Assembly (NCBI GenBank): GCA_016748015.1
Contig: JAAOMT010000470.1
Location: 153,690-217,689, forward strand
Direction: 5' to 3'
DNA: 64,000 nucleotides
Origin: Geosiphon pyriformis uo1
Lineage: Eukaryota; Fungi; Glomeromycota
Position 1 is the stretch's first letter; the number at the start of each line of letters is the position of its first letter. Both the position numbers and the translations under genes were made by a program. This document shows, piece after piece, positions 1 to 64,000 of this stretch. The notes beneath the pieces were generated by a model, which did no database searches, was not told the DNA's origin, and saw only the letters and a program-made list of their open reading frames with translations.

Positions 1-347
1 TTTCAAGTCATAAAATACTATCATATAAAAGAATAGGTAAGAAATTAGAATGGAAGATTTCTAAAAAAACTAAGAATTTTTTTTTTGTTTTTAATACTAC
101 TATTATATATATATAAATTTTATTATACAAGATTCTTTGAATTCTTCAATTCTCTAGCCAAAAATCCTGAAATTCCTGAAATTTTGTAATTTCTTGAAAA
201 AAATTCTGGAATTTTGAAATCTTGCAATTCTTTATATTAAAATCTTAAGATTTCTCTAAGAGGAATCCTAAAATTCCATTTTTACTATATTTTATTCTGA
301 TTGACTACTTTGTACTAATATATAATTTTTATATTTTATAAGTAATA
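1..347 (-). repeat. E1 3' LTR (partial; U3 with GGAATTCC-type repeats and TATA)
   Basis: Aligns with about 29347-29710; terminus AGTAATA (mutated reverse complement of TGTTACT) at 341-347 abuts the PPT. Confidence 0.9.
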
Positions 348-360
348 TTATCTTTTTTTT

Positions 361-1000
361 TTAATATTAAGCTTCATTGAAATTTTTTATATTTCCTAAC
401 TCTTCATCTTTGATTAACTCTTAAACTTCTTTTTCGAGAATTACTTGAGTTATTTTGATCTGTAATTTTTCAAATTGGGCATTGGTTATTTTTTTTAATT
501 GGTTAATAGTAACTGTATCCATTACTGAATTAAGTAGTATTGTTAATTGATCTTGAAATCCTGTGTATAGCCAATATATGGCTCATGCCTGTATAAACAG
601 ATTGTTTTTTTTCATAATTTATTTAATTTATTGTAGTATTGCTGTGTTAAATAGTCATTTTGTTTTATTAGTATACAAGTTCTGAATATTTATAGTTTGT
701 CCCAAGTAATAATAACAGAAGTTTCTTAAAAATTGTTGTAACCACCAATTTTAAGTTTTCTTGATTATTTCTTGGTATAGTACAGCTGTTTTTGGTGTTT
801 TTATTGATGATTTTACTTTTGCTATTATCTTGTTTATAATGTTTTCTAATTTTCTGTGCACTTGGTATTGGATTTTTTTTTTATTATTTTTGTACCAAAT
901 GATTTGTTAATTAATTGTAATTTTCAGATTTGTTTGTTGAATCAATTGGAATAGTTGTTGTACAAGTAAATAAATGTTGTTAGTAATTTCTATCTTTTTT
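361..1000 (-). pseudogene. E1 ORF3 (accessory protein, unknown function), degenerate
   Basis: Homologous to E2 21711-22340; stop abuts the PPT; start boundary approximate. Confidence 0.8.
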
Positions 1001-1050
1001 ATAGTTGCTTTTGATCATATATACTATGTCTTTATATACTATTTTGTTTA

Positions 1051-2435
1051 ATCAATTTGGTGTGTTTGTATTGATAACTATAATTGGTTCCAGATTTTGT
1101 GAAATCTTATCTGGTTGAACTAGTATTCATTGTACTTTCAGTTGTAGAATATTACTAGTGGATAATAATATTGTATTGTGATATGATTTTAGTCTATCTC
1201 TATGTGCTGCTTTGGTTAAGATTTTGTTATTCCATCTTAGTTTATAGGCTCTATTTTCTAAAATTTTTTCTATGTGAAATAGTCTATGCTATTTGGAGTC
1301 AAATTTTTCACTTTATTGTTTTTTTTACTTTGATATGATATAAGAGTACTTTGTTTTCAATTCTGAATTCAACTGGTTTATCTGATAATTGGTTATTATG
1401 TTATTTTTTTTGTTTTTTTTGTGACCATTGAATATTATTAGCTGCTCTTTGTCTTTTGTTTTCCAATGTTTTGATTAGTTTGTACATTTTTTTTAGCAAT
1501 GTTTTTTAAAAGTTGGCTTCTGTTATTGGTTCAGTTGAATATGTATTGACTTCTATCTTAACTAGTAATATTGCTGTTCTATTATAAACAAATTCAAATA
1601 GTGTTGTTTATATAATATCTTGTTTTATTGTTTAATAAGCAAATAGTACTGATGATATAAACAAATCCCATTTGTCTTGGTTTTTTTGACTGATTTTGGC
1701 AATTGCTTTACACAATGTTTTGTTAAATCTTTCAATTAAACTGTTTGTTTGTAAATAATATGATAATAATAATGGTCTCTTAATTTCAAATCTTTGGCTT
1801 AATTTTGTTAATGTTCTGTTTACAAAGTAAGTTTTTTAATTTGATAACAATTTTTTTGAACATTCATGTTGACAAATCAAATCTTGATAAACAAATTCAG
1901 CTATAGATTTTACATCTGCTTTTTGAATTGCTTTTGCTTCTGGCTATTTTGTGAAATAATTCATAGCAACTGCTATATAATAATTGCCTCTGTTGATTAT
2001 TGTTAATGGTTTAACTAAGTTAATTCTAATTCTATCAAATAATTATTCCATTCTAATTGGTTTTAGTGATTCACTGGGTTTTGTTCCTCCTTTTCTTTGG
2101 CAAACATTACAATTTTGAATATATTAGATAATATTTGAATATATTAATAGCCAATAATATTTTTTTCTGGTTTTTTCTATGGTTGCTTTTTTATGAAAAT
2201 ATTTTGCTGTTAGATCTAAATGCATATTGTATAATACTGTTTTTTTTTCTGGTTTTGTAATTACTCTGAATGATTGATCTGGATCTTTTCTGTTTTTTCA
2301 ATATAGTATATTTTAGTAAGTGATAAAATATTTTGATTGTTGTTTTATGTTGTTTTATTCTTTTTAAAATAATTTCTTCTTAAACTGTTGGGTATTAAGA
2401 TAGTATTAAAGCTGTTAATATTTTTGTGTGTTCAT
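1051..2435 (-). pseudogene. E1 integrase (separate ORF), degenerate
   Basis: ATG at 2435 (MNTQKY); decayed HHCC and DDE motifs matching the E2/E7 integrases. Confidence 0.88.
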
Positions 2436-2465
2436 CTTTTGTTATATTTTTGGTTTAAAATGTTC

Positions 2466-2966
2466 TTAGATTTGTTTCATTTGTGACAAACTGTTGGTAT
2501 TTCTATTTTTTTTTCTTTTTTTATAATATACTGTATATTTGAATGACAAAAGTTCTATTTTCTATCTGACATGATAGTTATTTCCAAATTTTTGTTTTTG
2601 AATTGATGTCAATTTTTTGTAATCAGTATATACTTCAAACTTTTGGCTTAAATATTTTTTCTATTTGATAATTGCTTAATAGATTGCTAGATATTTTAGT
2701 GCTAGTGTTCTATATTTCTTTTTGGCTATACTCAAACTTTGGCTGGTATATGCTATTAGATGTTTTTATTCATTTGGTCTCTTCTGAAATACTACAGCTC
2801 CCAATGTTTGACCAGATATATCTGTGGTAATAATGAATAACTTGTTGTAATCTGGATATATTAATATTGGTGCTTGAATGAGCTTTTTTCTTAAAATGTT
2901 GAAAGCTTTTTGCTGAGCTTCAGTCTATTTATATTTTATATTTTTAGTTTAAAGTTAGTGAAGTGG
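2466..2966 (-). pseudogene. E1 RT connection/RNase H (3' part of ORF1)
   Basis: TTDISGQTLGAV and EVYTD motifs; ends QI-TAA at 2466-2468. Confidence 0.85.
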
Positions 2967-3839
2967 TGTTACTCATAGAAATATAGAAAATATATTAGCA
3001 TGATTATTAGCCAATTAGAAGTAGGCATAGTAAATATGGAATTCCAGGATTCTTTTCAAGAATTGCAGAATTCCAGGAATTTTAGAATTTCCCGATGAAG
3101 AATTACAGGATTCCAAAATTCCAGGATTCCTCTTATAGGAATCACAGGATTTCAGGAATTCTAGGATTTCTGTTGTGAAGAATCGAGGAATTGAGGAATC
3201 TCAATTATGTATATATAGCAGTAGTGTTAGAAACAGAAAAGACAGAATTGATATGACAGAATCTTTAGTCCAGAAACACAATCATCAAATAAATAATTAT
3301 TTCATATCACAACCCATTCTCTACTATTAACACTTCATGTTGATAGTAATTGATACTTAACCATGCTGGAACAATAGCTCTTGATCACGGCTATTGACGG
3401 GATATTAACATACCAAATTGCCTTGGCTTATTGTCTCTATTTCTCTTTATTTTCTTTTCTTTATTTTATTTTATTTTTTTCTTTGATTTTGTTGTTGTAT
3501 ACTAATTGATTAAAAGATTAAGCGCTGAGTTATTAACATCAAGGATAGCTTGGTAAAAGACCCAGAAATAAGAGTAGGATTTTATATATTATCGGATAGC
3601 TTACCAGAAGGGCACAACTGCCAAACTAAATCCGGCTACCACGCTGAAAAAGAAATTGGGAAAATTCTTAGAAAGATACATCTACTATCAACACTATTGA
3701 ATCTTTGTTCGTTATACAAAGAACTCCATCAAAACCTTCAGATACAACATTTGCAGAACATCATCAACGGGAATAGCTTTTGAGTACCAAGTTATGGGTT
3801 TGTTATTTAATTTAACAGCAGAAATAATTACCTGTAACA
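2967..3839 (+). repeat. E2 5' LTR
   Basis: TG...CA termini with TGTTAC/GTAACA inverted repeat; direct repeat of 22354-23226. Confidence 0.97.
3011..3217 (+). promoter_or_regulatory. LTR U3 promoter: CCAAT (3011-3015), GGAATTCC/TTCCAGGAA repeat array (about 3039-3202), TATA box (3210-3217)
   Basis: Same order of motifs in the LTRs of E1, E2, E3, E5 and E7. Confidence 0.7.
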
Positions 3840-3841
3840 TT

Positions 3842-3858
3842 TGGTGCTCCCTGTGAGG
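3842..3858 (+). promoter_or_regulatory. Primer binding site TGGTGCTCCCTGTGAGG
   Basis: Starts with TGG 2 nt after the LTR end; complement ends GAGCACCA, like a tRNA 3' end (elongator Met or Ile-UAU style; identity unverified); identical in E3. Confidence 0.9.
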
Positions 3859-6250
3859 TATAATTCTACAGAGAACCAGCACCAACAAATACCATCCAAA
3901 AGTGGCAAAATCAGAAAATATAGGAGCAAACCATTTAGGATTCGCAAAATTCTTATTTCAACACTATTGTCAATACTTGGGATTAAACCACAATCAAATA
4001 TCTGCCGAATCAGCCTTCAATTTTTACGTTAATGAAAAATTTTCTTTTTATTAGGGACACTAGTGAATACTGAATTAGCAAGGGAAACTTTCTATAGGGA
4101 GTTAATTCAAAACACCAACCTGCCAATAAATCATAATTTCACATCCATCATCACTGAGATCAACAAAGAAATTGAACATTACATTCAACAAAGATATCCA
4201 ATTACATACACTAGTAAAAGTAAGAGAAAACTACAAACACCAGCAGTAACACCCAGAAAAATACAGCCACCTACTTGGAAGAAAAACAAAGTTGAATTTC
4301 CAAGCAACCCATCCTATCACTATACACTTGGAAGTGCCATCAACATATCATCAACAGACACATTCCCATTAACTGTGACATCAGCATTTGGACAATTCCC
4401 ATTCCAAAGTAGACAAAAGAAAACAGAATTATTAGGACCATATGGTGAATACTTTGAGGGATTTAATTTGTGATCATTAACCCCATCAGGACTTCAATCA
4501 CTACCACCTCCACCAGATTTCGGAATCTCTGATTTGTGGGAAGCAGAATCAGAAAAAGAGGAAAAAGAATCAGAGAATCAAGAATTCACTTACCAGCACC
4601 TGATTATTGAAAACCTGGAAATTGAAACCCTGAATTTTCAAACTCAGCAAAATCTAGATTTAGAAAATTTGGAAATCAAAACTCCAAATTATCAAAGGCA
4701 GAACAATCCAAACCCCGAATTAATTAATCAGCAAAACTTACCTCCAGTAATCATCACTGATCAACTGCCAATTAATCCCATAGCCGAACCCATACAGCAG
4801 CCACTTCAACTACCACCCCAACAACCAGTACAACAACAACTGCTTCAACAGCCACCACAACCACCTAACTTAGATCCAATGGCCTACGCACCAATCGCAA
4901 AACTTGACAACTTTACTGGTGAAAAAGATGATGCTCAAGTATGGCTGAATAATGTAGAAAAGGCCATTGCAGCCAATGAATAGAATGACATCCGAGCAAT
5001 GCAAGCCATTCCCTACTTTCTCAAGAATACCACCAATTCATGGTATCAGAGCTTGGTTAATAAACCATAAGATTTCAATGCCTTCAAAGCGAAATTCTTA
5101 AGATACTTTAACAATAATAACAGCATCAATTGCCTAGTCAATACATTCACCACCATGAAACAAGGAGAAATTGAAGCAGTCACTACTTACCTGGGATGCT
5201 TCCATCAAAACCTGCACCAAATTCAAGCAATTAACGCCAACTATTTCACAGTACCACAGATATTTAATCAGTTTATCCATGGCCTGCGCAGCAACATCTT
5301 GCAACATGTACGTCCATTGCATCCAGGCACACTTCAAGATGCAGTCACATGTGCCAAAGATTTTGAATCCACTAAGTCAGAGGCTAATTACACCCAAGCC
5401 ATTAATCTAGTAATGAATAGATCATCTGAATTGGATTCCAAATTGGAGAAGTTCAGTGAATCAATTAATAAAAGATTGGAAGGATACTTAGCTAACAATT
5501 ACACCATTTATCAGTCTCCACAATGATGCAATAATCAAGGAAACTCTAATTGTGCCCAAAATAAACCACGTCTATCTTCATCGACCAATTAACAGTGACA
5601 ACAGAAAACATGTATCTGCCACTATTGTGGTAAACAAAGACATATCTAAATTGACTGTTGCCAGTATTTAAATAACCAATGATCAGGAAATCAATATCAA
5701 AATCTTGATTGCCAGTTCCAAACTCCAAATCAGTACCCAAATCAAAACCAACCTGCTTACTTACTAGTGACGCAGTCATCAGTCTATCAGTTTCTGGTGT
5801 ATCAAGCTCCAATCTATCAACTGCAATCACAAGTAATTTATCAACAACCGCAGCCACAAATAATCTATTAACCCCAGCAAATCCAAACACCACCCCAAAG
5901 CTTACTACTCAATGGAACCCAAAGACCAAGAATGACTCAACAGAGCTAGAGATTGGCGATAATAGTCCATCAACCAATCCCCAGTTCTTCACAGCAACCA
6001 TCTGGGTTACGCCAGCAGAATTTGGGTGCCAGTCAACTCCAGAACCCGAACTCCCAGAACTATTTAAGTCTCCTGGTCACCTCAGAAAACGTCTCAACCA
6101 ATAACCTGGCATTCGCCCAAAAACAACCACTCACCAATAATATCCTACCTGTTACCATTACCGAAGATGAGTTTTTGGTTGCTATATTCCCATTCAAATT
6201 TAAGGGAACAACTGCAATGCCATTATTTAGTGGAGCCGCTCTTGAAGCCA
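3859..6250 (+). pseudogene. gag: E2 gag region: AUG-less N-terminal domain, Pro/Gln linker, capsid from MAYAPIAKL (ATG 4879), CCHC knuckle, Q/P/Y-rich tail
   Basis: KLDNFTGEKDDAQVWL...AIPYFLK...QIFNQFIHGL capsid; CHYCGKQRHI*IDC knuckle about 5617-5660; stops from CAA>TAA and CGA>TGA. Confidence 0.9.
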
Positions 6251-6640
6251 AATCAATCACCACGATGTACATTGACGCCAAAGTCGAGGGACAATCCATC
6301 AAATTGATTCTTAACAGCGGTTTAGCAGGCAGCATTATCACATGACAACTCATGGATCAATTAGATCACTGAGTTGATCGAGCTGCCAACACCAGAATTA
6401 TCACAGCTGATGGAGTGACCAAAACTCCAATTGGCGAAATTGACAACTTCCCTTTCGAAGTCAATGGCATTGTGACTCCCATTAAAGTTTTAGTGATGGA
6501 AGCCACTCAATACCAAGCTTTAGTTAATAATGACTGGCCATTCAAAGTCAACGTGACATTAGACTAGAACATTTAGGAACTCCAGCTAACATATTAGGGC
6601 CAACACATATGTGTACCGGTCATGTGTGACTATTTCAAGA
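6251..6640 (+). pseudogene. E2 aspartic protease, in frame with gag
   Basis: KLIL[D/N]SG.AGSII motif at about 6301-6340; ALVGNDW-type second motif. Confidence 0.88.
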
Positions 6641-6959
6641 CTCCTCCAAGAGGGAAACTATTGATCGAACTGGAGGAGAAGAAAGAAAAACCTACCTGGG
6701 AAGCTTACCAAGTCTCCTGGGCCGACGCCGACCACAACAAACTACCACCAATACTCTTGTAGAATGACAATCCTAAGGGAAAGCAAAATGAGGAACTGAC
6801 CTGAAAAACCGACGATTTGACCTGAACCGACAACAAACAGGAAGAACCATTGAGTTGGGAGTGGAAAGAAGAAAAAGGAAAAGGAAAGAGAAGGAGAAAG
6901 AAAACACTCAAGCCAACAACACTTATATCCCATACACCTACACTCAACAACAATCATTG

Positions 6960-7610
6960 ACCTATTGCCAACCCAAACTGATATGCGTTGATTGCAGCAA
7001 GAAATTGTTGTCAATGAGTGCATGTTGTGGCGACAATGAAGAATATCAGATGGCAACCAAGTTTTATTGCCACACATGCCATGTCGAATGTTTTGGAAGA
7101 CCAAAACAAGTAGAAAAATGGGATAATACATCATGTATAGCCTGTGGAGAAACTCTCCTTGACAAAAGAATATGGAACAACATTCTGGGGAAAAGAAGAA
7201 CGTGCGACATGTTTTGCCAATACACAATTCTCATCAGCGACTGGGTTGAGAAAGGAACACCCATAGAAGCCACCTGGAGAAGAGCTGTACAGTGATTGGA
7301 CAGTTGTCCACATGATGATGATGAATTATGGCAGATGGCAATTGCCAAAATTGAAGGCGTGTCATCAGAAGAAATCAGGACAATTAAAAACAACCCACCA
7401 GAACCTATTGAGCTTGACTGGAACGCAAAGCCAGTCATAAATTTTCTGGAACCAGAAGAGTTCCATGAACATTACCAAAACTTGGCACCTACTAGAGAGA
7501 AGCAAAAACAATGGCTAGCTTAGTTAAATACAAGACTGTGTTGCTATTGTTTAATTCTTAGTGACTTTGAATATTGTGACGATTGTGACCTCATTTACAA
7601 TCCACCATCA
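6960..7610 (+). pseudogene. E2 Cys-rich domain of unknown function between protease and dUTPase
   Basis: CVDC...ACC...YCHTC...CIAC...CDMFCQY...C..CL...YCDDC; conserved in family B. Confidence 0.75.
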
Positions 7611-7871
7611 TGCATGATTTACATGATCTCTGAAGAAGAAGAACCAATCAGCAGCTGTGCATCAGAATCAGAATTGCCGATCAATTGCGATTCAAACTCC
7701 AACAATGACAACAACAACAATGATTCAAGCTCCATTTAAAATGACAATGACAATGACAATGATTCCAACTCAGATCCAAACTCCAATACAAACAACAAAC
7801 AATATATTGTACTACCAGATCTCTCCAAGGAGCAGGAGTTGAAATGGTATAGTAACAATAGGGAAGGTATC

Positions 7872-8264
7872 ATGCCAGAATGCGCACATGATACTGATGC
7901 AGAGTTTGATTTGAGATAATCAGGAAAAGATGCCATCAAATTGGAACCACATTCACGCACCTGCATTGATCTGAAAGTAGCACTAGAAATTCTGGCAATA
8001 ACAATGGTTTAATTAGCATCTAGGAGTAGTCTAACAAAAAGAGGGATTAATATAAGAGGAGGAATAATTGATACGGGATATATAGGAAATATTATTGCTA
8101 TGCTACAAAATGATTCAGAAAAGGCCTATATAATAGAGCCCAACGAAAAGATAGCACAGGCGATATTCCTGCCTCTGGTTAGAGTAGTTCAGTTAGTATC
8201 AGTGAGAAAGAGGGAGGAATTAGGAATAACAGCGAGAGAAATACAGAGATTTGGATCAACGGGT
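7872..8264 (+). pseudogene. E2 dUTPase domain
   Basis: All five trimeric dUTPase motifs recognisable across copies: AGFDL, SRSS, GIIDxGYxG, EKIAQ, RGxQGFGSTG. Confidence 0.92.
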
Positions 8265-8789
8265 AGAATAGATGTATCATTTAATATGGCAGAGGAAAAA
8301 ATTGTTGGCCAAGGAGAAATTATCTCAACTGGTCAAGCTATTTCCATTTCACCATATAACCAGTACATACTAGCAATAAAAAGAAAGGAAAAAAACCAAG
8401 CACAAATTTTTGAAGCAGAAGCCAGTCTTTGTAAATTAGGAGAAGTTGGACTCATCAATCTCCACATACCAGCCAAAGATTACAGCTACATCAAAATTCC
8501 TATCTACAACAATACAGGAAATGTCATAGAAATACCAGCCGGAACTATTATTAGATACTTAAACACTGAAATAGAAGATCAACCACTAAACCCCATTCCA
8601 GACTTTCTACAACTTTGTGGATATGTTGATATCATATCACAAACAATATATGGACAAAGTGAATATTATTTGCTTCAACCAGAACAACTGGAACAAATGA
8701 ACATGGGAAACTTAGATCCACTCCAACATATGCAACTCAAGATGTTGCTCAACCAGTTCAATAACATTTTTGCCAGCAAAAATAAGTTT

Positions 8790-9517
8790 GGCTGAACCAA
8801 CATCATCTAGCATTAGATCAAGACTGGAGATGCAATGCCAATTATACAAAGAACATACAAAGTGCCACCAGCCAGCCACAAGATTATTCGTTAAGAGATA
8901 AACCAAATGTTTGACAATAGGCTAATTCAGCCATCAATGAGCCCATGGTCATTACCAGTGGTACTCGTCCGTAAGAAAAATGGAAAGATCCAATTTTGAG
9001 TGGACTACAGAAAACTCAATGGTGTAATTCGTGGAGACAGCTATCCAACTCCACAGATACAAGAATTATTAGATGCTTTTGGCAGAAACAAATGGTTTTC
9101 AACATTAAACTTAGATAGTGATAACTGGCAAGTAGCCATGGATCCAGCTGACAAAGAGAAGACGGCATTTACCACAAGAGAAGAGAATTTTGAATTTGAA
9201 GTAATGCCATTCGGTTTAACCAATGCACCAGCCACTTTCCAATGACTAATAGAAATTATCTATACTGGCTTATTGTGGAAATCAGTAGTTGTATACTTGG
9301 ATGACACCAACGTATTCTCAAAAACATTTGATGATCATCTTCATTATCTTCAACAAGTGTTCAAAAGACTAAGAAGAGCAGGACTAAAGTTAAATGCAAC
9401 AAAGTGCTTCTTTGGCAAGACAGAACTAAAATTTTTGGGATACATAGTCAGCAAAAATGGCATCAAAACAAATTTAGAGAAAATAGATATAGTAAAGAAC
9501 TTTCCAGTGCTAACTGA
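8790..9517 (+). pseudogene. pol: E2 reverse transcriptase (interrupted by E3 at 9517)
   Basis: [35 protein letters not shown]. Confidence 0.95.
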
Positions 9518-10365
9518 TATTACAGGTGATTATTTCTGCTGTTGAATTAAATAACAACCCGTAACTTGGTGTTCAAAAGCTACTTTCATTGATGATGTTC
9601 TGCAAGTGTTGTATCTGAAGGTTTTAATGGAGTCCTTTGTATAATGAACAGAGATTCAATAGTGTCAATAGTAGATGTATCTTTTCAAGAGTTTTCCCAA
9701 TTTTTTTTTCAGCATGGTGGCCAGATTTAGTCTGGCAGTCATGCCCTTCTGGTAAGCTATCCAATAATATATAAAATTCTACCCTTATTTCTGGGTCTTT
9801 TATCAGACTATCTTTGATGTCAATAACTTAGTGCTTAATTTTTTAATCAATTAATATACAACAACATAATCAAAGAAAAAAAGAAAATAAAATAAAGAAA
9901 CTAAAATAAGAAAATAGAGAAAATAAGCCAAGGCAATTTGGTACATTAGTATCTCGTCAATAGCCATGATTAAGAGCTATTGTTCTAGCATAGTTAAGTA
10001 TTAATTACTATCAATATGAAGTGTTGATAGTGGAGAGTGGTTTTGAGATATGAAATATTTATTTATTTGATGATTTGTGTTTCTGGGCTAAGGATTCTGT
10101 TGTATCAATTCTGTCTTTTCTGTTTCTAACACTACTGCTATATATACATAATTGAGATTCCTTAATTCCTCAATTTTTCACAACATGAACCTGGAATTCC
10201 TGGAATCCTGGAATTCTGGAATCCTGTAATTCCTTGTCAGAGAATCCTGAAATTCCTGGAATCCTGCAATTCCTGAGAGGAATTTTGGAATTCCACATTT
10301 ACTATGGCTACTTCTGATTGGCTAATAATCATGCTAATATATTTTCTATATTTCTATGAGTAACA
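9518..10365 (-). repeat. E3 3' LTR
   Basis: Adjacent to PPT AAAAGGAGGGAATAA; matches 18794-19626. Confidence 0.95.
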
Positions 10366-10378
10366 TTATTCCCTCCTT

Positions 10379-11008
10379 TTAATATTGAGCTCTATTAAAA
10401 TTCAACTCATTTAATTCTCCCTCTTGAAGTATTTCTTGGATTTCATTTTCGAGAATTATTTGTGTTATTTGGGCCTGTAATTTTTCAAATTAAGCATTGG
10501 TGATCTTTCCCAATTGATTACTGGTAACCATATCCATTGCTTTGTTGAGCAAAATTTCTGGTTTATCCTGAAATGTTGTGTGTATTCAGTATATGGCTTG
10601 GGCCTGTGTGGCTAAGTTGTTCTTTCCCACAAAATGTTCTAATTGTTGTAGTATTTTTTTGTTGAATAATTGCTTTGTTTTATCTGTATATAGATTCTGG
10701 ATATTTATGTATTGCCCCAAGTAAAAGTAACAATAACTTTTTGGAAATTGTTGTATCCACCAATTCCAAGTTTCTTTAGTCAGCTTTTGATATAATGTCT
10801 CTTTTGTTGACTCTTTTATTGCTAATTTTACTTTCGCAATGATTTTGTCCACAGTATTTTCAGTTTTCTTCTTTGTTCTGAGTTGTAATGTCTTTCTAGT
10901 ATCTTGATATCAAATGGTTTGTTGATTAATTGTAATCTCCATTTCCTGGTGTTGGATTAATTAAAAAAGTTGTTGTGTTAGTAAGTGAATGTTGTCTGTA
11001 ATTTCCAT
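10379..11008 (-). pseudogene. E3 ORF3 (209 codons, MEITDNIH...)
   Basis: Includes track ORF 10586-10852; same length as E2 and E7 ORF3. Confidence 0.85.
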
Positions 11009-11061
11009 TTTTTGATATTTTCTGTCACGTCAACTGTGTTTTTATATATTTTTTTGCTGAA

Positions 11062-12444
11062 TCAATTTAACGTGTTGTTGTTGATAATAATGATTGGTTC
11101 CAGATCTCATGGAATCTCATCTGGTTGGACTAGTATTCTCTGTACTTCTAATAGGGGAATATTACTAGTAGATGGTAGTGTGATGTTGTGATATGGTTTC
11201 AGTCAATCTCCATGTGCTGCTTTGGTTAAAATTTTGTTATCCAATCTTAATTTGTAAGCTCCATTTTCTAGAATTTTTTCTATGTGAAATAGTCTATCTC
11301 ATTTGGGGTCAAATTTTCCACTCTATTGTTTTTTTGCTTTGGTATGATGTAGTAATACTTTGTCTCCAATCTTGAATTCAATTGGTTTGTCTGGTAGTTG
11401 ACTATTGTGTTTTTCTTTTTGTTTTTCTTGTAACTTTTGAATATTATCAGCTGCTTTTTTTTGTTTGTTTTTCAATGTTTCCATTAAGTCATATGTTCTT
11501 TTCAGCAATGTTTCTTGAAAATTTTCTTTTGTTATTGGTTCAGCTGGATATGTATTAATTTTTCTCTCTACTGGTAACGTTGCTGTTCTTTCATATACTA
11601 ATTCAAATGATGTTGCTTGTGTAGTATTTTGTTTTATTGTTCAATAAGCAAATAGTACTGATGGTATGAACAAATCTCAATCGTTCTGGTTTTCTTGGCT
11701 GAGCTTAGCTATTGCTTCACACAATGTTCTGTTGAATCTTTCTAATAATTCATTGGTTTGTGGATGGTATGATAATAATAATGGTCTCTTGATTCCGAAT
11801 TTTTGGCTCAATTTTGTTAATGTTCTGTTCACAAAATGAGTTCTTTGGTCTGATAATAATTCTTTTGGACATCCATGTTGACAAATCAAATCCTGATGAA
11901 TGAATTCGGCAACGGATTTTGCATCTGCTCTTTGAATTGCTTTCATCTCTGGCCATTTAGTAAGATAGTCCATAGCTACTGCTATGTATCTGTTTCCTCT
12001 GTTGGTGATTGTTAATAGTCTGACTAAATTAATTCCAATATGGTCAAATGGTTGTCCTACTTTGATTGGTCTTAACAGTTTACTGGGTTTCTTACCTCCT
12101 TTTCACTGACAGGCATCACAATTTTGAACATATTGGATAATGTCTGGATACATTGATGGCCAATAGTATCTTTTTCTGGTTCTTTCTATGGTTGCTTCTT
12201 TATAAAAATGTCCTGCTGTTGGATTTGAGTGCATGTTGAATAATATGGTTTCTTTTTCTGGCTCTGTAATTACTCTGGTTGGTTGATCTGGATCTTTTCT
12301 ATTTTTCTGATAAAGTATATTTTGGTGAGTGATAAAATATTTTGATTGTTGTTTGATACTCTTTCATTCCATTTGAGATAAATTCTCCTTGAACTGTTGA
12401 GTGTTTATACAATGTTTAAGTTGTTGATATTTTTGTATGTTCAT
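11062..12444 (-). pseudogene. E3 integrase (separate ORF)
   Basis: MNIQKYQQL start; DYLTKWPE, LLSDQ, PQTNELLERFNRTL; 1383 nt, as in E2 and E7. Confidence 0.93.
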
Positions 12445-12507
12445 CTTTTTGTTATATTTTTCGTTGGTATTGTTCTGGTTTTGTTATATTTTTGTGTTAA
12501 AATGTTC

Positions 12508-15500
12508 TTAGATTTGTCTCATTCATGACAAACCATTAGCATTTCCATTGTTTTTTCTTTTTTTGTAATGTATAGTATAATTGTATAGTACAAGTGCCAT
12601 TTTCTATCTTAACTGTCTTCCATCTTCAAATTCTTGTTTTTGGAGTGATATTAATCCCTTGTTATCTGTGTATACTTCAAACTTCTGGCTCAAGTATTTT
12701 TTCCATTTTATGACTGCCCAGTATATTGCTAAGTGTTCTTGTTCTGGTATTCCATAGTTCTTTTTGGCTGGTGTTAAACCTTTGCTGGTATATGCTACTG
12801 AATGTTCTCTGCCATCTAGTCCTTTCTGAAATAATACTGCTCCCAATGCTTGGCTGAATGCATTGGTGGTAATGATGAATGGTTTGCTGTGATTTGGATA
12901 AATCAGTACTGGAGCTTGAATGAGCTTTTTTTTCAAAATATCAAAAGCTTCTTGTTGATTTTCTGCCCATTCATATTTGGTATTCTTGGTTTGCAGTTGG
13001 TTGAGTGGCTGCACTATCTTGGAAAAGTTCTTGATAAAACGTCGATAGTAGCTGGTGAATCCCAAGAATGATTTCAGTTCTGTTATATTGGTGGGCACTG
13101 GAAAGTTTTTTACTATCTCTATTTTCTCTGGATCTGTTTTGATGCCGTCTTTGCTGACTATGTGTCCTAAGAATTTTAGTTCTGTCTTGCCAAAGAAGCA
13201 CTTTGTTGCATTTAACTTTAGTCCTGCTTTTTTTAGTCTTTCGAACACTTGTTGAAGATAATAAAGATGATCATCAAATGTTTTTGAGAATATGTTAGTG
13301 TCATCTAAGTATACAACTACTAATTTTCACAATAAGCCAATATAGACAATTTCTATTAACTATTGGAAAGTGGCTGGTGCATTGGTTAAACCAAATGGCA
13401 TTACTTCAAATTCAAAATTCCCTTCTCTCATGGTAAATGCCGTCTTCTCTTTGTCAGCTGGATCCATGGCCACTTGCCAGTAACTACTATCCAAGTCTAA
13501 TGTTGAGAACTATTTGTTCCCACCAAAAGCATCGAATAGTTCTTATATCTATGGAGTTGGATAATTGTCTCTATGGGTTACACTATTTAGTTTTCTGTAG
13601 TCCACACAAAATCGGATCTTTCCATTCTTCTTTCAGACAAGTACTACTGGTGACAACTATGGGCTCATTGATGGCTGAATTAACCCATTGTCAAGCATCC
13701 TGTTGATCTCTTAACGGATAATTTCATGGCTGGCTGGTGGTACTCTGTATGCTCGCTGTTTAATGGGCATTGCATTTTTAGTATTAATCTGATGCTGGGT
13801 GATGTCAGTTCAGCCAAACTCATTTTCGCTGGCAAAGATGTTATTGAACTGGTTGAGCAACATCTTGAGTTGCATATATTGGAGTGGATCTAAGTTTCCC
13901 ATGTTCATTTGTTCCAATTGTTCTGGTTGGAGCAAATAATATTCACTTCGTCTATATATTGTTTGTGATGTGATATTGACATATTCACAAAGTTGTGGAA
14001 AGTTTGGAATGGGGTTTGGTGGTTGACTCTCCATTTCAGTGTTTAAGTATCTAATAATGGTTCCGGCTGGTATTTTTATGATATTTCCTGTATTGTTGTA
14101 GATGGGAATTTTGATATGGCTGTAATCTTTGGCTGGTATGTGGAGATTAATGAGTCCAATTTTTCCTGATTCACAAAGACTGGCTTCTGCTTCAAAAATT
14201 TGTGCTTGGTCTTTTTCCTTTCTTTTTATTGCTAGCATATACTGGTTATATGGTAAAATGAAAATAGCTTAACCAGTTGAGATAATTTCTTCTTGGCCAA
14301 CAATTTTTTCCTTTGCCATATTAACTGGTATATCTATTCTATCTGTTGATCCAAATCCCTGTATTCCTCTCGCTGTTATTCCTAATTTCTTCCTCTTTCT
14401 CACTGATACTAACTGAGCTACTCTAACCAGAGGCAGGAATATTACCTGTGCTATCTTTTTGTTGGGCTCTATTATATAGGCCTTTTCTGAGTCATTTTGT
14501 AGCATAGCAATAATATTTCTTACATATTCTGTGTCAATTATTCTTTTTCTTATATTAATCCCTCTTTTTGCTAAACTACTCCTAAATGCTAATTGAACCA
14601 TTGTTGTTGCTGGAATTTCTAGTGCTACTTTCAGATCAATACAAGTGTGTGAATGTGGTTCCAATTTGATGGTCCTTTTTTTTCTGGATACCTCAGATCA
14701 AACCCTGCATCAGTATCATGCACATGTTCTGGCATAATACCTTCTCCATTGTTACTATACCATTTCAACTCTTGTTTCTTGGAGAGATCTGGTAGTGCAA
14801 TGTATTGTTCATAGTTTAAATTGGAGTTTAAATCTGAGTTTGAATCATCTTTGTTGTCATTGCTATTTTGAATGAAACTTGAACCATTGTTGTCATCGTT
14901 ATTGTCAGAGTTTGAATCGCGATTGATTAGCAATTCTAATTCTAATGCACAGCTGCTGATTGGTTCTTCTTTTTCAGGGATCATGTAGATTATACATGGT
15001 AGTGGATTGTAAATGAGATCACAATTGTCACAATATTCAAAGTCACTGGGAATTAAACAATGGCGACACAGTTTTGTATTTAACTGTACTAGCCATTGTT
15101 CTTGCTCTTCTCTAGTGGGTGCCTAGTTTTGATAGTGTTCATGGAACTCTTCTGGTTCCAGAAAATTTATGACTGGCTCTGCGTACCAGTTAAGCTCAAT
15201 GGATTCTGGTGGGTTGTTTTTAATTGTTCTGATTTCTTTTGGTGATGCACCTTCAATTTTGGTGGTTGCCATCTGCCATAATTCATCATTGTCATGTGAA
15301 CAACTGTCCAATTGCTGTACAGCTCTTCTCCAGGTGGCTTCTATGGGTGTTCCTTTCTCGACCCAGTTGCTGATAAGGATTGTGTATTGACAGAACACAT
15401 TGCATGTTTCTTCTCTTTCCAGAATGTCATTTCACATTCCTTCATCTAGCAAAGTCTCCTCACAAATGAGACAAGGTTGGCTATCCCATTTTCCTTGCCT

Positions 15501-18500
15501 CTTTGGTCATCCAAAGCATTCGAGTAAGCATGAATGACAGTAGAACTTTGTTGTGGTGTGGTATTCATTATTGTTGCTACAGCATGCACCCATTGACAAC
15601 AGTTTTTTGTTGCAATCAATGCACACAAGCCTTGGCCATTAATAATTAGATTGTTGTGGAGTGTGGTGGGTGTAGGAATTATAAATGATGGTGGTTGGTA
15701 GTGTTCTTTCTTTCTTTTCTTTTTTTTTTCCCTTATCTTCATTCCATTCCCAATTGGAAGCTTCTTCTTGTTTGTTGTCAGTCCAAGTCAGATCATCAGT
15801 TTCCCAGGTAAGTTCATTTCTCTGCTTTCCTTTCCCGTTGTTGTCCCAAGAGAGTATTGGTGGCAGCTCGTTGTGTTCTTCATCAGCCCATGACACTTGG
15901 TAGGCTTCCCAGGTAGGTTTTGGTTTTTTTTCTTCAAAGTCAATTAGTGGTGCCATGGTGTTGGTAATTTTGAAGTGGCCACATGTTGCTAGTACACGTG
16001 TGTGTCACCCATTCTGGCTGAGTTGGAGCTCTTGTGTATTCCAGTCCAGAGTGGCATTCGTCTTGGACAGCCAGTCATTACCAACTAGAGCTTGGTATTG
16101 AGTGGCTTTCATAATGAGTACTTTGATTGGTACTATGATGCCATTAATTTTGATTGGTAAGTCATCAATTTCGCTGATTGGAGTCTTGGTTGCTCTATCA
16201 GCCGTAATGATTCTAGTGCTAGCAGCTCAATCAACTCGGCAACCTAATTGATTCATGAGTTGTTGTGTGATGATGCTGCCTACTGAACCACTGTTAAGAA
16301 TTAGTTTGATGTGATGGCCATTAATTTTCACATCAGTATACATGGCAGTAATTGGTTTTTCTTCTAGTACAGCTCCACTAAATAATGACATGTTTGATGG
16401 TTCCTCGAGTTCGAATGGAAAAATGGCGTCCAGTGATTTGTTGTTGGTGACTGTTGCAGATGGAATATTGCTGGTACATGTTTGTTGTTTTTGGGTGGGT
16501 TTTTGGTTGCTGGGTGAGGCATCTTCTGGGGTAACCAGAAGACTTAAATAGTTCTGGGAATTTGGGTTTTAGGGATTTCCGGCACCTGAATTCTATTAAC
16601 AAGATCCTGTTTAACTGAAAAGGCTGGAGATCGGCTGATGAACTACCATCGACAATCTCCAGTTTTGCTGTGTGATTCTCGGCCTTTGGACTCTACTGAC
16701 CAGTAAGTTTTGTGGTAGGATCTAAATTGTTTGGGGTTGATAGATTGTTGGCAGTTATGGTTGATACATTATCTGTGGCTATTGCTGATAAATTGGGGTC
16801 ATTGGTTGATAAATTGGCGCTTGATATACTGGTAGTTAATAAATTAATTGCTGTGTCATTGGCAGATAAGTAGTTTGATATTGTGTTGAGTTTGATTGAT
16901 GATTTGGAGTTGAGAACTGGCAATTGGGGTTTTTGATATTGATTTCCCAATCATTGGTTATTTAAACACTAGTGGCAGTCGATTTAAATATGTCCTTGTT
17001 TACCACAATAGTGGCAGATATGTGTTTCCTGTTGCCACTGTTGATTGGTTGATGAAGATAGACATGGTTGATTTTGGCCACAAGTAGAGTTTCCTTGATT
17101 GTTGCGTCGTTGTGGAGGCTGATAAATAGCATAATTGTCAGTTAAGTATCTTTCCAATCTCTTATTGATTGATTCACTGAACTTTTCCAATTTGGAATCC
17201 AATTCAGATGATCCATTCATTACTAGATTAACGGCTTGAGCGTGATTAGCCTCTGACTCAGCAGATTCAAAATCTCTGGCATGTGTGACTGCATCTTGAA
17301 GAGTGCCTGGATGCAACAGACGTACATGTTGTAAGATGCTGCTGCGCAGACCATGGATAAACTGATTGAGTATCTGTGGTGCTGTGAAATAGTTGGTGTC
17401 AATTGCTTGAATTTGGTGTAGGTTTTAATAGAAGCGTCCCAAGTAAGTGGTAACTGCTTCAGTTTCTCCTTGTTTCATGGTGGTGAATGCATTGACTAGG
17501 GGATTGATGCTGTTATTGTTGCTGAAGTATCTTAGGAATTCCACTTTAAAGGCATTAAAATCTTGTGGTTTATTAATCAAACTCTGATACCATGAATCAG
17601 CAGTATCTTTGAGAAAGTAGGGAATGGCTTGTATTGCTCAAGCATCATTCCATCCATTGGCTGCGATGGCTTTTTCTACATCATTCAGCCATATTTGAGT
17701 GTCATCTTCTTAGCCCATAAAGTTGTCAAGTTTTGCGATTGGTGCGTAGGCCATTAGATCTAAGTTAGGTGGTTGTGGTGGCTATTGAAGCAGTTGTTGT
17801 TGTCCTGGCTGTTGGGGTGATAGCTGAAGTGGCTGCTGTATGGGTTCAGCTATGAGATTAATCGGCAGTTGATCAATGACGATTACCAAAAGTAAGTTTT
17901 GCTGATTATTTAATTCAGGATTTGAATTGTTCTGCCTTTGATGATTTGGAGTTTTGATTTCCGAAATTTCTAGATTTAGATTTTGCTAAGCTTGAAAATT
18001 TGGGGTTTCAACTTCTGGGTTTTCAGTGATCAGGTTTTGGTAAGTAAATTCTTGATCTTCCAATTCTTCTTCCTCTTCTTCTTTAGATAGTTCCCACGGG
18101 GTAGTGGTTTCAAAGTCTGGTTGAGGCAGCAGTAATTGAATTCTTGATGGAGTTGGTAATTGTGATTTAAATCCTTCAAAATATGCTCCATATGGTCTTA
18201 GTAAGTCTTCTTTCTATTGTTTGTTTTGGAACTGAAATCTTCCAATGTTGATGTCACATTTGAAGTGGACACGTCTACTGATAAGATATTGATGGCACTT
18301 CCAGATGTGTAGTGATATGATAGAGCAGTTGGTAATTCTACTCTGTGTTTCTTTTAACTAGATAACTATATTCCTTTTGGTATTGCTGCTGGTGTTTGTA
18401 TTCTTCCTTTATCTTTGTCTGCGTAGGTAATGGAAAATTGTTGTTGAGTGTACTTTTCAATAGTTTGGTTGATTTTCCTGATTATTGGTGCAAAACTATA

Positions 18501-18774
18501 GTTCCTTGGTAAGTTGGTGTGTTGAAATAATTCTGTGTAAAAGTTTTCTCTTGCTGCTTTAATGTTAACTGTTCCTCCTAAGCATTTAGTGATTTTGTGA
18601 TTGACATAAAAGTTGAAAGCTGATTCGGCTGGGTAATGATTACTGTTTAATCCTAATTGTTGGCTGTATTGTTAAAACAAGGATTTCGCAAATCCTAAAT
18701 GGTTTGCTTCTATATTTTCTGATTCTGCCACTTTTGGTTTGGTGTTGTTGATGCTGGTTTTCCATAGGATTATA
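12508..18774 (-). pseudogene. E3 ORF1 polyprotein (gag-PR-Cys-rich-dUTPase-RT-RNase H)
   Basis: Track ORFs 16984-17316 (gag CCHC), 15123-15956 (Cys-rich region), 14269-14984 (dUTPase, GIQGFGST), 12604-13248 (RT/RNase H). Confidence 0.93.
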
Positions 18775-18793
18775 CCTCACAGGGAGCACCAAA

Positions 18794-19626
18794 TGTTACA
18801 GGTAATTATTTCTGCTGTTGAATTAAATAACAACCTGTAACTTGGTGCTCAAAAGCTACTTCCATTGATGATGTTCTGCAAGTGTTGTATCTGAAGGTTT
18901 TGATGGAATTCTTTGTATAATGAACAGAGATTCAATAGTGTCGATAGTAAATGTATCTTTCCAAGAGTTTTCCCAATTTCTTTTTCAGCATGGTGGCCAG
19001 ATTTAGTCTGGCAGTCATGCCCTTCTGATAAGCTATCCAATAATATATAAAATTCCACCCTTATTTCTGGATCTTTTACCAGGCTATCCTTGACGTCAAT
19101 AACTCAGTGCTTTATTTCTTAATCAATTAGTATACAACAACAAAATCAAAGAAAGAAAGAAAATAAAATAAAGAAACTAAAATAAGAAAATAGAGAAAAT
19201 AAGCCAAGGCAATTTGGTACGTTAGTATCTCATCAATAGCTGTTCTCAAAAGCTATTGTTCCAGCATGGTTAAGTATCAATTACTATCAATATGAAGTGT
19301 TGATAGTGGAGAGTGGTTTTGAAATATGAAATATTTATTTATTTGATGATTTGTGTTTCTGGGCTAAGGATTCTGTCATATCAATTCTGTCTTTTCTGTT
19401 TCTAACACTACTGCTATATATACATAATTGAGATTCCTTAATTCCTCAATTTTTCATGACATGAATCCTGGAATTCCTGGAATCCTGTAATTTCTCATTA
19501 GAGAATCCTGAAATTCCTGGAATTCTGCAATTCCTGAGAGGAATTCTGGAATTCCACATTTACTATGCCTACTTCTGATTGGCTAATAATTATGCTAATA
19601 TATTTCCTATATTTCTATGAGTAATA
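18794..19626 (-). repeat. E3 5' LTR
   Basis: Followed on the minus strand by TT and the PBS at 18775-18791. Confidence 0.95.
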
Positions 19627-19630
19627 CCAA

Positions 19631-20210
19631 TATGACAGAACTGAAATCATTCTTGAAATTCGCTAGCTACTATCAACGTTTTATCAAAAACTTTTCCAAG
19701 ATAGTGCAACCACTTAACTAACTGCAAACCAAGAATACCAAATATGAATAGGCAGAAAATCAACAAGAAGCTTTTGACATTTTGAAAAGAAAGCTTATTT
19801 AAACTCCAGTACTAATTTATCCAGATCACAGCAAACCATTCATCATCATCACCAATGCATCTGGCCAAACATTGAGAGCAGTATTATTTCAGAGAGAACC
19901 AGATGGCAGAGAACATCCAATAGCATATGCTAGCAAAGGTTTAACACCAGCCAAAAAGAACTATAGAACACCGGAACAAGAACACTTAGCAATATACTGG
20001 ACAGTCATGAAATGGAAAGAATACTTGAGCCAGAAGTTTGAAGTATACACAGATCACAAAGGATTAACATCACTTCAAAAACAAGAATTTGGAGATGGAA
20101 GACAGTTAAGATAGAAAATGGCACTTGTACTATACAATTATACTATACATTACAAAAAAAGAAAAAACAACAGAAATGCTAATGGTTTGTCATGAATAAG
20201 ACAAATCTAA
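19631..20210 (+). pseudogene. pol: E2 RT thumb/RNase H (resumes after E3)
   Basis: ELKSFL, TNASG..LRAVL, HPIAYASK, EQEHLAI, VYTDHKGL; ends QI-TAA at 20208-20210. Confidence 0.92.
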
Positions 20211-20273
20211 GAACATTTTAACACAAAAATATAACAAAACCAGAACAATACCAACAAAAAAATACAACAAAAG

Positions 20274-21656
20274 ATGAACATACAAAAATACCAACAATTG
20301 CAACATTATATAAACACTCAACAGTTCAAGGAGAATTTATCTCAAACGGAACGAAAAAGTATCAAACAACAATTAAAATATTTTATCACTCACCAAAATA
20401 TACTTTATTAAAAAAATAGAAGGGATCCAGATCAACCAACCAGAGTAATTACAGAGCTAGAAAAAGAGACTATATTATTTAACATGCACTCAAATCTAAC
20501 AGCAGGACATTTTTACAAAGAAGCAACCATAGAAAGAACCAAAAAGAGATACTATTAGCCATCAATATACCCAGACATCATTCAATATGTTCAAAATTGT
20601 GATGCTTGTCAGCAAAGAGGAGGAACAAAACCCAGTGAACCGTTAAAACCAATCAAAGTAGGACAACCATTCGACCATATTGGAATTGATTTAGTCGGAC
20701 CATTAACAATTACCAACAGAAGAAACAGATACATAGCAGTAGCTATAGACTATCTCACTAAATGGCCAGAGGCAAAAGCAATTCAAAGAGCGGATGCAGA
20801 ATCCGTTGCCGAATTCATTCATCAGAATTTGATTTGTCAACATAGATGTCCAAAAGAATTATTATCAGACCAAAGAACTCATTTTGTGAACAGAACATTA
20901 ACAGAATTGAGCCAAAGATTCAGAATTAAGAGACCATTATCATTACCATACCATCCACAAACCAACGGATTAGTAGAAAGATTCAACAGAACATTGTGTG
21001 AAGCAATAGCTAAGCTCAGCCAAGAAAACCAGAATGATTGGAATTTGTTCATACCATCAGTACTATTTGCTTATTGGACAATAAAACAAGATACTACACA
21101 AGCAACACCATTTGAATTAGTGTATGAAAGAACAGCAATGTTACCAGTAGAGAGAAAAATTAATACATATCTAGCTGAACCAATAACAGAAGAAAATTTT
21201 CAAGAAACATTGCTGAAAAGAACATATGACTTAATGGAAACATTGAAAAACAAACAAAGAAGAGCAGCTGATAATATTCAAAAGTCACAAGAAAAACAGA
21301 AAAAAAGACACAATAGTCAACTACCAGACAAACCAGTTGAATTCAAAATTAGAGACAAAGTATTACTACATTGTACCAATGTGGAAAAACAATGGAGTAG
21401 AAAATTTGACCCCAAATGGGATGGACCATTTCACATAGAAGAAATTCTAGGAAATGGAGCTTACAAATTAAGATTGGATAACAAAATTTTAACCAAAGCA
21501 GCACATAGAGATTGACTGAAACTATATCGCAACATCACACTACCATCTACCAGTAATATTCCACAATTAGGAGTACAGAAAATACTAGTCCAACCAGATG
21601 AGATTCCATGAGATCTGGAACCAATCATTATTATTAACAATAACACATTAAATTAA
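20274..21656 (+). pseudogene. E2 integrase, stand-alone ORF (460 codons; HHCC, DDE, GPF; no chromodomain)
   Basis: ATG 20274; H...GHF...CDAC; GIDLVGPL; LLSDQ; QTNGLVERFNRTL; WDGPF. Confidence 0.95.
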
Positions 21657-21669
21657 TCTATTAAAAGAA

Positions 21670-21678
21670 TATATAAAG
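21670..21678 (+). promoter_or_regulatory. Candidate internal TATA box upstream of ORF3
   Basis: TATATAAAG between the integrase stop and the ORF3 ATG; TATA-like motif at the same place in all seven copies. Confidence 0.45.
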
Positions 21679-21710
21679 ACATGGTAGATGCAACAGGAAA
21701 TATCAGAAAA

Positions 21711-22340
21711 ATGGAAATTACAGACAACATTCACTCACTAGCACAACAACTCTTTCAATTAATCCAATACCAGAAAATGGAGATTACAATCAATCAACAA
21801 ACTATTCGATATCAAGATACTAGAAAGACATTGCAACTCAGAACATAAAAGAAAACTGAAAATACTGTGGACAAAATCATTGCAAAAGTAAAATTAGCAA
21901 TAAAAGAGTCAACAAAAGAGTCACTATATCAAGAGTTGACTAAAGAAACTTGGAATTGGTGGATACAACAATTTCCACGAAACTATTGTTATTTTTACTT
22001 GGGACAACATATAAATATCCAGAATCTATATACGGATAAAACAAAGTGATTATTCGACAAAAGAATACTACAACAATTAGAACATTTTGTGGGAAAGAAC
22101 AACTTATCCACACAGGCCCGAGCCATATACCAAATACACACAACATTTCAGGATAAACCAGAAATATTGCTCAACAAAGCAATAGATATGGTTACCAGTA
22201 ATCAATTGGGAAAGATCACTAATGCTCAATTTGAAAAATTACAGACCCAAATAACACAAGTAATTCTCGAAAATAAAATCTAAGAAATACTTCAAGAGGG
22301 GGAATTAAATGAGTTGGATTTCAATAGAGCTCAATATTAA
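21711..22340 (+). pseudogene. E2 ORF3: 209-aa accessory protein of unknown function in the env position
   Basis: One frame from MEITDNIH to RAQY-TAA with three premature stops; track ORFs 21867-22049 and 22089-22283. Confidence 0.88.
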
Positions 22341-22353
22341 AAGGAGGGAATAA
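22339..22353 (+). promoter_or_regulatory. Polypurine tract AAAAGGAGGGAATAA
   Basis: Directly precedes the 3' LTR TG. Confidence 0.92.
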
Positions 22354-23226
22354 TGTTACTCATAGAAATATAGGAAATATATTAGCATAATTATTAGCCA
22401 ATCAGAAGTAGGCATAGTAAATGTGAAATTCCAGGATTCCTCTCAGAAATTTCAGGATTCCAAGAATTTCAGAATTCCCTAACAAAGAATTGCAGGATTC
22501 CAGAATTCCAGGATTTCTTTTATAGAAATTGCAAGATTTCATGAATTCCAGGATTCCTGTCGTGAAGAATTAAGGAATTAAGGAATCTCAATTATGTATA
22601 TATAGCAGTAGTATTAGAAACAGAAAAGACAGAATCAATATAACAGAACTCTTAGTCTAAAAACACAATCATCAAATAAATAATTATTCTATATCACAAC
22701 CCACTCTCCACTATCAACACTTCATGTTAATAGTAATTGATACTTAATCATGCTAGAACAATAGCTCTTGATCATGGCTATTGACAGGATATTAACATAC
22801 CAAATTGTCTTGATTTATTGTCTCTATTTCTCTTTATTTTCTTTTCTTTATTTTATTTTCTTTCTTTTTTTGATTTTGTTGTTGTATACTAATTGATTAA
22901 AAAATTAAGCACTGAGTTATTGGCATCAAAAATAGTCTGATAAAAGACCCAGAAATAAGGGTAGAATTTTATATATTATTGGATAGCTTACCAGAAGAGC
23001 ACGACTGCCAGACTAAATTCAGCCACCATGCTGAGAAAGAAATTGGGAAAACTCTTGAGAAAAATACATCTACTATTGACACTATTGAATCTTTGTTTGT
23101 TATACAAAGAACTCCATTAAAACCTTCAGATACAACACTTGCAGAACATTATCAATGGAAATAGCTTTGAGCACCAAGTTATGGGTTTGTTATTTAATTC
23201 AACAGCAAAAATAATCATCTGTAACA
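22354..23226 (+). repeat. E2 3' LTR
   Basis: 873-bp direct repeat of 2967-3839. Confidence 0.97.
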
Positions 23227-26200
23227 GTGGTTAAGCCAGTTTGGAAAAATTCTGGATAAAGTAGTGATAATATTTAGCAAATCCTAAGAATGCTCTTAAT
23301 TCTGTAAAATTTATTAGTACTGAAAAATATTTGATTATCTTAATTTTATTTGGATCTGTTTTAATGCCATTTTTGCTTATAACATGTTCCAAGAATTTCA
23401 ATTTTGTTTTGCCAAAGAAGCATTTGGTTGCATTCAGTTTTAATCCAGCTTTTTTTAGTCTCTTAAACACTTGCTGTAAATAATAAAGATGATCATCAAA
23501 TGTTTTTGAGAACACATTGGTGTTATCCAAATACATGACTACTGATTTTCATATTAGTTCAGTGTAAATAATCTCTATTAGCTATTGGAATATGGTTAAG
23601 ACATTGGTTAAGTTAAATGGCATTACTTCAAACTCAAAATTTCTTTCTTTGGTTGTAAAAACAGTTTTTTCTTTATCTTCTGATTTTATGGCTATTTGTC
23701 AATAACTACTGTTTAGATCTAATGTTGAAAACTATTTTTTTCTTCTGAAAGCATCAAATAATTCTTGAATCCATGGAATTGGATAACCATCTCCATGAAT
23801 AACACTATTGAGTTTTCTATAATCTACACAAAAGCAGATTTTTCTATTTTTCTTCCAAATTAGTACTATTGGTAATGATTATAAACTCATTAATAATTAA
23901 ATTAACTCATTGTCTAATATTCAATTGATTTTTTGTCAGATGATTTCATAACTTGCTAATAGTACTTTGTATGCTTTTTGTTTAATTGGCATTGTATCTT
24001 CAGTCTTAATCTGGTGCTAGATGATATCAGTTCTGCCAAATTTGTTTTTACTGGCAAAGATGTTAGTAAAGTTGTTGAATAATATTTTGAGTTGCATATG
24101 TTAGAATGAGTCTAAGTTTCTTAAGTTTATTTGTTCTAATTGTTCTGGTTAGAGCAAATAACATTTTTTTTGTCTATATATTGTTTGTAATGTGATATCC
24201 ACATATCTGCATAGTTATGGAAAATCTGAAATGGTGCTTAGTAGTTGGTTTTCAATTTTAGTGCTTAAGTATCCAATGGTAATTCTCTTTGGTATTTTAA
24301 TGAGGTCTCCAATTGTATTGTAAATAGAAATTTTAATGTGTTTATGACTTTTAGCCAGTATATAGAAATTGGTAATAGCAATCTTTTCTGATTTATAATT
24401 AATAGTTTCTGCTTCAAAAATTTGGAGTTGATCTCTCATTTTTTTTCTATAACTATTAAATACTGGTCATATGGTGAAATGAAAATTGATTAACAGGTAG
24501 AGATAATTTTTCTTTTGTTAATAACTTTTTTCTCTGCCATATTAATTGGTATATCTATTCAATTTATGAATCCAAATCCACTTATCCTTCTTGTTGTCAT
24601 TCCTAATTTCTCTTTATTTTTCACTAATACTAGCTGAGCTATTTTAACCAGAAATAAGAATATTGCCTGTGCTATTTTTTTATTTGGTTCAATCATATAA
24701 GTTTTTTCTAAATTATTTTGTAGCATTGCAATAATATTTCCTATATATTCTGCATTAATTATTCCTCCTTTTATATTAATTCTCTTTTTTGCTAAACTAC
24801 TTTTAGATGCTAATTGAATTATTGTGATTACTGAGATTTTTAGTATTACTTTTAAATCAATACAGATGCATAAATGTGGTTCCAATTATATGGCATTTTT
24901 TTGGGATATCTAAAATCAAATTCTGTATTAATATTATATACATATTCTGGCATAATACCTTCATTATTATTGCTGAACCATTTGAGTTTTTGCTCTTTTA
25001 AAAGATCAGGAAGCATGATATATTGTTTTGAGTTTGAATCAGAGTTTGAATCTTCACTGTTGTTATTGCCATATTGAACAAAGCTGGAACCATTATTATT
25101 ATTATTATTGTTTAAGTTTGAATTGCAATTAAGTGGCAATTCTGATTTTGTTTTACATCTGCTAATTGGTTTTTCTTTTTTTGGGATTATGTAGATTATA
25201 CATAGTAGTAGATTGTAAATGAGATTACAATTATTACAATATTAAAAGTTACATGGAATTAAACAATAGTTACATAGTCAAATGTTTAACTCTTCTAAGC
25301 ACTGTTCTTGCTTTTTTTGTGCAAATGCCAGGTTTTGATAATGTTCATGAAAGTGCTTGGGATTATTTTTGACATTATTAAAGATGTTAAAAGTAAAGAT
25401 GTATTCTGGTTTGAATAGTGTAAATAGATTATTCTTAATTTTTAGCAGTTCATTGAGAAAAGCATTTTTGATTTTGGTGTTTGTCATTCTTCAGATTTTA
25501 TGTTTATTGTATAAATAGTTTTTTAGGTATCATAGTGCTTATTTCTAAATGTTATTAATTGGAGTCTTTTTTTATATTCAATTGTTGATTAAAATTATGT
25601 ACTAACACATTTTGTCACATATTTTTCCTTATTCAGAAATGTCATTCCATATTTTTTTATTGGAAAAAATCATTCTATACATGAGACAAAACTTATTGTC
25701 CCATTTATTTTGTTGCTTTGGTTATCTAAAATGTTCAAAGACATATGGTTGACAATAATATTTCATTATCATGGGCCATTTTTTGTTGTTACCACAGCAT
25801 GCACCCATTGTTGACAATTTTTTGCCACAATCAACACAAATTAATTTGGGTCGACAATAGTTTGATTGTGATTGAATAATAGTAGTATATGGTATATATG
25901 TAGAGATAGTTGCTTGGAATTTGTTTTTTTCTCTTTTTTTTTTTTTTTCTTCTCAGATAGGTACTAGTGGTAATTTGTTGTGTTTTTTTTCAGCCCATAA
26001 TACCTAATATGTTTCCCAAGTAGGTTTTTCTTCTTTTTTCTCAAACTCAATTAGTGGCTGTTTATTGGTAATGGTCTTGAAATAACCACAAATGACTGGT
26101 ACTTGAATGTTCTAACTGTTTTGGCTTAGTTGTAATTCCTGGGTATTTTAGTCAAACATGGCATTAGTTTTGGATAGCCAGTCATTACCAATGAGAACTT

Positions 26201-28780
26201 GATACTGTGTGGCTTCTATGATAAGAACTTTTATAAATGTGACAATATTATTGACTTTAAATAAGAAGTCATTAATCTTGCCAATAAGAGTTTTAGTTGC
26301 TTTATTGGCTGTAATAATTTTTGTGCTAACAGCATAATTAACTTGGTAACCTAATTGATTCATGAACTATCATGTAATAATACTATCTATTAACTCACTA
26401 TTGAGAATCAGTTTAATAAACTGGCCATCAACTTTGGTGTTGGTGTATATTGTGATAATGGGCTTGGTATTTAGAACAGTTCTACTGAATAATAGTGTTT
26501 CTAATGGAGTTTCTATTTCAAAGAGAAATATTGTGATGAGAAATTTATCTTTTATAATGGTTGTTAGTAAAATGTTGGTAAGTGTTTGTTTCTAATTAGT
26601 TTCTGGTTTGTTGGATTGAATGTTTTCTGGAGTAACTAGAAGACTTAAATAGTTCTGGAAATTTGGGTTTTAGTTATACCCAGTACTTAAATTCCACTAA
26701 TGGAATTCTGATGGCTGACTAGATGAACTAGAAATCAATTAGTACATTACTATTACCGATCTTTAATTTTGCTGTGTATATGTAATTTTCAGTTTTTGGT
26801 TTTTAGATGACATTTAAGCTGAGTTCTATGGTGGTGTTGAAATAGATTGGGTTTGATAAATTACTTGTGGCTGTGGTTAATAAATAACTGGGGCTGAGAT
26901 TTGATAAATTAGAAGTGTGTATATTAGTTGTTGTGTTATTAATATGTAATAAAGTTGATATTGATTTAATTTAAGAAATAATTCAGAGTTTAAAACTGAC
27001 AATTGAGGTTTTAATACTGGTTTTTTGATCATTAATTATTGATTCTGGTGTGACAATTTATTTTTACATGGCTTTGTTTTTCACAATTGTAGCAAACATA
27101 CATTTCTGATTGCCATGGTTGATTTGTTACTAATAATAGACATAATTAATTCTAAAATTGATTTGTGTTTCTCTGTTTTTTATGATATTGTAATGGCTGA
27201 TAAATTGCTTGATTGTTGTTGTTAGCTAAGTATCTTTCTAATTTCTGGTTGATTGACTTATTGAATTGCCTCAGTTTTGAATTCAATTCAAATGATCCAT
27301 TTATTACTAAGTTTATGACTTGGGTATAGTTGGCTTCTAATTTAGTTGATTCAAAGTCTCTGATATGATTGATTGCAACTTAAAGTGTATTTGGGTGCAT
27401 TAGACGTATTTATTGCAATAAACTATAGTGTAAGTCTTAGATAAATTGATTCAAGATCTGTAACACTGTAAAATAGTCAGCTTTAATTGTCTAGATCTAG
27501 CACAAATTTCTGTGGAAGTGTCCTAAATAAATAGTGACTGCTTTAGTATCTCCTTGCTTAATAATAGTAAAGCTAATAATTAAGCAATTGATGCTATTAT
27601 AATTGTTAAAATATTGTAGAAATACAACTTTGAACATGTTAAAATCTTGGGATTATTTTATAAGATTTTAATATCATAAATCGGCTGTATCTTAGAAAAA
27701 ATATGGAATTGTTTGAAGAACTTTGGTGTCATTTCAATTATTAGCTGCAATTGCTTTGGCAATGTTATTTAACTATGCTTGGGCATTATTCTCTTTGTCA
27801 GTGAATTTTTTGATTTTGGCAATTGGTATATAAGTCATTGGTTGTGGTTGTGGTGGTAGTTGTGGTGGTGGTTGGAGTTGTAGTTATTGTTGATAAGTGA
27901 CTATTAGTGCAATGGATAGAGGATTGATCATGATTACTAAAAGTAAGTTCTGAAAAACAATAGAAGCTGGGTTTGAATGATTTGGGTTTTGCTGAGTTGG
28001 AACAATCAGAGTTTGAATTTCTGGGTTTTCTGGAATTGAGTTTTGATTATTAACTTCCCAATTACTATCTTCTTCTTCTTCTGAATTAGTTATTTCACAA
28101 GGACTAGCAGCTCCAAAATCGAGTTGAGGTGGTGGAAATTGAAATTCTAATAGCATAGGTAATTACAACTTAAATCCTTTAAAGTAATTGTTATAAGTTT
28201 CTAATAAATTGGCTTTTTTTTGTTGGCTTTGAAACATGATTTTTGCTGCTGATGTTTTTGCTGTTAATGTGGACACATCTGCTAATGTAATGTTGATGGT
28301 ATTCCCTGATATATGATGATATAATAGGTAAATGAGTGAAATTACTCTTGGTTTCTTTTAAGTAGATGATTGTATGTTTTTTGGTGTTCTTGTTAGTGTT
28401 TATAATTTTTCTTTGTTTTTGTCTGCAAAGATAATAGGAAATTTTTGTCTGGTGTGTTTTTCAATTTTTTTATTAATTTCCATAATTATTGGGACAAACA
28501 AATAATTTTGTGAAAGAGTGGTGTTTTGAAATAATTCACTATAAAAATTGGTAAATGCTGTTTTCAGATTTTTTTGATCTTCTAAATGAGATTTGATCCT
28601 TTTATTGATGTAAAAATTGAAGATTAACTCTGCTGGCCAATGATTACTTGTTAATTCTAGGTAAAGTTGATAGTGTTAGAATAAAGCTTTCATAAATCTT
28701 AAGTGGTTTGCCTCTGTTACTTCTAATTCTGCTACTGTTTTGGATGATTGTTGTTGATATTGGTTCTTTGTTAAATTATA
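23227..28780 (-). pseudogene. E1 ORF1 5' part (gag-PR-Cys-rich-dUTPase-RT)
   Basis: Track ORFs 23231-23536 (YLDN RT), 24559-25139 (dUTPase), 26148-26363 (protease), 27884-28156 (gag linker). Confidence 0.9.
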
Positions 28781-28799
28781 TCTCACAGGAAGCACCAAA

Positions 28800-29710
28800 T
28801 ATTACAGGTGATTATTTGGAGTCTGAAACAAATAACAAACTCATAACTTGATGCTTAATAACTAATGTGAGTTGATAATTTCTAAAGATTTTCATATCTG
28901 AAGATTTTCATACTTAAAAGTTTTGGTAAAGTTTTTTGTATAATAGACAGAAATTTAATAGTGGTTTTTAGTAGTCTTCTGAAATCGCAATTTTGTCAAT
29001 TTTTTTCTCAGCTTGATGGCCAGCAATTCTTTGGTAAGTAATTTTTAAATTTAAGTATTTATCCTCTCACAGAAGTTTTTTATTAGACAATCTTTAATAT
29101 CAATAACTCAGTGTTTAATTTTTAATCAATTAGTATACAACAAACAAAAAATAAAGAAAAAAATAAAATCAAAACATAAAAAAATTTGGCCAAGGTAATT
29201 TAAAAATTAGTATTCTGTCAATAGCTATGATCAAGTACTATTGATTTAGTATAGTTAAGTATTAATATTTATCAACATGAGTTGTTAATAAGGAAAAAAT
29301 AAATTGTAATGGTAACAAGTATTTTATTGATATTTGATATATCTACTTCAAATCATAGAATACTATTGTATAATAGAATGGATAGGAAGTTAGAATGGAA
29401 GATTTTTAAAAAAACTAAGAATCTTTCTTTCTGTTTCTAATATTACTACTATATATACATAAATTTTATTATATAAGATTCCTTGAATTTTTTAATTTTC
29501 TAGCCAGGAATCCTGGAATTCTTGAAATCTTGTAATTCCTTGAAAAAAATCCTGGAATTCTGGAATCTTGCAATTTTTTATACTGGAATCCTGTAATTGC
29601 AAGAATCTTGCAATTTCTCTGAGAAAAATCTTGAAATTCTACTTTTATTGTGTCTTATTTTGATTGACTACTTTGTACTAATATATAATTTTTATATTCT
29701 ATAAGTAACA
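28800..29710 (-). repeat. E1 5' LTR
   Basis: TATTACAGG...AGTAACA; PBS adjacent at 28781-28797; outer flank ATAC. Confidence 0.92.
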
Positions 29711-30260
29711 ATACACAACAAAAAACTTTTGAAGAATCTTTGATTTTTTCTTTGCATTTTTGGCATTCTAATACTAATTTTTTTGATGGCCATTTTCCTC
29801 ATTCTATTAATACTTGTTTAATTTTTTTAGGCAATTTTCAAAGTTTTTTATCTAAATATGTTTTTGGAAAGATTATTGATTATAATTGATTATCTAATCC
29901 AAAAGAAATATCTTGCATTAATGATTGCTTTCTACTTGGACTTAAATTTATCTTGCTTGCAATTAAAGCATTTTTACTAAATGTTACATGATTAGAACTA
30001 TTATTAAAAACAAATATAGCTGTACAATCTGGATATAATTTCTCAAAAATTAGAATTGCTTTATATTTAATTTGTTTAAAAAGATGGTTTGCTGTTTAAT
30101 AATTATCTTGATTTATATTAGATTGTAAATAGTATTGTATTTTTTTTGGTATATTAGAATAGTTTTTTATATTATTTTGTTGTAAATATAAACATTTATC
30201 AATTTTAGTTAGAAATTTACTGACCATAATTGATTTTCTATTTTCTTTTTTTCTTAGTGG
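29711..30260 (-). pseudogene. Tc1/mariner-superfamily DDE transposase fragment (oldest substrate of the nest)
   Basis: Minus-strand translation PLRKKENRKSIMVSKFL...NY*TANHLFKQIKYKAILIFEKLYPDCTAIFVFNNSSNH...KQVLIE*GKWP...CC resembles fungal Sagan/Ant1-like transposases (FDNSSNH motif); subfamily unverified. Confidence 0.75.
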
Positions 30261-30468
30261 TGTTACAAGTGATTATTTGGGGTCTTAAATTAAATAACAA
30301 ATCTGTAACTTGGTGCTAATAGCTAATACAATTATTATAATCTGAAGATTTTGGTTGTCTGAAAATTTTGGTTAAGTTTTTTGTATAATAGACAGAGATT
30401 CAATAGTTGTTTTTAGTAGCCTTCTGAAATCGCAATTTTCTCAATTTTTTTCTTAGCTTGGTGGCTGG

Positions 30469-31288
30469 TATTACAGGTAATTATTTGGGGTCTCAAAGCA
30501 AATAACAAATTCATAACTTGGTGCTCAATTGATATACCAATGTTAATTACTGAAGATGGTTTGTATCTGAAGATGTTAGATAAGTTCTTTGTATAATGAA
30601 CAGAGAATTAATAGTTGTTTTCAGTAGCCTCCTGAAATCACAATTCTATCAATTTTTTTTTGGCTTGGTGGTCAGCAATCCTCTGGTAAGTAATTTATAA
30701 TTCTTATACATGTTCTACTCACTTGCAGAGGTCTTTTACCAGGCAATCCTTGATGTCAATAATTCAGCACTTAATCCTTAATCAATTTAGTAAACCACAA
30801 AAAGAGATAATGATAAAACAAAATAAAAAAAAATAAAGAAAATAAAGAAATAAGCCAAGGCAATTTTGTTAAAGTTAGTATTTTGTCAATAGCCATAATC
30901 AAGAGTTATTGTTCTAGTGTGGTTAAGTATGAATTTCTATCAACATGAAGTATTGATAGTGGAAAGTGGATTAAGATAGTGAATAATTATTTATTGATAT
31001 TTGTAATGTAAAAGGTTGCTTAGATCAAATCTAAACTGAGAAGTCTCTAACTAAAGGATTCTGCTCTTTTCTATTTCTATTACTACTGTTATATATACAT
31101 ATTTGAAATTCCTCAATTTCTTAATTTTTCACACCAAGAATCCTTTGCAATTCCTTGTACAAGAATCCTGAAATTTCTGGAATTCTGCAATTCTTCTTGA
31201 GAAAAATCCTGAAATTTTACATTTACTACAATTATTTCTGATTGGTTAATTTATGTGCTAATATACTTCCTATGTTCTATAAGTAACA
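30469..31288 (-). repeat. E5 3' LTR (820 bp; U3 repeat array contracted)
   Basis: Matches 49538-50411 apart from about 54 bp, mostly in the repeat array. Confidence 0.93.
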
Positions 31289-31302
31289 TTATTTTCTCTT
31301 TT

Positions 31303-31941
31303 TTAATATTGAGCTTCATCAAAATCTCCCAAATTTCCTAACTCTAATTCTTTGTCTTTGAGTATTTCTTGAACTTTTTTTTCGAGAATTACTTGAATTA
31401 TTTTGTTTTGTAATTTTTTAAATTGGGTGTTGGTTATTTTTTCCATTTGGTTAACTGTAATAAAGTCCATTTCTGGATTAAGTAAAATTTCCAGTTTGTC
31501 TTAGAATCCAGCATGCAATCTATAGATGGTTCTTGCTTGTGTTGTTAGATTGTTTTTTTCCATAAATTGTTTTAATTGTTGCAGTATTGTTGTGTTGAAT
31601 AATTGTTTTGTTTTATCTGTATATAAGTTCTGAATATTCAAGTGTTATCCCAAGTGGAAATAACAAAAGTTTCTTGGAAATTCGTGTATTCACTATTTCC
31701 ATGTTTCTTTGATCAACTCTTAATATGTGGTAATACTTGTTGGTTCTTCTATTGCTAATTTTATTTTCAGAACCCTTTTGTTGATAGTGTTTTCTGTTTT
31801 TCTTTGACTTTTGTATTTGGGTATCTTTCTGGTATCTTGGTATTGAATGGTTTGTTGGTTGATAGTAATTTCTATATTCTGTTTTTGAATCAGTTGGAAG
31901 ATTTGTTGTATTAGTAAGTGCATGTTGTTAGTGATTTCCAT
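31303..31941 (-). pseudogene. E5 ORF3
   Basis: MEITNNMHLLIQQIFQLIQ (track ORF 31720-31941); NFCYFHLG. Confidence 0.85.
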
Positions 31942-31995
31942 TTTTCTAAAGTCTTCTATTGCATCTACTATGTTTTTATATTCTCTTTTTATTGT

Positions 31996-33379
31996 TCAAT
32001 TTTACGTATTCAGTCCAATGATTATAATTGGTTCCAGATCTTGTGGAATCTCCTCTGATTGAACTAGTATTCTCTATACTCCTAATTGTGGAATATTACT
32101 GATAGATGGTGACACTATATGGTAATATGATTTCAGTTAATTACTATGTGCTGTTTTGGCTAAGATTTTGTTGTTCCATCTTAATTTATAAGCTCTATTT
32201 CCAAGAATTTTTTCTATGTAAAATGGTTTGTCTCATTTGGGGTTAAATTTTCCACTCCATTGTTTTTCTGCTTTAATATGATGTAAAAGTACTTTGTCTC
32301 CAATTATGAATTCAACTGGTTTATTTGGTAGTTGGTTATTGTGTCTTTCTTTTTGTTTTTCTTGTGATTTTTAAATGTTATCAGCTGCTTTTCATCATTT
32401 GTTTTCTAGTGTTTCCATTAAGTCATATGTTTTTCTTAGCAACATTTCTTAAAAATTGTCTTCAATTATTGGTTTTGTTAGATAAGTGCTGACTTTTATT
32501 TTAACTAGTAATATTGCTGTTCTACTATATACTAATTCAAATGATATTGCTTGTGTAGTGTCTTGCTTTATTGTCTAATAAGCAAATAATATTAATGGTA
32601 TAATTAAGTCCCATTCATCCTGGTTTTTTTGGCTGATTTTGGCAATGGCTTTACACAATGTTCTATTAAACCTTTCAACTAACCCATTTGTTTGTGGATG
32701 GTATAGTAATGATAATGGTCTTTTTATTCCAAATCTTTGACTTAATTCTGCCAATATTCTATTCACAAAATGAGTTCTCTAATCTGATAATATTTCTTTT
32801 GGATATTCATGTTAACATATTGAATCTTAATAAATAAATTTACCAATGGATTCTGCATCTACTCTTTGAATGGCTTTTTGCTTCTGGCTATTTTGTAAGA
32901 TAATTCATGACTATTGCAATATATCTGTTGTCTCTGCTAGTGATTGTTAATAGTTTGACTAAGTCAATTCCAATATGGTTAAATGGTTGTCCCACTTTGA
33001 TTGGTCTCAATGGTTCATTGGATTTTGTTCCACCTCTTCTTTGACAAGTATCACAATTTTGAACATATTAAATTATGTTTGGATACATTGATGGCCAATA
33101 GTATCTTTTCTTGGTTTTTTCTATTGTTGCTTCTTTATGGAAATATCTTGCTGTTGGATCTGAGCGCATATTGAACAATATTGTCTCTTTCTCTGGTTCT
33201 GTGATTACTTTGGTTGGTTGATCTGGATTTCTTTTGTTCTTCTAGTAAAGTATATCTTAATGGTTAATAAAATATTTTGATTGTTGTTTTATGTTTCTTT
33301 GTTTTTTTTGAGATAATTTTTTCTTGAACAATTTGGTATTTATATAATGTTGGAGTTGTTGATATTTTTGTATATTCAT
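31996..33379 (-). pseudogene. E5 integrase (separate ORF)
   Basis: ATG at 33379; HPQTNGLVERFNRTL. Confidence 0.9.
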
Positions 33380-33409
33380 CTTTTGTTATATTTTTGGATT
33401 GAAATGTTC

Positions 33410-36400
33410 TTAGATTTGTCTTATTCACAACAATCCATCAGCATTTCCGTTTTCTTTTTTTTTTTTATAATGTACTGTATAATTAAATGATAAAAGTTCT
33501 ATTTTCCATCTAGCATAGTGATTGTCTGCAAATTTTTGTTTTTGAATTGAAATCAATTCTTTATGATCAGTATATACATCAAACTTTTGACTCAAGTATT
33601 TTTTCTATTTGATAACAGCCCAATAGACAGCTAAGTGTTCCAGTGCTAAAATTCTATAGTTTTTTTCAGCTAGACTTAAGCTTCTACTGGTATAAGCTAT
33701 TGGATGTTCTTTTCCATTTGGTTCTTTCTGTGATAGTACTGCTCCCAATGTTTGGCCTAATGTATTGGTAATAATGATGAATAGTTTGTTGTAATCTGAA
33801 TACATCAACACTGGAGCTTAAATAAGTTTTTTTCTCAGTGTGTTAAATGCTTCTTGTTGAGCTTCTGTCTATTTATATTTTACATTCTTAGTTTGTAAAT
33901 AATGGAATGGCTGAGCCAGTTTAGAAAAGTTCTTGATAAAACGGCAATAATATCCAGCAAATCTTAAGAATGCTCTTAGTTCTGTCAAGTTGGTTGGTAC
34001 TGAAAAGTTTTTTACTATTGTGATCTTATCCAGATCCGTTTTGATACTGTTTTTGCTTACAACATGTCCTAAAAACTTGAGTTCTGTTTTTCCAAAGAAA
34101 CATTTGTTTGCATTCAATTTCAGTTCTGCTCTTCTCAATCTTTTGAACACTTGTTGAAAATGATATAGATGGTCATTGAATGTCTTGAAGAACACATTGG
34201 TGTTATCCAAGTATACAACTACTGATTTCTATAGTAGTCTAGTATAGACAATTTCCATAAGTCACTGGAAAGTGGCTGGAGCATTCATCAAGCCAAATGG
34301 CATAACCTCAAATTCGAAATTTTCTTCTTGTGTTGTGAAAGCTGTCTTCTCTTTATCTTCTGATTTCATGGCTACTTGCCAATAACCACTGTCTAAGTTT
34401 AGTGTTAAGAACCATTTCTTTCCTCCAAAAGCATTGAAAAGTTCTTGGATCTTTGGAGTTGGATAGCTATCTCCTTTTGTTATTTCATTTAGTTTTTAGT
34501 AATCCACACAAAAGCAGATTTTTTCATTTTTTTATGGACTAGTACCACTGGTAATGACTATAAACTCATTGATGACTGAATTAGCCTATTGTTAAGCATC
34601 TGATTGATTTCTTGACAAATGATCTCATGGCTAGCTGGTGGTATTCTGTATGCTCTCTGTTTAATTGGCATTGTATTTCCAGTCTTAATTTGATGTTAAA
34701 TGATGTCAGTTCTGCCAAATTTGTTTTCACTGGCAAAGATGTCATTGAAATTGTTAAATAACATTTTGAGCTGCATATGTTGTAGTGAATCTAAGTTTCC
34801 CATGTTCATTTGTTCTAATTGTTCTGATTAGAGCAAATAACATTTATTTCGTCCATATATTGTTTGTGATGTAATATCCACATATTCACAAAGTTGTGAA
34901 AAGTCTGGAATGATGTCTGGCAGTTGGTTTTTAATTTTAGTGGTTAAGTATTCAATGGTTGTTCTTTCTGGTATCCTGATGATATCTCCTGTGTTGTTGT
35001 AGATGGAAATTTTTATGCAACTGTGATTCTTGGCTGGTATGTGTAAATTGACTAATCCAATCTCTCCTAATTCGCAAAGTTTTGCTTCTGCCTCAAAAAT
35101 TTAAACCTGATTCTTTACTTTTCTTTCTATAACTACCATGTACTAGTCATATGGTGAAATAGAAATTAATTGATGGGTGGAGATAATTTTTTCTTTGTTA
35201 ACAATTTTTTTCTCTGCCATATTAATAGATACATCTATTCTATCTGTTGATTTAAATTCCTGTATTCTTCTTGCTGTTATCCCTAGTTCTTCCATATTTC
35301 TTATTAACACTAACTAAGCTATTTTTACCAGAGGTAGGAATATTGCCTGCGCTATCTTTTTATTTGACTCTATAATATGTGCTTTTTCTGAGTCATTTTG
35401 TAGCATAGCAATGATATTTTCTACATATCCTGTGTTAATTATTCCTCTTCTGATGTTAATTCCCTTTTTGGCTAAGCTGCTTCTAGATGCTAACTGAATT
35501 ATTGTTGTTGCTGGAATTTCTAATACTATTTTGAGATCAATGTAGATGCACGAATGGGGTTCCAATTTAATGGGATTTTTTCTTGGATATCTCAGATTAA
35601 ACCCTGTATCAGTATTGTGTGCATGTTTTGACATAATATCTTTATTGTTATCACTGAATCATTTCAGTTTCTGCTCCTTGGTAAGATTAGAGAGTGCAAT
35701 ATATGTTTCTGGGTTTAAATTGGAGTTCGAATTATTGTTATTTTTATTGTCATATTAAGCAGAGCTGAAACTGTTATTTTCATCATTGTCATTATCAGAG
35801 TTTGAATCAGAATTGAAAGTTAATTTTGATTCTGATGCACAGCTGTTGATTGGTTTTTCCTCTTCTGAGATTGTGTAAATCATGCGTGTTGGTAATTGTA
35901 AATGAGATCACACATATTACAATATTGAAAGTTACATAGTATGAAACAGTAGTCACATAGCCTTGTATTTATTTTTTCCAGACATTGTTCTTGTTCTTCT
36001 CTTGTTGGTGCCAAGTTTTAATAGTGCTCATAAAATTTCTCTGGGTCTGCTTTAATATCCAAAAAGATGTCTGAATTGAAGATAAGGACTATGTTGACTG
36101 GTTCTGAAGGGTTGTTCTTTATCTTCAAAATCTCACTGGGTAAAGTGCCTTCTATTTTGGCATTGGCCATCTGCCAGATCTCATCTTCATCATGTGGGTA
36201 GCCATCCAAGTGAGAGATTGCTCAGTGCCAGGCAACAGTAATAGGTGTTCCTTAACTTACTTAGTCACTGATAAGAATTGTATACTGGCATAAAGCATTA
36301 TATGTTCTTTCTCGACCAGGAATGTTGTTCCACATTTTTATGTCGAGTAATCATTCACCACAAGCAAGACATGATTCATTGTCCCACTTTTATTGCTTCT

Positions 36401-37267
36401 TTGGGTAGTCATAACATTTTTTATGACACAGCTTACAGTAGTAGTGAGTTTTTGTCCAATAGTCTTTATCAGATGTGATCCAAGCTCTCATAGAGAAAAG
36501 TTTCTTTCTATAGTTCTTGCATTTGAGGGGTATATATGGCAGCTCTTTTATTGGTTCTCATGAATACTCTTTTTTCTAGCCACTAGTTATTTCTTTTGTG
36601 GCAGTGGTTTCTTTGGGTGGGTTTTTTTCCTTCTTTTTTTCTTTTTCTTTGTTGGTTTTTTCTCATTCCCAGATTGGCAGTTTGTCTGGGCCATTGTTAA
36701 TTTTTCAGATGTGGTCTGCATTCCAGATAAGTTTTTCTCTTTGTTTTCTTTTTCTGTTGTTGTCTCAGGAAAGTATTGGCAGTAGTTTGTTGTGGTTCTC
36801 GTCAGCCCACAACACTTGATAGGCTTTCTAGGTAGGTTTTTTTTTTTCTTTCTCGAAGTCAATGAGTGGTCATGTTATAGTGCTGGGTTTAAAATGGCCA
36901 CATATTGTTGGTATTTGTGTGTGTTAGCCATTTTGACTGATTTACAACTTTTGTGTTGTCCAGTCAAGTATTGCATTTGTTTTGGACAGTCAGTTATTAC
37001 CAATAAGGGCTTGGTACTAAGTAGCTTCCATGACTAAGACTTTGGTTGGTACTATAATTCCATTAACTTCAATAGAGAAATCATTTATTTTACCAATAAG
37101 AGTTTAAGTCATTCCATCAGCTGTAATGATTCTGGTGCTAGTAGTGCAGTCAACTCAACAATTTAATTGATTCATGAATTGTTTGGTAATTATGCTGCCA
37201 GCTGATCCACTATCTAGTATCAGTTTGATGGACTGACCATCAACTTTGGCATCAATATACATTATGG
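33410..37267 (-). pseudogene. E5 ORF1 3' part (protease-Cys-rich-dUTPase-RT-RNase H)
   Basis: ILDSGSAG at about 37197-37222; dUTPase 35314-35634; RT 33869-34210; RNase H 33605-33811. Confidence 0.9.
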
Positions 37268-38246
37268 TGTTACCAACTGAAACTTGAAATATTAATTAAC
37301 ATAATATTACCCTTATAATTTTTATTATTAAATTAGCATATATTATCATTCAAATTATCACTTATTATTTAATCAAATTATTGAATATTACCAATTAATT
37401 AATAATCCAATTTGTACTATAGAAATTAGGATGATCAAATTACACAATACTCCGAACCATTTAATATTCAAGAGTTCACTAAAATTTGTAAAAATTTGCC
37501 TAAATAATTAATAGTTCACCAAAATATTTAATAGTTCGCAGAAATAACTTGTAAATTTGCCGAAAGGTATCTTTAGTTTGTCGAAACCATAGTAAAAAAA
37601 ATAGTTCAAATTCATAGACTAGTATTACAACAAGTTGTATAAAAGAAGAGCTTTTTTCTTTGAGAAAATGTATTCTTTACCTTTAGATATCTTACTTGAG
37701 ACTTATTAATTAGAATTGTTTTCACAAAAATGAAATAAAAATCAAATAATTCAAAAAGTCAACTTTCTTAATTATTGCACTTAAAAATTCCCAAAACCCA
37801 ACTAACGTTTTGAAATTAATTAGCTACCAATTTCAATAAACTGTTAGTGACTCCAGGCCTGGATAGAAAACGTTTCCCTTGACAGAATTCTATTTCTTTT
37901 ACATTTCTTTTATTTTTCTTTTATTTTTTTATTAAATTCATTTGGGTAGCCTACAGACAAGATTCCTGTAGAAGAGTTGACTTTCACAGCAAAGTAACTA
38001 CACATTTTTAGTAAGCTTTCAGATGAGCAATTCCTGGGAAAGAGTTGACATTTACTACAATGTAACTACACAAGTAACTGGTATAGAATTGGCCATTCCA
38101 CTCATAAGTCCAGCAGTTCAAATTATAGGAGATAATTTGAAAATAAATTCAGTTATTGGAGGTTCAACCACATCCAGAAAACGTGAATTTACAGCAAACA
38201 GGCATCAACAACCATTAAGAAAAGAGACCAAAAACCTCTGGTAACA
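37268..38246 (+). repeat. E6 5' LTR
   Basis: TGTTACC...GGTAACA; TATAAAA at 37638-37644; ~20-nt repeats at 37474-37590. Confidence 0.96.
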
Positions 38247-38249
38247 TTT

Positions 38250-41200
38250 GGTGCTCTCTCACGAAAATAACACAGTAACAACAACTTCAAAAGTGGTGAC
38301 TTAAACAGATTCAAGAACTCTAGAGTATTATCAGTCAATCTACACCCACTGCAAGCAGAGATTTAACATTCCAGACGGAATTGAAACATTCAAGAAAACA
38401 CTTTACCAGTACATTGAAAATTGCATCAACAATTATCTTCTTGAAAACTACAATATTTCAGAAGTTAGACACAACTTATATGAAAGCTTAATACATTACT
38501 CTCGTCTAAACACTTAGGATTTTAACAGTCAAATACTTGAAACATACTTCCAAGAACTCAACTTCAATATCATTCAGTATTGTGAAAAAAATTACCCAGT
38601 AAAACAGAAATTTTCTCTTAGTTTTGAATCGGAAACAGAAGAAGGAAAAAAAAAAGGAAACAAAAACTCAGAACTACTCCCAATACACCTAAAACCACTG
38701 CCAAATATTTACAAACTCCAGAACAAGAAACCAGCTTTAAATTACCACTCTTAATTACACCATTTCCAGCTTTACTTGCTTAGCCGCAAACACCAAGTTT
38801 ACCACTTATTTGGTTTTCAAGAATAGAAGATTTTCAGTCACCCAAAAGCCCTATTCAACAACAGGAACCAATATTAACCAGCACAAACCTTATTGACTAC
38901 TTAGCAAAAAATCAAAGTGAAGAGACCAAATCAGAACAAAAAACAGAAGACTCAAAAAATGAAAAAAAAATGGCCTCCACATATATCACAAAAATCCCTG
39001 AGTTCACAGGAGAAGACAATGAAACCAGTTCTCAAGAATGGCTTGACAAAGTCTCAAAAGCAGAAGATGCAAATGGTTGGAATGCTGCCAGAATGTTAAA
39101 AACAATTCCATACTTCTTACAAGGAACAGCTGGTAAATGGTTTGAAAACTTGGAAGCCCTGCCAGAAAACTGGAAAGCATTCAAAACTGCTTTTCTAGAA
39201 CAGTTCACTGACAATAACACTTTCATTACTCTTTCAAAATCGGTTTTGAAATATCAAGCAAGAACCAAGTGAATCAATTATGACCTATCTTGGGAAATTC
39301 AACAAACTGCTTAGAAGAATTTGCCAATTGGAAACCAATGAATACTACTCTAATGCACAAATCTTGGATCAATTCATTGCTGGACTAAAAGACAAACTTA
39401 TCAAAAAAGTTTGCCCACATGCACCAGAAGATTTAGCCACTGCTATTCAACAGGCAAAAAACTATGAAATGGCCATGGAAAAAGCCAACTGTACCAAACT
39501 TGTTAATCTGGCTATTGGAGAAACCAGTTCAGCAGCTGAAGAAAAAATTGACCAATTAACCAAGAAAGTTGAAAACTACTTCACCAACCAACAGCAACAA
39601 CAGCAGCCATAGCAATTACAACAACCACAAAGATACCAACCCCCACAACAACACAATCAAAACAAATTCGGACCACTATCCAACAACCAAATCCAAAATT
39701 GTCACTATTGTGGAATTTTAGAACACTGGAAACATGATTGTAGAAAATTGCAACAAGACCAACAACAGAGGAACAATCAATGTTATTCCCAACCACAACA
39801 ATCATATTATCCACCACCACCAGCTCAATATTTACCAAGGCCACAATATCCAAACCACTATTATCAACCTGCTCTACAACCAATCCAACAACAGTATCAA
39901 CAACCATCCACACCACAATATCAAGTGCTAGCCAGAAAATTGATTCAATATAATCAATTTACATCACAAAACCGTTTTTCAACAAACAACAACAGATTTA
40001 ATTTCAACAACTAATTAACCACTTAAAATTCGAATCAACATAGGTCCACACATTATCACACTCAACCCAGTTATCTTACAATACCAGAGGAATCAAATTT
40101 TCAGCAAACTGCACTTTTTGAAGGTGAAGCTGCAGCACCAAGACAAAACCCTTCCAACAATATTATCTCACCAGCCAGAATTGCCCGAAATGCCAATCTT
40201 TCAGACATCTTTCCATTCGAATTTGAAGCCAATGAATTACCATCTCTACTCAGCAATGTAGCAGTTAACAAACAAAAAGCTATTACAGCAATGTATACTG
40301 AAGCTGAAGTAGAAGGAAAACCAATTCGCTTAATATTAGACAGTAGATCTGCTGGAAGTATTATCACCTACCAATTAATACAACAGCTTCAACAAACTGT
40401 TGACAAACCAGCTCAAACTGTTATCATTACAGCAAATGATATAAAGAAGACACCAGTAGGAGAAATTGATAATTTTCTATTCACCATTGATGGAATCACT
40501 ATTCCAGTTAAAGTCCTAGTCATGGATGCACCCCAATATCAAGCTTTTGTTGGAAATGATTGGCTTCTCAAGACCAATGCAAATTTAGATTGGGAAACTC
40601 AGGAATTAAAAATCTTATATCAAGGACAACACACCATAATATCTGTTATGTGTGGAACTTTCAATAAACAATCAAAAAAAGCCCTAGTACTTGAATTTGA
40701 AGAAGAAAAAAAAATGCCACTCACTGAAACCTACATGGCTCTTGAATTAACATCCAATTGGGCTGAGGAAACAAAACAAGAAATCTTTGAAGAATTAAGA
40801 AGATGGAAAAAAGTTAGATATTCTACACCAGAACCATGAAAACAATCACCCTACATTCCACTTAAATACAGAAATTGTAACAAAAAACTTTTATCAATGG
40901 AAGCCTGCATTTTGCCTAAAGAAAAATATGAAAATCATACTTGTTATTACTGCAAGACTTGCCACAGAGAACGATAGGGCCATCTAATAAAAAGAAGTGA
41001 AAAATGGGACAACACCCCTTGTTTGACTTGTGGAGATATGCTACCAGAAGAATGCAATTGGATTGATGTAGCAATGAAAGGAGAAGTCTGCAATCAAATT
41101 TGCCAATATGCTTTATCAATTTCAGAAAAAGTTAAAAGAGGAACACTCTTTAATGCAGCATACAACAGTGCTTTTAACAAACTTTATCACTACTCCCATA

Positions 41201-43849
41201 ATGCTGAGATGATTTTTGACCTAGCAATGACATTAGTTAATAAAGCTACCAAAGAAAATGTCTGTCAAATAAAAGAAGCAGAATACATTGAATACACCAT
41301 GGAATTAGCTGAATTCGATTACGAAGATAAAGTAGAAGTCTACTACCAAATTGCAAGTTACACCTACCCAACCCAAGAAGCTCAAATTCAATAATTAGAG
41401 CAAATAAACATTAGGCTATGTGAAGAATGCATTATGCCTTGTAATGAACAGTGGTGTCCTGAATGCTATACTCTTAGCATTCCACTACCAATTAAAGATA
41501 ACCAGTATGAAATCGAATTTGGAATACAGAATGAAGAAGTCCCAGTAACTTTTATTTATCTCACCGAAAACCAACTGGCTATAACACTCAAATACTTCAA
41601 CAATAAAGGACAAGGAATCAAGCCTGAAAAAGCCCACAAAATTGACGCTGAATATGATTTAAGATATCCAGAAAGAAATACCCTCATTCTTCAACCAAAA
41701 TCTTTTACAAGAATTAATCTAAAAATTGCCTTTGAAATCTCACCAGGAATCATGATGCAAATTGTCTCCTGATTCTTCCTAGCAAGCAAAGAAATCAATA
41801 TAAAAGAAGGAATTATTGATGCTGGATACACTGGAGATATTACAGTAATGCTTCAAAATGAAACTAACAAACCATTCAAGATTGAACATGCTGAAAAGAT
41901 TGCCCAAGCTATTTATTTACCCTTAATCAACATTTCGGGTTTGCAATTAGTCAATCAAAGAGAACAATTAAGGAAAAGCGAGAGAGGAACCCAAGATTTT
42001 GGTTCAACTGGACGATTCATGATTCCAGTTAATATAGCCCTCAATACACAGAATGAATCTCACCAGATTCTCAGACTTCCACAACCAATAACCATTTCAC
42101 CCTTTGGAGAATATCACGAAATTTATACCTGTAGAAAACCCACCACTACTCAACAAATTTTCGAAGCCAATGAACAAATTTGCATGAAACATGGCATCTC
42201 AATCCCAAATATTTATATTCCAAAAGGAATGAAGAAAGTTCGAATTACTTTTTACAACCTCAATCATCACCCCATCATTTTACTAAATAATTTGGAAATC
42301 AGAATTATTCATAGCAAAATCTTTCAACAAGAATTACCTCAAACAGTTTTAAATTTTTCAGAAATTATTGGACATTCTCTCCCAAAATTCAATCTAAAAC
42401 CCAGTGCTGAAAACTACCACATTGTTATTGGAAAGTTATTCTGAATTAACATAGGACAACTAGAGCCCCAACAACAGAATCAAGCAGTTAATTGCAGAAC
42501 ATACAGACATATTTGCTAAAAACAACAATAATTTAGGAAGAACTGATTTGGTTCAACATCAAATCTATACAGAAGATGTCAAATCTAGACGACAACAAGC
42601 ATACCAAGTTGCTCTAGAAAGCCATCAATTTATCCGAGAAGAAATTCAAAGGATGCTCAACAATAGGCTCATCCAACCGTCAATGAGCTCATGAGCTTCA
42701 CCAGTAGTACTTGTTAAAAAGAAAAATAGAAAAATTTGATTTTGCATTGACTATAAACAATTAAACAATATCACTATTGGAGATGTCTACCTCTTTTCTC
42801 GAATTGATAATATGTTAGATGCTCTTGGAAAATCCAAATACTTTTCAATACTGGATTTAGAAAGCAGATACTGGCAAGTTGCCATGGACCCCAAAGACCA
42901 TACCAAAACAGCATTTACCACACAAGAAGGGAACTACAAATTCAATGTAATGCCCTTTGGATTGTGTAATGCCCCAGCAATATTCCAGAGACTCATGGAT
43001 GTTGTATATACTGGATTTTTTTGGAAATCAGTAGTTGTCTACCTTGATAACACTGATGTTTATTCACCATCTTTTGAACTCCATCTAATTCACCTGCGAG
43101 AAGTTTTTCAACAATTACATAAAGCAGAACTAAAATTAAACATTGAGAAATGCCATTTTGGAAAAACAAGTTTGGCTTTTCTTGATCACATTGTTAATAG
43201 AGAAGGAGTTAAACCAGATTCAGGAAAAATCAGTGCTGTTAAAAATTTCAAAGTTCCATGGAATACTACAGAATTAAGAGGATTTGTTGGATTAGCTTCC
43301 TATTATTGAAAATTCATTAAAGGATTCTCAGAGATCACAAAACCTCTTAACCAACTCAATACCAAAAATGCAGAATACAAATGAACAGAAGAACACCAAA
43401 ATGCATTCAAAAAACTCAAAGAAAAGCTCATTACAGCTCCAATTCTTGCCTACTCAGACTTCAATAACTGATTCCAATTAGCCACAGATGCCTCATATAC
43501 TGCTTTTGGTGCTATCTTATCACAATTAGATGACAGCAGCAATGAATGAGTAATTGCTTACGCCAGTAGAACACTAAAACCAGCCGAGAAAAACTATCCA
43601 GCAACAGAATTAGAAACTGCAGCAGTAATATGAGCCTTATACCACTTTGACCTTTATTTCAAACCTAAGGAATTTGATATTATTACTGATAATATTGGAC
43701 TCAAATGGTTACAAAACAAAAACATGAAGTTGAATGCAAAACAAACCAAATAGACAGAATTTTTGGCAAACTACCAATATATAGTACATCACAAACCAGA
43801 AAAACTCCACACCAATGTTGACTGTCTTTCCAGAATAAGACAAGATTAG
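38250..43849 (+). pseudogene. E6 ORF1: N-terminal domain, gag (ATG 38970, CCHC about 39700-39741), protease (40291-), Cys-rich (about 40860-41465), dUTPase (about 41620-42012), RT, RNase H
   Basis: KIPEFTGED; CHYCGILEHWKHDC; LILDSRSAGS; IIDAGYTG, KIAQ, RGTQDFGSTG; VMPFGLCNAPA, YLDN; ATDAS; ends RQD-TAG. Confidence 0.94.
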
Positions 43850-43897
43850 AAAACACAAATCAACACTCAACATAACCAACCTAACAACCAACAAACA

Positions 43898-45283
43898 ATG
43901 AATTCAAAAGACTACAACAATCTCAAACAATATTTGAAGACATTAACAATCCCAACAGATTGGTCTTCAGATGAAAACCATCAATTACAACAACAAACCA
44001 AACAATATTTCCTACACAACAACATTATTTATCATTAAAATTTCAAAAACCCAGACAAACCACTCAGATTAATACAAGAACATGAAAAAGAGACTATATT
44101 ATACAACATGCACTCAGATCTTTCATCAGTACACTTTGGAAAAGACAGCACTATTCAAAGAACACTAGAATACTATTTTTGACCCTAAATAAGAAAAAAC
44201 ATACATTAATATGTTAAATGTTGTGATAGTTATCAAAGAAAAGAAGGAATACGTCCTACTGAACCTTTAAATCCAATCAAAGTTGGACAATCTTTTGACC
44301 GAGTTGGTATCGATTTAGTCAGACCACTACTTATTATTACGCAAGGAAACCGATACATAACAGTAGCAATAGATTATCTTACCAAATGGCTTGAAGCCAG
44401 AGCTATTCAATGAGCAGATGCAAAATCAGTAGCAAATTTTATTTACAAAGACATTATTTGTAAACATAGATGCCCAATTGAACTTTTATCCGATCAGGGG
44501 ACACATTTTGTGAACAACCTAATACAAGAAATTTGTAAATGATTTAATGTCAAAAGACTTTTATCTTCGCCCTATCATTCACAGACAAATGAATTAGTAG
44601 AATGTTTTAACAGAACATTGTGTGAATCACTAGCCAAAGTTTCAACAGATTTTGAGCAGGAATGAGATATCTTTATTCCATCAGTGTTACTAGTATATAG
44701 AACACTAAAACAAGATACAACAAAACACATACCATTTGACCTTACTTATGAAAGAACAGCAAAACTACCAATTGAATTCATAGTAAAAACATACCCAGTA
44801 CAACCAATTACAGAAGAAAACTTACAAGAAACACTTCAGCGAAGAGCTTATACTCTTCTCAGTACTTTAGAAGGAAAAAGACAAATAGCAGCCACTTACA
44901 TTGAAAATTCACAAACCCAACAAAAAAAAAGACATGACAACAAACTGCCATCAGTTACAAACGAATTTAAAGTTAGAAATAAAGTTTTTTTACACTGAAC
45001 TAAGGCTGAAAAACAATGGAATAGAAAATTTGAACATAAATAGGATGGACCATTCTTTGTTTATGAAATCTTAGAAAATGGATCATACAAGTTAAGACTT
45101 GATGGGAAAATACTAGCAAAAGTTGCACATGGAGATCGATTGAAACATTATCACTCCAGAACACATCCTAAACCATTAATTCCACAAATTGGTACACATT
45201 CTCCTTTAATTAACCCCAAAGATATTCCCCAAAATTTGGAACCAATAGTTGTTATTGAACAACATCCCAACTTGAACACTTAA
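43898..45283 (+). pseudogene. E6 integrase (separate ORF)
   Basis: MNSKDYNNL start; GIDLV, DYLTKW, LLSDQGTHF, DGPF. Confidence 0.93.
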
Positions 45284-45400
45284 TTACTATAGAGTCTCCT
45301 ATAAAAATTCAAAAACAATCCTACAAAAATAACATAAAAATTTACATATCCAAAAATAATTTTATTTAGGAAAATTTTTAGCTTTGTAAAAATTATTATA

Positions 45401-46107
45401 ATGACTATTTCACAAAACATTTAACAATTATTTCAAAAACTAATGTTAGCTTTAAAAACAATACCTGAATTATCTATTACTATTACAGGAAAACATATTA
45501 ATTATACTCAAACAGAAACAGCCACAATCTTATCCCCAAAATCACAAAATTATCACCCTTATAAAAAAACATTAGAAGTTATTCTGGAATTCACCTACCA
45601 GAACTTTTGAAGCTTGTTTTAAAAGAAAATTTGTCATTCCCACCTATTGACATTCCACCAAATGCCACAATTCAACAAAAACTTCAACAGTGTTTTAATG
45701 AAGAAAACAGTAAATACTCTCCAATTTATAGATATTTTCACATTGGAAAAACACTGCATGAACAAAAACTGGAACTTACAACAGCCAATCTTACAAAAGA
45801 AGCCATTTAGAAACAACTCTACAATGAATTTAAGACTATGACTGGACCAACAAACAGTTGCTACAAACTTAGAGCAGCTCTTAAATTTTATGACCTATTT
45901 CACACCTGTGAAAATGTCCTACAAAACCCAATTTTACAACCACTGAAGATCCAATACATTGGAAAACTCACAAAACTGAAATTTCAACAATTTTCAGACC
46001 AAATTTTTTCAGTAATTTTGGATTATTATCTGGAATGTACAGACAGTACTTGGACTTCGACAGAGCTCAGTCTTGAGGAGAAGATTATGTTACCAACCAA
46101 AACTTGA
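45401..46107 (+). pseudogene. E6 ORF3 homolog (one frameshift near 45600; runs through the PPT into the LTR)
   Basis: MTISQNI.QLFQ...YRYFHIGK...KLRAALKFYDLF...IGKLTKLKFQQF aligns with family A ORF3. Confidence 0.8.
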
Positions 46108-47053
46108 GATATTAATTAACATAATATTACTCTTATAATTTCTACTATTAAATTAGCATATATTATTGTTCAAATTATCACTTATTATTTAATCAAATTA
46201 TCGAATATTACCAATCAATTAATAACCTGATTTGTATTATAGAAATTAGGATGATCAAATTACACAATACTTCGAACCATTTAATATTCAAGAGTTTGCT
46301 GAAATTTGTAGAAATTCGCTAAAATAATTAATAGTTTACCAAAATATTTAATAGTTTGCAGAAATAACTTGTAAATTTGCCGAAAGGTATCTTTAGTTCA
46401 TCAAAACCATAGTAAAGAAAATAGTTCAAGTTTATAGACTAGTACTACAACAAGTTGTATAAAAGAAGAGCTTCTCTCTTTGAGAAAATGTATCTCTTAT
46501 TTTTAGATATCTTACTTGAGACTTATTAATTAGAATTGTTTTCACAAAAATGAAATAAAAATCAAATAATTTAAAAAGTCAACTTCCTTGAAAATTCCCA
46601 AAACCCAACTAATATTTTGAAATTGATTAGCTACCAATTTCAATAAATTGTTAGTGACTCCAGGCCTGGATAGAAAATGTTTCCCTTGACAGAATTCTAT
46701 TTTTTTTACATTTCTTTTATTTTTCTTTTATTTTCTTATTATAATCATTTGGATAGCCTACAGACAAAATTCCTGTAGAAGAGTTAACTTTCACAGCAAA
46801 GTAACTACACATCTTTAGTGAGCTTCCAGATGAGCAATTTCTGAAAAAGAGTTGACATTTACTACAACATAACTACACAAGTAACTGGCACAGAATTGGC
46901 TATTCCACTTATAAGCCCAGCAGTTCAAATTATAGGAGATAATTTGAAGATAAATTCAGTTATTGGAGGTTCAACCACATCCAGAAAACGTGAATTTACA
47001 GCAAACAGGCATTAACAACCATTAAAAAAAGAGACCAAAAACCTCCAGTAACA
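46088..47053 (+). repeat. E6 3' LTR
   Basis: Direct repeat of 37268-38246. Confidence 0.96.
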
Positions 47054-47057
47054 ATGG

Positions 47058-49518
47058 TTATGAGTTTCTCTTTGAGGGTAGCTCCATTGAACAATAGGAC
47101 TTCTGAGAGTTCATTAATTTCAAAGAGAAATATAGTAACAAGTGACTCATCTTTCATAATGGTTACTGGTAAGATGTTGTTAGTAAGTATGGATTGTTGA
47201 TTGGACTCTGGGTTGTGGGATTGGGTGTTTTCTAAGGTAACCAGAAAACTTAAATAGTGTTGGGAATTCGAATTTTGGGTGGGCCCAATTCTCAAATTTT
47301 GTGACCGTAATCCTGTTAAATAGTGTGAAAAGCTAGGGATCAGTTAGTGAACAACCATTGCTGATCTTTAGTTTTAAGCAATTCTGGATCTCGGATTGCC
47401 TGATGTCATTTGAGCTGGGTTTTGGAGTAGTGTCTAAATTGGCTGTGGTTGATAAATTACTGGTGACTGCAGTTGATAGATTGTTTGGTGCTGTGGTTAA
47501 TAAATTGCTGGTGTCTGTGGTTGATAAATTGAAGGTACATATACTGGTGGTTAATAGATTGGCTGCTGTGTCATTGGCTGGTAAGTGGGTTGATATTGAT
47601 CTTGATTTGGGTAATGGTTCAGGAGGTTTGAAATTGGTGATCAGAGTTTCTGTATTGATTTTCTGATTGTGAGTTACTATACAAATGGCAATTGACTCAG
47701 ATATGGTCTTGTTTACTACAGTTGTAGCAGACATGCATCTTAGGCTGCCATGGCTGATTGGATGATAATGATGATCATAACTGATTTTGAAAATGATTTG
47801 TGTTTCCTGAATTATTGTGTTATTGTGGTGGTTGATAAATTGCCCAATTGTCAGCTAAGTATCTCTTTAATTTCTGATTGATTGAATTACTAAATTGTTT
47901 TAATTTGGAATCCAATTCAGATGATCTATTTATTACTAAATTAATGGCTTGGGTATGGTTGGCTTCTAATTTTGCTGTTTCAAAATCTCTGATGTTGATA
48001 ACTACAGCTTAAAGATCTGCTGAGTGTAATAGACATATGTATTGGAGAATGCTACTGCACAATCCTCTAATAAATTGATTAAGAATTTGTGGTGCTGTAA
48101 AATAGTCAGCTTGAATTGCCTGAATTTGGTGTAGGTTTCTATGGAAGCATCTTATATATGTAGTGACTGCTTCAGTTTCCCTTTGTTTCATGGTGGTGAA
48201 AGTGTTGACCAGGTAATTGATACTATTATTGTTACTAAAGTATCTCAAAAACTCTGTTTTGAATGTGTTAAAGGTGACCAGTTTGTTGATCAAGCTTTAA
48301 TACCAGGAATTGGCAGTGTCTTGTAAGAAGTATGGAATTGCTTGAAGTGCTCTGGCATTGTCTCAATTATTAGCAGTAATGACTTTTGTGACATCATTAA
48401 TTTATGCTTGGGCATCATCTTTTTTGCTGGTGAATTTTTTGAGTTTGGTGATTGAAGCATAGGCCATTAGATTCAAGTTTAATGGTTGTTGTGGTAACAG
48501 TTGAGATTGTTGCAGCTGTTAAAGTGGCTGTTGAGATTGTTAAAATGGTACTGGCAGTGGTTGGATTTACTGATCCAGTTGCTGTAATGGCTAACCAATT
48601 GGTTCAACTGGTTAATTAATTATGATTTCTGGAGGTACATGTTGTTGATTAATTAAATCAGAGTTTCAATTATTCTGATTTGGCGGTGTTTGAATATTTG
48701 GAGCTTTGATTTCTGGATTTTCTAAATTTGAATTTTGTGGAGTTTGACTGTTTGGAGTTTCAACTTCTGGGTTTTCTGGGATCAGGTTTTGGTAAGTAAA
48801 TTCCTGATCTTCTTCTTCTTTTTCTGATTTTGTTACTTCTCATGGGTCAAAAATTCCAAAATTGGATTGAGATGGCAGTGATTGATATCCTGATGATGTT
48901 GGTAATTGTGATTTAAATTCTTCAAAATATTCACTATATATTCCTAATAGATCTGTTTTCCTTTGTTTACTTTAAAATAGAAGTTGGCCAAACATTGATG
49001 TCATATTTGATGTGAATGCATCTACTGACATTATGTTGATGGCACTTCCAGATGTATAGTGATAGGATGAGTTGTTTGGTGATTCAACTCTGGTTTTCTT
49101 TCAAATAGGTGGTTGTATTTATTTTGGTGTTACAGCTGGTGTTTGTAATCTTCCTTTGTCTTTGTTTATGTAAGTGATGAGGAATTGTTGTTGGGTGTAC
49201 CTTTTAATGGTTTGGTTTATTTTTCTGATGATTGGTGTGAAACTGTAATTTCTTGGTAAGCTGATATGTTGAAACAATTCTGTATAGAAATTTTCTCTTG
49301 TGGATTCGATGTTAACTGTTTCTCCTAAGCAATCTGTGCTTTTGTCATTAATGTAGAAGTTAAAGGCTGATTCTGCTGAGAAATGGTTATTGTTTAATCC
49401 TAATTGTTGGCTGTACTATTGAAACAAAGATTTGGTGAATCCTAAATAGTTGGTTCTTATAATTTCTAATTCTGCTACTTTTGGAATAATTGTTGGTACT
49501 GTTCTCTATAGGATTATA
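47058..49518 (-). pseudogene. gag: E5 gag region
   Basis: MAYASITKL; track ORF 48009-48293 (capsid); decayed CCHC knuckle. Confidence 0.88.
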
Positions 49519-49537
49519 TCTTACAAGAAGCACCAAA

Positions 49538-50411
49538 TATTACAGGTGATTATTTGGTGTCTCAAAGCAAATAACAAACCTGTAACTTGGTGCTCAATTA
49601 ATATACTGATGTTAATTACTGAAGGTGGTTTGTATCTGAAGGTGTTAGTTGAGTTCTTTGTATAATGGACAGAGAGTTAATAGTTGTTTTCAGTAGCCTT
49701 TTGGAATCACAATTCTATCAATTTTTTTCTCGGCTTGGTGGCCAGCAATCCTCTGGTAAGTAATCTGTAATTCTTGTACATGTTCTACCCACTTGCAGGA
49801 GTCTTTTACCAAGCAATTCTTGATGTCAATAATTCAGTGCTTAATCCTTAATCAATTTAGTAAACCACAAAAAAAGATAAAAATAAAACAAATAAAAAAA
49901 AACAAAAAAAATAAAGAAATAAGCCAAGGCAATTTTGTTAAAGTTAGTATTTTGTTAATAGTCATGATCAAGAGCTATTGTTCCAGTATAATTAAGTATG
50001 AATTTCTATCAACATAAAGTGTTGATAGTGGAAAGTAGATTGAGATAGTAAATAATTATTTATTGATATTTGTGATATAGAAGATTGCTTAGATTAAATC
50101 TAAACTGAGAGGTCTCTAACTAAAGGATTCTGCTTTTTTCTACTTCTATCACTATTGCTATATATACATAATTGAGATTCCTCAATTCCTTAATTTTTTA
50201 CACCAGAAATCTTAAAATTTCTGGAATCCTACAATTTCTTTAGAAGGAATCTTGCAATTCTGGAATCTTGCAATTCCTTGTACAAGAATTCTGAAATTTT
50301 TGGAATCCTGCAATTCCTCTTAAGAGGAATCCTGAAATTCCACATTTACTATGGTTACTTCTGATTGGTTAATTTATGTGCTAATATATTTCCTATGTTC
50401 TATGAATAATA
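49538..50411 (-). repeat. E5 5' LTR
   Basis: Adjacent to degenerate PBS; 874 bp. Confidence 0.93.
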
Positions 50412-50415
50412 CTGG

Positions 50416-51055
50416 CAATTCTTTAGTAAGTAATTCTTAATTTTAAGTGGCTATTCTCTCACAGGAGTTTTTTACCAGACAATTCTTGACATTAATAACT
50501 CAGTGCTTAATCCTTAATTAATTAGTAACAACAAAGAAATAAAATACAAAAGAAAATTTAAAGAAAATAAAATGTAAGCCAAGACAAGTAACATTAGTAT
50601 TCTGTTAATAGCCATAATCAAGAGCTATTATTCTAGTATAATCAAGTATTTAATACTATCAATATAAAGTTTTAATAATAAGAAAAGTGATTTAGATCAT
50701 AATAATTATTTATTGATATTGATAATTATAATAAAGATATGATAATAGGAAGGTATTGGTAATTTCTAAATTATTCTTTTCTGCTTTTAATGCTCTTGTT
50801 ATATATACATAATTTAGATTTTATAAGATTGTTTACATTCTTGAGAGATATGTTATAATTTTTTGAGCAATGCTCATATTGCTGAGTGATGTGCCTTAAT
50901 CTTCTAAAATTGCTCTATATTGCTAAGCAATGTGCCATAATTTCTGATATTGCTCCATATTGCTGAGCAATATGCTTATGTGTTAACTACTATTTTTTTA
51001 TTGGTCTATCTGTTTTCCTCCTATTTTCTTTTATATATTTTTTTTATGAGTAATA
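50416..51055 (-). repeat. E4 3' LTR, U3-side half, with ~40-nt ATTGCTnAGCAAT repeats
   Basis: Continues 30261-30468; ends GAGTAATA next to the PPT. Confidence 0.9.
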
Positions 51056-51068
51056 TTATCTCCTCCTT

Positions 51069-51700
51069 TTAATATTGAGTTCTGTCAAAATCTTCACTTT
51101 GAATTAAGTCTAATACTTTTTTTTTAATATTGTTTGTTTAACTTTGTTTCTTATATTTTTGATTTACATGTTGTTTATTTTTTCCCATTGGTTAATAGTA
51201 ATTGTTTCTATGTTAGAATGTAACAATATTTCTGGGTAATTTTGAAATATTGTGTGTAGTCAATAGATTGTTCTAATGTGCAGTAATAGATTTCTTTTCT
51301 TCTTGATAATATTTTCAATATTCTGTATTGTTTCTTAATTAAATATTCTTTTGGCTTTATCAAAATATAATTTCTGAATGTTTAACTTTTGTCCCAACTG
51401 ATAGTAGTAATATGGTATTGGAAATTGTTCTGTCCATTATTTTTAATTATCTTTTGAAAGTTCTTTTGTTGAAACCATGATGGGTATTTTTCTAAAAATG
51501 TTTTTTACTTTCTCTACTATTTTGTTTAACCAGTTTTTTAATTGTTTTTGTGGTTACTAATATGGTGTACTTTTTTTTTGTTTAGTGTCTTGATAACAGA
51601 TTGTTTGGTAATTGATGACAATTTCTATGTTTAATTGTTGCTGACTTAAGGCCTGAAACAATTGTTGAACTAAGGTGTAAATATGATATGGTATTTCTAT
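51069..51700 (-). pseudogene. E4 ORF3, divergent type
   Basis: IEIPYHIYTLVQQLFQ...QFPIPYYYYQLGQKLNIQKLY...PEILLHS; homologous but far more diverged than the E4 integrase. Confidence 0.78.
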
Positions 51701-51754
51701 TTTTTTTGTTGCTTTTGTCACATATTCTGTGTCTTTATATACTCTTTTGGTTGT

Positions 51755-53142
51755 TCAATTTGATGTGTTTGGTTCAATAATTATAATTGGTTCTGGGTCT
51801 TGTAGAATCTTATCTGGTTGGACTAGTATTCATTGTACTTTCAGTTGTGGAATATTATTGGTGGATGATGATACTATATAGTGATATGGTTTCAATCAAT
51901 CACTATGTGCTGCTTTGGCTAAGATTTTGTTGTTCCATCTTAATTTATAAGCTTCATTTCCTAGAATTTTTTCTATGTGAAATGGTCTGTTTCATTTGGG
52001 ATCAAATTTTCTACTTTATTGTTTTTCTGCTTTGGTATGATGTAAAAGTATTTTGTCTTCAATTCTGAATTCAATTGGTTTATTTGATAGTTGGTTATTA
52101 TGTCTTTTTTTTTGTTTTTCTTGTGATTTTTAAATATTATCAGCTGCTCTTTGCTGTTTGTTTTCTAGTGTTTTGATTAAGTCATATGTTCTTTTCAATA
52201 ATATTTCTTGGAAATTGTCTTCTGTTATTGGTTTAGTTGAATATGTGCTAATTTTTATTTCCACTGGTACTGTTGCTGTTTTACAGTATACTAATTCAAA
52301 TGATATTGCTTGTGTAGTATTTTGCTTTATTGTCTAATAAGCAAATAATATTGATGATATAAACAAATCTCATTCATCTTAATTTTTTTGGCTAATTTTG
52401 GCAATTGCTTCACATAATGTTCTATTGAATCTTTCAACTAAGCCATTGGTTTATGGATAATATAGTAATGATAATAGTCTTTTTATTCCAAATTTTTGAC
52501 TTAATTCTATTAATATTCTATTTATAAAGTAAGTTTCTTAATCAGATAGTAATTTTTTTGGGCATTTGTGTCGACAAATTAGATCTTGATGAACAAATTT
52601 AGCTATAAATTTTGCATCTGCTTTTTAAATGGCTTTTGCTTCTGGCCACTTAGTAAGATAATCCATGATTACTGCAATATATCTGTTTCCTCTGCTGGTT
52701 ATTGTTAATGGTCTGACTAAGTCAATTCCAATGCAATCAAATAGTTGTTCTACTTTGATTGATTTCAATAGTTCACTGGGTTTTATTCTTCTTTTTCTTC
52801 TTCTTTAACAAACATCACAATTTTGAACATATTGAATAATATCTGGATACATAGATGGTCAATAGTATCTTTTTCTGGTTTTTTCCATAGTTGCTTCTTT
52901 ATAGAAATGTTCTGCTATTGAATCTGAGTGCATATTGAATAGTATTGTTTTTTCTCTGGTTCTGTGATTACTCTGAGTAGTTGGTCTGGATCCTTCTTGT
53001 TTTTCCGATATAATATATTTTAATAAGTGATAAAATATTTGGATTGTTGTTTTATGTTGTTTTATTTTTTTGGAGATAATTTCTCTTTGAACTGCTGGAT
53101 ACTAATATAGTATTGGAGTTGTTGATATTTTTGTGTATTCAT
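51755..53142 (-). pseudogene. E4 integrase (separate ORF)
   Basis: ATG at 53142; GIDLVRPL, YLTKWPEAK, PXTNGLVERFNRTL. Confidence 0.9.
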
Positions 53143-53171
53143 CTTTTGTTATATTTTGGGTTAAAATAGTT

Positions 53172-56100
53172 TTAGATTTGTCTTATTCATGACAAACTAT
53201 CAGTATTTCCATTTTTTTTTGTAATATACTGTATAATTAAATAGTAAATATTCTATTTTTCATCTAGTATGACAATTATCTCCAAATTTTTGCTTCTGAA
53301 TTGAAGTCAATTCTTTATGGTTAGTGTATATGTCAAATTTTTGGCTTAAGTATTTCTTCTATTTCATAACTGCCTAATAAATTGTTAAGTGTTTTAGTGC
53401 TGGTATTCTATAGTTTTTTTCTGCTGAACTTAAGCTGCAACTAGCATATACTACTGGATGTTCTCTTCCATCCAGTCTTTTTTGAGATAGTACTGCTTCC
53501 AATGCTTGATCTGATGCATCAGTTGTAATTATGAATAGCTTGTTATGATCTGAATAGATTAGTACTGGAGCTTGAATAAGCTTTTTTCTTAATGTATTAA
53601 AAGCTTTTTGCTAGTTTTCTGTCCATTCATATTTGGTGTTCTTTGTTTGGAACTGGTATAATGGCTGAGCCAGTTTGGAAAAGTCTTTAATGAATCAGTA
53701 ATAGTAACTCACAAATCATAAGAATGCTTGTAATTCAGTCAAGTTGGTTGGTATTGAGAAGTTTTTAACTATCTTAATTTTGTCTGAATCTGTCTTGATT
53801 CCATTTTTGCTCACAACATGTCCCAAAAATTTTAATTCTGTTTTGCCAAAGAAGCATTTGGTGACATTTAACTTTAATTTGGCTCTTCTTAGTCTTTTAA
53901 ATACTTGTTGAAAATAATGTAAATGATTATTGAATGTCTTGGAGAACACATTGGTATCATCTAAATAAACAACTATTAACTTCCACAGTAGTCTAGTGTA
54001 GACAATTTCTATAAGCCATTGAAATGTGGCTAGAGTATTTATTAAGCCAAAAGACATAACTTCAAATTCAAAATTTCTTTTTCGGTTTGTAAAAGCTATT
54101 TTCTTCTTATCTTCTGGTTTTATGGCTACTTGTCAGTAACCATTGTCTAAATCTAAAGTTAAAAACCATTTTTTTTTTCAAAAACATTGAAAAGTTTTTG
54201 GATTTTTGGGTTTGAATAGCTATCTCTCTTTGTTACTCTATTAAGTTTTTGGTAATCTACACAAAAGTGAATTTTTCCATTCTTTTTATAGACTAGTACT
54301 ATTGATAATAATCATGGACTCATTAATAATTGGATTAATTCATTATTTAACATCTGATTGATTTCTTGTTAAATAATTTTATAGTTTGTTGGTGGTATTT
54401 GGTATGTTCTCTGTTTAATTGTCATTGCATCTTTAGTTTTGCCAAATTTATTTTTACTGGCAAAAATGTCATTGAAGTTGTTGAGTAATATCTTAAGCTA
54501 CATACATTGTAGTGAGTCTAAATTTTCTAAGTTCATCTGTTCTAATTGTTCTGATTGGAGCAGATAACATTCTTCTCATTCATATATTGTTTATAATATA
54601 ATATCTATATATCTACATAGTTGTAGAAAGTCTAAAATAGAGTTTGGTGGTTGTTTTTCAACCTTAGTGCTTAAATATCTGATGGTAGTTCCTTTTGGTA
54701 TCTTAATAACATTTTCTGTTGTGTTGTAGATGGGAATTTTGATATGTTTCAGGCTTTTGGCTAATATATAAAGATTGGTAAGTTTAATTTTTTCTGATTC
54801 ATAAATAATAGTTTTCACTTCAAAAATTTGAGCTTAATTTTTTACTCTTTTTTTTATGGCTAACATGTATTGGTTATATGACAGAATAAAAATTAATTGA
54901 CAGGTGAAGATAATTTCTTTTTTGTTAAAAATCTTTTCCTCTACTATATTGACTGGTATATCTATTTTACCTATGAATCTAAATCTACTAATTTCTTTAG
55001 CTGTAATTCCTAATTTTTTTCTGTTTCCCACTGATACTAATTGAGCTATTTTAACCAAAAACAAAAATATTGTCTGTGCTATTTTTTTGTTTGGTTCTAT
55101 AATATAAGCCTTTTCTGAGTCATTTTGTAATATTGTAATGATATTTCTCATATATCTTGCCTTAATTATTCTTCTTCTGATATTGATTTCTTTTTTTGCT
55201 AAACTACTCTTAAATGCTAATTAAACTATTATTGTTTCTGGGATTTTTAATGTTACTTTGAAATCAATGCAGATGTGTAAATATGGTTCCAATTTGATGG
55301 TTTTTTTTCCCAGATATCTTAAATCAAACTTTGTATCAATATTATGTGTGCATTCTGGCATGATATCTTTATTATTATTGCTAAATCATTTAAGTTCTTG
55401 CTCTTTGGTGAAATCAAGAAGTGCAATATATTGTTCTGGGTTTAAATTAAAGTCCAAACTATTGTTATTTTTATTGCCATTTTAAACAAAGCTGGAACTA
55501 TTGTTTTTGTCATTATCATTTTCAAAGTTTGAATCAAGATTGAACTGTAATTTCGATTCTAATATACAATTACTGATTAGTTTTTTCTCTTTAGGAATCG
55601 TGTAGATTATGTACATCAGTGGATTGTAAATGAGATCACATTCATTACAATATTAGAAGTCATATGGAATTAAATAGTGGCTACATAATAAAGTGTTTAA
55701 TTGCTCTAAACATTGTTCTTGTTTCTCTCTAGTGGGTGCTAATTCTTGGTAGTGTTTATGGAATTGTTCTGAGTCTATAGAGTCTAGGACAATATTTGGA
55801 TTTGGGCTCCAATTGAGTTTTATGGGTTTTGGTAAGTTGTTTTTAATTGTTTTTATTTCTTTTGGTAATGCTTTTTCAATTTTGACAAGTGCTATTCACC
55901 ATATTTTATCATTATCATGTAGACATCTGTCCAAACATTTTACTGCTCTTCTCTATACTGCTTCTATTGATGTTTTTTTTCTTATCTAATTACTTATTAA
56001 AATCATGTATTGGCACAATTTTTTACACATTTCTCCTTACTCTGGAATGTTATTTTACATTCCTTCATCTAAAAGAGTTTTTTTACATACAAGACATGAT

Positions 56101-58704
56101 TCATTATCCCACTTTTCTTGTTATTTAGGTTATCCAAAACACTCTAGAATACATGATTGGCAATAAAACTTTGTTGCTGTTGTTCATTCCTTGTTATTAT
56201 CATAGCATGCCATAATTAATGCAAATAAGTTTTGGTTGATAATAGTTTAACTGAGTTTGTGGTATATAAGTGTATGGTATATATGTAAAGGTAGTGGCTT
56301 GAATTGGTTTTTCTTCTTTCTTCTTGCCTTTTCCTTTTTCTTTTTCTTCCCAGATAAAAATTAATGGTAGTTTATTATGATTGTTATTGGCTTATGAGAC
56401 TTGATAGGCTTCCCAAGTAGGTTTGTTTACTTTTTTTTTGATATTAATTAGTGATGCTGGTGTAGTCATAGGTTTAAAGTAACTACAAGTTGCTGGTATA
56501 CATATGTGTTGGTTATTTTGGCTAAGTTGCAATTCTTGAATCTTCTAGTTAAGCACAGTGTTTGTCTTGGACAGCCAATTATTACTAACTAAAACTTGGT
56601 ACTAAGTGGCTTTTATTACCAATACTTTGATGGGGACAATAATACCATTGACTTTAAAAGAGAAGTTGTCAATTTTGCCAATAGAAGTTTTGATTGGCCC
56701 ATCAGCTGTAATAATCCTGATGCTTACCACATGATTAACTTGGTGATCTAATTGGTTTATGAGTTGTCATGTGATAATACTGCCTGCTAAACTGCTGTTC
56801 AAAATCAGTTTGATTGACTGACCATTGATTTTGGCATTAGTGTATATTGTGGTGATAAGTTTGGCATCAAGGGTGGCTTTATTAAAAAGAAATGTTACAG
56901 TTGGTTCTTCAATTTTGAAAGGAAAAATGACTGTTAGTAATTTGTTGTTGATAACTATTGTTGATAAAATATTGCTGGTAAGTGGTTTTTGGTTTGTTTT
57001 CTAATTGTTGGTTTGGGTGGTTTTGGGAGTCACAAGAAGGCTTAAATAGTTCTGAGAATTCAGGTTTTGGACATATTTAGTTCCCAAATTCCTTGGATGC
57101 AATCCTGAAGGTTGTTAAGATGTACTAGGAATTGGTTGATGAACAATCATTGCCAATCTCCAATTTTGCTAAACAGTTCTCAGTCTTTGATTTCTATTGG
57201 GCACAGTTATTGGTGATGGTGTTTGAATGGTTTGTAGTTGATACATCACTGATAACTGTGGTGGTTAATATATTATAGGTGTTATTAGTTGATAAATTAG
57301 AAGTATGTACATTGGTTGTTGTGTCATTGGAATGTAATTGAATTGATATTGATCTTGATTTGGATAATAACTTGGAGTTTGAAATCTGCAATCAGAGTTT
57401 TGATATTAATTTTCTGATCATAAATTATTGTTATAAACTCTGCAGCTGGCTCTAATATAATCTTGTTTATCACAATTATAGCAAACATGCATCTTTGGTT
57501 GTTATGGTTAATTGGTTGATGATGATAAACATGTTTGATTTTGGAAATAATTTGAGTTTTCTGAATTATTATGTTATTGTGATGATTGATAGATTGTCTG
57601 ATTGTTAGCTAAATACCCTTCTAATTTCTGATTAATTGAATTACTGAATTGTTTCAATTTGGAATCCAAGTCAGATAATCTGTTTATTACTAGATTCACA
57701 GCTTGGATGTAGTTGGCTTTGAGTTCTGCAGCTTTAAAATCTCTGGCATGAGTAATGGCTGCTTGAAGGTTGGCTGGATGTAGTGAACATATATGTTGCA
57801 GAATGCTGCTGTATAATTTACAAATGAATTAATTCAAGATTTGGGCTATGGTGAAATAATTGGCATTAATGGCTTGGATTTGGCACAAGTTTCTGTGGAA
57901 ATGTCTTAGGTAAGTAGTGACTGCTTCAGTTTCTTCTTGCTTGATGATGGCAAAGGCATTGGCTAAATAATTAATACTATTATTGTTGCTAAAATATCAT
58001 AGAAACTCAAGCTTAAATGCATTAAAATCTTGAAGTTTGTTGACTAAACTTTGATATTACAAGTTGGTAGTATCCTGAAGGAAATATGAGATGGTTTGAA
58101 GTGCTTTGGCATTGTTCCATCTATTGGCTGTGATGGCTTTTTCTATATTATTTAGTCATACTTGCACATCATCTTCTTTGCCAGTGAATTTTTTGATTTT
58201 GGCAATTGGTACATATGTTATTAATTGTTGTTATGATAGTTATTGAAGTGGTTGTTGTGGTTGTTATTAAGGTAATACTTGCAACTATTAAATTGATTCA
58301 GTAATTGGTTCAATTAGTGACTAATTGATTACAATTACTGAAAATAAGTATTGCTAATTAATAATGTTAGAATTGAGATTGTTCTGATTTTTTAAAGTTA
58401 AAACACTCAAAGTTTGGTTTTCCAGATTTTCTGAGATTGGATTTTTAGTATTAATTCCTTAATTGCTATTTTTTTCTTCAGAGTCAGTTAATTTTTAAGG
58501 ACTGATGACTCTAAAATTTGGTAGTGGTGGTGGTGATTGAACTCCTAATAGCATTGGAAATTATGAGTTAAATCCCTTAAAATAATTACCATATGTTTCT
58601 AATAACTTTGCTTTCTTTTGTTTACTTTGGAATGGAATTCTGTTTAGTGGTGTTGTTATGCTTACTGTAGATGTGTCTATTATATTAATAGTGCTTCTAG
58701 GTGT
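53172..58704 (-). pseudogene. E4 ORF1 (gag-PR-Cys-rich-dUTPase-RT-RNase H), N-terminus cut by E7
   Basis: RT YLDD in 53716-54057; dUTPase 54834-55360; protease about 56490-56850; gag about 57440-58220. Confidence 0.9.
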
Positions 58705-59554
58705 TGTTACAGTTGATTAATTGAGGTCTCAAATCCAATAACAAACTTGTAACTTGGTGCTCAAAAAGCTATTTCCATTAATGATATTCTGAAAGTATTG
58801 TATCTAAAGATTTTGATGGAGTCTTTTGTATAATGAACAGAGATTCAATAGTTGTTTTATCCATAGCTTCCCAGACTCGCAAGTCTGTCAATTCTTTTCT
58901 CAGCTTGGTGGCTGGCAATCCTCTGGTAAGTAATCTGTATTTTCTGTACATGTCCTACCCACTCGCAGGAGTCTTTTACCAGGCAATCCTTGATATCAGT
59001 AATCAGCACTTTTAATCAATTGGTTAGTGCACAATAACAAAATCACAGAAAAATAAAAAAAATAAAGAAATCTAAAGAAATAAGCCAAGGCAATTTACAG
59101 ATTAGTATCCCGTCAATAGCTGTGATCAAGAGCTATTGTTCCAGTATGGTTAAGTATCAATTACTATCAACATAAAGTGTTAATAGTGGGGAGTGGATTG
59201 AGATATGAAATAATTATTTATTTGATGATTGTGTTTCTAGGCTAAGGATTCAGTAGTATCAATTCTGTCTTTTCTGTTTCTAACACTACTGCTATATATA
59301 CATATTTGAGATTCCTCAATTCCTCAATTCCTTGTGACAGAAATCTTGGAATTCCTGGAATCCTGCGATTTCTGATGAAAAAAATCCTGGAATTCTGGAA
59401 TCCTGCGATTTCTTGTTGAGGAATCCTGAAATTTCTGGAATCCTGCAATTTCTCTAAAAGGAATCCTGGAATTCCACATTTACTATGTCTACCTCTGATT
59501 GGCTAATATCTACTGACTAATAATACTATATTTTCCTATATTCTATGAGTAACA
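58705..59554 (-). repeat. E7 3' LTR
   Basis: TGTTACAG...GAGTAACA; family A core motifs. Confidence 0.94.
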
Positions 59555-59568
59555 TTATTCCTTTCTTT

Positions 59569-60198
59569 TTAATATTGAGCTCCGTCAAAATCTAATTCCT
59601 TTAATTCTCCCTCTTGAATTATTTCTTGAACTTCTTTTTCGAGTATTACTTGTGTTATTTGACTTTCTAATTCTTCAAATTGGGTGTTGGTCATTTTTCC
59701 CAATTGATTATTTGTAACTGTATCCATTGCTGTGTTGAGTAAAATTTCTGGTTAGTCTTAAAATCTCATATATAGCCGATAAATGCCTTAAGCTTGTGTG
59801 GTTAGATTGTTCTTTCCCACAAATTGTTCCAGTTGTCTCAGTATTGTTGTGTTAAATAACCATTTTGTTTTGTTGGTGTACAAATTCTGGATATTTATGT
59901 ATTGTCACAAATGGAAATGACAATAGTTTTTCGGAAATTGTTGTGTCCACCAAGTCCAATTTTCTCTAGTAAGTTCTTGGTGTAGTCCGACTATTTGTTG
60001 TTCTTTTATGGCCAATTTTATCTTGGTTATGATCTTGTCAACAACATTTTCAAGTCTTTTCTGTACTTTGTGTTGTGGTATCTTTGCCATATTTTTGTAA
60101 TGAATGGTTTGTTGATTGATTGTAATTTCTATTTCCTGGTGTTAGATTAATTGAAAAATTTGTTGGACTAGTGAATGGATATTGTCCATAATTTCTAT
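59569..60198 (-). pseudogene. E7 ORF3
   Basis: 630 nt; track ORF 59905-60090 (NWTWWTQQFPKNYCHFHL). Confidence 0.85.
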
Positions 60199-60252
60199 TT
60201 TTCTGATCTTTTCTGTCATGTCAACTATGTTTCTTATATATTCTTTTGTCAA

Positions 60253-61635
60253 TCAATTGGACGTGTTGTTGTTGATGATAATGATTGGTTCCAGATCTCA
60301 TGGAATCTCATCTGGTTGGACTAGTATTCTCTGTACTCCCAATTGTAGAATATTATTGGTAGATGCTGATGCTATCTGGTGATATGGTTTCAGTCAATCA
60401 CTATGTGCTGCTTTGGCTAAGATTCTGTTGTCCAGTCTTAATTTGTAAGCTCTATTTTTTAAAATTTCTTCTATGTAAAATGGTTTGTTCTATTTGGGAT
60501 TAAATTTTCCACTCTATTGTTTTTCTGCTTTGGTATGATGTAGTAATACTTTGTCTCCAATTTTAAATTCAACTGGTTTGTCTGGTAGTTGACTATCATG
60601 TCTTTTTTTCTGTTTTTCTTGTGACTTTTGAATATTATTAGCTGCTCTTCTTCATTTGTTTTCCAATGTTTCCATTAAGTCATATGTTCTTTTCAGCAAT
60701 GTTTCTTGAAAATTCTCTTCTGTTATTGGTTCAGCTAAATATGTATTAATTTCTCTCTTTACTGATAATGTTGCTGTTCTCCCATACACTAATTTAAATG
60801 GTGTTGCTTGTGTAGTATCTTGTTTCATTGTCCAATAAGCAAATAGTACTGATGGTATGAACAAATCCCAATCATTCTGGTTTTCTTGGCTGAGCTTAGC
60901 TATTGCTTTACACAATGTTCTGTTAAATCTTTTGACCAATCCGTTGGTTTGTGGATGGTATGGTGATGATAATGGTTTCTTAATTCCGAATCTTTGGCTC
61001 AATTCTGTTAATGTTCTGTTCACAAAATGAGTTCCTTGGTCTGATAATAATTCTTTTGGACATCCATGTTGACAAATCAAATTCTGATGAACAAATTTGG
61101 CAACGGATTCTGCATTTGCTCTTTGAATTGCTTTTGCCTCTGGCCATTTAGTGAGATAGTCCATAGCTACTACTATGTATCTGTTTCCTCTGCTGGTGAT
61201 TGTTAATGGTCTGACTAAATCAATTCCAATATGGTCGAATGGTTGTCCCACTTTGATTGGTCTTAATGGTTCACTGGGTCTTGTTCCTCCTTTTCACTGA
61301 CAAGCATCATAATTTTGAACATATTGAATGATGTCTGGATACATTGATGGCCAATAGTATTTCTTTCTGGTTCTTTCTATGGTTGCTTCTTTGTGAAAAT
61401 GTCCTGCTGTTAGATTTAAGTGCATGTTGAATAATATGGTCTCTTTTTTTAGCTCTGTAATTACTCTGGTTGGTTGATCTGGATCCCTTCTATTTTTTTG
61501 ATAAAGTATATTTTGGTGAGTGATAAAATATTTTGATTGTTGTTTGATACTCTTTCGTTCCATTTGAGATAAATTCTTCTTGAACTGTTGAATAGTTATA
61601 TAATGTTGAAGTTGTTGATATTTTTGTATGTTCAT
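60253..61635 (-). pseudogene. E7 integrase (separate ORF)
   Basis: Track ORFs 61294-61635 (MNIQKYQQL, HHCC) and 60652-61251 (DDE core). Confidence 0.95.
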
Positions 61636-61699
61636 CTTTTGTTGTATTTTTTGTTAGTATTGTTCTGGTTTTTGTTATATTTTTGGATTTGAAATGTTG

Positions 61700-64000
61700 T
61701 TAGATTTGTTTTATTTATGACAAACTGTCAGCATTTCTATTGTTTTTTCCTTTCTTATAATGTATAGTATAAGTATATTGTGAGAGTGCCATTTTCTATC
61801 TGGATTGGCAGCCATCATTACATTCTTGCTTTTGAAGTGATGTTAATCCTTTATGATCTGTATATATCAAACTTTTGGCTTAAGTATTTGTTCCACTTCA
61901 TAACTGCCCAATAGATTGCTAAGTATTCTTGTTCTGGTGTTCCATAGTTTTTTTCGGCTGGTGTTAAATTTTGGCTGGCATATGCTACTGGATGTTCTCT
62001 GCTGTCTGGTCCTCTCTGAGATAGTACTGCTCTCAATGCTTAGCCAGATGCATCAGTGGTAATGATGAATTGTTTGTTGTGATCTGGATAAATCAGTACT
62101 GGAGCTTGAATGAGCTTTCTTTTCAGAATATCAAAAGCTTCTTGTTGACTTTCTGTCCATTCATATTTTATATTTTTGTTTTGCAGTTGGTTGAGTGGCT
62201 GCGCTATCTTGGAGAAGTTCTTGATAAAACGTCAATAGTAGCTGGCAAATCCCAAGAATGATTTCAGTTCTGTTATATTGGTCAGCACTGGAAAGTTCTT
62301 TACTATCTCTATTTTCTCTGGATCTGTTTTGATGCTGTCTTTGCTGACTATGTGTCCCAAGAATTTTAGTTCTGTCTTGCCAAAGAAGCACTTTGTTGCA
62401 TTTAACTTTAGTCTTGCTCTTCTTAGTCTTTCAAACACTTGTTGAAGATAATGAAGATGATTATTAAATGTTTTTGAGAATACATTGGTGTCATCCAAGT
62501 ATACAACTATTAATTTCCACAATAAGCCAGTATAAATGATTTCCATTAACCATTGGAAAGTGGCTGGAGCGTTGGTTAAGCCAAATGGCATCACTTCAAA
62601 TTCAAAATTCCCTTCTCTAGTAGTGAATGCCATCTTCTCTTTGTCGGCTGAATTCATGGCTACTTGCCAGTAACTACTGTTCAAGTCTAATGTTGAGAAC
62701 CATTTGTTCCTGCCAAAAGTGTCGAATAATTCCTGTATTCGTGGAGTTGGATAACTGTCTCCACGAGTTACACCATTGAGTTTCTTGTAGTCCACACAAA
62801 ATTGAATTTTTCTATTTTTTTTATGGACAAGTACCACTGGTGATAACCATGGGCTCATTAATAATTGAATTAGTTTGTTGTCAAGCATTCAGTTTATCTC
62901 TTAACGAATGATCTCGTGGCTGGCTGGTGGCACTCTGTATGCTTTTTGTTTAATTGGTATTGTATTTTCAGTTTTAATCTGATGCTGGATGATGTCAGTT
63001 TAGCCAAACTTGTTTTCACTGGCAAAAATGTCATTGAAATTGTTGAGCAATATCTTGAGCTGCATATGTTGTAGTGGATCTAGATTTCCCATGTTCATTT
63101 GTTCCAATTGTTTTGGTTAGAACAAATAACATTCGTTTCATCCATAGATTGTTTGTGATGTGATGTTGACATATCTACAAAGTTGTGGAAAGTTTGGAAT
63201 AGGGTTTGGTGGTTGGTCTTCTATTTCTGTGGTTAAATATCCAATGGTGGTTCTTTCTAGTATGTTGATAACATTGTCAGTGTTGTTGTAGATGGGAATT
63301 TTTATGTGGCTATAGCTTTTGGCTGGTAGGTGGAAATTGATCAGTCTAATCTCTCCTGATTCACAAAGGTTTGCTTCAGCTTCAAAAATCTGTTCTTGCT
63401 CTTTTTTCTTCTTTTCTATTGCTAGCATGTACTAGTTATATGGTGGAATGGAAATAGCTTGACCAGTTGAGATAATTTTTCCTTGGCCAACAATTTCTTC
63501 CTCTGTCATATTAATTAGTACATCTATTCTATCTATTGACCCAAATCCCTGTATCCCTCTTACTGTTATTCCTAATTCTTCCTTATTTTCCATTGGTACT
63601 AACTAAGCTATCTTAACCAATGGTAAGAATATTGCCTGTGTTATCTTTTCATTTGGCTGTATTATATAGGTCTTTTTTGAGTCATTTTGTAGCATAGCAA
63701 TGATATTTCCTACATATCCCACATCAATTATTCCTCCTCTTATATTAATCTCTCTTTTTACTAAACTACTCTGGAATGCTAGTTGAACTATTGTTGTTGC
63801 TGGGATTTCCAGTGCTATTTTCAGGTCAATGCAGGTGCATGAATGTGATTTCAATTTGATGACATCTTTTCCTGGATATCTTAGATCAAACCCTGTACCG
63901 GTATCATGCACTCGTTCTGGCATGATGTCTTTGCTATTGTCACTGTATTATTTCAACTCCTGTTCTTTAGAGAGATCTGGTAGAGCAATGTATTGTTTGT
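61700..64000 (-). pseudogene. pol: E7 dUTPase-pseudo-dUTPase-RT-RNase H
   Basis: 63603-63923 dUTPase (TGFDL, GGIIDVGYVG); 62232-62888 RT (YLDD); 61851-62036 RNase H. Confidence 0.95.

Follow-up and report, generated by a model that had tools for sequence, protein, structure and literature searches.

Retrotransposons of the fungus Geosiphon pyriformis carry an accessory gene, ORF3, next to a tandem array in the U3 region of the 3' LTR, and in sequence comparison the two behave as a single 3' block that can be exchanged among nearly identical gag-pol backbones. The elements are a G. pyriformis-restricted group of dUTPase-containing Ty3/gypsy retrotransposons with two functional parts at their 3' end. 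ORF3 is a genuine, evolutionarily conserved accessory gene, previously undescribed and kept by purifying selection, and the arrays are constrained cis elements. ORF3 and array co-vary type for type; the chances are about even that this is a side effect of the way the elements replicate, ORF3 being a selected accessory gene and the arrays being enhancer-like.

Extra ORFs are known in LTR retrotransposons and, to our knowledge, almost none has a function. ORF3 offers a clear-cut example: an orphan under marked purifying selection, with at least five divergent types in one early-diverging symbiotic fungus. Each type adjoins a distinct, partly palindromic promoter array, and the intact copies of three types give a matrix for cognate versus non-cognate tests. 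The question posed is whether retrotransposons other than retroviruses code for specificity factors of their own, for transcription or against silencing. Should the answer be no, the mosaic pattern still shows recurrent exchange of a 3' block, and the limits of that block, from the IN end to about the U3/R border, agree well with the mechanics of reverse transcription.

Organization of the elements

The window, the whole 64-kb stretch of DNA analysed, is a nest of LTR elements with seven nested Ty3/gypsy elements. Their LTR pairs are 84-92% identical and end in TGTTAC...TGTAACA, i.e., are of the TG...CA type. Element Eb is flanked by a 4 bp target-site duplication (GTGG). Its 3' LTR (TGTTAC...TGTAACA; 22354-23226, forward strand) shares 89% identity with the 5' LTR of the element (2967-3839) and is immediately preceded by the polypurine tract (PPT) AAAAGGAGGGAATAA (22339-22353, forward strand), which was read from the sequence and is conserved in all elements and types. 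The carboxyl-terminal part of its integrase (IN; 20829-21656, forward strand) was identified by translation and by Pfam matches to rve_3 and SH3_Tf2-1 on a 228-aa ORF. The pol stop is at 21654-21656, preceded by a decay stop at 21513-21515. Upstream gene models of related loci matched PEG10_N-capsid/Ty3_capsid, Asp_protease and dUTPase, in this order, in a scan that left out the RT domain. Paired LTRs, domain order and PPT identify the elements as Ty3/gypsy (Metaviridae).

Two insertions, Eb in Ea and Ec in Eb, are both inverted and lie within the RT-RNase H linker, at loosely similar but non-identical sites. Alignment to the uninterrupted Ed copy places these sites 86 nt apart, which rules out self-targeting of the same nucleotide. 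Decay after insertion is a general C>T/G>A process that goes beyond CpG, so bases "restored" in decayed copies are weakly constrained.

ORF3 copies and reading frame

The presence of ORF3 in every element between integrase and PPT, claimed in an earlier note on this DNA, is borne out by a homologue of ~200-220 codons in all seven window elements. ORF3 of Eb (type A; 21681-22283, forward strand) has 200 codons plus the terminal stop, with a 99% self match and homologues across the window; two in-frame stops interrupt it (21846-21848 and 22047-22049). The other type A copies are on the reverse strand: Ec (10436-11038; 87.5% aa identity to Eb over 192 aligned residues) and, from type A sublineages, E7 (59626-60228; 64% aa), Ed (31369-31971; 62% aa) and Ea (421-1023; 58% aa). 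The E4-type copy of E4 (51113-51730, reverse strand) has 40% aa identity to Eb (tblastn 2e-34). The most divergent type is that of E6 (~45401-46100, forward strand), a frameshifted copy matched by the ORF3 profile in its carboxyl-terminal domain (E=7e-14). In-frame stops or frameshifts break all seven window copies. Intact ORF3 is found elsewhere in the genome, with 209, 211 and 221 codons at loci L004, L006 and L001/L005, and natural intact proteins are available for three types: A (KAG9303264.1), E4-type (KAG9285377.1) and C (encoded at L001 and L005). ORF3 was analysed without a consensus or repair of its sequence; stops were written as X in local scripts, and searches took stop-free pieces or natural database proteins.

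ORF3 keeps a constant position across five types that are only 25-40% identical. It shares the frame of pol in types A, E4 and C, from which one stop and about 8-25 codons separate it; in Eb it follows pol in frame, one stop codon further downstream. This arrangement would fit an ORF3 that is a read-through extension of integrase or a former IN carboxyl-terminal domain, with a role in integration or in the choice of target and no relation to U3, and the two nested inverted insertions in the RT-RNase H linker could be read the same way. However, the frame differs from that of pol in the type D copy examined, a conserved Met (MEIT/MEIP/MILIP) opens ORF3, no read-through context is evident, and the two insertion sites differ, with loose similarity. 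An integrase extension is therefore hardly to be expected.

ORF3 is a single orphan family

The ORF3 "types" are, by sequence homology, divergent members of one orphan family. Their dN/dS within types is 0.14-0.34, similar to or below that of IN. Searches gave 39 matches by phmmer, among 1.84e9 representative proteins, and 155 by profile search. G. pyriformis was the source of all 120 profile matches listed, of the 155, and of the 10 of the 39 phmmer matches that were looked up; no relative outside Geosiphon was seen among the matches listed, either in the 1.84e9 representatives or in a 5.8e9-protein collection. All cluster members come from one annotated assembly and none has a transcript source.

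Pfam gave no match on ORF3 pieces and no consistent family across 55 ORF3 members, and the ORF3 profile matched no PDB sequence. Structure prediction, a route proposed in the earlier note, proved uninformative with natural or stop-free ORF3: AlphaFold2 yielded two poor models (pLDDT 46.7 and 48.1, from 34- and 55-row alignments), and the best Foldseek hit in PDB had E 0.3 with TM below 0.2, a weak comparison given the low confidence of the models. Pfam detected neither a DNA-binding nor an RNA-binding domain, and the fold models are too poor to judge. Homology to Tas or Tax was found neither by Pfam and PDB-sequence searches nor by Foldseek, whose fold comparison is weakened by the low-confidence models. 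The protein is mostly helical, ~200-220 aa long and mildly basic (pI 8.5-9.3), with a conserved basic patch (+5/+6) at about residues 31-60 and an acidic carboxyl-terminal tail. It has no transmembrane segment in the four types analysed, in which the maximum Kyte-Doolittle value over 19 residues is 0.27-1.18.

The U3 arrays

A tandem array lies upstream of the TATA box in each U3 of the seven elements. In the 3' LTR of Eb the type A array (22427-22586, forward strand), defined by TRF and motif counts, is the part of the noncoding 3' region that has diverged least by transversions. It is preceded by a CCAAT box (22398-22402, forward strand), read from the sequence and conserved in types A and E4, and followed by the TATA box TGTATATATAG (22596-22606, forward strand), which is conserved in all types and has the U3/R border just downstream. 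The array is made of 8/9-nt TTCCAGRA units arranged within about 40-nt higher-order repeats, which generate GGAATTCC and TTCCAGGAA. The same methods located the type A array of the Eb 5' LTR (3038-3199, forward strand) and further type A arrays on the reverse strand at 10190-10300, 19443-19555, 29506-29640, 50208-50339 and 59335-59474. Among A sublineages the array differs by 0-2 transversions per ~100-120 nt, versus 5-15 in the flanks. Type-specific motif copies are confined to the LTRs and none is found upstream of ORF3, which rules out an internal promoter of the foamy-virus kind.

The earlier note had described each array as a set of odd-centred palindromes, a description that fits the types unequally. 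It holds in full for the E4-type array (50871-50975, reverse strand), whose about 40-nt units each carry ATTGCT-N-AGCAAT (max-arm P=0.002); a perfect 19-nt palindrome (9+1+9), CACATTGCT-C-AGCAATGTG, is conserved in several E4-type copies. In type A seven of the eight exact GGAATTCC sites of the window are in U3 (about 1.1 expected by chance); the arrays exceed dinucleotide shuffles in palindromy by little (P 0.007-0.5). For E6 TRF recovered the 20-nt units at 37463-37547 and 46283-46359, within arrays that occupy 37463-37590 (forward strand) in the 5' LTR and 46283-46410 in the 3'-LTR copy; the TTCG-C-CGAA palindrome is absent from the sequence as it stands and there is no excess of palindromes or self-folding. 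The CpG restoration by which the palindrome had been obtained is weakly constrained, given the general C>T/G>A decay, and the palindrome is conjectural. Palindromes are significant in types E4 and D and weakly so in A. The shuffle comparison found none in the type C array, which is made of plain direct repeats.

The arrays also fold as RNA better than shuffles in E4 (z=-4.5), D (z=-3.1) and A (z=-2.4). HTLV Rex binds the RxRE in the 3' LTR, and in a similar way ORF3 might bind array hairpins in RNA, U3 being the 3' UTR of genomic RNA, for export, stability or packaging. The basic character of ORF3 and its conserved +5/+6 patch would suit such a role, and a full-length RNA with a 3' ORF may plausibly need post-transcriptional regulation. 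This is nevertheless quite improbable: palindromic repeats automatically give excess folding, the C and E6 arrays fold no better than shuffles, Pfam found no RNA-binding domain in ORF3, and the arrays lie between CCAAT box and TATA box, an enhancer location.

Exchange of the 3' block

Addition of ten loci to the window gave 19 ORF3-U3 pairs of five types (A, E4, E6, C and D), in all of which the ORF3 type is concordant with that of U3. The pairing of three ORF3 types with their own arrays put forward in the earlier note thus extends to types C and D, with the types now seen as one homologous family. Free recombination of ORF3 with U3 types, which that note had set as the observation that would speak against it, was not seen (no discordant pair among the 19).

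In IN, a transversion distance of 0.02-0.03 separates A from E4-type elements, equal to that found between A sublineages. The distance rises to 0.20-0.22 in ORF3 and to about 0.3 in U3, and the R-U5 of E4-type elements is back to the A level from about 22700 (Eb coordinates). Over 4.9 kb of gag-pol, L006b, an element of E4 type, resembles A. The E4 lineage combines family-A gag-pol and R-U5 with a foreign stretch that begins where ORF3 starts and reaches no further than about the U3/R border; these distances agree with the earlier observation that integrase and R-U5 of E4 are ordinary family A while ORF3 and U3 are far more diverged, and the mosaic (IN distances, L006b) with the proposal of a swappable 3' block. 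In the same pairs dS is 0.9-1.2 in ORF3 versus 0.13-0.57 in IN, and the divergence between Eb and E7 changes at about 21500, which indicates that the 3' block is older than pol and that its exchange is recurrent.

The idea that the E4-type block came from a separate donor family was rejected, since every alignable E4-type pol is A-like (E4 and L003 in the IN segment, L006b over 4.9 kb); the comparison left out L006a, in which an internal RT-to-IN segment is deleted, as well as L008 and L010. Either the donor lies outside the sample or the block acquired its divergence where it is.

Proposed linkage through reverse transcription

Physical linkage, named in the earlier note as the main alternative, is the reading preferred here. 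At its 3' end the genomic RNA carries ORF3, PPT and U3 side by side. A single template switch close to the end of IN followed by minus-strand strong-stop transfer at R would place exactly this block on another gag-pol/R-U5 backbone. The observed boundaries are those of one such switch and first-strand transfer, and linkage alone therefore predicts the co-variation. Separation of ORF3 from the array by crossover is estimated at about 3% (roughly 130-300 nt of usable homology in about 8.4 kb), at which zero discordant pairs are expected. The A/E4 complex would be a recombining population whose homogenised pol genes still carry old 3' blocks. The U3 array is a tandem enhancer-like part between CCAAT box and TATA box; it would most simply be read by dimeric transcription factors, by default those of the host, and ORF3 would be an accessory factor for expression or propagation of the element itself. 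Co-variation is then the null expectation of the adjacency of ORF3 and array, and a partnership of protein and DNA a candidate.

Four counter-points deserve mention. Self-complementarity is significant in three of the five types of array, as it would be in operators of a dedicated dimer. Within the A/E4 complex, a single large jump in ORF3 coincides with a single complete replacement of the array. The basic patch and acidic tail of ORF3 would fit an activator, and we know of no host factor for the Geosiphon array motifs. All four are compatible with linkage, which accounts for the pattern but not for the activity of ORF3.

A possible role of ORF3 as regulator of its own array

These features lead to the alternative of a transactivator or anti-silencer: ORF3, probably as a dimer, would bind DNA sequence-specifically at the U3 array of its own type and form with it a co-evolving specificity cassette. 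We consider it unlikely, though a serious contender. It would explain the concordance of all pairs across five types, the inclusion of both ORF3 and array in the E4-type swap, the conserved operator-like palindromes of E4, D and A arrays, and the constraint on arrays together with purifying selection on ORF3; the basic patch, acidic carboxyl-terminal tail and pI of the protein are in line with it. Against it, the searches found neither a domain nor a fold for DNA binding, the two models being too poor to judge; type C arrays have no palindrome and that of E6 is conjectural. A sublineages whose ORF3 diverge by 36-42% aa share one array motif, an internal promoter of the foamy-virus kind is lacking, and linkage predicts the same pattern. 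A still more specific version, in which ORF3 would be, for fungal LTR retrotransposons, the first described regulator that is both TE-encoded and sequence-specific, a dimer of new fold that activates or de-silences through the palindromic array of its own type, co-diversifies with it and is shuffled as a cassette, in an independently arisen VANC- or Tas-like system, is doubtful and given slightly less credence.

Comparison with known systems

Complex retroviruses keep their regulators 3' of pol, a location that ORF3 shares and that favours a regulatory role. HTLV-1 Tax acts via three 21-bp repeats (TxRE) in U3, and foamy-virus Tas (Bel1) via sites in the LTR and internal promoter. The likeness to Tax and Tas is one of anatomy alone: an accessory gene 3' of pol that adjoins the 3' LTR, and short U3 repeats upstream of the TATA box. 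ORF3 differs from them by the lack of sequence or fold similarity, the fungal host, the Ty3/gypsy backbone without env and the absence of an internal array copy upstream of the gene.

A further precedent for the regulator reading is offered by the VANC anti-silencing proteins of Arabidopsis VANDAL (Mutator-like) transposons, which pair with tandem target motifs with a specificity shown experimentally (PMC5735166, PMC10398659). Like VANC, ORF3 is a fast-evolving TE accessory family in which divergence of the protein is accompanied by divergence of short tandem motifs in noncoding DNA of the element, a pattern inseparable from linkage here. VANDALs are DNA transposons whereas the ORF3 elements are LTR retrotransposons, and the Pfam comparison found no homology of ORF3 to a curated family. 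In Geosiphon, moreover, motif and gene are <150 nt apart and would be co-transferred by the mechanics of reverse transcription.

Genes between pol and the 3' LTR, either aORFs or env-like, are found in plant Tat/Athila and bdelloid rotifer elements (PMC5408684). ORF3 resembles them in position, in being lineage-restricted and in its likewise unassigned function. Unlike env-like genes it codes for a short, helical, basic protein without transmembrane segment (maximum 1.18) and is seen, among the matches listed, in one glomeromycotinan fungus.

The U3 tandem enhancer repeats of MLV (72/75 bp) are bound by host factors. Like them, the Geosiphon arrays are located upstream of the TATA box, have lineage-specific motifs and vary in copy number, to the point that the two LTRs of one element differ (1.5 versus 3 array units in Ed). 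Unlike them, they are built of short units (8-40 nt), with long palindromes of up to 9+1+9 nt in three types.

Nested elements of the window

Self-comparison of the window reveals nested LTR retrotransposons with LTRs of ~850–980 bp and interiors of ~8.4 kb. Ea (1–2966 and 23228–~29710, minus strand) contains Eb (2967–9516 and 19626–23226, plus strand), which hosts Ec (9517–19624, minus strand). Ed (30469–37267 and 47054–50412, minus strand) is interrupted by E6 (37268–47053, plus strand) and followed by E4 (50412–~58704, minus strand) and E7 (58705 to the window end, minus strand). Matches to dUTPase (PF00692) in the pol region, weak in the window ORF 8100–8795 (plus strand) and clear in gene models of related copies at further G. 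pyriformis loci (L002 5124–7165, L004 4361–7199, L006 7972–8973, L007 and L009), identify dUTPase-containing Ty3/gypsy elements. Eb (junctions 2966/2967 and 23226/23227) and Ec (~9518/9519 and ~19626/19627) are both inserted, in inverse orientation, in the RT-RNase H linker of the element that hosts them, at sites 86 nt apart and with loosely alike targets (..GCTTAA/CCAC and ..GCTAAC/CYRA). This may be a sign of regional targeting preference. Two nested insertions would fall so close with a chance of ~2%.

Comparison of four LTR pairs (2967–3839/22354–23226, 9517–10365/18793–19626, 30469–31286/49538–50411 and 37268–38246/46088–47053) yielded 286 transitions versus 17 transversions, in all dinucleotide contexts, CpG and non-CpG. 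C>T changes occur in all 3' contexts and the window CpG observed/expected ratio is 0.18. Decay after insertion is a strong C-to-T hypermutation, RIP-like or methylation-driven, that extends beyond CpG alone. A 208-bp tandem duplication of LTR U5-end sequence (30258–30671; 2.0 copies, 80% identical) adjoins the Ed 3' LTR and could be left over from another LTR or have arisen by replication slippage.

An orphan gene family upstream of the 3' LTR

ORF3 is a real, new orphan family of accessory genes in G. pyriformis; it adjoins U3 arrays under constraint, and the Ty3/gypsy complex that carries both is recombining. The segment 21670–22600 is the 3' end of Eb where, on the plus strand, the integrase tail (matches to rve_3 and SH3_Tf2-1; pol stop at 21654–21656) is followed by ORF3 (21681–22283), the PPT (22339–22353), the 3' LTR start (22354), a CCAAT box (22398–22402), the tandem array (22427–22586) and a TATA box (22596–22606). 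When Eb ORF3, its stops replaced by X, was used as a tblastn query in a local script, each element yielded a single homologue, seven in all, located in every case shortly before the 3' LTR. Identity to Eb is 87.5% in Ec, 64% in E7, 62% in Ed, 58% in Ea and 40% in E4 (E 2e-34). E6 has 25% identity over the C-terminal 99 residues, a domain matched by the family profile at 7e-14, with its N-terminal MTISQNI... segment in a neighbouring frame. The three ORF3 types described in the earlier note are thus present across the seven elements as diverged members of a single family.

Every ORF3 copy of the window has stops or frameshifts. The longest open piece (10589–10909, minus strand) gave 39 phmmer matches in all among 1.84 billion representative proteins, and a profile search of a 5.8-billion-protein collection gave 155. 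The 120 listed profile matches and the phmmer matches looked up are all named 'hypothetical protein' of Geosiphon pyriformis (GCA_016748015.1), with no relative from beyond this species among them, and a literature search found no paper on ORF3. These matches add two types, C, which begins MILIPENINN..., and D, which contains ...YWFYKIGEQLDL.... Intact genes are found for type A (L004:10001–10627, 209 aa), E4-type (L006:10001–10633, 211 aa) and type C (L001 and L005:10001–10663). At L006, an E4-type element (3290–11506) lies within the IN region of a second one of E4-type. Through an internal deletion the inserted element lacks everything from RT (position ~134 in the test query) to the IN end, yet its ORF3 (211 codons) is fully intact and its array has four units.

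Nei-Gojobori dN/dS of ORF3 is 0.14–0.29 among copies of type A, with within-type values of 0.31 for E4-type and 0.34 for type C; the neighbouring integrase segment has 0.2–0.55 between sublineages. Position, length and a core (W..W..FP.NYCY..LG..LNIQ.LY..., then ...ILLN...T.NQ...TN.QF..LQ) are kept across types at 25–40% identity. Together with the low dN/dS, this identifies ORF3 as a selected protein.

ORF3 and U3 form a mosaic 3' block

Ten genomic loci were fetched around ORF3 homologues. The 19 ORF3-U3 pairs (seven type A, six E4-type, two type C, three type D, one E6) are all concordant in type, as the earlier note had proposed from the window, and free reassortment of ORF3 and U3 types is excluded. 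Transversion distances bear out its further claim that E4 is a family A element with only ORF3 and U3 replaced. Between A and E4-type they are 0.02–0.03 in integrase, equal to those among A sublineages, 0.20–0.22 in ORF3 and ~0.3 in U3, which is effectively unalignable, returning to the A level in R-U5 from ~22700 (Eb coordinates). ORF3 distances are 0.27 for A versus C and 0.30 for A versus D, with IN distances of 0.16 for both. L006b, an E4-type element of full length, has A-like gag-pol along 4.9 kb; the combination with a foreign ORF3-U3 therefore characterizes the whole E4-type lineage, beyond one copy. Eb and E7 are nearly identical in IN (0–2 transversions per 120 nt, dS 0.13) and diverge from ~21500 on (ORF3 dS 1.04). 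Across all A sublineage pairs dS is 0.9–1.2 in ORF3 versus 0.13–0.57 in IN, so that the 3' block traces back to a much deeper coalescence than pol does. The A/E4 complex is a recombining population in which old 3' blocks are retained.

During retroviral replication the RNA 3' end is the template for U3, which directly follows ORF3 and the PPT, and R-U5 derives from strong-stop DNA made at the RNA 5' end. If RNAs A and B are packaged together, strong-stop DNA synthesized on A could transfer to the 3' R of B, and synthesis could switch back to A near the IN end; the provirus would then have gag-pol and R-U5 of A and ORF3-PPT-U3 of B. The boundaries predicted by this argument from established retroviral replication are those observed, and co-variation is therefore no proof of coupling between ORF3 and array. 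A crossover parting the two would have ~130–300 nt of usable homology out of ~8.4 kb, by estimate roughly 3% of events, which makes zero discordant pairs among 13 A/E4 elements unremarkable. We give an even chance to co-variation being linkage alone, with the arrays read by host factors.

U3 arrays and the putative regulator

The earlier note had viewed ORF3 as a dimeric DNA-binding transactivator or anti-silencing factor recognizing the U3 array of its own type. By anatomy the nearest analogues of ORF3-U3 are HTLV Tax, which pairs with 21-bp repeats, and foamy-virus Tas. The nearest documented precedent of co-diversifying TE protein and motif pairs is VANC (PMC5735166, PMC10398659).

Type A U3s carry TTCCAGRA 8/9-mers in ~40-nt higher-order units. 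Both GGAATTCC and TTCCAGGAA arise where 8- and 9-mers follow head to tail. Of the eight sites in the window that match GGAATTCC exactly, U3 accounts for seven, versus ~1.1 expected by chance. E4-type arrays have 2–4 units of ~40 nt. In the less decayed copies (L006, L008, L010) every unit comprises the palindrome CACATTGCT-C-AGCAATGTG, which is perfect, 19 nt long and odd-centred, and then a third half-site. The ~20-nt units of type D have a 5+2+5 inverted repeat, ATAAC-(AC/GT)-GTTAT, whose perfect palindrome ATAACATGTTAT arises only via C>T decay, and the four 23-nt direct repeats of type C have no palindrome. TTCG-C-CGAA of E6 is present only after hypothetical back-mutation, and since transitions occur in all contexts, beyond CpG, restoring its bases has many degrees of freedom. 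Odd-centred palindromes, formerly attributed to every type, hence hold for A and E4, fail for C and D and are conjectural for E6. Against dinucleotide-preserving shuffles the excess of palindromes of any kind has P = 0.002–0.006 in E4-type and 0.01 in type D, is weak in type A (0.007–0.5 by LTR and, in the young L004 copy, 0.014 for the maximum arm) and is not significant in types C and E6. RNA-fold z-scores agree by type (-4.5 in E4, -3.1 in D, -2.4 in A, +0.5 in C, -0.8 in E6). An RNA-level role of ORF3 is improbable.

Within type A, no other noncoding 3' stretch has as few transversions as the array (0–2 per ~100–120 nt, versus 7–8 in U3 just upstream and 5–16 in ORF3): the array is under its own constraint. 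This is consistent with a cognate DNA-binding regulator, as are the E4 and D motifs, which resemble operators for a dedicated dimer, and the coincidence, in the A/E4 complex, of the only large ORF3 jump with the only complete replacement of an array. However, type C lacks a palindrome, one motif is common to A sublineages whose ORF3s differ by 36–42%, a search upstream of ORF3 found no copies of the U3 motifs, and no DNA-binding fold is detectable. ORF3 pieces and 55 members scanned singly matched no Pfam family, and no solved relative was found. In two AlphaFold2 models (mean pLDDT 46.7 and 48.1) an N-terminal helix and a beta-hairpin precede a linker and about eight helices; at this low pLDDT, Foldseek against the PDB gave at best E = 0.3 with TM <0.2. 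ORF3 has no transmembrane segment, a pI of 8.5–9.3 and, in types A, E4 and C, a conserved +5/+6 patch at residues ~31–60 and a net acidic end (last ~30–60 residues). These features are compatible with a putative nucleic-acid-binding regulator, without being evidence for one. A cognate regulator is on balance rather unlikely, and a role linked to integrase is the least probable function.

Array unit number differs between the two LTRs of Ed (~1.5 versus 3 units; 31100–31190 versus 50208–50339), and the Ec U3s measure 217 and 202 nt (10190–10300 and 19443–19555), so arrays expand or contract by units, either after insertion or in its course.

Borders of ORF3

In types A, E4 and C ORF3 lies in the frame of the pol stop, with one stop codon and a short spacer in between (window 21654–21683 and homologous sites; L001 ~9870–10000); in the type D copy the two are out of frame. 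Read-through is one possible reason for the shared frame, descent of ORF3 from a C-terminal extension of integrase another. At the other border one nucleotide block, GAGCTCAAT..AAAGGAGGGAATAA, comprises the last codons (..DF[DN][GR]AQY stop) together with the PPT. It is found at 22300–22353 and all other ORF3 ends (e.g., 46060–46127, L001 10640–10683) and is kept even between the most distant types. The C-terminus of ORF3 coincides in part with a cis-acting replication signal.
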